A stretch of 64,000 bases of DNA from Candidatus Woesearchaeota archaeon (GCA_030651375.1 JAUSFM010000003.1:184718-248717); one strand, 5' to 3'; shown: positions 1 through 64,000, numbered from the stretch's first letter. The notes: generated from the letters alone by a model not told the origin. Numbers and translations are program-made.

Positions 1-256
1 AGATAGCCATGTCGTGCACCAGACCGGAATCAATGAAAATACCATCAAAAAGCAACGAACGTTCGCCCCGTGCTACTGCTTCAGCGACACGGTCAGCTAA
101 CTGATCACTGCCTTTTACCGCAAGATGTTTGACAAAGGGAATCATAACAGACTCTTGAGGAGCAGAACATTCAATATTGAGAAGAATACCCTGCTCGGGC
201 GAAACCTGCTCTTGGTCAATTCGCTGGATGAGGTCAACGATTTGGTTTTTGTCCAT
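1..256 (-). CDS. Hypothetical protein, 5' part only (runs off window start); translation begins MDKNQIVDLIQRIDQEQ
   Basis: Reverse-complement reading frame open from ATG at 256 to window edge; not in ORF track because truncated. Confidence 0.4.
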   Translation of the reverse strand, partial: MDKNQIVDLIQRIDQEQVSPEQGILLNIECSAPQESVMIPFVKHLAVKGSDQLADRVAEAVARGERSLLFDGIFIDSGLVHDMAI

Positions 257-339
257 AGCACGGTCGCGGGAAGAGAGGGTATTTAAACTTTTCTTCTTTG
301 AGAGTAACATTTATATACAAAAACAGCCTTCCAAAAAGT

Positions 340-570
340 ATGGAAAAACAACACATCAAAGCAGAGGATATCTTGCAGAAAATCAACCAGAAAGAATCAG
401 AAACCAACAAAGGAAAAATAGTGGCTATCGAAACGGAAAGTGAAGACTATTTTGTTGGTTCATCTGAGATTGATGCATACCACAAAGCGGTAAAGAAATA
501 TCCCAAAAAACAGTTTGTTTTCAAGAGAATTGGTTTTCCCGCAACCCATTTTGTTGGTGCGTTGGAATGA
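340..570 (+). CDS. Small hypothetical protein (about 76 aa) translationally coupled to downstream aspartic protease
   Basis: ORF 298..570, likely start MEKQ at 340; stop overlaps next start (ATGA at 567-570). Confidence 0.45.
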   Translation: MEKQHIKAEDILQKINQKESETNKGKIVAIETESEDYFVGSSEIDAYHKAVKKYPKKQFVFKRIGFPATHFVGALE

Positions 571-917
571 AAGGGTTTTTTCAGTTTGGTAATCCAATCA
601 TCATGCTTCTTGTTGGAAAGAAAAACCTGAAAATACTCCTTGATACTGGTTTTAATGGCGAACTTATGATTCCCCAGAAGATTATTGACGAGCTGCATCT
701 TGAACAGATTGGCATTTCAGATTATGTGACTGCGAGTGGTGAAGCCGAAGAAACGAAAGTGTATAAATGTTCTATTGATTTTTTTGACGGAAAGAAGGAA
801 GTTGCCGTGTTAGGAACACAGGCGTCTTTTGCCTTAGCAGGCATGGAGTTGTTTCACGAATGTGAGATACTCATCGAACGCCATAAGAACAGGGTTGAAA
901 TCAGAAAAACAGGGTAG
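567..917 (+). CDS. Retropepsin-like (clan AA) aspartic protease
   Basis: 116 aa; LLDTGFNGELMIP contains the D-T/S-G catalytic motif of retroviral-type aspartyl proteases; size typical of the archaeal single-domain family. Confidence 0.6.
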   Translation: MKGFFQFGNPIIMLLVGKKNLKILLDTGFNGELMIPQKIIDELHLEQIGISDYVTASGEAEETKVYKCSIDFFDGKKEVAVLGTQASFALAGMELFHECEILIERHKNRVEIRKTG

Positions 918-977
918 GCTCGACCAAAACGGCCTCTCCGATGTCGGGGCGCTGCGCGCAAATACGAAGTACAAAAA

Positions 978-1049
978 TGCGCCAGCCGGGATTCGAACCC
1001 GGATCATAGCCTTGGCAAGGCCATATCCTAACCGTTAGACTACTGGCGC
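978..1049 (-). tRNA. tRNA-Gly (anticodon GCC)
   Basis: Reverse complement GCGCCAGTAGTCTAACGGTTAGGATATGGCCTTGCCAAGGCTATGATCCGGGTTCGAATCCCGGCTGGCGCA folds as cloverleaf; anticodon loop TTGCCAA; GGTTCGAATCC T-loop; no encoded CCA; T-tract follows. Confidence 0.85.
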
Positions 1050-1133
1050 GGTTTGCTTTTCAAGAACGCCATTGTTTTATATAGTTTATGGTCAATAACA
1101 ATCTTTTTATTCTCGTCGAGAACAAAAACAGCC

Positions 1134-1547
1134 ATGGACAACGGCTGCGCCCTCTGCGCTGCACAACAGGAAGACTATCGGCTCGTCTATAAAGATAAGC
1201 ACTGCTTCTGCATCGCCAACATCGAGCCGCTGAACCACGGCCATTTTATGGTGCTGCCGACGAGGCATGTTTCTGAACTCGGCTCGTTGACTGCTGAAGA
1301 GGTCCATGCAATCCACCAGCTGTTTCACCGCCTTGAAACGGCAGTCAAGAAGGAGTACGGCCACGACGCGCTCATCGCTTTGAACCGGGGTTCTAACACG
1401 AGCCAAGACCATATCCATTATCACATCCTGCCGGTTCCCCATGCGTTCAGAAAGGTGGTCAGCCGGTCAGAGGGCCTTCCTGAACGGGTACGGGGAACGG
1501 CCGACCAGCTTTCGGCGATGCGGGATAGACTTGTAAAACACCTTTAA
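1134..1547 (+). CDS. HIT-family (histidine triad) nucleotide hydrolase
   Basis: HIHYHILP histidine-triad motif near C-terminus; start at MDNG more plausible than upstream hydrophobic extension (1053). Confidence 0.7.
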   Translation: MDNGCALCAAQQEDYRLVYKDKHCFCIANIEPLNHGHFMVLPTRHVSELGSLTAEEVHAIHQLFHRLETAVKKEYGHDALIALNRGSNTSQDHIHYHILPVPHAFRKVVSRSEGLPERVRGTADQLSAMRDRLVKHL

Positions 1548-1695
1548 AACAGGCTTATAGAGCTTATAACGCCAAACAATCAACATAACCACCACCAAGT
1601 GACGAATAGATAGAAAGGTTTATATAGAAGCGGCGCTTTCATACCTTTAGAAACCATTAAATAGCTCTTACAGTAACCAAAAACGAGGAAACACA

Positions 1696-2532
1696 ATGCC
1701 AGAACCTGATGCACACGCCGGACCTAATGTTCTTGATTATCTTGTAGAGGAAGCACTCACCCCAGAATTAAAAGCACAATTTACCAGATTAGGGGAAGAC
1801 TGGCTTGACATGGACAAACAGAGCCGAGTCACGACTGAATTAGGCGAACGGCTGAATAGAGCATACGAACATACCGCTCACGGAATGGCTGGACTTCATG
1901 AAGGAAAAGACTACGCTGAAGATTTCGGAAAGGAGTCATTCAAAGTTGCAAAACGATTGTTTGAAAACGACAAAACAGATTATATTCACGACCGCAAACA
2001 AGCGAAGGAAACTGTAACCAAATTTATGCTTAATATTCTTCATGAGATGGGAACATCAACTGCCCACGCAATTGCTCACACGTATGACCATACTGAAGGC
2101 AGCAGAACAGACGAAGAACGATTTGAATACCTCAAAACTGCATTTAATAGTGAACTGGGTGTAGGCGGACGAGGCGATGATGATGAAGGAAGTGTTAACA
2201 TCGACGGCCTCATTGCGAGAATGACCGGATCGCACCGCGCAAAACAAACCCTTTTGGATGCTGCAACAAAATTAAAAAGCAAATATGCAGGTGTTGTTGC
2301 GAGCAAAAAACTTAATAGTGTGGTTACTGAAGGTAAGAAAGCCGCGTATAAAGCATTCGTTGAAGAACTTGCTGGAACCCAAAACTTGCACCCATCACAT
2401 GCAAAAACGGCATTTCACGAAACGCCACAATGGGCGGGCATCCATAGCGACTTGTATAACTTTGTGACATATCAGCAGCCGTACCAAGTCGCGCACAAAT
2501 TAGGTATGGAACCCGGCCACGGCCACAACTAA
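1696..2532 (+). CDS. Hypothetical protein (278 aa)
   Basis: Long ORF with good coding character; no recognisable motif. Confidence 0.5.
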   Translation: MPEPDAHAGPNVLDYLVEEALTPELKAQFTRLGEDWLDMDKQSRVTTELGERLNRAYEHTAHGMAGLHEGKDYAEDFGKESFKVAKRLFENDKTDYIHDRKQAKETVTKFMLNILHEMGTSTAHAIAHTYDHTEGSRTDEERFEYLKTAFNSELGVGGRGDDDEGSVNIDGLIARMTGSHRAKQTLLDAATKLKSKYAGVVASKKLNSVVTEGKKAAYKAFVEELAGTQNLHPSHAKTAFHETPQWAGIHSDLYNFVTYQQPYQVAHKLGMEPGHGHN

Positions 2533-2553
2533 ATAATTTTTTATCTTTTCTCT

Positions 2554-3354
2554 TCATTTCTTTAAAGCTAGTAAGAACACTATCCTGCTCCATGCTATAA
2601 CCGGCAGGAACAAAAATAAAAACAACACCAGCGGCAGCCATAAAGCGACAGCGAGCGAATTCTTGACGAGCCACAAGGCAAGGTAGATTTTGAAGAGGAT
2701 AAGCACAAATAGAGGAAACAGTGGAAAGAATTGTTTATACGCAACAACAAACGTTTTTTTAACCATCTTCAGCAGCGGCATGGTAAGCAAGCAGTACGAC
2801 ACAAAACCAAGATAGGTAAGTATGCCAAACACCGCGCCGAAAAAGACTTGAATAATCGTCTGCAGCACGGGAAAGACATTCATCAGCTGATATGATGATA
2901 CTTTTACTGCAAGAATGAGTGTTAATAGGAAAATAACTGACCAGCCGAGTGTCGTGAGAAAAAAGCGACCATAGAACGGCCGCCATGCACCTTTTTTTCT
3001 AGCGATGGCGTAGCTCTTTTTCCATGCAACGCCCTGAAAAATAATCCACAACGCAACGCCAGCAAGAATCAATATCGAAAAGAGTTTGATAACTTCAGCG
3101 AACTGGATAATGAACGTGGTGAGCGGGAACTTTGACAAAAATTCCTGCGCCGCTTCCTGCCCGCTGCCCGTCGGTGTGCCGGCCATGGCAAGCAGCTGGG
3201 AAATGCTCAAAAAAAGAGTTGACAGCTGTTCCTGCAGGAGATAAAAAACGCCGGTGAACGAGAGGAAGAAGAGAAGGTCGGAGAGCATAATCAGCAGAGC
3301 TGATTTTTTGTTGTGCCACAATTTTTTATACGCCCCAAGGCAGTTTTGTATCAT
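2554..3354 (-). CDS. Polytopic membrane protein, hypothetical
   Basis: 266 aa with at least 6 hydrophobic segments; last gene of 3-gene minus-strand chain (5553->2554). Confidence 0.55.
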   Translation of the reverse strand: MIQNCLGAYKKLWHNKKSALLIMLSDLLFFLSFTGVFYLLQEQLSTLFLSISQLLAMAGTPTGSGQEAAQEFLSKFPLTTFIIQFAEVIKLFSILILAGVALWIIFQGVAWKKSYAIARKKGAWRPFYGRFFLTTLGWSVIFLLTLILAVKVSSYQLMNVFPVLQTIIQVFFGAVFGILTYLGFVSYCLLTMPLLKMVKKTFVVAYKQFFPLFPLFVLILFKIYLALWLVKNSLAVALWLPLVLFLFLFLPVIAWSRIVFLLALKK

Positions 3355-3355
3355 A

Positions 3356-3973
3356 TTATTTCACCACATTAAACCTATAGTACTGCTTCTTCAATTCACC
3401 GCCGGCTATCGAGATAAACTTTTTGCCGTCTTTTTCACCAACGTCAACGTCAAACACGCTGTCTAATCTAATGTATGATTCAGGAACACCCGCTGGTTTG
3501 TCACCTGCTTTTAACTCCACGGCTTCTGTGTACATCTCTTTGAACGGAACGTCGAATGTTTCTTTGTATCCTTCCAACAGCGTCTCTGCCTTGTTTTCCC
3601 GCACGCGGATGTCTCCTGCAACCTTTGCTGTTGTTTTTTCTTCCAGCAGCACTTCTGGAACGAGGGTGTTGACTATCAGGTCGTGGCTGACGTGGTTGCT
3701 TTTGAGACAACTGCGTGCGGTGGGAGAATAATACTCAATGCCCGCATCATGCAGGCCGTCGAGACCGGGAATGACCGGCTCGGCTGTTGTGCCGATGCGA
3801 TACACCATGCAGGCCGCTGTTTCACCAAAGCACAGATTGACAAACTGCTGGGCACCCTTGGTTGACGCAGGCAATTGGGTGGTGCCTTGTAATGCAAGCA
3901 CGCCGAAAAAACCGACTGCGAGGACCACCAGTATGCCAACAAAGATAAACACCGCGACTTGTGCCTGTTTCAT
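3356..3973 (-). CDS. Membrane-anchored hypothetical protein
   Basis: Start MKQAQVAVFIFVGILVVLAVGFF (N-terminal TM anchor); ATGA overlap with upstream gene stop at 3970. Confidence 0.5.
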   Translation of the reverse strand: MKQAQVAVFIFVGILVVLAVGFFGVLALQGTTQLPASTKGAQQFVNLCFGETAACMVYRIGTTAEPVIPGLDGLHDAGIEYYSPTARSCLKSNHVSHDLIVNTLVPEVLLEEKTTAKVAGDIRVRENKAETLLEGYKETFDVPFKEMYTEAVELKAGDKPAGVPESYIRLDSVFDVDVGEKDGKKFISIAGGELKKQYYRFNVVK

Positions 3974-5553
3974 TCCTGAAGCACCTCGCTGAAGCTTTTT
4001 AGTTTTGAGGACTCCATTTGCGTACATTGAACAAAACGGCTGTCATAGGACTGCATGAGCTGGCTGAACACGGAGAGCGATGATTGGGGGAAGAGGGTGA
4101 AGAAGTTTCCATTCTTTGACTGTTTCAAGATGCCGTTGGTGAAGGTGATTTCAGCGTTGTTGCTTGAGTATTTGGTTAAAAATGAGGGTGTGTCTTGATG
4201 CTCAAAATCCGCGTAACGTTCCGGTTGATTGTTGTGACAGGTTTCGAGGATGTTAAAATCAGCGTTGTGCAGGGAGAAGAAAATACGGTCAGCTTCGCAA
4301 TTTCCATTGGTGAGTGATAGGTGAGTAGTATCTATGACAACCTGATTTTCTGCTTCGGTTGACTCAAAAATATCGTGGGGAAGCAGGTTTTTGTAGATAC
4401 CGAATGTTATAATACTGTTTAATGCAAAGTAATTTTGCGCGCGGTCAATAAATCCGTTGTATAATGCGAGTGCGGATTCTGCGGACATTTGGTGTGATGT
4501 GGTTGTGATGAAAACGGTGTACGGCGCTTGGCCGGGGTTTAAGAGATAGTAGTTTTTTGTTTCGTCTTGTTCTTGGTGGGAAAACCGTGATTCTGTGCCT
4601 AATGACAGTTCATAGATGCCTTCGGTTTCATCGAGTTTGAATTTTGTTTCTGTCTTCGCGATAATGGTTTGCTGGATGCCGTTGAATTGGATTTTTAAGG
4701 TGGTTAACTTTGTGATAATTTGCTCATTATTGGGACTGATCTCTTGGTATGAAAATTGGGCATTGTCTTGGTCAGCGTTTCCTTGAATGGTGTTGTGCTC
4801 AAAGGTGATATCTTTGTCCATTGTTAAGGACGCGCCTTTTGCAGTGGTGTCTGCCTTCACTTTTGTATTGGGCAGGCAGTTGATTTTAATACTGCCGACG
4901 GTTGACTGGTCTGAACTGGCACAGACGAAAGAGAATTGCGATGCTGTTGGTGTTTTTTGTATTACGACGCTGGTGACTTTTGATAAGAGATTGCCGTTTC
5001 CTGCGACTATTAAATCAGCGCTGATTAATGATACAGTGGATTGTTCACCAACGAAATTTCTGACGTTAGTTGATTCTGTTCCTTCATAGAAAATTCTCTG
5101 TCCTCTAACGACTTTTAAGTTGGTGCCGTCGTAGGTTACTCCTACTGCATTTACAACAACTAGAGAACCATCACTGAACGAGTTGATGGAGGCGCCGGCT
5201 GAATCCAACGTTATTGTTTTGCCTGTTTTGAGATTTATTGAAGTGCCGCCGGGGATGATAAGATTGCCATTCTCGATTTTCGCGCCGATGAAAGAATTGA
5301 TGTTGAGATGGTATTTTTCCCTTAAAACTTTCTTGACTAATTCGGCATTGTTGTTGTATAATGGATTGGAGAAGTCGACGGTGGCGCCACTGTCAACAGC
5401 GGTTTTTAGATTGTCGGTGATTTGGGATTCGGATTTTTGGGAGTCGCCTGCGCCACTTTCAAATCCGAGCGGTGCAGAAAAAACAAGATAAGAAAAAAGA
5501 ATAACAAGGATAGATAACAACATACCCCTTTTAACGTAACTCGCCAACTTCAT
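3970..5553 (-). CDS. Secreted N/T/S-rich surface protein, hypothetical
   Basis: 527 aa; N-terminal signal-like hydrophobic segment LLSILVILFSYLVFSAPLG; low-complexity Asn/Thr/Ser-rich body. Confidence 0.55.
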   Translation of the reverse strand: MKLASYVKRGMLLSILVILFSYLVFSAPLGFESGAGDSQKSESQITDNLKTAVDSGATVDFSNPLYNNNAELVKKVLREKYHLNINSFIGAKIENGNLIIPGGTSINLKTGKTITLDSAGASINSFSDGSLVVVNAVGVTYDGTNLKVVRGQRIFYEGTESTNVRNFVGEQSTVSLISADLIVAGNGNLLSKVTSVVIQKTPTASQFSFVCASSDQSTVGSIKINCLPNTKVKADTTAKGASLTMDKDITFEHNTIQGNADQDNAQFSYQEISPNNEQIITKLTTLKIQFNGIQQTIIAKTETKFKLDETEGIYELSLGTESRFSHQEQDETKNYYLLNPGQAPYTVFITTTSHQMSAESALALYNGFIDRAQNYFALNSIITFGIYKNLLPHDIFESTEAENQVVIDTTHLSLTNGNCEADRIFFSLHNADFNILETCHNNQPERYADFEHQDTPSFLTKYSSNNAEITFTNGILKQSKNGNFFTLFPQSSLSVFSQLMQSYDSRFVQCTQMESSKLKSFSEVLQE

Positions 5554-6127
5554 GTATATTTAAAGTGCCTTCATACCTATAAAGTTTACTGTCTCCATCG
5601 GGACTGCGACGGAATAAATTTTGTTGGATCCAATAGTTAAGAGTATCGATTGCAGGAGATATTTGATCGTCACGTACCGGACCGCCTTTACTCACATCAA
5701 TCTTAAAATTATGCACTGATCTTTGTCCGGTTAATACATCAAATCTTCCGTACATAACTGTCAAGGGTGAAGAATCAGGAACGCCAAAAGCTTTTTCATA
5801 TTCTGAACTGTTCAAAGTGTTATGATCAATCGCCACCCTGAAAAACGCAACCTGCCCTTGATATTTATCAGCCAATGTCTCAACAACTTGTTCCATACGG
5901 TGTGAATATTCAAGTGTCCCATCATTTTTCAAATCTGTGTCTGCTTCGTAAAATAGAACAACAACCGGCTTTGGATTGTGATAAACTTTTTGAGAGAAAT
6001 TGGTAGGTGTCAACTCTTCAAGCGGACGTGCCGCAGCAACACTGGATGCGCCAAAGACTGCGGCGCCGGCTGCCAAAGCTGCGCTAAGGCGCAAAAACTC
6101 ACGGCGAGTAACGTCTGTTAAGCTCAT
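5531..6127 (-). CDS. Tat-signal thioredoxin-like protein
   Basis: N-terminus TRREFLRLSAALAAGAAVFGASSVAAA is a twin-arginine signal; remainder (PVVVLFYEAD...) resembles thioredoxin-fold redox proteins. Confidence 0.55.
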   Translation of the reverse strand: MSLTDVTRREFLRLSAALAAGAAVFGASSVAAARPLEELTPTNFSQKVYHNPKPVVVLFYEADTDLKNDGTLEYSHRMEQVVETLADKYQGQVAFFRVAIDHNTLNSSEYEKAFGVPDSSPLTVMYGRFDVLTGQRSVHNFKIDVSKGGPVRDDQISPAIDTLNYWIQQNLFRRSPDGDSKLYRYEGTLNIHEVGELR

Positions 6128-6271
6128 TTTAAGGGTTTATAAAGCAAGGGGGTTTATAAGACTTGCGGATAGGGAGGATATGGGGGTTTGTTTGATTGTA
6201 GGTTAGGTGCAATATTACTCAGCACGTCCATGTTAGAAACATTTATTAATTTCTTATAAATAGATGATACT

Positions 6272-6961
6272 ATGAAAGATGAAATTTTATCTTATCGTGA
6301 AATGTGTAACAAGATTCAAGTGAATACCATTCAAAGAGGGATGAATTTTCATATAAAAAAAGGCATTTCTGTTATTTTAATGTCAGTCAGACCTGGTGCC
6401 CCATATGATGATGAGATAGACATTGGGAAAAATTTATTGATTTATGAAGGCCATGACGTTCAAAAATCAAAACAAAATCCTGAACCAAAGAAGATTGATC
6501 AACCTAGATGGACAGATAATGGAACATTGACAGAAAATGGCAAATTTGTGAAAGCAGTAGAAAATCATAAAAAAGGATTGATTCCTCCAGAAAAAATACT
6601 GGTTTTTGAAAAGTTAAATTCGGGGATTTGGTCAGAAAAAGGATTATTTTCTTTAATTGATTATGAGACAAGAATTTCAAATGATAGAAAAGTTTTAAAG
6701 TTTATACTCAAACCGATTGATGAAAATATTGATATTCCAAAAGGAAAAGATGATGATGAACATAATAGACTTATACCAACACAAGTTAAAGTAGCCGTTT
6801 GGAAAAGAGACAAAGGTAACTGTGTTCTTTGTGGTTCGACCAAGAACTTACATTATGACCATGATGTGCCATTTTCTAAAGGGGGAAGTAGTATAACTGA
6901 AAAAAATGTCAGAATTTTGTGTGCTAAATGTAATTTGAAAAAGCATGATAAGATAGAATAA
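6272..6961 (+). CDS. HNH endonuclease-domain protein with uncharacterised N-terminal domain (possible type IV restriction-like enzyme)
   Basis: C-terminus CVLCGSTKNLHYDHDVPFSKGGSSITEKNVRILCAKCNLKKH is a canonical HNH/ββα-Me motif; sits in AT-rich island. Confidence 0.65.
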   Translation: MKDEILSYREMCNKIQVNTIQRGMNFHIKKGISVILMSVRPGAPYDDEIDIGKNLLIYEGHDVQKSKQNPEPKKIDQPRWTDNGTLTENGKFVKAVENHKKGLIPPEKILVFEKLNSGIWSEKGLFSLIDYETRISNDRKVLKFILKPIDENIDIPKGKDDDEHNRLIPTQVKVAVWKRDKGNCVLCGSTKNLHYDHDVPFSKGGSSITEKNVRILCAKCNLKKHDKIE

Positions 6962-7026
6962 GAGGTTGTTTTATTTCATTCTTCCTCATTTTTTCTCGGC
7001 CTTTTTTCCTCGTCAAAAAGATCGTG

Positions 7027-7165
7027 TTCCGGCAAAACCGGAATATTTCCGGAATTTCAGTGTTTTTTCGGAAATATTCCGAAACAACCGGATGTTTTTC
7101 CGGTGGCGCCGAAAATCTTCCGGTTTTTTCACAGCAAGGCTTATTAAGCAGAGTATCTGATATTC
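7027..7165. promoter_or_regulatory. Repeated intergenic module copy 1: cluster of TTCCGG-N5-CCGGAA palindromes followed by conserved CAGCAAGGCTTATTAAGCAGAGTATCT (TATA-like)
   Basis: gttccggcaaaaccggaat, atttccggaatt, ttcggaaatattccgaa, ccggatgtttttccggtggcgccg; about 70 percent identical to 49444..49585. Confidence 0.6.
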
Positions 7166-7192
7166 TTGAAACCCGCTGCGCGGAGCGGAACA

Positions 7193-7384
7193 ATGGCAAA
7201 AAATGCATTGCCCCAGTTTGAGGGTTATACAGTCGATCTACGACTTAGACAGTTTAGGAAAATAACAAAAACAAAGATGGAATTTGTTGATTTTTATTCA
7301 GTTAAAGGGGGAAAAATGGTCTCGAGATATATCAACTTTTTGAATGATCAGTTGGAGAGGATTGCCCAATATCAAAAAAATTAA
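7193..7384 (+). CDS. Small hypothetical protein downstream of repeat module
   Basis: ORF 7166..7384; start MAKNALP at 7193 about 30 nt after TATA-like element. Confidence 0.3.
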   Translation: MAKNALPQFEGYTVDLRLRQFRKITKTKMEFVDFYSVKGGKMVSRYINFLNDQLERIAQYQKN

Positions 7385-7404
7385 GAGGAGCTATTAAAGG
7401 GAAT

Positions 7405-9327
7405 TTAAATTTTCATCCTTGATCTAAAATAGTTTTCTACTTCTTTATCTACAAAATAGACATAACATCCTTTAATTCCCCTTGACATCAATACCCTATA
7501 AATGTTTTTTACATATTCATCAAATTTAAGTCTATCCTTCTTTTTTTTCAACATTGGGTCTTTAGTTCCCCCAATATCGGTGATTAGGCACTTATTTTTA
7601 GAATCATATTTAAGATCAGGACCAACAATTACTCCAACATAATCAAATTCAAATCCCTGAACGGTATAGATACAACCAACCTGTTTTATTCCCTCAGGTT
7701 TGTATGCCCATTCATACCAAGGCACATACCCTTGTGGTGGCTTGATATTCCCATGTGTCTCCCAAGGCAAACTAAAATCTTCAATTTTTACATCCCTTAC
7801 CAGATTCCCAGTTTGATCAAGTTCTGTTGACCACGGCCAACAATAACCTGCAACAAGTCTTGCAGTGACTCCTTTTTGAGAATTTTTTTCAGTTATAGTT
7901 TGATAAAGAAGTTTAGGAGAATTAAATATTTGAAAATCGAAGTTATCTTCTTTTGTTAAAATCAGTTTTGTTGAAGTATGACCAAGAACAGATTCGAGCC
8001 AATCCAAATAGTTGTCAGAACCATTGCACCTGAATTGAGATAACAACTCTGTTTCTTCGATTCTTTTCCCAAGTTTTTTTGCTGATTCTCTAATCAGGTT
8101 AGTGTTTCCAACTTCCGCACCCCTAATAACTTGCCGGTCATCAATAAAAAAGATCGATGTTTTCGCACACCTAATCAGTTGTTCTATCTGCGGCATATTT
8201 GTTCTGTACTCTTTTTTGGTAAAACGATGATCTGATTTTTCACCAATTCTATGAGCTTCGTCAACAATCAAAATATCTAGTTCGTTTTCATTAATTCGAG
8301 CAGGAACAAAAGGATTTAAGTTAGTAAATAAAACTTTTGCATTAATGTCCCCCACTTTTTGCCCATGTTCCATCTTATATTTGATTGCTTCAATCAAAGG
8401 TTTAGATCTAGATGCAAAAAAAATCTTATATTTCTTTTCTTTATTTGCTGCAAATTCAGCTAAAATATGCAGTGCAATCACTGTCTTTCCAGTTCCGGGT
8501 GCACCTTTCACTATTATTGCACTGTTTTCTTGGTTATGTTCTGCTTTTTTTACTTTGTCGATGATAAGATTTCTTGCATAAATTTGATCATCAAGCAGAT
8601 TAAAATCAGATTCATTTTTTATAACGTTTGAAGCATTATCTAAAAGTTTTCTTGAAGGTCTTTTAGGAGATTCCATAAATTTGTTAAAAATATCAAATCC
8701 GTCTTTTTTACTAAGTAAAAATTTTAGTCTAGCTGCTAGTATCTCGATGTCACTTTTCGTGTAAATTGGAAACTTTGCTATGAGTTCTTTATATCGGGGG
8801 TCAAATAAACCTTCCATTCCCTCAAAGTTGTAGTTTGGACAATAGACACACCCAACAAGACAAGTATCACTTTCTTCAAATATTTCTACAAACCCGATCA
8901 GATAATTATGATAACCCTGAACCTGTTGCGAAGGGTGTGCAACTTTTCTTTTGTCGCCCCCAGTATAAGTTTCCACAAAGTTTCCTTCTGCAGAAAGCGC
9001 TTCAACTGATTCCCATTGTTTCATCTCAATATGGATGATCATCCCTCTTCCTTCTTCATTTTTTCCAAACAATAAACAATCAATTCTTTTTTGCGTATAA
9101 GGAACTTGATACTCAAAAGAAAGATAAATATCCTGCAATTCACTTAATTCAAGAATGTTTTTGATCTCTTTTCCACTTTCCCTCCACGATCTACGTTCAG
9201 AATCGCCGGGTTTTCGACCATACAATCTCAAAAACTCGTTTTCCATCTTATCTGTGAATTTGTTTAGTACTACGTCTTTAAAGAACTCTTGTTGAGGTGC
9301 ATCATAAAGTAGTTCTCTGTTTAGCAT
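7405..9327 (-). CDS. DUF2075-family SF1 helicase-like ATPase with N-terminal PD-(D/E)xK nuclease-like domain
   Basis: 640 aa; N-terminal IDCLLFG...IIHIEMKQW (D...ExK); Walker A GAPGTGKT; Walker B ILIVDEAHR; C-terminal GIKGCYVYFVDKE typical of DUF2075. Confidence 0.75.
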   Translation of the reverse strand: MLNRELLYDAPQQEFFKDVVLNKFTDKMENEFLRLYGRKPGDSERRSWRESGKEIKNILELSELQDIYLSFEYQVPYTQKRIDCLLFGKNEEGRGMIIHIEMKQWESVEALSAEGNFVETYTGGDKRKVAHPSQQVQGYHNYLIGFVEIFEESDTCLVGCVYCPNYNFEGMEGLFDPRYKELIAKFPIYTKSDIEILAARLKFLLSKKDGFDIFNKFMESPKRPSRKLLDNASNVIKNESDFNLLDDQIYARNLIIDKVKKAEHNQENSAIIVKGAPGTGKTVIALHILAEFAANKEKKYKIFFASRSKPLIEAIKYKMEHGQKVGDINAKVLFTNLNPFVPARINENELDILIVDEAHRIGEKSDHRFTKKEYRTNMPQIEQLIRCAKTSIFFIDDRQVIRGAEVGNTNLIRESAKKLGKRIEETELLSQFRCNGSDNYLDWLESVLGHTSTKLILTKEDNFDFQIFNSPKLLYQTITEKNSQKGVTARLVAGYCWPWSTELDQTGNLVRDVKIEDFSLPWETHGNIKPPQGYVPWYEWAYKPEGIKQVGCIYTVQGFEFDYVGVIVGPDLKYDSKNKCLITDIGGTKDPMLKKKKDRLKFDEYVKNIYRVLMSRGIKGCYVYFVDKEVENYFRSRMKI

Positions 9328-9328
9328 A

Positions 9329-9691
9329 TTAATACTCCGTATATTTTTTGTTTAAACCTTTCACTGTCTCAACTGGATATTTTTGCTCATTTTTCTTCAT
9401 TTTGTGATCAAACTCAGTAGTAAGATCTATATCATATCGTTGTGCCAATCTGAGCAAAAAGTAGAATACATCAGCCATTTCTTCGGTTATTTCCTTTCGT
9501 TTGTTTAAATCATGAAACATACTTTCAACTTCTTTTTCGGATTTAAACCTAAAATGTTCCAGTAGTTCACTGGCTTCAGTTATGATTCCTATTGCTAAGT
9601 CCTTAGCATTATGATATTGATCCCAATCTCGTTCATCACAAAACGTTTTAACTTTTTCTTTTAATTCATTAATATTGGTTTTGTGGTCCAT
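9329..9691 (-). CDS. MazG-like nucleoside triphosphate pyrophosphohydrolase (small all-alpha NTP-PPase)
   Basis: 120 aa from MDHKTNINEL; EASELLEHF and EEMADVFYFLLRLA match MazG/YpjD-type motifs; stop TAA 1 nt before DUF2075 ATG (TAATATG). Confidence 0.65.
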   Translation of the reverse strand: MDHKTNINELKEKVKTFCDERDWDQYHNAKDLAIGIITEASELLEHFRFKSEKEVESMFHDLNKRKEITEEMADVFYFLLRLAQRYDIDLTTEFDHKMKKNEQKYPVETVKGLNKKYTEY

Positions 9692-9871
9692 AAGAGTAGT
9701 TAGATTAAAAGAGAGGTTTATAAAACTTGTCACGCTTCCAAAGCCTAGATTATCTGCTGATTTATAAAGACTAGATTGACAAAATGACAAGATATAAATA
9801 CCACCGAGAGTAGTATAATAAATTAAGAATGAATGTAGAAGAGGTGAAATACTAAATAAGATTCTTTTAGA

Positions 9872-10150
9872 GTGATAGATAAAAGTGATAGCGTGTCTCC
9901 TATGATGAAAACCGAATTTATGCAAGAAACAAAGAGATTTCAAGAGTTTGAAGATAAGGCTCTGAGCCAAGTTATGGAAGTTTCTAAAAGATTATTGGAA
10001 ACGTTTAGGTTTAGAAGGTTTTATGACTTATCTGTTTCTGAAGAGATTAATAAAAAGACACTTGAGGGAATAAGAGAATTCAGAAATAAGAATAAAATAT
10101 CACTCGATGATAGAGAGAGCTATCAAAGATATTTAAAATTAGTAGATTAG
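9872..10150 (+). CDS. Small hypothetical protein
   Basis: 92-aa ORF divergent from MazG-like gene. Confidence 0.3.
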   Translation: MIDKSDSVSPMMKTEFMQETKRFQEFEDKALSQVMEVSKRLLETFRFRRFYDLSVSEEINKKTLEGIREFRNKNKISLDDRESYQRYLKLVD

Positions 10151-10719
10151 AATTTTCTCTTCATCATCCATTGTTTAATTTCGGTTTCTTTTATTCTATC
10201 AGATTTAGCAAGTGGAATGATATTTAAACCTAACTCTTCACACGTCTTTAAAAATCCTGTGTCTCCTGAGTGAACGATGGTTATACCTTCAGCAAGAAAG
10301 CCTGCGATTATTATCACATCGTTCGGACCGATATGAAAACGCTGATTTTGTGTTTTTTCAACTACACGCTGATTATAAGTTTGCACATGTTGTTCTAGAA
10401 GATTATCAGATTCACGAGTGATTTTTTCAAGAAGAAAGGTGTTGCATAGGTTTTGCCAAGCTTCTTTTGCTTCTATTTTTGTAAAATGATACTGGTTAAT
10501 CAGGACACCAATGACCTCAGAAACTGAGATTTCATGATAATAAAATAAGTTTGGAGGAAAAGCAAAATGCCCTTTCTTAAACTGGTTAAAATCTCCTGCA
10601 AAAGCAACAATAATGTTTATAAGGGTACTTGAGTCTAAACCATTTTTTACAATACCCTTGATTGAAAGCTGGCCTGAAAGGACATAATAGGTACTTTCTG
10701 TTTTTTGATTTGTTGTCAT
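10147..10719 (-). CDS. Hypothetical protein (possible nuclease-like)
   Basis: Start MTTNQK; C-terminal DVIIIAGFLAEGITIVHSGDTGF acidic cluster; no firm family assignment. Confidence 0.35.
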   Translation of the reverse strand: MTTNQKTESTYYVLSGQLSIKGIVKNGLDSSTLINIIVAFAGDFNQFKKGHFAFPPNLFYYHEISVSEVIGVLINQYHFTKIEAKEAWQNLCNTFLLEKITRESDNLLEQHVQTYNQRVVEKTQNQRFHIGPNDVIIIAGFLAEGITIVHSGDTGFLKTCEELGLNIIPLAKSDRIKETEIKQWMMKRKF

Positions 10720-10941
10720 AAATTGCCCCTTTAGTATTAAATCAGAAGCAGCCAAGGGATTGCCCACTCCCCTGGACCACCCCTTTATGATACAAAAAAT
10801 GATTAAACTATTTAAAGATTGTGTTTAAAACTCACCTTTTCCATACTGTTCCACACACTTTTATCTTTCCTATTAATCACAATATTTATCCATCCCCCTG
10901 TCCACCACACTGCACACGTTCGCCGCAATCGCCCACACACC

Positions 10942-11151
10942 TCACTTCCCCCACCCTCTTACCTTTGTCCCACAGCCATACATCTTTCTTTCATGCCAGC
11001 AGTCGCAGCAGAGCCGTGCGATTGATTCGTTGACCGCATTACGCGCCTTTGCCCAGGTTAGACCGTGTTTTAACTGAATTCTCTGTTTGAGTAAGAATAA
11101 TTCATCATCAACGTCGGCGAGAATTTGTTGTTTTTGCGTTAGTTTAACCAT
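10942..11151 (-). CDS. Small hypothetical protein, possibly ribbon-helix-helix/antitoxin-like
   Basis: 69 aa; MVKLTQKQQILADVDDELFLLKQRIQLKHGLTWAKARNAV pattern. Confidence 0.25.
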   Translation of the reverse strand: MVKLTQKQQILADVDDELFLLKQRIQLKHGLTWAKARNAVNESIARLCCDCWHERKMYGCGTKVRGWGK

Positions 11152-11258
11152 GCTACCACCTCAAGCTTCGCTCATTGATTATGTGATGGTTATATATCTT
11201 ACGCATATCACGATATTATGCCGACAACGCCACAACAGTTATAAACCTCATAGGTTTT

Positions 11259-11795
11259 ATGATCGAAATGGGGCTTGACATCTTCGAAGATATTGTTGCA
11301 ACTTGGTTACAAACTAACGGATATTTTATGATGAACAATATTAGGTATGGTCATAACCAAGAGATTGATGTTTTAGCAACAAAATTGGGAAAGAATGGAA
11401 TTATTCACATTGAAGTTTCCTGTTCATCAAATCCTAGTGATATTGTGGGAACAAAGAATCACGAAAAAATTGGTTATGAACAAGCAGCAATAAATTTTGC
11501 AGAAAAGAAATTCTTTAATAAAGAAGTCAAGGGAAAAATTCTTGCTTTGTCTGGTCAGGAACCGAAAGAGAGATGGTTTATCCATGCAATAATGGACGAA
11601 CCGAAGCAGTTGGATATACTACGCGAAAAAGGTATTAAACCGATCAACATTAAAGATGTGATAAAAGATATTCAATCATCAGATCTGAGGGATTCTTCAG
11701 GAAATAAGAGGATAAAACAGCTTTTTGATATAATCAAAAAGATTAATGAGCAACAGAGCATCTCCACCCCATCACATCAACATCCACCTTTATGA
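11259..11795 (+). CDS. Hypothetical protein with restriction-endonuclease-like (Hjc-like) core
   Basis: NQEIDVLA...GIIHIEVS resembles PD-(D/E)xK core strand pattern. Confidence 0.35.
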   Translation: MIEMGLDIFEDIVATWLQTNGYFMMNNIRYGHNQEIDVLATKLGKNGIIHIEVSCSSNPSDIVGTKNHEKIGYEQAAINFAEKKFFNKEVKGKILALSGQEPKERWFIHAIMDEPKQLDILREKGIKPINIKDVIKDIQSSDLRDSSGNKRIKQLFDIIKKINEQQSISTPSHQHPPL

Positions 11796-11798
11796 ACA

Positions 11799-12404
11799 TC
11801 ACGCATAGTCCTTTTGATTGAGTATTTTATTCTTGAAATGGGTCAGCGCGCATTTTTTGGAGCAGAAATAAACTTGGCGACCCTTCCAAGTTCTTTCGTT
11901 ACACCTAAACATATAAAAGAGATATAGTTTTTGTGCGTCAGCTTTGCAATTTGCGCATGATATACTTTTTTTCTTTTTTAGGCATACGCCTTCAAAGCAA
12001 GATTGAAGCAATGCAGGAGTAAGTTTTTTCTTTTCTTTGGTGGTGAGGCGAACACCGAGAAACGTGCCGATGCGAGTATTGATATCGGGGTACTTTGAGG
12101 CGTTTAGTTTCTTGATTTGAGGAGAGGAAATCTTGCGAATACAATCGAAAGAGCAGACGCGTTCACCTGTACTGATAGCTGATGAATTGAGAAGATTTTG
12201 TTTATAAAAAGAGAATTCGAATTGTGCACCCTTTTTTCCACAGACAGTACAGGGGTTTGATACGCCATTCTTGGCGAAGGTGATGACTTTATCCCAGTTA
12301 ATATTCAGTTCGTCAAATTCTGTTAAGTTATTGATAGGAGAAGAATCAAAGGGATAAAAAGTAGTATACAAAAAATTTTCAATTTTGTTTTTTAATATAC
12401 TCAT
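11799..12404 (-). CDS. Cys-rich (zinc-finger-like) hypothetical protein
   Basis: Start MSILK; two CxxC...C clusters (CTVCGKKG, CANCKADA...CSKKC). Confidence 0.4.
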   Translation of the reverse strand: MSILKNKIENFLYTTFYPFDSSPINNLTEFDELNINWDKVITFAKNGVSNPCTVCGKKGAQFEFSFYKQNLLNSSAISTGERVCSFDCIRKISSPQIKKLNASKYPDINTRIGTFLGVRLTTKEKKKLTPALLQSCFEGVCLKKKKSISCANCKADAQKLYLFYMFRCNERTWKGRQVYFCSKKCALTHFKNKILNQKDYA

Positions 12405-12728
12405 GCTGCACACCCCCATAAAGTTCCGACAGGGGAAGAGTATAAAAAAGTTTCTTGTCACTGAAAAGGAGGTTGATTAACAGTGATTTAAATAAGGAGA
12501 TAATCCCGTCACAACCTTTAAATTACCCATCCTGTCTTGTCCAGTGGTTGGATGTGCCATCACGCAACCATTCCACACCTCCAGAAAAATATTCAGGGCA
12601 CATTAGGAGCATTGTGATTAGATGATGACCGGGTGTGCAGTGCCACATGCTATGAGGTGGCATGCAGAAAGAGGTATGGGTGAACTACCGCTGGCTGAAG
12701 CCCACGAGTTCAGGCGCTGCCTGCGCCC

Positions 12729-13250
12729 TTAAAGTAATTTCTCCATCTCGAGCATGAATTCTTTCGCTCTGTTCAGGGAAGTGGTTGCCTTGCCATGGAG
12801 TTCAGCTTCTTTCATTTCGTATTGGACATCGCTTCTCTTCTTCCTTTCAAAGTCAAAAGTCTCAATCAAAGCGTCTGTTTTTATGCCGGCGAGCGCCTCC
12901 TGTTGGGCTTTTTCATATTCTTCAAGCAGTGATTTTTTCAGTTTGTTTCTGACAAAGACAATGAGGGCATCGGCAGTTATTTTGTGGGATATCTTTTCCC
13001 CTATTTTGTATCCGAGTTTGTAGAGGACAGCATTGGCACTATAGTACATCGCATAGTAGGACGTAACAATAATCCACAAATCAGATTTCTTGTTTTGAAG
13101 CAGGAAACCAGCAATCTCAAGGCTATCCTTGGCATTTCGGCGCAAGATGGTATAAATAGGTTCCTGAAAGGATTGCTTTTTTAGGAGCCCGTCTTCAATG
13201 TATGCACGGACATTTTTTTCAGCTTCCTTAATTCTTGGTTCATCGAGCAT
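12729..13250 (-). CDS. HEPN-like domain protein, partner of upstream nucleotidyltransferase
   Basis: 173 aa all-alpha; 11-nt overlap with MNT gene; canonical Rx4-6H not clearly visible, call from context. Confidence 0.4.
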   Translation of the reverse strand: MLDEPRIKEAEKNVRAYIEDGLLKKQSFQEPIYTILRRNAKDSLEIAGFLLQNKKSDLWIIVTSYYAMYYSANAVLYKLGYKIGEKISHKITADALIVFVRNKLKKSLLEEYEKAQQEALAGIKTDALIETFDFERKKRSDVQYEMKEAELHGKATTSLNRAKEFMLEMEKLL

Positions 13251-13809
13251 TCGCGATCATCCGGTAATAGTCTTCTATTCCGAACAGAATAATGTTGTTT
13301 TTTATTGCTTCTGAAACAACGGTAAATTCTGTAGACTTGAGCATTGTCTGGAAATCAGCATACGTAATGGACGTGAGATGAATAGGTAAAGGAAGGAGAT
13401 TAGCTTGTTCTTCTATCTGTTCTGGCCGGTCGGTGATGAGAAGCAAGTCAATATCAGAATGGGTTGTTTGCTTTTTTTTCGCATGAGAGCCAAAGAGGAG
13501 TAAAATAAACTGTTGGTTTATTCCTCTGAAGCGGGAGTACAGTACGTTAAAGTTCTTATTGCGCGTTAATTCCTGCAGCCGGTGGTGTTCTACCGTAAAA
13601 ACAGAAGCATTGAAGTTTCGGTTAAAAGAACAGATGATGGTGTTTCCGTGCCGCACGGCGCTGATAACCCCTTCGCCCTGCAGTTTTTGCACGGCACCAT
13701 ACGCTGATTTGTAGTTTATTTTTCGTTTGAGAGCAATCTGCCGGATACTCAAATTGAGCTCTTGATGCTCTATAAGCAGGCGGAGGATGTTCAGTTTTTC
13801 ATTATCCAT
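13240..13809 (-). CDS. Nucleotidyltransferase (MNT) domain protein with N-terminal wHTH
   Basis: LLFGSHAKKKQTTHSDIDLLLI matches minimal nucleotidyltransferase GS-x9-DxD motif; N-terminal HTH-like region. Confidence 0.6.
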   Translation of the reverse strand: MDNEKLNILRLLIEHQELNLSIRQIALKRKINYKSAYGAVQKLQGEGVISAVRHGNTIICSFNRNFNASVFTVEHHRLQELTRNKNFNVLYSRFRGINQQFILLLFGSHAKKKQTTHSDIDLLLITDRPEQIEEQANLLPLPIHLTSITYADFQTMLKSTEFTVVSEAIKNNIILFGIEDYYRMIANAR

Positions 13810-13984
13810 TGTTAACCATACTAGTATGGTTTGTAACCATATATTTAAATGTTTCGGTACTGAAACAGTTAAAAGTGGTGAAATGCATGGCCAAAAAGGA
13901 GGAAATGAGTCGGCTACAGATTGTAGTCAACTGAAAACATATTTAGGAGTGGCAAATAATTCATCCCCGCCCAACTCGTTCTCT

Positions 13985-14398
13985 TCACGCTTCAGCCGCA
14001 CATTCAGTATACGAATCAGCAAGGCCGTAGCGGTCGCTGACGGCGGTTGTTATTTGCTGGGTGAAGTTTTCTGTATGGGGAAGCAAGGATATGAGCTTAT
14101 TCCTCGCTTTTCCAACGAATTTGAGCTGGATCGTGAGCGCATTCTTTTCAAGGCGCGCTTTGAAATCGCAATGGATGATATTTTTGAGGGTGTATTTGAC
14201 GACGCCGAAAATGCGTGAGGCATCAAATATCCGTACGCCGGTGACAAAGCCGAGGTCGTCAATATCCGCGACAAAGTTGTGGAATTCAACGGATTGCTTA
14301 TAGTTCCGATTTTTTATTTTGAAGGTGAGAATATCATGTGCATAATCGTATATAATCTCTCCTTCATCTTTCGCGTCAAGGTGTTTGTTGGTTTTCAT
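13985..14398 (-). CDS. DUF2283-family small protein
   Basis: IIYDYAHDILTFKI...DIDDLGFVTGVRIFDAS resembles DUF2283 N- and C-terminal signatures. Confidence 0.5.
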   Translation of the reverse strand: MKTNKHLDAKDEGEIIYDYAHDILTFKIKNRNYKQSVEFHNFVADIDDLGFVTGVRIFDASRIFGVVKYTLKNIIHCDFKARLEKNALTIQLKFVGKARNKLISLLPHTENFTQQITTAVSDRYGLADSYTECAAEA

Positions 14399-14730
14399 GG
14401 GAGTGTGAAATGAGGAATTTCAACGGTGTCCATAAAGGACACAATAACGATTTTGTTTTTTTCTTTTTCAAGGATGAGCTTTCGATAGCCATCATTTCGG
14501 CGGTAATACGCTGCGTAACGGCCATTTTCTTGGATATATACTTTTCTTGGATTTTCTCGGACTACCATAAAGGTAAGCTCTTCTTCTTTAAAAACTTTTC
14601 TTAGGGCCTCTGACAGATGGTCGAACGCATGAGGCGAAACGATAACAGGGTGATTATGTACGAGCAATTTAAAATCCTTGCTTTCAATCTCTTGTATCGG
14701 TCGTGTAGTATAAAATTTCACATATTTCAC
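14395..14730 (-). CDS. DUF4258-family protein (toxin-like partner of DUF2283)
   Basis: HAFDHLSEALRKV motif; ATGA overlap with downstream DUF2283 gene. Confidence 0.5.
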   Translation of the reverse strand: MKYVKFYTTRPIQEIESKDFKLLVHNHPVIVSPHAFDHLSEALRKVFKEEELTFMVVRENPRKVYIQENGRYAAYYRRNDGYRKLILEKEKNKIVIVSFMDTVEIPHFTLP

Positions 14731-14857
14731 ATTAGTGATTTAATCAAAACAGGTTTATATACCTCACGCGCATCTGTCCAGTGTCCAGTGGGTATGCGTT
14801 TGCGGCTTATAGCTTGCTGTTTGCTGTTTTAATGCAGAATTGGCCTGTCCAGTTGTT

Positions 14858-16315
14858 TTAGTCCTTTCCCACCATCTCCCGTATCTTCTCCACGATCCAT
14901 ATCATGCCTTCGGTATCGCGAGCGCAGTACGTTTCAAGATATTTGCGGGTTTTCCGTTTTTCCTCGTCGCTCATCCCCTTGAATGTCATGATGAAGAACG
15001 CGGCGCTCGCATCGTCGCCTTTGCCAATTTCGAAATCATCATATCCCTTGCCGATGAGTACCGGCATAACTGCCTTGATGGATGCACTTCCTTTCTGGTT
15101 GGGATGGTAGTAATGAAAGCCGCTAAATGGTGCGTAGAGGTCAACAATGCGGCTGATGACTGACCCAACCCATGTGGAATATTCAGGGAACGCCTCGGCG
15201 AGTTTGTTCAGCACTCCTTTTTCAAAGGATTGATTGTACACAACAATGCTTCCGGCGCTGCCCAGCGCTTGTTTCAGTTTTTTCAGAAGCAGTGGCCGCG
15301 GATCCTCTCGGCCATCAGCAAGGAATGAGTGATGGCTTGTTTTTCCGTTGGCCACGACGTGCACAGAAAACTGGAAGGGTATCGCCTGGTACGGCGACGT
15401 GCCATCGTACAACGGCACAGCAGTGCTGAATGTCTCAAAGTCAAAGTAATACAGTGGTTCTTTTAGTTGGGCAAGGAATGATTTTAATTGTTTCGTGTCT
15501 ATGTGGGGTTTATTCGATTGGATGCAGTCAATTTGAATCTTCTGCTTGGCGTTGAGCTTGGTGCCGGCCGGCACATCCATGAGCGATAGAATGTTGGCTT
15601 TGAAAAGCTCGTGCGACGCCTTGCCGCCTCGGTATAAATTAAACACGTTGTGTTCCGGCAGGAAATTCCAGCACTCTTCACACACGCAGTCGTGGCCATT
15701 TTCACAGCCGTTGCCGATGGTTGTTTCCGGCGGCGTTGGACTGTTGATGATTGCAAGAAGCGCCTCCACTTTGCCGGGCACACTCGGTAAACAAAGATCG
15801 ACCTGCGCGGTGATTTCTTCCTGCACAAGCAGTTCCGCAGGATTGATGGCACCGTGTTTCACATAGTCTTTGTTGACGTGCATCAGAAAGCATTTTCGTA
15901 TGGCAATGCCCGCTTGGGTGTAACAATATTTCTGAAAGGAAACATCCTCAATGTGCTCATCCTTTACCGAGCTGGAACTTTTCACTTCAACAATGTCCCA
16001 CTGGTTGTTTTCCACGGGAACAAGAATGTCAGCGCGCGCGTAGAGATTTCCCGCAACAAGACCGGCTTCAAACAGCGGCTTTCTCTGTTTCAGCGCTTCT
16101 GCGGTTTCCTTGATGTTGCGAGCGAATTCTTCAGAAAGCGAAATCCCGCTGGGAAACAATGTTTTAGCGAGATGCCCCACTTCATGCCCTTGGTCAAAAA
16201 TAAGCTGGGTGGCGGCGGTGTGCTTCGGAAGCCGCTCGGGCTGGTGAAACATCATCCACAGATGGCGCGGACAGGCAAGACCAGTTGCATATTTTGATTT
16301 GGTGAGGAAGCGCAT
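14858..16315 (-). CDS. DUF2779-like protein: N-terminal Cas4/RecB-like PD-(D/E)xK nuclease fused to C-terminal DEDD-type 3'-5' exonuclease
   Basis: ADILVPVENNQWDIVEVKSS (D...ExK); LYYFDFETFS (DxE exonuclease I motif); 485 aa. Confidence 0.6.
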   Translation of the reverse strand: MRFLTKSKYATGLACPRHLWMMFHQPERLPKHTAATQLIFDQGHEVGHLAKTLFPSGISLSEEFARNIKETAEALKQRKPLFEAGLVAGNLYARADILVPVENNQWDIVEVKSSSSVKDEHIEDVSFQKYCYTQAGIAIRKCFLMHVNKDYVKHGAINPAELLVQEEITAQVDLCLPSVPGKVEALLAIINSPTPPETTIGNGCENGHDCVCEECWNFLPEHNVFNLYRGGKASHELFKANILSLMDVPAGTKLNAKQKIQIDCIQSNKPHIDTKQLKSFLAQLKEPLYYFDFETFSTAVPLYDGTSPYQAIPFQFSVHVVANGKTSHHSFLADGREDPRPLLLKKLKQALGSAGSIVVYNQSFEKGVLNKLAEAFPEYSTWVGSVISRIVDLYAPFSGFHYYHPNQKGSASIKAVMPVLIGKGYDDFEIGKGDDASAAFFIMTFKGMSDEEKRKTRKYLETYCARDTEGMIWIVEKIREMVGKD

Positions 16316-16358
16316 AGAATATACAGAAGGCAGGGATTATTTAAGGGTTTCCCATATT

Positions 16359-19300
16359 CTACGTCGTGCCTGCGCTGCTCGTCACTTCCCCATAGATCTC
16401 ATCCACGCGTTGGGCAACCAAGTTTCCTAATTCAGTGTAGATGCCGCGGGTAAACGCGTTGTCACATTCAGGAACGTGGTTGCATTGGGCGGCGTATGCT
16501 GAAACTTTTGCAGCAACCTCTGGTTTATGGGCTTGGACGCAGTCAACGGTGATGCCGTTGAGGCAGATAAGTTCCATATCGTTTGCAAATCGCTGGGCAA
16601 GTTGAGTACCATCAGCGGCAGTCGGGAGCGTCGTAACCGCCGGTGGCGCAAGTTTTTTCTCAAGCCGGAGATCGAGGAGCACATCAGAAATCGTGCCGAG
16701 AAGCGTGTCAACTTGAGCGTCATACGCGTCAGTGCACGAAGTGATAGCGGTACAGAGCCCGCGGTATTGGTCGTCTTGCGCAAGGACAAAGTCTTTATTG
16801 GTGTTGAGGCAGTCTTCGGTTATGCCGCCCGGACAAATTCTGCTGACACGCTCGACAAAGCTGCCGGCGTATTGCGCGCCGGCTTCTTCTGGTGATGCGA
16901 CAGCAGCGACAGTTGGTGAGGCAGCAGCATACTGTTCAACCGCCTGCAGCACTGTTGCCTTGAATGTGCACCAGTCAAACAGTGGCCCGGGATCTTCATG
17001 GCCACCATACACGCCGTTGGGTTGGCCAGCGGTAAATCCTTCGCAGGAATAGCCAGAGGTGCCGTCGACATACTGCGGCCTGCCGATGGTGCTGTGGAAA
17101 TAGATGTGGTCAATGCTGATGCCGTAGCGTACCATGATTTCGGCAACGGTTTTTGCCAGTGTTTTCATTTGCGCATCGGGGAATGGTTCCCAGTATCTGG
17201 TCCCGCCAGGATAGCTCCACGCTTTTCCGTGCACCATGTTGAGCTGGTTGCGCACATCAATACATCCAGAACAGGGACTGTTGCCGGCATAATTCGCGAG
17301 GTCGATGCCGATGGCTTGACTGTTAATTCCGGGCTTTGCGCAGGCAGGATTATTGGCGCTGCAGCCTGCATGATACGTGATAATATCTTCTTGTTCGATT
17401 TGGATCATCGATCCATCGCGGTCAATGATGAAGTGCGTACCTACTTTTTCTCCATCGCTGTTAACTCCTTTGAAAAAGATATTTTTGTACGTGTCATACG
17501 CTGACGAACTGCCTGCAGTGATGTGAATAACGATGCTGCTGATTTTGCTACTTGAACGTATGGGCCGATCTACCGTGTCAGCGCGCGCATGGAACGCACA
17601 ATCATCGTCAGGTCCGCAGGCAGTTGCCGGATTTAAGTCGACAGAACCATAGCTTCCGAGTGTCACGATCTGCGGCGTGAATGGCCCTGAAATAACCGGC
17701 CCAATAGTTCCGGGGGTTGGTGTTGATGCGCCGGTGCCTGGAGCAGATGGCCCCGGAGAAACTGGTGGAACACTTGCCGGCCGCTGCGCACAGAGCGTCG
17801 CTGCCTGCGCTGGATTTTTCACAAAGGAGTCTTTGTCAGACACACAGGCATACTGCGCGCTATTCGGCGCAGGGCAGGGCACGCAGAAATTTCCAAATCC
17901 GCATTCCATATCGGTTGCACCGCCGAGCTTGCCGTTGCAGTCGCAAATATTTTGGTTGTTTGACGGGTCAACATACAATCCGTTGTTTTTGTCGGTGGTG
18001 GTGCACGCCTCGTAGCCGATGCACGAACCGGATGCAGAGCAGTAGTTGAGCCCTTGCGCAATGCCGCAGCGGCTTGAGGTAGAGGTACCCACACAATTAC
18101 ATTCTTGGTTCACGAATGCGTTGGATGTGCATGCAGGCAATTCGCCGGTGGCAGTCACTTTACTGCATGCAACTGGAATGTCAATCGCGTCTGCGCCGGT
18201 GAATTCGAGCGCCTTGCCGCCGAACCGCGCGACCGCGTCGCCGGGAATGCAGGTGTCCGGTCCGGGAATGTCGTTTTCAAATCGGGTCTTGCACGGGCGA
18301 AGCTCAAGAGATAATTTCCAGTGCACGGGATTTTGTGCTGTGATGTCGTCGCACTGGGTTGCCGCTGCGCGCTGTTGTGCGAGGAAGGCGATGCCGTCAG
18401 CGTAGAGTTTTCCTGGAAGAACCGAACCGTACTCTGGCTGGATGCGAAGCCCATGGTACGAAATAGTGCCGAGCGCGCTGTCGAAGCGGTAGATATTATT
18501 TTTCAGCAGGGCGGTTGTCGACGGTGAAAGTCCGGACGCGGAAAGTTCTGCGTCAGTGCAGGGGATAGCACCCGGCACAATTTCAAACTGGTAATTTCTG
18601 CTTCCTTCAAGGAGTTTTGCAAGGTCATCGCTCAACGATGCGTGCTGCACACTGTAGCAGAACGCGTCTCTGCCTGCGGCATCTTTGGTCCGGAACATCA
18701 ACAGGCCAACCGCGAGATTTTCGCGTGAAGGGTAACTAACATCAATCGACGGAAGACTGCGCAGGGGAAGTTTATTTCCGCCAGCTTCTGCAAAGTCTGG
18801 ATTGGTGTACGCAACAGTGCGCGCGTATCCTGCGGCGCCGCCGTACATACCGCGAGTGATCATATCTTCAGTCAAGACGACGCTGGGAATGGTGAACCGG
18901 GAAACGCCATCTTCAACAATCGCGCGCACCGCCATGGAGCGCGCGGCAGATGACGCAGCAGACGAACTGGTGGGTGCTGAAATCGTGCTGCCTGCGTACC
19001 GTTCGAGTGGAATGACATTACCGTTCTGGTCGCGCAGTTGGTACATCAGGAAGTACGGCACCTGCTGGCCGGCAAGTGAAAGTGCCTGTGCAACGTCGGG
19101 ACGGATAGTGCCTGCACGGTTGTTCGGGCTGTATTTTTCAAGCTCGACATCGACGTCAATCGGCTCGTTAACCATGAACACCGATTTGACCGGACGGGGC
19201 CGTTTCAGGAACGCTGCGCGCCCGAGTTGGCCGGCTGCGATTTCGCATTGGTATCCAGAAAGTTTGAACTGGCAGGAAAGCGGCGGCTCATCGCCAATCT

Positions 19301-22300
19301 GCTGAATTTCGATTATTTTTTCTTCAGTCTGGAAATTTCCCTGATTGTTCCGCCACTGCCAGTATAAGCGAACACGGTCAAAGCGATACGGAAGTTCTGC
19401 CGGAACATATGCGTCCATGTCGCCGTATTCGCCGGCTGCAAGCACGCCGGTGCCCATGAAGTTGGTGATGGGATAGCGTTTCTCGCCAATCTCTGCGCAA
19501 TCGCATTTGTTGTTGGCAAAGCCGTAGATTTGTTTGCAGTTTGTCGGGCTTGCAGTGCAGATAAGTTCTGCGCCGTAGGTTATTTCAGAGCCGGCGACAA
19601 GTCCGCCGGCGAGATGGTAAATAAATCGCGCGTTGCCGGTCACGGGATTGCTCGTCATGAATCGCCGCGTTTGTTTTGGATACAAAAAGCCCTCGCTCGC
19701 AACCGGCACGCTGCCGATGCCCGTCAAGGCACCTTCGATGTCAAGGTCGAAATCGCCGGTGAATGCGTAGAAGCACGCCGAGTGAATCAGGCTGCGTTCA
19801 TTAAGGATACTGTACAAATTTGATTTTCCATACCGGTCGGAAATCGCCGTGTGCATGTGCTCGCCGGCAGAGGAAACTGCTTTGAAAAAGCCGCTGATGC
19901 CCTGAAGCCGACCGCCGCCACCGCCGCCGGAGCCCGCACCGTAGCGCTGGGCAAAACATTTGACTGCTTCAATCAGGAAATCGCACAGTGTTTCTGAAAA
20001 CGCGCGCCGGCACATGCCGGTACTTCCTTCGCCTGTCAACAAAATGGATTGGAAGCACTGCCGGAACTGGACAAAGACGCGCTGGATAAGTGCAATATAG
20101 GTGTTGATGGCGGGCAGGCACATGCACCGGATTGAATTGACAATGCTGGACGTCGGGTCAACAACATAGTCGCGGTTCACCCGCGGCACGAGTCCGTATT
20201 TTTCCGCTTCTGCGCGTGTCAGGATTTTTTGGGGGAATTCAGGAACAAATTGTTCAAGCCCGCGGTCGTAGCCGACCACTTCGCCGGTTGCCGGATCTTT
20301 TCGCTCTTTCCGGTCAGCGTAGAATGTGCCGAGTTCCCACTGGCCATCTGCAATAAGCCGGAACCAGCGGTCGCGGATGGTGACTCTTTTTTTGTTGAGT
20401 GTTGGCTGGCTGTTGATTGCTTCAGTCACTTCAATGGTGCCATCGCGGGCAGGAAGTGTGCCGCCGTAGCGCACGCTGCCGACTAAGGGACGGACTTCTT
20501 CTTGGCAAATCGTTGAAGCGGATTCAACCGCCTGTCCGATGGGCCCGCCGCAGCTTTGTGCAGCGCGGGAAGATTTGGTTGCAGTGTCATAGATACATTC
20601 AGATTGCCGAAGCTCGTTGGTAAACCAGCACGCGCTGTCCCATTGATTGATGTATTCCTGCGCGCATTGTTTTTCCGGACTTGCGCCGGGCACTGTTGGA
20701 ATTCCAGAAAACGGAGTGAGCATTGACGACGATGAAGAGGAAAGCAATTCATCAGCAGCGTCGTACACTACCCCTTCGTTCATGCCGGGATTGCCGCACT
20801 GCGCTTCTTTTGCGTCGGCATTGGTGCTGCCGAGATCATAGTGCGCAGGATTAGTGGTGCCATCAGACTGAAGCGCGCGTGTCTTTGCCATGCTTGCCTG
20901 CGTGATGTGCACGGCGAGTGTGGGCGCTGCGGGACAGTACACGCGGTCGCATATCCATTTCATGTAGCGTTCGTAGTCCTTGCGTGACTCGCGCGACTGT
21001 ATGCATTGCTGTTTTTCAGGGCTGTCAGCTGCGTCGGCGTAGACGCCGGTGCAATCCAGTTTTTCGATGACAAGCTTGTAGTAGTACGCGGCAAAGCTGC
21101 CGAGGCAGGTTACAAATGTGCCGATCAAGACAAATTTCAGGTACTGCAAAATCTGGTTGAGCGTTTTGATTGCATCATCAAAAAAATGGATGGAATCTTT
21201 GAGCAGCCATGTGGGGAGCCAGCGCTCGTCAAGCTCAAGGTCGAGTGTCGTGACGACGTCAGTGCAGTGGAGTTGGGTGCGCGTAATTTTTCCAGCTCGG
21301 CCACCATACACGCCTGATGTTGAGGAAGGAGAGAGTGGTTGTTGGTAGTTTTGATATGAAGGACGGCCAGACACGCCGGAGATATACTGCGTGCCCGGTG
21401 GCGCCTGCGCTCCTGATGTTGCGGGTATGCCAGTGCCCATGCCGCTGGCGTCTTCGTATTCAAACAGCACTTCCATCTGCAATGGAATTTTTATGAGCAA
21501 ATCTTTTTTCGCGCTGATGTCACTGAGATTTTTTTGGAGGTAGGGAAGCTGGTTGAAGTTCACGACAATGCCGCCGACGGTGTAGTCATCACTCCAGGTT
21601 ACCTGCACGGGCTGACGCACGAGTGTTTCCGGATCAAATGCATAATCACGGCGGGCTTCAGTGCTCTGATGTAGTACGCGGAAACGAGGCGGCGACAAAA
21701 TAGTTGCACGGTCTGCGGGGCCGCGCCATTTCAGCTTGACGTTGAAGCCGAGCTGGGCAATGCCGTTGCGGAGATGCGCGGGGATGACGGTCGATGGAGT
21801 AATTTTTGATTGCTCAACTTCCCAGAAACCGCCGCTGCCGCACTTCGCAAACACAACCGACACCGGACCAGAAGTGGAACTTCTTCCAAGATCGTCCACA
21901 ACAAAAATCTGCAGCCTATTTTCAAACGTGCTGCCAACATCGTATTGCCTGCCGAAGGTGTTTGCCGACGAATCAAGCGGTTGCTGGGGCAGGTACTGCG
22001 TCAGGTTGGTCTGCACAAATTGAGTGAGGAGCACATCAATTGAAAATCTGCCGTCGGGTCCAGCAACAGCAGTATATTCTTTTTGCGGCGCCGCGCGCAC
22101 TGAAAGGCTTTTTACCAGATCGAGCAAGCTTGTGCTCCACGCGGAATTGGGAGTCACTTCATCATTGACGGTCACAAACACAACCGCGCCGGGCGTTGCA
22201 TTGCCGCGCACGGTGACTTTTTGTGTGTAGCTCGGGTTGAGTTCATTGAGGTTGTGCGAAAAGAGCTGGGGAGCAGGGCCGAGAATTTGAATTGTTTTTG

Positions 22301-23150
22301 ATTCCTGTTTTGTGTTGCCTGCTTCGTCTGCAAACACGAAATGAACGTCTGTTTTTTTGCCGATGTTCTGCGCAACGCTTTCAGAAACGGGAACACGAAT
22401 ATCAAATGCTCCGGCAGGCAGCTGCTGTTCGCTGACCGCGCCGCTGACGGTGATGGTCGCGACGATAGTTTCTGATGTTGTTCCTTTCAGCGCCAGCACA
22501 CCTTCAACAATGCTGATGTGCTGATCAAGTGAAACAACCGGCGCCACGGTATCAACCGTGACGTCGAATTCCTTGATGGTTTTCTGCACTGAGGTTTGGT
22601 TTGTTGCTTCATCAACAATTTCTTCAGCGCGGCCTTCGGCGATAACGACGATATGCGAAAGCCCTTCGTTGAGCGTGAAGGTGAGCGCGAATGCTCCTGC
22701 GCTGTCGGCAATGGTGATTGTGTGATACGATGTCGCGTTAGTAATCGGGAGTGCCGGATTGAGGTACGTTTTTACACGAGTGTGTGAATTGGTGGTGCCC
22801 TGCACCGTGAGCGTGCGCTTGTTTGTTTTTTTCGGCAGCTCAAGATTTAGCAGCACGCCGTATGCGCCGCGCTCGGATGAAAAGTTTCCGCCAGCGCCTT
22901 CTGCATCACTCGCGCCGTAGGGTGATGTTGGCAATGTGTCGGAGTATGCAGAAGTAGTTGAGGAGGAAGATGATGAATCAGATACATTTGAAGGGGTAGA
23001 AGAGGAGGATGGAGGCGTGTGCTCGTAGGTTGGCTGCGCGTGCACCACGGGTATGAGAATGACTAGGTACATGAAAAATGCCGCAATAATCTGTACGGTG
23101 TGCGCTGATTTCAGGCTCAAGTTCATGCTCATCCTCTTTTGTGTAGCCAT
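16359..23150 (-). CDS. Giant secreted surface protein (2263 aa) with Ig-like N-terminal region, Cys-rich repeats and a C-proximal N-acetylmuramoyl-L-alanine amidase (Amidase_2/PGRP) domain
   Basis: Signal peptide IIAAFFMYLVILIPVVHAQP; amidase signatures IVIHITAG, THFIIDRDGSMIQ, YHAG, NSQAIGIDL, HIYFHS, EDPGPLFDW at about 16970..17560; duplicated ICPGGITEDC / ICLNGITVDC modules at C-terminus. Confidence 0.8.
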   Translation of the reverse strand: MATQKRMSMNLSLKSAHTVQIIAAFFMYLVILIPVVHAQPTYEHTPPSSSSTPSNVSDSSSSSSTTSAYSDTLPTSPYGASDAEGAGGNFSSERGAYGVLLNLELPKKTNKRTLTVQGTTNSHTRVKTYLNPALPITNATSYHTITIADSAGAFALTFTLNEGLSHIVVIAEGRAEEIVDEATNQTSVQKTIKEFDVTVDTVAPVVSLDQHISIVEGVLALKGTTSETIVATITVSGAVSEQQLPAGAFDIRVPVSESVAQNIGKKTDVHFVFADEAGNTKQESKTIQILGPAPQLFSHNLNELNPSYTQKVTVRGNATPGAVVFVTVNDEVTPNSAWSTSLLDLVKSLSVRAAPQKEYTAVAGPDGRFSIDVLLTQFVQTNLTQYLPQQPLDSSANTFGRQYDVGSTFENRLQIFVVDDLGRSSTSGPVSVVFAKCGSGGFWEVEQSKITPSTVIPAHLRNGIAQLGFNVKLKWRGPADRATILSPPRFRVLHQSTEARRDYAFDPETLVRQPVQVTWSDDYTVGGIVVNFNQLPYLQKNLSDISAKKDLLIKIPLQMEVLFEYEDASGMGTGIPATSGAQAPPGTQYISGVSGRPSYQNYQQPLSPSSTSGVYGGRAGKITRTQLHCTDVVTTLDLELDERWLPTWLLKDSIHFFDDAIKTLNQILQYLKFVLIGTFVTCLGSFAAYYYKLVIEKLDCTGVYADAADSPEKQQCIQSRESRKDYERYMKWICDRVYCPAAPTLAVHITQASMAKTRALQSDGTTNPAHYDLGSTNADAKEAQCGNPGMNEGVVYDAADELLSSSSSSMLTPFSGIPTVPGASPEKQCAQEYINQWDSACWFTNELRQSECIYDTATKSSRAAQSCGGPIGQAVESASTICQEEVRPLVGSVRYGGTLPARDGTIEVTEAINSQPTLNKKRVTIRDRWFRLIADGQWELGTFYADRKERKDPATGEVVGYDRGLEQFVPEFPQKILTRAEAEKYGLVPRVNRDYVVDPTSSIVNSIRCMCLPAINTYIALIQRVFVQFRQCFQSILLTGEGSTGMCRRAFSETLCDFLIEAVKCFAQRYGAGSGGGGGGRLQGISGFFKAVSSAGEHMHTAISDRYGKSNLYSILNERSLIHSACFYAFTGDFDLDIEGALTGIGSVPVASEGFLYPKQTRRFMTSNPVTGNARFIYHLAGGLVAGSEITYGAELICTASPTNCKQIYGFANNKCDCAEIGEKRYPITNFMGTGVLAAGEYGDMDAYVPAELPYRFDRVRLYWQWRNNQGNFQTEEKIIEIQQIGDEPPLSCQFKLSGYQCEIAAGQLGRAAFLKRPRPVKSVFMVNEPIDVDVELEKYSPNNRAGTIRPDVAQALSLAGQQVPYFLMYQLRDQNGNVIPLERYAGSTISAPTSSSAASSAARSMAVRAIVEDGVSRFTIPSVVLTEDMITRGMYGGAAGYARTVAYTNPDFAEAGGNKLPLRSLPSIDVSYPSRENLAVGLLMFRTKDAAGRDAFCYSVQHASLSDDLAKLLEGSRNYQFEIVPGAIPCTDAELSASGLSPSTTALLKNNIYRFDSALGTISYHGLRIQPEYGSVLPGKLYADGIAFLAQQRAAATQCDDITAQNPVHWKLSLELRPCKTRFENDIPGPDTCIPGDAVARFGGKALEFTGADAIDIPVACSKVTATGELPACTSNAFVNQECNCVGTSTSSRCGIAQGLNYCSASGSCIGYEACTTTDKNNGLYVDPSNNQNICDCNGKLGGATDMECGFGNFCVPCPAPNSAQYACVSDKDSFVKNPAQAATLCAQRPASVPPVSPGPSAPGTGASTPTPGTIGPVISGPFTPQIVTLGSYGSVDLNPATACGPDDDCAFHARADTVDRPIRSSSKISSIVIHITAGSSSAYDTYKNIFFKGVNSDGEKVGTHFIIDRDGSMIQIEQEDIITYHAGCSANNPACAKPGINSQAIGIDLANYAGNSPCSGCIDVRNQLNMVHGKAWSYPGGTRYWEPFPDAQMKTLAKTVAEIMVRYGISIDHIYFHSTIGRPQYVDGTSGYSCEGFTAGQPNGVYGGHEDPGPLFDWCTFKATVLQAVEQYAAASPTVAAVASPEEAGAQYAGSFVERVSRICPGGITEDCLNTNKDFVLAQDDQYRGLCTAITSCTDAYDAQVDTLLGTISDVLLDLRLEKKLAPPAVTTLPTAADGTQLAQRFANDMELICLNGITVDCVQAHKPEVAAKVSAYAAQCNHVPECDNAFTRGIYTELGNLVAQRVDEIYGEVTSSAGTT

Positions 23151-23180
23151 GGTTGTTTCGGTTTTGCCCTTTTTATGTTT

Positions 23181-25142
23181 TTATGTGGTAAAGTGAGGAA
23201 CGGCCTTGCTGGTGTGCGCAGGAGCACTGGTGTCTTCAATCATTTTTGCCTGGTCAATCATTGTTGCGGGATGCGGAACATATTCAAGCACGGTAAATTT
23301 CACGCCAGTTCCGGATTTAATGTCGCGCTTGGATGGTGTCCAGTTCATCTCGAGCCGACCGATGAGTTCATCGTTCCCATCAAGAAGCGCCAGTGTTACG
23401 TCGTAGGTAATGCCATTCGCATTAATGATATCAACCGTGCCGAGACGGCCGACACCTGCATCGCCGAGGTCTTCGGCAAGTTTTTTCCCATCCAGCGGGA
23501 AGCGGGTGACGCTGCTGAATGCCGTGACATCTTTTGTGGTGATGAACACGAGCGCTGTTTCGCCGCTGTGCAGGTTTTCTTCTTTGTTGACTTGTTTCTG
23601 GGTGATGGTGCGCTTGACGACGGAAACCGGCAGGTGGCGCACCGGAAGAAGGTTAACGTCAACGCTCTGCTGGCTCCGGTCGAGCTGTTGTTTGGTGGTG
23701 ACATAATCTTCGTGCTCGACAACAACACTGCCCGGTGTGCAGAATTTCGGAAGGAGTGTAGACAACCGCGCAATACCGCCGACTTGGTCAGTTCTGCCGA
23801 GCGGACAGCTGAACAGGTTGACGCAATCAAACGACATATTGGCGCCGTTGATGTACACGCCGCTTTCGTTGTCAAACGTGTAGATAGCGAATGGTTCCTC
23901 TTCCCGGTCGTTGCATACTTCGCGGTCGCGCTCGAAGACCGTGAAAACGCTGGTGTCGAGGTTTCGCCGCTCGCCCTGGTTGTGGTCAATTATCACCGGC
24001 AGGGCAAAGCGGAACACGTAGCCCGCGCCGTTGAATGCTTTGTCGTCGATAATCGTGAACATGAGCGGGTACTGGAGTGTGTAGGTGAAATGGTAGGCGC
24101 TGACGCAGAGGTACTTCAGATATTCCCGCGCACCGCGGCCGAAGCTTGCCTGCATCACATCGCCGACGCTGGGCGTGACGCGGAAGTCAAACGGCCAGTC
24201 TTTGCGGAACGTGACGCCGACGGAAAGGTCTCGATAATTTTTCTCGGATACTTTCCATTCAAAATGGTTGCGCGCGTACGGGTCATCGCGGGGAATCGGC
24301 GGCGTTGCCGTGTTTGAAACACGGATGCGAGGCAGGTTGTGGTAGAGCCGATTCTGTAGGGTGTTGAGCACTGCTTTTCTGCTCCACTGCGGCTTGTCGC
24401 AGGTGAACAACACATCGGTAAACGGAATGTCATCCGGCGGCCTGCCACTGCCGAGTGTCATGAGTTCCATCGTGAGGTCTTCCAAAAACAGTTTTTGGTC
24501 TTCGCTGAAAAAAATATCTTTTGCCAGCTGCGCTATGGTGCCGAGTTTGACGTCGAGCCGGCTGCCGAACGTGGAGAATGTAAAGGTCTGGCCGCCTGTT
24601 GTTGCGGTGAGGGGATAGGTAAATTTCACTGCTACCGCGTCGGTGCCTATGCTGGTTTCAGCACTCATCGTCGCAGGAAATGAAAACGTGAAAGCGCGTG
24701 TAAATTCTTCTGCGTTGAGTCCTTTGAGGCAGGTTTCCATCTGGCGGGTGATAAACGTGGAGAGCTCGGTTTGCATGAAGCCAATAGTTGGCGCGCGGTT
24801 TTCGCCGGCGAAGTACCACAGCGGCATCTTCAGGTCGCCCGCGGGGGTGAGGGAGAGAAAACTTTTTGGGTTGATGGCGATGCGCGGCGGCACAGAAATA
24901 AAGCCGCCTTGGCTGCCGAGCAGCATGATGCCTTGCAGCGCCTGCTCGTCAAGGCATTGTTGGACAAACGTATGGATGCTTTTGAATTCAGTGGGAATAT
25001 TTTTTTCATCGCCCACGCCCGCGAGGAGTTTTTCACGCGAAAAATAAAGCATAAATGCAACGCTAATTAGGAGAAGTATGCCAAGGATTATAAAAAACGT
25101 CACCTGCCCCTTTTTTTGCAACATCAGAGTAAAATGAGGCAT
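23181..25142 (-). CDS. Large type IV pilin-like protein with class III (archaeal prepilin) signal peptide
   Basis: N-terminus MLQKKGQVTFFIILGILLLISVAFMLYF: KG|Q cleavage motif plus hydrophobic helix; paralogous to 35074..37392. Confidence 0.65.
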   Translation of the reverse strand: MPHFTLMLQKKGQVTFFIILGILLLISVAFMLYFSREKLLAGVGDEKNIPTEFKSIHTFVQQCLDEQALQGIMLLGSQGGFISVPPRIAINPKSFLSLTPAGDLKMPLWYFAGENRAPTIGFMQTELSTFITRQMETCLKGLNAEEFTRAFTFSFPATMSAETSIGTDAVAVKFTYPLTATTGGQTFTFSTFGSRLDVKLGTIAQLAKDIFFSEDQKLFLEDLTMELMTLGSGRPPDDIPFTDVLFTCDKPQWSRKAVLNTLQNRLYHNLPRIRVSNTATPPIPRDDPYARNHFEWKVSEKNYRDLSVGVTFRKDWPFDFRVTPSVGDVMQASFGRGAREYLKYLCVSAYHFTYTLQYPLMFTIIDDKAFNGAGYVFRFALPVIIDHNQGERRNLDTSVFTVFERDREVCNDREEEPFAIYTFDNESGVYINGANMSFDCVNLFSCPLGRTDQVGGIARLSTLLPKFCTPGSVVVEHEDYVTTKQQLDRSQQSVDVNLLPVRHLPVSVVKRTITQKQVNKEENLHSGETALVFITTKDVTAFSSVTRFPLDGKKLAEDLGDAGVGRLGTVDIINANGITYDVTLALLDGNDELIGRLEMNWTPSKRDIKSGTGVKFTVLEYVPHPATMIDQAKMIEDTSAPAHTSKAVPHFTT

Positions 25143-25186
25143 TTCGCTTTATAAATATTATGACTGAAAACAGTGCGAAAATGGCG

Positions 25187-26017
25187 CTAAGAAAAAGAGA
25201 GGTACCACGCCCTGTTTATGGTGCTAAAAATAAACAAAAAGGCAAACGCGCCAAGTGTTTTCAGCGGCTCAGGAAGCAACGAAGCGAGTGAACCGACCAG
25301 CATCACGATGACAAAAAAAATGAGCAGAATGCCGAGCGGTTTTGCGAACCGTGAAAATTCGGTGACGCCGGTTTTCAGCGCATCCCACACCGCGCGAAAT
25401 TTCGGCGTGCGAAAAAAGTGGATGTAAAAAAGAGTGGTGAAGTGGCAGTACAGCATCACCAACGCCAGCACGAGTGCCTGAAGGAAAAAAATGTAGGTGT
25501 AGCCGGACGCGCGCGATGCAAGAGAAAACAGCGGCGCGTTGTAGAGGTTCGCAAGATACAGCAGCGCCGAAAACAGGGGAACCAAGGTCAGCGGCACCCA
25601 GACCAAGCTCACGGCGATTAGTTTCAGCCAGCAGTGTACTAGTGAATATTTTTCAGGCAGTTTTTGTTTGCCCTGTTTTTTCAGAAGAGACTTCCAGATA
25701 AGCGCACGGGTAAACGTCCATGCCAAAAAAAGGTACACGGCAAAGACTGCAAGGAGACCAATGATTTGATAGGTGCTATTTCTGACCGCAGTTGCATTGG
25801 CCAGCGCAGCAGCACTGTCGGCAGCGAGTGAGCCAAGATTGAGTGACTGCATCGTTGCCACGATGGATACCTGCAGTTTTTGGACGGCAAACCCACCCAG
25901 TGCCGCAAGGCCAAGAAAGAGCCACTCGGCAAAAAAAGCGTGCAGATGATGCACGTTGAGCTGGCGCATCATGCCAAAAAAATCTGTAAAGCCGACTGTT
26001 CGTTTCATGTGGTTCAA
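25187..26017 (-). CDS. Polytopic membrane protein, hypothetical
   Basis: 276 aa, about 7 hydrophobic segments. Confidence 0.55.
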   Translation of the reverse strand: MNHMKRTVGFTDFFGMMRQLNVHHLHAFFAEWLFLGLAALGGFAVQKLQVSIVATMQSLNLGSLAADSAAALANATAVRNSTYQIIGLLAVFAVYLFLAWTFTRALIWKSLLKKQGKQKLPEKYSLVHCWLKLIAVSLVWVPLTLVPLFSALLYLANLYNAPLFSLASRASGYTYIFFLQALVLALVMLYCHFTTLFYIHFFRTPKFRAVWDALKTGVTEFSRFAKPLGILLIFFVIVMLVGSLASLLPEPLKTLGAFAFLFIFSTINRAWYLSFS

Positions 26018-26031
26018 CTTAATTTTTGATT

Positions 26032-29000
26032 TTAATTCTTAATTTCCGGAATCTGGCCGAGCTGGGCTGTTGCGCTGGTTTGCGCATCAGCAGGTGTGCC
26101 GCCGGTTGGCACTGTGGTGCTTGAAATTTCCGGCGATGACTGCACAATGGTGTTACAGAACATGCCGCCATCAAGCTCGTCGCTGACAAAGCTTTGCAGG
26201 TTACTGGGATTGTGGAACTTGATGCATATTTCAGTGTAGTCCGTCGGCAGCACGCGCACAATTGTTTGCTGGCCGATCATGGTGATGCCGCCGCTGTCGC
26301 ACCGCGGACTGAAAACGTTGTTGTCATTGTTGCCGTCTTTCTGCGGGTCAATAATTGTTTCGCCATTCGGACCGCGGAGCCAGATGGTGAATATGAGGAA
26401 CTCGTTCTTGAATGCTTTTTCAATATCATTCTTCGTCGGGTTTTCTGCTGGTGGTGGATTGTCAATCTGGCACAATCTGCCCGGACTGATTTCGCCGTTG
26501 ATGCGGTAGTACATTCCCGGTTGGTTATGCAGTCCGCCTTCTTCAATCGGCACGGGCATGGGCGCTTTTTCTGCAGCAATCCAGAGTTTGAGTTGGCCGT
26601 CAAGGTCGTACAAGAATCCTTCCTGTCCCTGCTCGGCATTGCTTCGGTCGAGATATTTCCAGCACATGCTTTCTTCCCAGTCACCGGTGAACAAGCCGGC
26701 AAGCACGGGGTCTGTTTTGGTAAGCTTTTTGAGGAATGCTTCGCCGCCGAACCAGTCGCCGAAAATGCCGTCGCATTTCGTTTTGTCAGAGACAAGGCCG
26801 CAGAAGTTTTTGATGTCATTGCCCATTTGCACCCCTTCATTGGCGAGATTGACCATGTCAAAGAAGGTGAGTTTCGGTGAGCCTGCAGAGTCTATTTTTT
26901 CCTTGCAGTCTTTTTCTGACATGCCGCTGGTTTTGCAGAATTCCGCGATTTCAACTTTATTGCCTTTTTCGTCAACAACCATACAGCCCGCGCGTGATTG
27001 AATGGTGCACGCGCCGCCGAGGCGTGAAACCACGCGGCCAGTTGTTTTGCACACGCCGGCGTCATCACATCCGAGCGCAAAGCCGCACTTCACGCCGCCA
27101 TCGCAGTATATCGACGATGTTTTTTCCTCGTGGTCAAATTCTTCAAATACACGCGCGGGTTTGCCATTAAGATCGATGCCCATGTGCGAACTACTTTCTG
27201 CTTTGCCGTCGGTGCCGAGATTAGTGATAATGAGATTCTCGGTATGCGTACGGTCAATTGTTTGGAGGGGTTTTCCATCCGCTCCCAAAACAGTAACAAC
27301 GCCGTCTTTTTCTGTGACCGTTGTTTCTTTCCCCAGTGTCGTCAAAAGTTCAGGAGCGCCGCTCGGCCCGGGTGCCATCAGTGATGTGCTGCCGTCAGAG
27401 TTTTTGACGAGCACAACGCCGGAAATGGATGGAGTTAGTATGGTGCCGTCTTCAAGCTTGAACGTTTTTGTTGCTGGATCATATTTCGCTTCCGCAGGCC
27501 CGCCGCTGCACACCGTAAGAATAATACCGTTTTTACACGAACGCGGACGTTCGAAGGTGACGCTCTGGATATTTCCTGCTGCATCAGTTTTTACTTCTTT
27601 CACGCCCATACTGATGAGGTCGCTGGTGGTGCCATCTTTGGCAACGAATTGTGTCAGCACGTCGCCGTGCCTGACCTCAATGCCTCCATCAGCGCGCTTG
27701 GTAAACGTGGTGCCATCTTCAAGTTTTATTTCATTGCCTGAAACAGTGGCAGAAAGTTTCGTATCTTGGTCAACATCAATAGCGCATTTTCCGTCTTTAT
27801 CACATACAAGTGTGCCTTCGTAGGTTGCTTGCACAAAGTCCTTCAAAGCGCCGGGTGACGTTCCTTTTTTCGACACTGCAGGTTCAAATATCTGTTCGAG
27901 GGTTTTTGCTTCAGCCGCTGCTGCAGCTGGTGTTGGCGCAGGAGTTGGACCGGGTACTGGAGTTGGTGGTGCGACAGGAGGAGGAGTTGGCGGAGTCGAA
28001 GGCGTAGGGACTGGAGCAGGAGATGTTCCGCCGAATACAAATGAGGTAGTGCCGCCGGGAGTTTGTTGTCGAGCACAATTTCCAGCACCGTGATCTGTTT
28101 CACATTGTGTTTTTGCTTTTTCTTCAGAATCAAATCCTCCTGCACCGACCAAGTATCTTTCTGTGGCAGCTGGAACAGGAACTGGCGCAGGCGTTGCGCC
28201 GGGCATTGACCCAGCAGCAGGCGCTCCGGAAGATGGCGCAGGCAACTGATTAGAAAGTTCTTGTACAACACGCATACAATTGATATTTGTCGAGCATTGG
28301 TTAGTTGGATCATGAGCAAGCGTCCGACATTGAGCCGCACTAAATCCGTTCTGTTGACAGTATGTATTAAGATTGATGGCAAGCGCTCCTGCATCTGCAT
28401 TTGATAACGATTGAGGAGGCGTAGAAGCTGCAGTAGGAGAGCCGCGAGAAGGAACTGGAGCAACTGCACCAGGCACGGGAGCAGATCTGGCAGGAGTTGG
28501 AGCAGGTCCACTTGTTGCAAGAAGCCGTGAAAGCGCATTTACACAGTTATTATTTGTGCGGCAATCGCTGATAGTCGTTGCTTGTGAAAGGCAGGTTGTC
28601 GTGTCAATTCCTTGGCCGCGGCAATAATTTGAGATTTCAGTTGCGCGCGTTGCTGCTTGCGCATCATTAAGGGGCGGTGTCGACGGAACAGCAGGCGCCG
28701 GAGTAGGGAGAGTAACAGGACGTGGTGGTTGCGGCTCTGCCGACGGTTCTGTCGGAACGCCTGCTGCACTACCTGGCGGAAGATTGATTGATGGACGCTG
28801 CTGTTGTGCTTGAGCAAGCGCTTGCTGACCAATCGGATTACTTCTAAGCGCGCCAGCGACAACATCATTAGTAATGACCTTTCCGTCAGTGTCATATACA
28901 TTGCCTTCGTAATCAATACTGTACGGAGAGTCTTGCAACGGGACTGCACCGGGAGGAACACGGTTTGGTGGCCGGACAGCAAAACGCGCTGCAGAAGGAG

Positions 29001-31386
29001 GAGATGCCACTGCCGGCAAACCTTGTTGTGTAGTAATTTGTTGAGCGTATTCCGGCACACTGGAAAGTGCACTCACGACTGAATCAGGCGCGGGCTGGCC
29101 ACTCGCCGCATCAATTATTGTTCCACCGGGAATAACATAAAAGTTGGAGTTCGCAAGCCGTCGGCTTCCTGCAGGAGGAGTGTATGCCGGAGTTGGGAGC
29201 GCAACCGGCCGCGGCGGCGCAGGTTCGCGTTCTTGTGCACCAGCAGAGCCAGCAGGCAACGCGCCGCCAACCGGCGCGCCGGCAAGAGCAGGAGTTGTCT
29301 CGACGGATGCACCGCCGATTTGAGCACGTGCTTCCATAATTTGAGCGCGTTGCGCTGCAGGCAACGCCGAATTTTGCAAGAGCTGAGTAAGCATATCAGC
29401 AGGAACACCAATAAACGGATTTGCTTGAGCAGCAGGAGCAGAGGGTGGAGACGTTGCAGGAGTCGGAGCAGAAGCAAAACTATCATCTGGTTCAAAACTA
29501 ATTTCTTCTCGAGCTGCTGGCTGTTGAGCCGGCGGTGCAGGCTGTTGCGCAACAAACGCAGCATAGACTGATGACTGCTGGTTCGGATTTAAAGATTGTT
29601 TAATTGTTTCATCAAATGCAGTCGTGCAGGTCGGATTTTGGAAGCAAGGAGTATTACTAAATTGCTCGACGACATGCGTTACACAATTATTGTTTCTGCA
29701 ATTGTTCACTGCAGTGGACAAATCTTGTGCTGCTGATGTTCCCTGATCGCGCACCCGAAGTTGTTGAACAATCTGTTCCCGCTGGGTGCCACTCGGAAGG
29801 CCTTGCGGAGGACGCCAGGTATTGTGTTGCGTATCATATGTTTGAAGCTGTGGTGTGCCGGATTCATCTCTGCTAATGTAAGTCCACCCGATTTGCTCCA
29901 TATATATTGCGCCTTGCCCGGTGACTGCGGGACCAGCAGCTGGTGGTGGCGTTGGCGCGGTTGGAAGCGGAGCAGGGCGCGGCTGTTGTTGAGGAGCTTG
30001 AGCGGCAACGACAGGAACAGCAGGTACAGATTGCGAAGGTGCAGCAGTTGCTTCTTGCGCAAAGGTGACCAACTCAGGATTCGACTGGCCGAGGAATCGG
30101 GCAAACGCAGTTTTACATTCAGCGGATGCGCATTGCTCTCGTAATCCAACGACTGATCCTTTCTGACAGTTGAGATCCTGACGTGGATCACCTGCATGAC
30201 AATCAGGCAGCCAGAAGGAAGCAAATTCTTCTGCCAAGCGCTGGGCTTGTTTCTGCGGTGTCTCCGGCGCCATGGATGGTGGATGTGCGGGCGCTGCAGC
30301 TGCTGCTGATTCGGACGGAGCATACTTTGAGGGATTATCAAAGTATTTTCTGTATTCGGCGGTGCACGCATCACCCGCAAGAGTGTACTCTAAACAAAAG
30401 TGGTCTTTTCCGACAGGCGGAAACTCTTGAACAGATGGCAAAAGAGCAGGTTGCGCAGCGACTGCAGTTGAAGACGGTGCCGCGCGCGCACGGGCAAGTG
30501 CACTAGCATATTCTGGCCGCATTATAAGGGTACGTTTCCCCTCTTCATTCATTTTGGTACCATCTGGATAATACACATTTCCTTGCGCGTCAACCAAAAA
30601 TCCTAATCCCTGCATCCGCACAGTTTTGGTAACGGCAGGAGAACCTGCTGATGGTGCCGGTTGCACTGCTGACGATGGAGATGTAGCAACCGATGCAGGA
30701 GCTGCAGACGCTACGGGTGCATTCCCCGCAGTGCCGGAAGAAGTTCCACGCGCCTGCTGAACAGCTACAAGGTATTGAGCACTCGTTCCCAATGTTGTTC
30801 TCAAAACGCGCTCAAACTCAGGGGAGATTCTTTGTTTATCATACGTGTAAAAGTTTCCTTCAGTATCAACATGATACAGGATTGGTTCCCCAGTTGCAGG
30901 ACTTATTCCGTATTGTAACGGCACGAGGTTCTGTTGTGGTGTGGGAGAGGGAATAGCCGAAGCACTCGGCGCTGAAGGTTTTTTTGCTGGCGCAGCGACA
31001 GCTCGTGCCTGAGCAGCTGGTGGAGGCGCAGACGCTGCAGGTTCGGGAATATTCCATTTGCCATCTCTATAAGAATAGGTACGACTGCCATAGCGAACAA
31101 AGACACCGTTACGTGGCGCTTGATTATCGTGAAGAAAGGTATATTCATTCATCAAGTCCTGTTGGGTAACTTGGATTTGTGGTGCTGCACTTTGCCGTGC
31201 AACAAACCCAACAAACATCTGATCCCCCATCCTACTCTCCAGTTTCTGGATAGTGACGAGGGAAAACAGCATCAGCAGAATGACAACCAGTGTCACTGAT
31301 AATTTCTGGTGCGGCAGCAGACGCTGTGAGGGAATGGCTGCTGGCTCGAACTCCTCCCAATTCTGTGGTGACCTGGTTTGTTTCAT
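26032..31386 (-). CDS. Giant surface protein (1784 aa), N-terminal membrane anchor, long Pro/Ala/Gln-rich linkers with repeated Cys motifs, structured C-terminal domain
   Basis: TM LSVTLVVILLMLFSLVTI; repeated NCRNNNCV / DCRTNNNCV / NQCSTNINCM motifs; C-terminal Cys-rich globular region. Confidence 0.7.
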   Translation of the reverse strand: MKQTRSPQNWEEFEPAAIPSQRLLPHQKLSVTLVVILLMLFSLVTIQKLESRMGDQMFVGFVARQSAAPQIQVTQQDLMNEYTFLHDNQAPRNGVFVRYGSRTYSYRDGKWNIPEPAASAPPPAAQARAVAAPAKKPSAPSASAIPSPTPQQNLVPLQYGISPATGEPILYHVDTEGNFYTYDKQRISPEFERVLRTTLGTSAQYLVAVQQARGTSSGTAGNAPVASAAPASVATSPSSAVQPAPSAGSPAVTKTVRMQGLGFLVDAQGNVYYPDGTKMNEEGKRTLIMRPEYASALARARAAPSSTAVAAQPALLPSVQEFPPVGKDHFCLEYTLAGDACTAEYRKYFDNPSKYAPSESAAAAAPAHPPSMAPETPQKQAQRLAEEFASFWLPDCHAGDPRQDLNCQKGSVVGLREQCASAECKTAFARFLGQSNPELVTFAQEATAAPSQSVPAVPVVAAQAPQQQPRPAPLPTAPTPPPAAGPAVTGQGAIYMEQIGWTYISRDESGTPQLQTYDTQHNTWRPPQGLPSGTQREQIVQQLRVRDQGTSAAQDLSTAVNNCRNNNCVTHVVEQFSNTPCFQNPTCTTAFDETIKQSLNPNQQSSVYAAFVAQQPAPPAQQPAAREEISFEPDDSFASAPTPATSPPSAPAAQANPFIGVPADMLTQLLQNSALPAAQRAQIMEARAQIGGASVETTPALAGAPVGGALPAGSAGAQEREPAPPRPVALPTPAYTPPAGSRRLANSNFYVIPGGTIIDAASGQPAPDSVVSALSSVPEYAQQITTQQGLPAVASPPSAARFAVRPPNRVPPGAVPLQDSPYSIDYEGNVYDTDGKVITNDVVAGALRSNPIGQQALAQAQQQRPSINLPPGSAAGVPTEPSAEPQPPRPVTLPTPAPAVPSTPPLNDAQAATRATEISNYCRGQGIDTTTCLSQATTISDCRTNNNCVNALSRLLATSGPAPTPARSAPVPGAVAPVPSRGSPTAASTPPQSLSNADAGALAINLNTYCQQNGFSAAQCRTLAHDPTNQCSTNINCMRVVQELSNQLPAPSSGAPAAGSMPGATPAPVPVPAATERYLVGAGGFDSEEKAKTQCETDHGAGNCARQQTPGGTTSFVFGGTSPAPVPTPSTPPTPPPVAPPTPVPGPTPAPTPAAAAAEAKTLEQIFEPAVSKKGTSPGALKDFVQATYEGTLVCDKDGKCAIDVDQDTKLSATVSGNEIKLEDGTTFTKRADGGIEVRHGDVLTQFVAKDGTTSDLISMGVKEVKTDAAGNIQSVTFERPRSCKNGIILTVCSGGPAEAKYDPATKTFKLEDGTILTPSISGVVLVKNSDGSTSLMAPGPSGAPELLTTLGKETTVTEKDGVVTVLGADGKPLQTIDRTHTENLIITNLGTDGKAESSSHMGIDLNGKPARVFEEFDHEEKTSSIYCDGGVKCGFALGCDDAGVCKTTGRVVSRLGGACTIQSRAGCMVVDEKGNKVEIAEFCKTSGMSEKDCKEKIDSAGSPKLTFFDMVNLANEGVQMGNDIKNFCGLVSDKTKCDGIFGDWFGGEAFLKKLTKTDPVLAGLFTGDWEESMCWKYLDRSNAEQGQEGFLYDLDGQLKLWIAAEKAPMPVPIEEGGLHNQPGMYYRINGEISPGRLCQIDNPPPAENPTKNDIEKAFKNEFLIFTIWLRGPNGETIIDPQKDGNNDNNVFSPRCDSGGITMIGQQTIVRVLPTDYTEICIKFHNPSNLQSFVSDELDGGMFCNTIVQSSPEISSTTVPTGGTPADAQTSATAQLGQIPEIKN

Positions 31387-31425
31387 GCGTTGTCTCTTTT
31401 CTTTTTTGTCTCTTAAATGTTTTTC

Positions 31426-34400
31426 TTAATCACTCAACCCGCGCACTTCTTCCTGCGCAGCAGGCCCGGATACCGATGGTGATGCTGACTGTTGAGGAGC
31501 GCCTTGTTGAGTGAACCCGCGCGCGCCGCTGCTTCGTCGCCCGGCTGCCTCGTCAAAGCGCGGATCATTTTTGAGTTTGTTAAGGATATCTTCGCATGCA
31601 TCCGCGGGCGGATTGAACAGCCCTTTGACCGTGTCGATGATATTTCTGATGCTGTCAATAACGCGGAGCAAGTTGAATGGAAGGAAAATAAAATTACAAA
31701 CAGTACGAGTATTGCCTTCTCCAACCGGTGAGATAATAACATATTTACACGCAATAGTCATTCCAGTAGTTGCCAAAGTCATGGGATTGGTAATGAATTG
31801 TTTCATGATCGCACCGATTTGTTTTTGGATGTGCGCAAAGGGAATGAGCGCAAGGAGTTCTCCGGTTTCCACTTTGCAGGTTTCATACTGATAGACGCGG
31901 TCACAGGTGCTTTTCGGCATGCCTTGGCCGACTTGGTTGTAGAGGCAACTAATGTAGCTGCATTCAATTACTCTGCGGCGTTGGAGATTTTCAAAAATGC
32001 CAGGAATGCACATTGTAAGGTAGCTTAGGTAGAGACTGCCCCGCGGGTTTGCCCATGCAGTCCATTGCGCGGCTGTCTGTTTACGTGGGTCAAGAGAAGA
32101 TGCTTCTTTAGCTGCTTCTTTGAACGTACCACCAAGCTGATCAAGGGATGGCTGTTCGAGCCCGAATTTTTTAAATAATGCGCCGGTTGGCGTCCAGGTG
32201 CAGGTAAGAAAATCACAGGCATCTTGGGCATATGATTTTTGGATAGTATCAGTAAATTTGTTTATCGTGCCGCTGATTGAGCCGAGCGCTACCTCTGCGG
32301 GTTTGAGGATTGGAAAGGCATCAGACAAAACAACCATAACACCGTGAACACCGGCAATTGCCAGGCCAACAGAAGTCAGCCCCTGCAAGATACTGCAAAT
32401 GCTCGTCAAAAAGGTAATAACTTTGTTGACCTTCGTCACAAATGTGCCCATGAGATTGTTTTGCTCGACGTGGTCAACAATTTCATCCCACACGCCGTCG
32501 CTGATGTCCTTAACATTGCCGAGCGGAATTTCCAGAACTGCGGTTGCTTTAGTGACGCCGGATACTTTGTTGCCGTTCTTGCTCATGATGGAAAATTCGC
32601 AGGTCACGACAAACTTTGTTTTTGTTTCAGGAATTTTTCCCGGCCGCAGGTTGAAACGGAGCTTGGCAGTATTTGGTGAGCTTGTGCTGAACATGACTTT
32701 GGTTGCGTCCTGCGCAAAGAAGCCGGCGCTATAGTCTTCACCGGAACAGCTCGTCACATCAACGGCAACCGGTGCAGTGCCCGGTGGTGTTCCTGCGTCA
32801 GGATTTATCTGCACATCAAAGAACACGGCGGTGGTTGCAACCGCAGCGCCGCGGGCGTCAACAATAGGCGAGATAAGAATTGGATTGAGCGTATATTTGG
32901 AAGGCGCAAGCCCTTCAAGCACTGTTTTTCCAAGCCAGTCCTGTGGCGCAAGCTCGTGCACATGGCCCTGCGCATCGGTGTACACAAGGAATGGATCCTC
33001 GACGGTAACCGCTGTTTTGTCGCCGTGTACCAGTGCATTGCCGGCAATATCTTTGGTGCCGGTGAAGGTGGCGCGGAAATCTTTGTTCGTGCCAAGATTA
33101 AATATTTCCCAGTCGCACTGCCAGAGGTTCGGCAGGTTTTCGTTCACGCCGTATCCAGTCATGGCAACAAGCGCGCCGGTTCCGGCGTCAAATGTGGGAC
33201 CAGCAGATTCAGCAGCAGGCGTGGTTGGTTGAGCAGACGATGGAACAGGAGCAGCTGGTACTGCTGTTTGCACTGGCGCAAACGGCTGGCATTTCAGTGC
33301 GGGTTTTGGCGTGCTTGGATTTTCTGCATCAAACGGAATGACCGCAACGGCGTTGTGCGTGCCTGCATCATCGGCCATGGCGATATTTTCTTGAACAATG
33401 AGGCGGAGAATCGCGGTGCCGCCTGCAGCAAGCACCGGCGTGTTTGACGACGAGATAATTTGAGCCTTGACCAAACGGGGAGCATCGTGGTCAACCAGAA
33501 TATCAGCACTGCCGGGCTCCATTTGATTGTCAGCAAGGTCTTTGCCGCGCACCGTGACTAAAACTCGATCTGCCTGCACGCCGCTGATGGTGGTGTTGCA
33601 GAGGAACGCGCCTGCTTCCGGCTGGATGCATGCCTCGGGGTTTTTGTTGTTGATGAGTACGGTTTCTTTTGAAACACCGGCGCCGGTTTCGTCAATGACT
33701 GCAATGAGCGTGTTGCTTGCCGGCCCCAGCACGGGCACGCCGCCAAACGCGCGCGTCGCGGTTATCTCGCGCACTGCCGGCGGCACATCATCGATTTGGA
33801 AGGTGAGCGTTTTGGTTGCGTCGAGATGATTTTTCGCTGCGTCTTCCGCAGAGAGGAAAAGGTTTCGCGTTTTGTCGCCGTCAGGATTCAGCTGCGCATT
33901 GCCAACACAGTCAAAGCGGTGATCGGTTGATTGTTCATCGCGCTGTTCCGGAACGCGCTCTGCGCAGTTCAGCACCACGCTCGGTTCGCCGGCATTGAAT
34001 GAGGCAACTGATGCATTGACACGGCCAATCAAATGAGTGTGGGTGAGGATGGTTGCAACGACTTTTACCTCGACAACACGGTTTGCTACAAAGGAAAGTT
34101 CTTTGACAAGCCCGGCGTCCATTGCGGTGAAGTTTTCTATTTCAGGCGCACGATTGTCTTTGGTGATGTTCACGCAATTTTGTGCCGTGGGAGTGAGCGT
34201 GCCCTGCGCATTGACATAAGAAGAATGAATGTTGCCAAACGCATCCTGCGGCACGGCGCATATCTGGGTGGAAGCGCCATTTGGAAGCGCATCAGCGTTC
34301 AATGAAACAACGGTGTTGTTTGCTGCGCACGCACTGCCGGCGGTTGGCCGCGGCTCAACGTCCTGCGCAACCAGTTCTTGTCCATCACGAGTAAAGAGTT

Positions 34401-35040
34401 TTATTTTTGCAACGCCAACACAGCCCTGCTGGCTCGTGCCGGTGGTGTCAACCGCTGCAACCGTCAGATTAACCGTACCGCTGGAAACACCAGTTGCTGT
34501 CGGGGTTATGTGCTGAACCGTCGGACCGAGTTTGTCGACGAGAATACCGGGGAAAACAGAGTACTGGTTGCCGTTTTGCTGGGCAACGGGGCGTGCAGCG
34601 TCGCAGGATTGGGGAAAGTCTCTTCTGCCGTCAACATTGGCAAGGTTGACACACACGCTGTATCGGTCTTTGTCGTCAATTTTGTTGATGGGCAATGTTA
34701 CGCTACATTCGTACGGGTTTGTCGTGGTACATTGAGAAAAGCGCGCAGTGCCGGGTGAGTTTCTCGTCACCCCGTCAGTATCATTCATCACTTCCAAAAA
34801 GGTGGGAAGCACGGGCGAGGGAGAATCAATTTTGACGCGGATGGTGGTGGCGTCGGTTTCTTTGCGGAATGACTCTTTGCCGTCTCCTCCGCTGATGTGC
34901 ACTTCTTGGAAGGAGATTGCAAAGACATTTGCCGTGTAAAAAGGAAGCGTGAGAATAAGGACGCACATGAAGATGGCTAAGAATCGCTCGAACTGGCCGC
35001 AGCCTTTTTTCCCCGAATAGGGTTGCATGGGTGGTTTCAT
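31426..35040 (-). CDS. Giant secreted surface protein (1204 aa), hypothetical
   Basis: N-terminal signal LAIFMCVLILTLPFYTANVFA; Ig-like beta-rich body; Cys-containing C-terminal domain. Confidence 0.7.
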   Translation of the reverse strand: MKPPMQPYSGKKGCGQFERFLAIFMCVLILTLPFYTANVFAISFQEVHISGGDGKESFRKETDATTIRVKIDSPSPVLPTFLEVMNDTDGVTRNSPGTARFSQCTTTNPYECSVTLPINKIDDKDRYSVCVNLANVDGRRDFPQSCDAARPVAQQNGNQYSVFPGILVDKLGPTVQHITPTATGVSSGTVNLTVAAVDTTGTSQQGCVGVAKIKLFTRDGQELVAQDVEPRPTAGSACAANNTVVSLNADALPNGASTQICAVPQDAFGNIHSSYVNAQGTLTPTAQNCVNITKDNRAPEIENFTAMDAGLVKELSFVANRVVEVKVVATILTHTHLIGRVNASVASFNAGEPSVVLNCAERVPEQRDEQSTDHRFDCVGNAQLNPDGDKTRNLFLSAEDAAKNHLDATKTLTFQIDDVPPAVREITATRAFGGVPVLGPASNTLIAVIDETGAGVSKETVLINNKNPEACIQPEAGAFLCNTTISGVQADRVLVTVRGKDLADNQMEPGSADILVDHDAPRLVKAQIISSSNTPVLAAGGTAILRLIVQENIAMADDAGTHNAVAVIPFDAENPSTPKPALKCQPFAPVQTAVPAAPVPSSAQPTTPAAESAGPTFDAGTGALVAMTGYGVNENLPNLWQCDWEIFNLGTNKDFRATFTGTKDIAGNALVHGDKTAVTVEDPFLVYTDAQGHVHELAPQDWLGKTVLEGLAPSKYTLNPILISPIVDARGAAVATTAVFFDVQINPDAGTPPGTAPVAVDVTSCSGEDYSAGFFAQDATKVMFSTSSPNTAKLRFNLRPGKIPETKTKFVVTCEFSIMSKNGNKVSGVTKATAVLEIPLGNVKDISDGVWDEIVDHVEQNNLMGTFVTKVNKVITFLTSICSILQGLTSVGLAIAGVHGVMVVLSDAFPILKPAEVALGSISGTINKFTDTIQKSYAQDACDFLTCTWTPTGALFKKFGLEQPSLDQLGGTFKEAAKEASSLDPRKQTAAQWTAWANPRGSLYLSYLTMCIPGIFENLQRRRVIECSYISCLYNQVGQGMPKSTCDRVYQYETCKVETGELLALIPFAHIQKQIGAIMKQFITNPMTLATTGMTIACKYVIISPVGEGNTRTVCNFIFLPFNLLRVIDSIRNIIDTVKGLFNPPADACEDILNKLKNDPRFDEAAGRRSSGARGFTQQGAPQQSASPSVSGPAAQEEVRGLSD

Positions 35041-35073
35041 GGGTGTTCTTTTTTTATAGTTTATTGTAGTCCA

Positions 35074-37392
35074 TCATCGTGGTTGCAGGAGCTGGCGAAC
35101 ATTCTGATTGTTGCTGGCGTCTTTTTGCATCACATCGTACATCTGGAGGTCAGTCACCATGCGTTCACGTGCAGATCTTGACGCAGTTGCCATAATAAGG
35201 GTGGTGCCGACGACACGCGTATCAGGCACATCGCGCATGTTCAGCACGAGCGTTGATAACGTCAGCTCGTTCGGTGAAGTAAGCATCTGCGGAGTGATGT
35301 CAATGGTTGCAGTAATGACCCCTTCACTAAAGGGCGCGTTGAGTTTTGTTTCATCCATGGGTGTGGGAACAGCACAACCGATAGTTACATCTTCAACACC
35401 GATCGCTTCAAGCACGCCGCTAAACACTCCACCGGGGCCTGAAAACGTGAGTGCCTCGCCGCAACAGTCGGGACATGAGGGGATGCGCATTGATTCAAAG
35501 AGGAGCGTGCTGAACGTGACGGTATATCGTCCGGGAGCAAGTTGTACTGGCGCGCGTTGGGTGCCTGAAACTTGGGCCAACGCAGAATACGGCGCTTCTC
35601 CGTCTGCAGCCACCCGATCAAACGTGACAATTACTTTTTCCGTTTCCAGCAAATCTTTTTGTGTTCGTGAAAGTTCCCATAATGATTCTGGCTTAGTTTT
35701 CGCATTGCGCACGGCAGCAATCCTACCTTCGTTTTTGTCATAGGTGTATTTTTTGACGCGAATAGTTTTCTCGATAAGGGGCAGGAGTTTTACGTCTTTG
35801 GCCACCTGTTTGGTAAGCGAAGAAGTCAGTACCACGCTCGCGCCTAAATAGCCGGGCGCAGAAACTTTAAGATCACCAGAAGCGCGCGGAAATTTCGAGG
35901 TGAGTGTACCATCAGATTTCGATACGCCCATTGAACACGACGTACCGGAATTGAACTGTACTTCGGCGTTCGGTACGCTGCGCCCCGTCGCTGCATCAGT
36001 CACTTTAACGGTCACCGGCGCTGATGTTTTTTGATTTTCATTGCAGAGCAGTGAAAAATCATCAAAGCCATGAATCGGCGACGATGACTTGTATGCTGAA
36101 GTCAACGGCTCATTGTCCCGCACATTCGCTTCCAGCGCAAAGAGGAAATCGTAGCCCTTGTTGTTGAACGCCGTTGAATCAGTGACCTGCGTGAGAATAG
36201 GAACAGAAATATCGTAGGGTGTCTGGTACGTGCGCAGTGTTGTCGGAAGGTCGCTAAGAAGCATCTGCACAATGGAAGCGCCGGGCAGTGAAACTTCATT
36301 GGTCGGGCCAATAGAATCTCCTTTCACGACGTCAAAATAGGATTTCCAGGACGGCAGGTAGTTGAATGTAACGGCGTACCGCTTCGCGTCGCTATCCGGC
36401 CCCGACATATCAAGACTGCTAAGATATGAATACAATCCACGGCGAACCGGATCGTTCAAAATAGTTGGATCTGCCTGTTCAAACGGAATATAATTTTTTG
36501 TTCCCTTGACTGGCACTTTTTGAATTGTGTAGCTCACAATGGATTCAACCGTCGGTTTCAGCGCTGCTTCGCTCCATGTTTTTTTTGTGCCACCGTGCTG
36601 GCTTGCGGAAAATGGCGGCAGGTCGTTATCGAGGCCCGCGCGCGCAGACAGCGCAAGAATAATCACTTTTTCAAACGATTGTCCTTGAGTGATTTTCGAC
36701 GTCAACTGTTGGGCAAACGCAAGGAGTTTTCCCAAGGCAACATCGTGCGTTGCGCGAAAATTTTTCAGGTCATACACCAGATTTTGTTTGGTAACGTGCA
36801 CCGCCAAGGTTACATCCACCACCACGCTGTTCGCCGTGAGAATAGTTGATGCCTTGGGAACACCTGCGGTCGAAACAGTGAGGCCCTGCGATGCAAACGA
36901 GGAGAAATCAAGGCAGCCCTGCAGATTTTTTTCAACATAGGCATTGATTTGGTTTTGAATGTCATCCTGGCTCGGCACCTGATCCTTGAATGAAATTCTG
37001 GACGGAGCGTTATTGGGAGAAGCAAGGTGATGCCAGTAGGGAATGTACCAGTTTGTGCCAAACGTCAGCGCTTCAGAATCAGTTGGGCGTTCATTTGTCG
37101 TGTCAAACTGAAACGCGCGCGGGCTAAAGTCGGTAGACGTCGGATCAATGTAGCCTGCATGCCCGCCCAGTTCAGTGATTGCTTTTTTTGAGATGGTTTC
37201 AACACACTGGGTGATAAATGAATTCAGGGGAGCAAGCTCAAACGGCACTTCCTGCACCAGAGCAGGCGCTTCCTGCGGCGCAAAGGTTTTTTGTTCGCGG
37301 GCTGAAAACAAGAAAATTGCTGCAACAAGAAGGAGTACGCCAATAATTATGAATATGGTGACTTGTCCTCTTTTTGAATGCACGCGATCCAC
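35074..37392 (-). CDS. Large type IV pilin-like protein with class III signal peptide
   Basis: N-terminus MDRVHSKRGQVTIFIIIGVLLLVAAIFLF; homologous to 23181..25142 (FVQQCLDEQ vs FITQCVETI; PLWYF vs NWYIPYW). Confidence 0.65.
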   Translation of the reverse strand: MDRVHSKRGQVTIFIIIGVLLLVAAIFLFSAREQKTFAPQEAPALVQEVPFELAPLNSFITQCVETISKKAITELGGHAGYIDPTSTDFSPRAFQFDTTNERPTDSEALTFGTNWYIPYWHHLASPNNAPSRISFKDQVPSQDDIQNQINAYVEKNLQGCLDFSSFASQGLTVSTAGVPKASTILTANSVVVDVTLAVHVTKQNLVYDLKNFRATHDVALGKLLAFAQQLTSKITQGQSFEKVIILALSARAGLDNDLPPFSASQHGGTKKTWSEAALKPTVESIVSYTIQKVPVKGTKNYIPFEQADPTILNDPVRRGLYSYLSSLDMSGPDSDAKRYAVTFNYLPSWKSYFDVVKGDSIGPTNEVSLPGASIVQMLLSDLPTTLRTYQTPYDISVPILTQVTDSTAFNNKGYDFLFALEANVRDNEPLTSAYKSSSPIHGFDDFSLLCNENQKTSAPVTVKVTDAATGRSVPNAEVQFNSGTSCSMGVSKSDGTLTSKFPRASGDLKVSAPGYLGASVVLTSSLTKQVAKDVKLLPLIEKTIRVKKYTYDKNEGRIAAVRNAKTKPESLWELSRTQKDLLETEKVIVTFDRVAADGEAPYSALAQVSGTQRAPVQLAPGRYTVTFSTLLFESMRIPSCPDCCGEALTFSGPGGVFSGVLEAIGVEDVTIGCAVPTPMDETKLNAPFSEGVITATIDITPQMLTSPNELTLSTLVLNMRDVPDTRVVGTTLIMATASRSARERMVTDLQMYDVMQKDASNNQNVRQLLQPR

Positions 37393-37464
37393 CTATCCCC
37401 TTTTTAACAATTTTATAAATACTACACTTTTTCCTTTTTAAATGTTGTGATAATGGGAGTGTGA

Positions 37465-37974
37465 TTATTTAAAAAGTTTCAGCACCGTAATGCTGATGGC
37501 AAGCAGCAGCACCAGCAGGCAGAGCAGGATATTCACAAACAGCCGGTCGGCAACGCCGAAATGGTCCGTGTAATACGGGTTGGTGAAGTATATTTTTTTT
37601 TGGAACACGTACCAGAGCACCGTGCCGTTCATCAAAAAAGAAAAGAGGGATAGCAGTAAAAATAATTCAAACGGCACCAGCTGAAATTGGAGAAGGTAAT
37701 AATGAAGCACCAAGGAATATACGAGCACAAAGGAAAAACACACCAGCGATGCAGCCCACACCCATGGTTTGCGCGCGAAGAAACCATACAGCACGGCGAC
37801 GAGCCAAACAACCAACACGAGTTCGGCAGCAGGAAGCAGTGGAATTGCACCAAGGGTTGTTGGCGCAGCAGCCATGTAAGCAAGCGTCACAATGCCTGCG
37901 ATAATCAGCAGTGCAGTGTATTCCAACAGGCCGCGCAGGCCTGCGTGGAGCTTTTGAGGAGGAGATTTTTGCAT
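37465..37974 (-). CDS. Small polytopic membrane protein (4 TM)
   Basis: 169 aa; first gene of the minus-strand locus; AT-rich TATA-like stretch (tttataaatttt) about 30 nt upstream. Confidence 0.5.
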   Translation of the reverse strand: MQKSPPQKLHAGLRGLLEYTALLIIAGIVTLAYMAAAPTTLGAIPLLPAAELVLVVWLVAVLYGFFARKPWVWAASLVCFSFVLVYSLVLHYYLLQFQLVPFELFLLLSLFSFLMNGTVLWYVFQKKIYFTNPYYTDHFGVADRLFVNILLCLLVLLLAISITVLKLFK

Positions 37975-38067
37975 GGAGAAAAATAAGGAAAGTGTTTTTA
38001 TAAATTTTGTGTGAAAAATAAGAGAATAATAAAAGAGAGTTGAAAGATAAAAAAAGAAAAGTGAGAG

Positions 38068-40266
38068 TTACTGATTCTCGCTCAACTTCTTCCGCGAGCG
38101 AATCTGGCCAATGATTTTCGGCTGCAACTCTTCCGGCAGTTTCTCAAAGAGCTGATCAACAATTGATGAAGTGCCCCTGCCTTCAGTTGCTGATCGTAAT
38201 TCGGATTCAAAACCGAACATTTCTCCAACCGGCATTTTTGCCTTGACCTGTGCGGTGCCGTATTCGGTCGTCATGTCAAGCATTTGGCCGCGCTTGTTGG
38301 CAATCAGTTTTGAAATTTCACCGACGTATTCTTCAGGCGCGTCAAACATCATAATCTGTTTTGGCTCAAAGATAACCGGCGAAGCAGTCATCATCGCGCC
38401 CTTGATACCCTCGCGAACAGCAGGATACATTTGCCCCGGGCCGCGGTGGATGGCGTCCTCGTGCAGTTTACAGTCGGTGAGCGTGACCATGACATTGACA
38501 CAGGGCTCGCGGGCCAGCGGGCCTTGGTTCATGACGTCCTCGAACATGTCGAGCACAAGCTCCATGATTTCAGTAATGTACACAATGCCGCGCGTGCCGT
38601 CGAGGAACAGATTGCCATGGAAAATGTCCTTGACCTTGTCGGCAACTTTTGTTTCCATGCCGGTGGCGACCAGCTTGTCGCGCATTTCCAGATTTTTCTT
38701 CTTGACGCGGCCTTCAGGAAGATGGCCGTTTCTAATGAGTTCTTGAATTTCCGCAGGCAGTGGTTCTACAATGAAATAAAGCTTGTTGTGCTTGTTGGGT
38801 GATTTTCCCTCGAAGTCCTGCGGCGCTTTTTTCAGAATGGACTCGCGGTACACCACAATCGGCGGGCTGGTCTTGATGGCGAATTTTCGTTCAGTGATGA
38901 TTCTGTTTTCGATGATTTCGAGGTGGAGCTCGCCCATGCCGCTGATGAGGTTCTCGCCGGTTTCCTGATTGATTTCAACCTTGATGGATGGGTCTTCTTT
39001 TGCGACTTTGCGGAGAATTTCAACGAGCTTAGGAATGTCCTGCTGGCTCACGGGCTGAATTGATTTGGTAATGACCGGCTCAAAGATGTGTTTCAGCTCT
39101 TCGAACGGCTGTTCCGGCTCAAGAGTGATTGTTTCGCCGGCATAGCCGGAGACGCCGCCGAGAGCGATAACGTTTCCGGCAGGAGCTTCTTCAACTGATT
39201 CTGGCTTGACGCCCATGTAGGAATACACCTGACTCACGCGCTGATTTGTTTTGGCGCCGTTGAGATACACGGTCATGCCTTCTTTGACCGTGCCGCTAAA
39301 AAGCCGGCCTGCTGAAATTTCTCTGCCGAACTTTGGATCAATAGTAATGCGCGTGATGACAAAGCCGACTTTGCCGTTCGGATTACAGGTAACGAGATCC
39401 TGGCCAAACGGTGAGTCTATTTCACCGCGCCAGATATGGGGAATACGATATGCCTGCGCCTCTTTCGGATTGGGCATGTGCTTGATGACCATGTCGAGCA
39501 CGACTTCAAATAGCGGCGCATTTTTCCAAATCCATTCTTGGCGCTCTTCTTCGCTGACTTCGCCCGAGAAAACGCGGAGAATGTCTTTGAAGGTGACATT
39601 TTTCTTTTTCATGTACGGCAGGGACAACGCCCAGTTTTCGCGCGCAGAGCCAAAGCATACGCTGCCGTCGACAATGTTGACTTTGAATTTTTCCTTGAAT
39701 TCCTGCTCGGCGACACGCTCGACAAGCTGGTTGAAGAGGACAATAAGTTTTGATAAGCGTTCCTGAATTTGTTCCGGAGAAAGTTTCAGCTCGAGAATCA
39801 GCCGGTCGCATTTGTTGATGAACAAAACTGGCTTGACGCGCTCGCGCAGCGCCTGCTTGACGACGGTCTCGGTCTGCGGCATGATGCCTTCAACCGCGCA
39901 GATAAGAACAATAGTGCCGTCGATAGCGCGCATGGCGCGCGTGACATTGCCGCCGAAATCAACGTGGCCCGGCGTGTCAATCATATTAATGAGATAATCT
40001 TGGCCACCAAAGGTGTGGCACATGGAAAGGTTTGCAGCATCAACCGTCATCAGACGTTCCTGCTCGTCGAGGTGGAGCCATGTTGCCATGCCGCCTTCCA
40101 AACTGCCGGCTGCTTTTCTGCTCATGAAGCCGGCTGCAGCGAGAAGATTGTCGGTCAGCGCGGTCTTGCCGTGGTGAATGTGCGCAGAGGTGCAAATATT
40201 TCTGATGTGCTCCGGCTGGTGCATCAGCCGTTTTGCTTTTTCAATGAGTTCGACGTCGGTTGCCAT
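38068..40266 (-). CDS. Archaeal elongation factor 2 paralog A (diphthamide loop retained; variant G1 AHIHHGKT)
   Basis: AHIHHGKTAL, DTPGHVDF, NKCDRL, and domain IV HEDAIHRGPGQ; start at MATD (40266) or 40314. Confidence 0.85.
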   Translation of the reverse strand: MATDVELIEKAKRLMHQPEHIRNICTSAHIHHGKTALTDNLLAAAGFMSRKAAGSLEGGMATWLHLDEQERLMTVDAANLSMCHTFGGQDYLINMIDTPGHVDFGGNVTRAMRAIDGTIVLICAVEGIMPQTETVVKQALRERVKPVLFINKCDRLILELKLSPEQIQERLSKLIVLFNQLVERVAEQEFKEKFKVNIVDGSVCFGSARENWALSLPYMKKKNVTFKDILRVFSGEVSEEERQEWIWKNAPLFEVVLDMVIKHMPNPKEAQAYRIPHIWRGEIDSPFGQDLVTCNPNGKVGFVITRITIDPKFGREISAGRLFSGTVKEGMTVYLNGAKTNQRVSQVYSYMGVKPESVEEAPAGNVIALGGVSGYAGETITLEPEQPFEELKHIFEPVITKSIQPVSQQDIPKLVEILRKVAKEDPSIKVEINQETGENLISGMGELHLEIIENRIITERKFAIKTSPPIVVYRESILKKAPQDFEGKSPNKHNKLYFIVEPLPAEIQELIRNGHLPEGRVKKKNLEMRDKLVATGMETKVADKVKDIFHGNLFLDGTRGIVYITEIMELVLDMFEDVMNQGPLAREPCVNVMVTLTDCKLHEDAIHRGPGQMYPAVREGIKGAMMTASPVIFEPKQIMMFDAPEEYVGEISKLIANKRGQMLDMTTEYGTAQVKAKMPVGEMFGFESELRSATEGRGTSSIVDQLFEKLPEELQPKIIGQIRSRKKLSENQ

Positions 40267-40318
40267 ATAATCCCTGTGAAGAGTTTGATAAACCCTTGAA
40301 TACTCACCGTCCAACGCG

Positions 40319-41071
40319 ATGATTTATAAAGTTTGCGATTGGTTTAAGAAGCTGCCTATTTTTCTGCGGACAATGGCGCCCACACCACCAACCTATGCCG
40401 GCCTTCGCGAACAATACCAATCTGAGTTCGGCCACAGCAGCATAGCAATGGTTGAGCCACTTGATCTTTTTATTTTAGAACATTTTTGCACATCGATATA
40501 CCAGCCATCTGAACATCCACAGGCAATGTTAGTGGGGCCGTTCAGCGTGCGGGAAGGAACCGTGCTGCGGGCATTTCATAAACACATGTATGGACGTCAA
40601 GTAAAAGTTGCAGGATGCAATAATTTTACACCGGCACGCCGACTGAGTGTTCAAAACGATTTAGATGTTGCACTGTTCGACCCGCTTTTTGGCGACGCCA
40701 CATATTCGCACACGTGGATGACGCCATGCGCTGATGGTGATTTTCCAGATGTTCAGTTTGACATGAGTTATATTCGAAATCCTGATTTGGTGAATATGCA
40801 AAAGTGGGCTGCGGTGTTTGCAAAGGCGTACGAATTCACCAAACCCAAAGGGATTGTAGTGACGTTGGTTCGGAAGAATGACGTGGACAAATATAAAGAA
40901 CTGGAACGAGCAGTGAAACATGAGTATGATATGACGCCCATCATCTCAACACCAACAGGGATAGAAAAACTATCGGGAGTGAATAGAGATATTGCGGAAT
41001 TGTGCCATTATCTGGGTGTTTTTAAGAGGGAACCTACTGTTTCTGATGTTGAACAAAGAGACGCTGCGTGA
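40319..41071 (+). CDS. Hypothetical protein between the EF-2 paralogs
   Basis: 250-aa ORF, divergent orientation; weak DPLFG motif only. Confidence 0.4.
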   Translation: MIYKVCDWFKKLPIFLRTMAPTPPTYAGLREQYQSEFGHSSIAMVEPLDLFILEHFCTSIYQPSEHPQAMLVGPFSVREGTVLRAFHKHMYGRQVKVAGCNNFTPARRLSVQNDLDVALFDPLFGDATYSHTWMTPCADGDFPDVQFDMSYIRNPDLVNMQKWAAVFAKAYEFTKPKGIVVTLVRKNDVDKYKELERAVKHEYDMTPIISTPTGIEKLSGVNRDIAELCHYLGVFKREPTVSDVEQRDAA

Positions 41072-41093
41072 ACACTGAATACCCAACACCGAA

Positions 41094-43238
41094 TTAATAC
41101 ATCCCCTTTCTCTTTCGTATCTCTGCAATAAGTTTCTGATGTGCACCGGCGGCAACCGGCTCAAACAATTGTGCAACAACTGCGCTCGTCGCGCGCCCTT
41201 CGGTTGCAGAACGTAACTCCGAGGAAAAACCAAACAGCGCACTCACCGGCAGTTTTGCCGTGATGCGCACCATGCCTTGTTCATGAAACAGCTCAATCAT
41301 TTGGCCGCGCTTGTTGCCTACAATTTTTGAAAGTGTGCCGGTATATTCTTCCGGCGCTTCAAACAACATGACTTGCTTCGGCTCGAGCAGCACGGGCCCG
41401 GCAGCAAGAATCGCCGCGCGAATCCCATCGCGCACTGCAGGATAGACTTGCACCGGACTGTTTTCAGCGTCGGCAGAGACGGTGTAATGAACAAGTGTCA
41501 CGAGCAAATTCGCGCACGGCTCGCTGCACAACGGGCCGGAACGCATCACTTCCTCAAACATATCAAGCACCAGCGGTGCGGACGACGGAAGAAGCGGCTC
41601 ACGGCACACGAAAATGTTGCCGTGAAAAATGGAGGCAATGTGTTCAGCAGCAGATGATTCCATTCCTGCGGCAATGAGTTTTTTTGAGATGTCTTTATTC
41701 TGTGCGGTTACTCGTCCGGGATAAACGCCACCGCTTGTGAGGAGCGCACCAATCGCAGGAGCCAGCGGCTCTACGGTAAAATGAAAAGTGAAATGCTTGT
41801 CCGGCGATATTCCTTCGCCTGATACTGGTAATGTATGGGTAACGGATTCGCGGTGCACCACAATAGGCGGGGACGTGATAACCGTGATGTGCTTGTCCGT
41901 TTTGATGCGGTTTTCAATAACATCAAGGTGCAGTTCGCCCATGCCGCTGATAAGAATTTCACCGGTTTCTTTGTTGATGTCAACTTTGATGCCCGGATCT
42001 TCTTTCTGCACCTGTTCAAGCACTTCAATCAGGTGTGGCAATTCACGCGCAACGCGCGGCTCAATAGATTTTGTTATGACTGGTTCTGCTGGGATCATGC
42101 GCTCAAACGGCTCGCCTGCTTCGCGGTCACTGATGGTGTCGCCGGGATACGCGCTGATGCCGGCGATGCCGACGATATTTCCGGCGGATGCCGAGTCAAT
42201 AAGCTCGCGCTTTGCGCCGTTGTAGATGAAGAGCTGTTGGATACGCGCCTGCTGGTGTGAGTGTACATTCCACACCGTCGCACCGTGACGGAGAGTGCCG
42301 GAAAAAAGCCTGCCTGCAGCAAGGTCGCCGAGCTGGGGATCAACAATTATTTTCGTCACGACAAAACAAACCGAGCCGTTGGAATCGCACGACAAAAGCG
42401 CGCGGCCCTGCGCCGACGACACGTCGCCGTGCCAAATTTTTGGAATCCGGTACGCCTGCGCTGCTGCCGGATCAGGAAGGTGGTGCACGGCCATCGACAA
42501 CACTACGCGGTGCAGCGGCGCCTTGTCAGCAAATGTTTTTACGCTTTCGTTGCGGTACGCGTCAATGACATCCTTGAACGCAAGCCCGTGCTGCTGCATG
42601 TAGGGCAACGAAAGTGCCCATGTGTGCAGCGCACTGCCAAACGCAACGCTGCCATTCTGCACTTGGACATGCCATTGTTCGTTGTACGGCGGCTCGGCAA
42701 TCTGGGAAATGAGGCGGTTGACGTCGCGAATAAGGTGAAGAAAGCGTTCCTGAATCTGCGCTGCAGACAATTGTTGCTGCACAATGAGCCGGTCAACTTT
42801 GTTGATAAAAAGAACGGGTTTCACGCGCTCGCGCAGCGCCTGTCGGAGCACGGTCTCGGTCTGCGGCATCACACCCTCAACCGCGTCAACAAGCACAATG
42901 CAGCCGTCAACCGCGCGCATGGCACGTGTCACATCGCCGCCGAAATCCACATGGCCTGGGGTGTCAAGCAGGTGAATGAGATATTCATCAGTGTCAACCG
43001 TGTGCACCATTGAAACAGCGGCAGCGTCGATGGTAATGCCGCGCGCCTGCTCGTCAGGGCGAAAATCAAGTTGGAGTACTTTGCCGGCGAGCTCTTTGGA
43101 AATCATGCCGGCACCGGCAAGAAGATTATCAGAAAGCGTTGTCTTGCCGTGGTCAATGTGCGCGCAGATGGCGATGTTCCTTATTTTTTTCACGTCAGAC
43201 GCGCAGCGCATGACTTTATCAACCATCTTTTTGGCCAT
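41094..43238 (-). CDS. Archaeal elongation factor 2 paralog B (canonical G1 motif, diphthamide-His loop replaced)
   Basis: AHIDHGKTTL, DTPGHVDF, NKVDRL; domain IV tip reads SADAENSPVQVYPA instead of HxDxxHRG. Confidence 0.85.
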   Translation of the reverse strand: MAKKMVDKVMRCASDVKKIRNIAICAHIDHGKTTLSDNLLAGAGMISKELAGKVLQLDFRPDEQARGITIDAAAVSMVHTVDTDEYLIHLLDTPGHVDFGGDVTRAMRAVDGCIVLVDAVEGVMPQTETVLRQALRERVKPVLFINKVDRLIVQQQLSAAQIQERFLHLIRDVNRLISQIAEPPYNEQWHVQVQNGSVAFGSALHTWALSLPYMQQHGLAFKDVIDAYRNESVKTFADKAPLHRVVLSMAVHHLPDPAAAQAYRIPKIWHGDVSSAQGRALLSCDSNGSVCFVVTKIIVDPQLGDLAAGRLFSGTLRHGATVWNVHSHQQARIQQLFIYNGAKRELIDSASAGNIVGIAGISAYPGDTISDREAGEPFERMIPAEPVITKSIEPRVARELPHLIEVLEQVQKEDPGIKVDINKETGEILISGMGELHLDVIENRIKTDKHITVITSPPIVVHRESVTHTLPVSGEGISPDKHFTFHFTVEPLAPAIGALLTSGGVYPGRVTAQNKDISKKLIAAGMESSAAEHIASIFHGNIFVCREPLLPSSAPLVLDMFEEVMRSGPLCSEPCANLLVTLVHYTVSADAENSPVQVYPAVRDGIRAAILAAGPVLLEPKQVMLFEAPEEYTGTLSKIVGNKRGQMIELFHEQGMVRITAKLPVSALFGFSSELRSATEGRATSAVVAQLFEPVAAGAHQKLIAEIRKRKGMY

Positions 43239-43296
43239 GACAAATAATCAGACGAGGTGATTTATAAAAGTTGTTGAGAAAAGAATCAATAATACT

Positions 43297-43779
43297 TTAT
43301 TCCAGCACATGCACGTCATGTACGCTCTTGTAGGTGTGCAGCTCATTCGGCGAGAACCAGAGCGCGATTTCTGTTTTTGCCGACACCGGGCTGTCGGATG
43401 CGTGAATAATATTTTTCAGCCCGATGTCTTTTGCGTCAGCGTATGCGTAGCTCATGTGGGAGAAGTCTCCTCGAATCGTGCCGGGCGGCGCCGCTTTCGG
43501 CTCGGTGGGGCCGACAATTTTTCGCACGAGCGCAGCGGCCTCAACGCCTTCGAGGACGAGTGCAAAAACGGGGCCTTGGGTGAGCATGGCTTCAAGCGCC
43601 GGATAAAATTTTTTCTGGATGTGTTCAGCGTAATGTTGTTTTGAGAATGCAGCGTCCACCCAGACCATTTTCCCGCCAACAATTTTCAGCCCGGCGTTTT
43701 CAAAGCGTGTGATAATTTGGCCGACGAGGCCGCGCTGGACGCCATCCGGTTTAATGAGCACGAGGGTGCGCTGGATCAT
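43297..43779 (-). CDS. ndk: Nucleoside diphosphate kinase
   Basis: LVLIKPDGVQRGLVGQII...NIIHASDS active-site His motif. Confidence 0.9.
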   Translation of the reverse strand: MIQRTLVLIKPDGVQRGLVGQIITRFENAGLKIVGGKMVWVDAAFSKQHYAEHIQKKFYPALEAMLTQGPVFALVLEGVEAAALVRKIVGPTEPKAAPPGTIRGDFSHMSYAYADAKDIGLKNIIHASDSPVSAKTEIALWFSPNELHTYKSVHDVHVLE

Positions 43780-44090
43780 TGCTTCGCCTGTGGTTGTTTG
43801 TCTTGATCGCTACCGTGTTTTGTATCTTTTTCTTTTTTCGGCGCGGGCTTTTGCTTTTGCTCTTGTTTTTGCTCTTTATTTTTTTCTTTCGATGCCGCCG
43901 CAGTTGCCGCGCTGACACTCTTCGCCTTGCGGTAGGTTTCAGTCCATTTGACTTCCCAGCCTTTGTGCCGAAGCTTCAGCTGGCCTTTCTGGCATTTAGA
44001 AGAACAAAAGTAAAAGATGCGCGCGTCGTTCTGCACATACGTCATGCCGGTGCCGCGGGGTATTTCGTTGCTGCAAAAAGAGCATTTCAT
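43776..44090 (-). CDS. rpl24e: Ribosomal protein L24e
   Basis: CSFCSNEIPRGTGMTYVQNDARIFYFCSSKC zinc ribbon plus Lys-rich tail. Confidence 0.85.
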   Translation of the reverse strand: MKCSFCSNEIPRGTGMTYVQNDARIFYFCSSKCQKGQLKLRHKGWEVKWTETYRKAKSVSAATAAASKEKNKEQKQEQKQKPAPKKEKDTKHGSDQDKQPQAKQ

Positions 44091-44185
44091 AGGTAATCCC
44101 TCAATGGATGGAGTGAATCGAATTTTTAAGTTTTATGGTACACGGTGTGTGCGCCAAGGTACGATGTACGAGTTACGATGTACGA

Positions 44186-44563
44186 TTATGATTTGTCGCT
44201 GCGGCCCTTGCGGTCCAATGGTCGTGCCTCAAATTCAGTCTCGCGCAGCATGAGTATGTCACCGAGGCGAACCGGACCTTTGACGTTTCTTCGGATGATT
44301 TTGTCGTGGTCGCGGCCAGCGAGAATCTTGACACGGACTTGGGTTGCTTCGCCCCGTGCGCCGGTGCGTGCAACAAGCTCTTCAACACGCGCTGGCACTG
44401 CTTCAGTAAAATAGACTTTTCCTTTTGTTACTTCCTCAACAACCGAGCCGCCGTCACGGTGCTTGCCGCGCTCGCTCATCTTTGCAGAAGGCCTTGAGCC
44501 GCCGGCACCTGCGCCTGCGCTGCCGCCTGCACTGCCCATCCGGTTGTCTCGTTGATCAGCCAT
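44186..44563 (-). CDS. rps28e: Ribosomal protein S28e
   Basis: [60 protein letters not shown] matches S28e core. Confidence 0.85.
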
Positions 44564-44588
44564 AGAGTATCACACAGTATCGCACTAT

Positions 44589-44903
44589 TTATTTGAGTTG
44601 GGCAATAAGCTTTTTTGCTTCGCCTTCCTGTACCACAACAACTGCTGCGGTTCCTACCTGAAGCCCTGCTGCTGCGCCGAGCTCTTCCTTGGAAGCAACT
44701 TCAGCGAACGGCACGCCTTTTTCTTTTGCCAGCACCGGAAGGTGCATAACAATTTCAGGCGGAGAAACATCTTTTGCAATCACGACGAATTTTGCCAAGC
44801 CTTTTTCCAGTGCCTTGGTTGCTTCGTTGGAGCCCTTGCGGATTTTGCCGGTGGTCCGTGCAACTTCAATAATTTCTAAGGATTTGTCGCCTTTGTCTGC
44901 CAT
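44589..44903 (-). CDS. rpl7ae: Ribosomal protein L7Ae
   Basis: GSNEATKALEKGLAKFVVIAKDVSPPEIVMHLPVLAKEKGVPF matches L7Ae/L30e fold family. Confidence 0.85.
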   Translation of the reverse strand: MADKGDKSLEIIEVARTTGKIRKGSNEATKALEKGLAKFVVIAKDVSPPEIVMHLPVLAKEKGVPFAEVASKEELGAAAGLQVGTAAVVVVQEGEAKKLIAQLK

Positions 44904-45007
44904 AGTGATTCACCCGTATAAGAAGGAACTATTCCTTCATTCAGGCCATTTGGCCTTCATCAATCATTGGAATGTGACTGCAAAACAGGAGGGGGTTTAT
45001 AAAGGTT

Positions 45008-45862
45008 TTGAATAGGTTTATAAAAACAGCAAAATGCCTTCGAATTATGAAACAAGAAAGTGATATACCACCATTTCCATCCGATATGCCGGTTGATGAG
45101 AGAGTGTATGTGCTTGACCAGAGCCTTGCAGAAGAAAAAACACCAGAGGGAATCATAAACGGCACGACGCCAACGTATACGCTTGAGAGTGTCGTGCACA
45201 ATGTAGAACAAAGCAGCAGCGTCGTTATCAGAGTGTTACGTAACGACAACAGAAAAGGTGGGTACGGAAGCATAGCCCCTGAAATACAGGCGCGCCAATA
45301 TGAGACACTTCTCGCTCGAATTGAGGGATGGAGATTTGATGGTGGTAAAACACCAAAAAAGAAAGTCGCACAACAGATTTTTTTTGTCAGGCACTTCCGA
45401 GAGGGGAAGGGATATATTGTTGACGAAGGGGAAAAGAGTGAGGTGGTGGTGCAACGAATGCGCGCGTATGAGCAAAGAATTGCACGGTACCATCCGCTCG
45501 TGCCCAAGGCATTTTTTATTGAAAAAATTGGCACCACTGCTGCCTTGCCTGCGGAACTTATGGTTCACTATGCGGAGGAATATAGGCAACGCCTCGAGCA
45601 AATTCAGGGCAATGGCGCCCGCTTGAGCCCAGAGGAACAAAATTATTTAGTAGACCAGATTCAACAGCTTACGAAAACATCACAAGTAAAGAGTAATCCT
45701 CCGCATCTCCGCGACGACGGCAGGCTGGTTGCGCTGGCGTACGCACTACCTGCAAAGCAGGTGACGGTGTACAGCCATGACCGGGACATAAAAGCGTTGG
45801 TTATGCTGACGCGCCATCTTGCGCCTGAGCGCGACGTTGATACGGTGTTTCTAAGACAATAA
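45008..45862 (+). CDS. Hypothetical protein (284 aa)
   Basis: Long ORF; no confident motif. Confidence 0.45.
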   Translation: MNRFIKTAKCLRIMKQESDIPPFPSDMPVDERVYVLDQSLAEEKTPEGIINGTTPTYTLESVVHNVEQSSSVVIRVLRNDNRKGGYGSIAPEIQARQYETLLARIEGWRFDGGKTPKKKVAQQIFFVRHFREGKGYIVDEGEKSEVVVQRMRAYEQRIARYHPLVPKAFFIEKIGTTAALPAELMVHYAEEYRQRLEQIQGNGARLSPEEQNYLVDQIQQLTKTSQVKSNPPHLRDDGRLVALAYALPAKQVTVYSHDRDIKALVMLTRHLAPERDVDTVFLRQ

Positions 45863-45938
45863 AAGGCACCAAAAAGACACCAGAATGCAGCATAATTAAT
45901 CATAACAAAAAATATAAACATCCTCGCCATTCCCGCAT

Positions 45939-46697
45939 TTGGTGATAGGTGTGATAGATATAGGTGGTAGAAAAACAACAGTTCTTATTTTCGCCGTTCT
46001 TGCTATTCTTTTTTCTCTCTTCATTTCCGCCTGCACCAACAAAAATCTGGGAGGCATCACTGGCAATGTGGTGCGCGAAGGAGCTGATACGCAGAATGCG
46101 CCGCTCGCACCTACTGTTTACAACCCGCCACCTGCCGCCATAAAAAATGGCTGTGCTGATTCTGACAACGGCGATGAGCCGTCGATGGCAGGGACAACAA
46201 CCGTTGTCATGGACGGCAGCGTGGTGGTGGCAAATGATGTGTGCACCGGCGACGCAGACTTGATGGAACATTATTGTGTTGCACGCAAGGACACGATTCG
46301 CGGCTACACCTGCAAATACGGCTGTCGGGAAGGGCGGTGCCTGACCAGTTCAGACACACCAGGCGCCGTTGACACACAACTTGAAAAAACAGAAAATACG
46401 CCGTCGCAAATCAGCCCGCCGCAGGTGTACACTGAACAAAAAGAAATGGTGGAAGAGCAAATTGCGCAAACCGCTGAACAAAACGAAAAAGAGCAGGAAC
46501 AAAAAACAGAGCAAAGCCAAAATGAAAATTATAACTGTTACAACGGCTTCAAAGACACGTTTGAGTCTGATGTTGACTGTGGCACTGCCTGCCCGCAAAA
46601 ATGTGGCTACGGCAAAATGTGCAGCGAGAGCACGGACTGCGCTGCTGGATTGAAATGCAACCAGCGTATCAGAAAGTGCATGCAGCGGGCGTACTGA
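45939..46697 (+). CDS. Secreted/lipoprotein-like Cys-rich protein (paralog family 1 of 3)
   Basis: Signal peptide VLIFAVLAILFSLFISAC; Cys spacing shared with 47005 and 47532 genes (GCxDSD...DxC...C...GxC). Confidence 0.55.
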   Translation: MVIGVIDIGGRKTTVLIFAVLAILFSLFISACTNKNLGGITGNVVREGADTQNAPLAPTVYNPPPAAIKNGCADSDNGDEPSMAGTTTVVMDGSVVVANDVCTGDADLMEHYCVARKDTIRGYTCKYGCREGRCLTSSDTPGAVDTQLEKTENTPSQISPPQVYTEQKEMVEEQIAQTAEQNEKEQEQKTEQSQNENYNCYNGFKDTFESDVDCGTACPQKCGYGKMCSESTDCAAGLKCNQRIRKCMQRAY

Positions 46698-46833
46698 ACC
46701 GGTATTTTTGTTCGTGGCACGGGTTTGTAGTGTGTTAGTTCTGTATCAGCCAATACAAATAACGGGAACGTACAAGAAACGAATTGTTAAGGAACTGTTT
46801 CGGTGCAGCGGCACCTTCAATTATTCCATCAGG

Positions 46834-46861
46834 GGCGAAAATCGGGCGCCCGATTTTCGCC
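46834..46861. terminator. Perfect 28-nt palindrome GGCGAAAATCGGGCGCCCGATTTTCGCC (hairpin)
   Basis: 14-bp perfect inverted repeat about 135 nt downstream of 46697 stop; no T-tract, so it may be a protein-binding site rather than a terminator. Confidence 0.4.
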
Positions 46862-47004
46862 GCGCGAGAAAAACAAAATGTGCAGACCGCATTTTTTCTT
46901 GCCCCGTTCTTGCCGACTAAAGCGTATGCAAGTTTGTTATACTCCTTTGTTTGAATTCCAAAAGTAAGAAAGATTTATAAATCACAAAACGAATAAAGAA
47001 TCAC

Positions 47005-47433
47005 ATGGCGCGCACTGAACGAAACAAAAGCGAAGAAAGCGAATTCAGCACGTTTGCCAACGTACTCGTGCTTATCGGTGTGTTTGTCTTCCTCATTTTC
47101 TACAGTCCCTTAAACAGTTTCAACGGCTTTGCTGTGCATACCCAGCCGAAAACCGTGACGTACAATACGCACAATATTCCGCTGGAAGGCATGCCGGAAA
47201 CTGGCTGTTATGATTCAGACGCGCCATCGGGAGTTGAACTGCTCAAGACGCAAATCTACACCGCCGGCCTTGTTGACTCCAACGGTATACCGCATTATGA
47301 CGCCTGCGACCCGGCCAGCGAAAACCGCGTGCAGGAGAATGTATGTTCCAAGACAACCAGCGGTGACCAGCGCGAAGAGCGGCTGGTTGAATGCCCAGAA
47401 GGGATGATGTGCACCCAAGGAAAATGTGCGTGA
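47005..47433 (+). CDS. Membrane-anchored Cys-rich secreted protein (paralog 2)
   Basis: TM FANVLVLIGVFVFLIF; GCYDSDAPSG...HYDACD...ECPEGMMCTQGKCA. Confidence 0.5.
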   Translation: MARTERNKSEESEFSTFANVLVLIGVFVFLIFYSPLNSFNGFAVHTQPKTVTYNTHNIPLEGMPETGCYDSDAPSGVELLKTQIYTAGLVDSNGIPHYDACDPASENRVQENVCSKTTSGDQREERLVECPEGMMCTQGKCA

Positions 47434-47531
47434 AACCCGCGGCATTTTGAAAAAATAACAAACCACAAACGTTTTAAATAACTCTTTCTTGTGCTCCACC
47501 AAAAAGAGCGGGCAAAAATTGGTGATAGATA

Positions 47532-48167
47532 ATGCGGCATGAACGGGAAGTAGTTCTTATTGGGCTCATGGCACTTGTGCTGATTCTTGCGCTCCAGAAC
47601 GAGCGGGTAGTTATTACGGGCCACGCTGTTGCCGAGCAAACTGCCGGCGAAACAACAGAAACTGAAGCCAGCACCGTGGCAAGCAACGTCGAAGCCATCA
47701 AGGACATTGTTGAAGAAGAACAAAAAAAAGACACGTTCTGCAGCAATGAATGCACACCACACGGGAGCACCTGTAAAAACACTATTCTTAGCGAGTGCCG
47801 TGATTTTAATTTTGATGGATGCCTTGAATTCCGGCAAACCAGCTGCATGAACGGCTGTGACGGAACCCGCTGCAACCCCGAGCCGCGCCCCATCAAAAAA
47901 TCCCAGTCAGACATTATCAAAGAGCGCAGCAGTATCATCACCGACGAACTGTGCACCGGAAAAATCATCGGCACGATCCAATGGAACCCGCATGGTTCGC
48001 TGTGCAGAAAAGCTGAACAAGCAACACGGTCGGGCGGCCTGTTCAAGCCGCTTGACTGCTGCAGCAAATTTTATTATGAAGCAGAATGCACACAAAATCT
48101 GGGCATCATACACCGCGGGCCGCTGGAATATTCGCAGTTTTTTGTGATTGGCTGTTATGAGCCATAA
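47532..48167 (+). CDS. Membrane-anchored Cys-rich secreted protein (paralog 3)
   Basis: TM VVLIGLMALVLILAL; many Cys in conserved spacing. Confidence 0.5.
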   Translation: MRHEREVVLIGLMALVLILALQNERVVITGHAVAEQTAGETTETEASTVASNVEAIKDIVEEEQKKDTFCSNECTPHGSTCKNTILSECRDFNFDGCLEFRQTSCMNGCDGTRCNPEPRPIKKSQSDIIKERSSIITDELCTGKIIGTIQWNPHGSLCRKAEQATRSGGLFKPLDCCSKFYYEAECTQNLGIIHRGPLEYSQFFVIGCYEP

Positions 48168-48179
48168 AAAGGAAAACAC

Positions 48180-64000: not shown

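Follow-up and report, generated by a model that had tools for sequence, protein, structure and literature searches.

Tandem EF-2 genes in a Woesearchaeota-type archaeon: a presumed translocase and a constrained paralog with a degenerate domain IV tip

Why should an archaeon carry two genes for elongation factor 2 (aEF-2) side by side, and do the copies divide one job or perform two? The question is raised by a 64 kb window (the whole stretch of DNA analysed, 64,000 nt) from a contig of a Woesearchaeota-type DPANN archaeon, a tiny organism of the symbiotic type. Its minus strand carries two intact aEF-2 ORFs, here called A and B (Table 1). A first-pass annotation placed both ORFs correctly and took them for divergent tandem paralogs which, after an old duplication, underwent complementary motif losses and reciprocal subfunctionalisation.

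Table 1. Features of the tandem EF-2 locus, numbered from the first nucleotide of the window
Feature	Position	Strand	Basis or remark
Gene A, H-type aEF-2, presumed housekeeping translocase	38068..40266	-	ORF, ATG start, 732 aa, TIGR00490
A, diphthamide loop HEDAIHRGPGQ, residues 602-612	38431..38463	-	Alignment; canonical HxDxxHRG, Arg retained
A, domain IV loop 2 SPNKHNK, residues 489-495	38782..38802	-	Alignment; canonical
A, switch I GSLEGGMATWLHLDEQERLMTVD, residues 54-76	40039..40107	-	3-residue insertion; Leu72 for cation-binding Gly carbonyl
A, G1/P-loop AHIHHGKT, residues 28-35	40162..40185	-	His31 in place of predicted cation-binding Asp
Intervening ORF, 250 aa, variable insert, outside the system	40319..41071	+	ORF only
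Gene B, divergent EF-2 paralog, aEF-2p-like	41094..43238	-	ORF, 714 aa, TIGR00490
B, degenerate tip SADAENSPVQ, residues 588-597, vs HEDAIHRGPAQ	41448..41477	-	Alignment
B, altered loop 2 SPDKHFT, residues 478-484	41787..41807	-	Alignment
B, canonical switch I DEQARGITID	43026..43055	-	Alignment
B, canonical G1 AHIDHGKT, residues 26-33	43140..43163	-	Alignment
TATA-box-like element TTTATAAA, 23-30 nt upstream of B ATG	43261..43268	-	Pattern match only
Conserved upstream context	43297..44903	-	L7Ae 44589..44903, S28e 44186..44563, L24e 43776..44090, NDK 43297..43779

The two proteins are, as had been stated, roughly half identical (361/724 residues, 50%; BLASTP, E = 0), while the codon-aligned genes agree at 60.4% of nucleotides and at 44% of third codon positions. 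As the longest piece recovered by blastn was 433 nt at 71% identity, there is no high nucleotide identity between the copies, and an assembly duplication can therefore be dismissed. It might still be supposed that assembly or binning had joined the EF-2 genes of two organisms on one contig, as the closest canonical relatives of A and B belong to different EF-2 types. We give this next to no credence: an independent Logan assembly of run SRR13727527 shows the same gene order, the same junctions are found there and on four related metagenomic contigs from other samples (one of them an NCBI MAG), and GC3 is alike in A, B and NDK.

The order NDK-B-(variable insert)-A occurs in the window/L001, L003, L004 and L005; in L002, A is interrupted by the contig end. 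The L7Ae/S28e/L24e/NDK cluster is the context that precedes EF-2 in most Woesearchaeota loci. The opposite-strand gene reported between the copies does exist as an ORF; Pfam, NCBIfam and PADLOC gave no match for it. None of L002-L005 has a homologue of it between B and A, the spacer there consisting of other genes or of none.

Both proteins contain all five EF-2 domains in Pfam (GTP_EFTU, D2, EFG_III, EFG_IV, EFG_C), the EFG_IV match being weak in B (33 bits vs 77 for A), and both exceed the curated threshold of the NCBIfam aEF-2 equivalog TIGR00490 (738.45 bits), with 909.8 bits for A and 845.3 for B. They share the five-domain fold of canonical aEF-2 (P. horikoshii 5H7J, M. nitroreducens 6U45, M. 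smithii 6Q2D), which A also resembles in having every domain IV loop. Each departs from it, however, A by a His/Leu pair in place of Asp/Gly and an insertion in switch I, B by the absence of two tip histidines. The start of A is supported by homologues that open at the same MATD. Assignment as a tetracycline ribosomal protection protein, EF-G or EF-G2 was rejected, all three NCBIfam scores falling below their cut-offs: tet_protect 165-173 bits (775), EF-G 292-299 (659) and EF-G2 157-180 (890).

The motifs named in the first-pass annotation are present as described, AHIHHGKT and HEDAIHRGPGQ in A, AHIDHGKT and SADAENSPVQ in B. In B both histidines of HxDxxHRG are gone, including the diphthamide acceptor, and in the window genome the Arg-Gly pair is gone too, while the central Asp stays. 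The alignment of B with its four relatives (60-72% identical, each at the same place in the tandem) lacks the His loop throughout; A has both this loop and loop 2 SP(N/H)KHN, whereas the five B sequences have neither. In loop 2 all B-types retain SP.K and the following TF, with variable His/Asn positions. A further feature had been overlooked, namely the altered switch I of A, which ends in ERLMTVD and contains a 3-residue insertion, as against ARGITID in B; its Mg-binding Thr is retained.

What does not hold is that the motif losses are complementary and followed a duplication. Among the best 120 homologues of A, 116 have AHIHHGKT and all 120 have ERL[MLI]TVD. These proteins form a large clade in Woesearchaeota/Pacearchaeota, here called H-type, which is defined by AHIHHGKT and by the change of switch I from RGITI to RLMTV and is set apart from D-type EF-2 by 12 diagnostic positions. 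In this clade the P-loop Asp and the switch I Gly have been replaced together, by His and Leu, and there are ten more substitutions centred on the G domain besides the 3-residue switch I insertion, while domain IV and the diphthamide loop are fully canonical. In 33 GTDB species representatives, and in L008 and L091 besides, the +/-10 kb around the locus contain a single EF-2, an H-type protein with a canonical tip; this count of 35 genomes refers to that interval. The H-type gene usually lies in the order L7Ae-S28e-L24e-NDK-EF2-EF1alpha-S10, and in 47 other representatives a D-type EF-2 occupies exactly that place. The unusual GTP-splitting site of A, the normal copy, is thus common to many relatives and is not tied to the pair.

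A itself falls within the H-type clade, with P0122 as its sister in 100/100 bootstraps, and keeps the catalytic His (DTPGH). Its orthologues in L003-L005 are 87-94% identical, with dN/dS of 0.04-0.07, the same as for the neighbours NDK and L7Ae. Because of this constraint, and because the H-type protein is the sole EF-2 seen at 35 loci, A is best read as the ordinary housekeeping translocase of the organism.

B did not arise as a copy of A. All five B sequences have the D-type (ancestral) state at 12/12 of the H-type-diagnostic positions and lack the switch I insertion, and monophyly of A with B, or of the H-type with B, was recovered in 0/100 bootstraps each. A tree of domains I-III places B inside the Woesearchaeota EF-2 radiation with 61-83% support, these being neighbour-joining trees from corrected p-distances, which are prone to long-branch effects. 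Judged by these characters, the forerunner of B was an EF-2 whose GTPase centre had the ancestral Asp/Gly pair; B may have been acquired by transfer out of a D-type lineage, or may go back to an older duplication. Of the old duplication originally proposed, it stands that both genes are old, divergent members of the EF-2 family, but not that one is the duplicate of the other.

A gene that has lost key tip residues, evolves 3-4 times faster than A and in L004 carries a long insertion could be suspected of being an EF-2 gene that was once transferred or duplicated and is now decaying without a function of its own. We regard this as very improbable, and largely refuted already. Five genomes that are saturated at synonymous sites have kept the ORF intact (714-759 aa), and dN/dS is 0.13-0.20, the least saturated pair giving 0.126, which indicates purifying selection. 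In the G domain 84/100 canon-invariant positions are retained in all five B proteins, compared with 17/33 in domain IV, and the few invariant residues that are altered in every B include both histidines of HxDxxHRG. In the AF2 model of B (mean pLDDT 85.7) all five domains are folded, and archaeal EF-2 structures match it with TM 0.84-0.87. As the ORF is intact, its evolution constrained, the G domain kept and the fold confidently modelled, and as B has its own TATA-like element, in the 58-nt gap following NDK, B is best interpreted as functional but different from A.

In what respect it may differ is suggested by the parts retained and lost. B has every GTP-binding and catalytic GTPase motif, and domain IV loops are required for translocation, paralogs without them having been judged non-translocases (Narrowe 2018, PMC6143161). 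We favour, as the probable explanation, that A is the translocase and B a lineage-specific non-translocating ribosomal GTPase, an analogue, of independent origin, of the archaeal paralogs termed aEF-2p. B would dock at the factor-binding site of the ribosome and hydrolyse GTP there, and would be unable to hold the codon-anticodon helix; without such a hold, we propose, it could not be a faithful translocase. Its task would then concern ribosomal subunits, or ribosomes whose A site is empty, the candidates being an EFL1-like release of aIF6, rescue or splitting, and hibernation. The rescue or recycling role first suggested for B is one candidate among several.

The aEF-2p proteins are EF-2 paralogs of Asgard archaea, Korarchaeota (Kor 1/3) and some Bathyarchaeota, and are predicted to be GTP-dependent ribosome factors other than translocases (Narrowe 2018, PMC6143161). 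The features by which they are recognised are all found in B: it accompanies a bona fide aEF-2 as an additional EF-2 gene, it retains G1-G5, and neither the diphthamide loop with its acceptor His (H701) nor loop 2 is conserved. Faster evolution is shared as well. B differs in belonging to a DPANN host. On domains I-III it groups with Woesearchaeota EF-2, for which reason membership of the Asgard or Korarchaeota aEF-2p clades was rejected; identity to representatives from Helarchaeota, Odinarchaeum and Heimdallarchaeota is 37-38%, and the Asgard representatives P0266, P0267 and P0272 sit in a distant part of the tree. The partners differ too, as those in Asgard and Korarchaeota carry R702T and E660K/R, whereas A has a perfect HxDxxHRG with Arg together with an altered GTPase centre. 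The Asgard and Korarchaeota paralogs accompany loss of dph genes (dph1/2, dph5, dph6), while Woesearchaeota as a group have dph genes (PMC6143161); the 64 kb window contains none, which concerns the dph status of the window only. Extra EF-2 copies are thus known in other archaea, but had not previously been known in the Woesearchaeota group.

A functional parallel is offered by EFL1/Ria1 and Snu114, GTPases that descend from EF-2 but have exchanged translocation for other work on the ribosome or an RNP. EFL1, which acts with SBDS, releases eIF6 from 60S. In Sulfolobus the corresponding job falls to aEF-2 itself, whose GTPase frees aIF6 from 50S subunits (PMC8024482). These are, however, eukaryote-specific clades, EFL1 lying inside the eukaryotic one (Narrowe 2018, PMC6143161); the resemblance of EFL1 to B is functional only. 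B has no specific sequence affinity to EFL1 or Snu114 (in trees without an EFL1 sequence), and its model matches Snu114 structures with TM 0.57-0.58. Tet(M)/Tet(O) are likewise paralogs, of EF-G, with unconserved domain IV tip loops and GTP use on the ribosome without translocation (PMC6143161), but they are bacterial, and B reaches only 165 bits against the tet_protect cut-off.

In yeast the diphthamide His is dispensable for viability, so its loss alone is no proof that B has ceased to translocate. B could be a diphthamide-free back-up translocase, less accurate than A and immune to ADP-ribosylation by diphthamide-targeting toxins; if so, translation would be protected in a symbiont facing such toxins. 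The acceptor His is indeed gone while B retains its full fold and GTPase centre. It also keeps Lys in loop 2, the central Asp and the scaffold of the loops, so that some A-site contact may persist. The tip loops also differ between close relatives, as an arms race predicts, and toxin avoidance has been discussed for parabasalids (Narrowe 2018, PMC6143161). The tip varies freely, however (ENS, ERS, ERG, NRG, ILD), which argues against a constrained contact in the decoding centre; the first His is lost as well, as is Arg-Gly in the window, and the locus has no toxin gene or immunity context. We hold this alternative to be distinctly unlikely.

Reciprocal subfunctionalisation needs to be weighed against the association of such paralogs with H-type partners. 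Part of the original proposal stands, since B is under purifying selection without its tip histidines and domain IV of A is translocase-ready. Under this explanation an H-type EF-2 with a rebuilt GTPase centre could not do a second EF-2 job, which would fall to a companion with an ancestral centre and a dispensable tip, so that each needs the other. In each of the three independent lineages found to have a degenerate-tip EF-2 beside one with a canonical tip (the window clade, L089 and L172/L173) the partner is H-type, a second copy was seen at 0 of about 117 D-type loci, B and P0257 retain the Asp/Gly site, and a second job does exist in the release of aIF6 (PMC8024482). But these are three events only, with a chance probability of roughly 0.02-0.06, sampling was not uniform, the 35 H-type loci have no adjacent paralog, and the paralogs are not sisters of the H-type. 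The third paralog, P0259, is itself His/Gln and so supplies no ancestral cation site. Reciprocal need is thus an unlikely explanation, and a non-translocating B of independent descent remains our preferred one.

The monovalent-cation ligands predicted for archaeal EF-2 are Asp31 of A28HIDHGKT and the carbonyl of Gly69 in R68GITIDS (PMC8244253). In terms of the Kuhle & Ficner cation motif as applied there, and as sequence states only, B has Asp and Gly, and the corresponding residues of A are His31 and Leu72, so that A lacks both protein ligands of the predicted catalytic site. It is conceivable, if doubtful, that H-type EF-2 (Asp to His, Gly to Leu/Gln) is a cation-independent GTPase whose own side chain replaces K+/Na+, and that tip-degenerate paralogs arise or persist specifically beside it, taking over another function of EF-2, for instance the release of aIF6 on free 50S. 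That active sites like that of A can work has a precedent in EF-G-2 of Thermus thermophilus (PDB 1WDT), which lacks the Asp and Gly of the cation motif and still supports poly-Phe synthesis (PMC8244253). EF-G-2 differs in being bacterial, in lacking the catalytic His that A keeps, and in being an extra copy in Thermus, whereas the H-type variant is the only EF-2 seen at its locus in archaea. Among 449 EF-2 family sequences, His never occurs together with Gly (0/129, all 129 His sequences being without Gly), and the Asp/Gly pair was replaced on at least three occasions, namely in the H-type clade of Woesearchaeota/Pacearchaeota, in an EF-2 cluster of Thermoplasmata (P0246) and in paralog P0259.

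The first-pass annotation had described two archaeal EF-2 genes in this part of the window, and both, here called A and B, were recovered as minus-strand open reading frames (see table) that contain every one of the motifs quoted there. An assembly duplication can be excluded, as the proteins are 50% identical and 69% similar over 724 aligned residues, the codon-aligned DNA is 60% identical (44% at third positions), and an independent Logan assembly contains the same contig; the two copies are thus about half identical and not an assembly repeat, as had been claimed. Both proteins exceed the curated cut-off (738.45 bits) of the aEF-2 equivalog model TIGR00490 (A 909.8 bits, B 845.3 bits), are far under the cut-offs of the EF-G, EF-G2, Tet and other paralog models, and show the five EF-2 domains of Pfam, with domain IV being weak in B (33 bits vs 77). 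In an AlphaFold2 model of B all five domains are folded (mean pLDDT 85.7, tip blocks 84–91), and comparison with archaeal EF-2 crystal structures gives TM values of 0.84–0.87. A TTTATAAA element located 23–30 nt 5' of the ATG of B, which is a pattern match only, makes it probable that this gene has a promoter of its own.

Coordinates of the features discussed, in the window and at related EF-2 loci (L numbers)
Feature	Sequence	Position	Strand	Description
A, EF-2 family ORF	window	38068..40266	-	732 aa counted from ATG
B, EF-2 family ORF	window	41094..43238	-	714 aa
Intervening ORF between A and B	window	40319..41071	+	250 aa, window-specific
Multi-pass membrane ORF	window	37465..37974	-	169 aa, directly downstream of A; no family assignment
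Giant ORF run downstream of A	window	16359..37392	-	2263, 653, 276, 1784, 1204 and 772 aa
Low-GC stretch	window	~6000..16300		GC 0.33-0.42 vs about 0.50
Bacterial-type sigma-70 factor ORF	window	51063..53285	+	740 aa; regions 1.2, 2, 3, 4 and C-terminal HTH
VapBC toxin-antitoxin pair	L002	2607..3232		PIN + VapB, between NDK and B-type gene
VapBC toxin-antitoxin pair	L003	1632..2278		PIN + VapB, between NDK and B-type gene
H-type EF-2 and P0257-type paralog	L089	4188..9611		paralog 686 aa
H-type EF-2 and P0259	L172 (= L173)	6483..10598 (= 2137..6252)		P0259 623 aa, P-loop His

The annotation had interpreted the P-loop variant AHIHHGKT of A as a loss reciprocal to that in B. This cannot be maintained, as AHIHHGKT occurs in 116 of the 120 best-matching homologues (66–72% identical to A), the other 4 having an intein in the P-loop. 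Switch I of A, which had gone unmentioned, is also altered, with a 3-residue insertion and ERLMTVD vs ARGITID; ERL[MLI]TVD and a canonical diphthamide loop are each found in all 120 homologues. We refer to EF-2 with AHIHHGKT and ERL[MLI]TVD as H-type and to the canonical AHIDHGKT/RGITID form as D-type. When one genome was scanned for each GTDB species, with loci sampled by pattern-based scans, 80 Woesearchaeota/Pacearchaeota loci were obtained (33 H-type, 47 D-type), and none of these has more than one EF-2 within +/-10 kb, which for the 33 H-type loci also speaks against a reciprocal loss. The usual operon-like order is L7Ae-S28e-L24e-NDK-EF2-EF1alpha-S10, with the same synteny in an H-type (L008) and a D-type (L006) locus, and a further 69 complete D-type loci, taken from JGI metagenomes, are single-copy too. 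Given this shared synteny and single copy, H-type and D-type EF-2 are positional orthologues in different lineages, and the H-type, at loci viewed within +/-10 kb, is evidently sufficient for life. In neighbour-joining trees the H-type is monophyletic in 96–100% of bootstraps, and the clade of A lies within it as sister (100%) to P0122, a homologue whose locus has no B gene. Several H-type EF-2s of other Woesearchaeota (proteins P0123, P0131, P0155; loci L023, L027, L028, L030, L055) have a P-loop split by inteins (Intein_splicing/LAGLIDADG Pfam), resulting in lengths of 930–1250 aa.

Twelve alignment columns discriminate the H-type from the D-type, each state being present in >=93% of sequences (in A numbering D31H, T36A, S38T, G44A, L62T, D63W, G72L, I75V, D107N, V178F, K306R and G368A), and the 3-residue switch I insertion accompanies them. 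The G domain holds 10 of the 12, nine of which belong to or adjoin switch I, switch II or the P-loop. In crystals of EF-2·GMPPCP from M. nitroreducens, the protein half of a monovalent-cation site consists of Asp31 (A28HIDHGKT) and the Gly69 carbonyl (R68GITIDS), and Kuhle and Ficner proposed that this site acts as a catalytic cofactor in translational GTPases (PMC8244253). His31 and Leu72 of A replace exactly these predicted cation-site residues. Among the 449 EF-2 family sequences gathered in this analysis, the P-loop/switch I pair is Asp/Gly in 291, His/Leu in 128 and His/Gln in 1, with 20 cases of Asp/non-Gly and none of His/Gly. The coupled change from Asp to His and from Gly to Leu is also found, with a canonical domain IV, in a Thermoplasmata EF-2 cluster of 136 members (P0246), which falls outside the Woesearchaeota clade and has an Asp/Gly protein (P0244, Poseidoniia) as nearest representative; it looks convergent with the H-type. 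Since, in addition, the paralog P0259 has His and a non-Gly residue on an otherwise D-type background, the coupled change seems to have arisen at least three times. The cation site of the H-type would thus be remodelled, with the P-loop His possibly providing a positive charge in cis, in line with the general trend for Arg/Lys fingers to take over from K+ in P-loop NTPases (PMC6310460). T. thermophilus EF-G-2 resembles A in that both are without the cation-site Asp and Gly, and it still drives poly-Phe synthesis (PMC8244253). We found no mention of the H-type motif in the searchable literature, where this GTPase centre is undescribed, and it is testable. A large archaeal clade translates with an EF-2 whose two proposed protein ligands of the cation are replaced, and could serve as a natural experiment on the cation-cofactor model; this by-product of the analysis may matter more than the A/B pair.

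Only four relatives of B (P0002, P0003, P0004, P0006) are found at >60% identity, and a metagenome scan for B-type genes gave none above 58% full-length identity. The annotation had reported that B is without the diphthamide-acceptor His, and the tip alignment is in agreement, as both His of HxDxxHRG are changed in all five B proteins; loop 2 is altered in the four relatives, while AHIDHGKT, RGITID, DTPGH and NKVD are kept in all of them. The best homologues of both A and B bear the names Candidatus Woesearchaeota or Nanoarchaeota, which together with the neighbouring genes assigns the window to a DPANN archaeon of Woesearchaeota type. The contigs of the B relatives, including the NCBI MAG GCA_053532235.1, share with the window the order (L7Ae-S28e-L24e-)NDK-B-spacer-A, the genes 5' of B in the window being L7Ae, S28e, L24e and NDK. 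The hypothetical gene noted earlier on the opposite strand between the pair is present, and matches to Pfam, NCBIfam and PADLOC families were not found for it. As L005 has nothing in the spacer, L002–L004 have unrelated small genes there and the 250-aa ORF is confined to the window, this ORF is an insert and not a functional partner. Small insertions seem to favour the EF-2 locus, VapBC in L002 and L003 being an example. The position of the membrane ORF downstream of A is kept in L003, L004 and L005 (63–74% identity), and the ORF is also present in L041.

B stands beside A but is not a recent tandem copy of it. All five B proteins show the D state at 12 of 12 diagnostic columns and are without the switch I insertion, and B is 54–61% identical to D-type, 45–54% to H-type proteins and 50% to A. 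Neither an A+B nor an H+B grouping occurred in any of 100 bootstraps, while a tree of domains I–III places B within the Woesearchaeota EF-2 radiation (61–83%); all trees are bootstrapped neighbour-joining distance trees, with B on a long branch. The D states and the failed A+B grouping show that B is not a copy of A. Either a D-type Woesearchaeon was the donor of B to the EF-2 locus, or B is the remnant of a duplication predating the H-type stem, which requires several losses because A is nested within the H-type. The GC3 of B resembles that of its neighbours and gives no compositional sign of recent transfer, an observation uninformative on origin.

For the same genome pairs, protein identity is 87–94% for A and 60–73% for B, and dN/dS (Nei-Gojobori, with dS near saturation in most pairs) is 0.04–0.07 for A and 0.13–0.20 for B (0.126 in the least saturated B pair); NDK and L7Ae are A-like (0.03–0.08). 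B is therefore relaxed 3–4-fold, yet clearly under selection. Canonical Woesearchaeota EF-2 has 100 positions in the G domain and 33 in domain IV with an invariance of >=95%; 84 of the former are retained in all five B proteins, against only 17 of the latter. Even close relatives differ in their tip sequences (SADA-ENS, SADADERS, SADADERG, DDDLTNRG, -QDARILD), while the tip scaffold (central Asp, ...PAQxYPAVRDGIR) and, in loop 2, SPxK...TF are retained.

The tip loops of domain IV enter the decoding centre, where they touch the codon-anticodon helix and maintain the reading frame, and proteins of the EF-2 family that have no such loops (Tet proteins, aEF-2p) are considered to be non-translocating GTP-dependent ribosome factors (Narrowe et al. 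2018, PMC6143161). We propose that A would be the translocase, because it combines a complete tip with housekeeping-level constraint. B has a complete GTPase machinery (P-loop, Mg-binding Thr, catalytic His of DTPGH, NKxD), which together with its complete fold leads us to expect binding at the factor site and hydrolysis of GTP. The neutral to acidic charge of its tip, the absence of His there and the poor constraint argue against a role in holding tRNA and mRNA. We favour, with moderate confidence, a non-translocating ribosomal GTPase, while any single specific task assigned to B would be doubtful. Plausible tasks would be those needing only the factor body, such as splitting or rescue, the occupation of idle ribosomes, or the release of aIF6 from 50S subunits. 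In eukaryotes, the corresponding release is performed by the EF-2 paralog EFL1. In Sulfolobus, the GTPase aEF-2 carries out aIF6 release from 50S (PMC8024482).

When 1.84 billion cluster representatives were searched with a profile, further EF-2-like proteins without tip loops were retrieved, both from Asgard archaea (Helarchaeota P0266, Odinarchaeum P0267, Heimdallarchaeota P0272) and, with no taxon given, close to Woesearchaeota EF-2 (P0248, P0252, P0254, P0257, P0259). With a profile built on all degenerate paralogs, canonical D-type EF-2 dominated the matches, and no new paralog was obtained. The gene order is L7Ae-S28e-L24e-NDK-EF2(H-type)-x-P0257-type paralog-EF1alpha-S10 in L089 and L7Ae-S28e-L24e-EF2(H-type)-P0259 in L172/L173; L090 has P0254-EF1alpha-S10, its upstream side being beyond the contig end, and the contigs of P0252 and of a P0248-like gene (L159) are too short to show a partner. 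A degenerate paralog thus stands beside an H-type EF-2 in three independent lineages (the window clade, L089, L172/L173) and beside none of the D-type loci, a suggestive association (roughly p = 0.02–0.06, from three events with uneven sampling). One ancient DPANN family uniting these proteins with B would agree with their clustering at 86–91% when all columns are used, which falls to 3–17% once domains IV–V are omitted, so that this family is rejected and the clustering probably reflects long-branch or convergent-loss attraction. A shared derived indel uniting B with P0248, P0252, P0254, P0257 and P0259 was not found. We take the degenerate paralogs to have separate origins, because their clustering depends on the degenerate domains IV–V and they are only 42–48% identical to one another and to B.

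Archaeal EF-2 has long been regarded as a single-copy, universally diphthamide-modified marker. That paralogs with a modified loop have been discussed for archaea, as the annotation stated, is correct: they were described in Asgard archaea, in Korarchaeota and in part of the Bathyarchaeota, and were linked to loss of diphthamide synthesis; they occurred only where dph genes were missing or incomplete and nowhere else among 337 archaeal genomes (Narrowe et al. 2018, PMC6143161). B is like these aEF-2p in being without tip loops, keeping the G motifs and being encoded beside a bona fide EF-2. It differs in falling outside their clades, in having a partner that keeps the Arg of HRG (R702T in aEF-2p partners), and in coming from a group where dph genes are generally present. 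Membership in the Asgard aEF-2p family is excluded by tree position and by an identity of 37–38%. No dph genes are present within the 64-kb window, which is uninformative for the genome as a whole. These comparisons point to an independent origin of an aEF-2p-like paralog in DPANN archaea and, since A keeps a perfect diphthamide loop, suggest that EF-2 paralogs can form without a preceding loss of dph. EF-2 is thus unsafe as a single-copy marker for completeness and phylogeny in the DPANN group too.

Elsewhere in the window, the giant ORFs downstream of A presumably encode surface proteins; a family scan of those of 653, 276 and 772 aa gave no match except a sub-threshold CarboxypepD_reg in the 772-aa ORF (25.7 bits, cut-off 32.3), and no family is given in the precomputed annotation of the 1204-aa ORF. 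The low-GC stretch is probably a defence or mobile island, and encodes an HNH endonuclease, a Schlafen-group-3/DUF2075-type helicase (PADLOC PDC-S41/AbiO/Nhi-like), a MazG-like protein, a HEPN and nucleotidyltransferase pair (PDC-M05A/B) and a DUF2779/Cas4-like nuclease. The sigma factor ORF scores 461 bits against NCBIfam RpoD PRK05658 (cut-off 555) and 355 against the MzaA anti-phage sigma model (cut-off 800). It lies on an archaeal contig and is found in the independent Logan assembly too, an odd gene where the organism is without a bacterial RNA polymerase.
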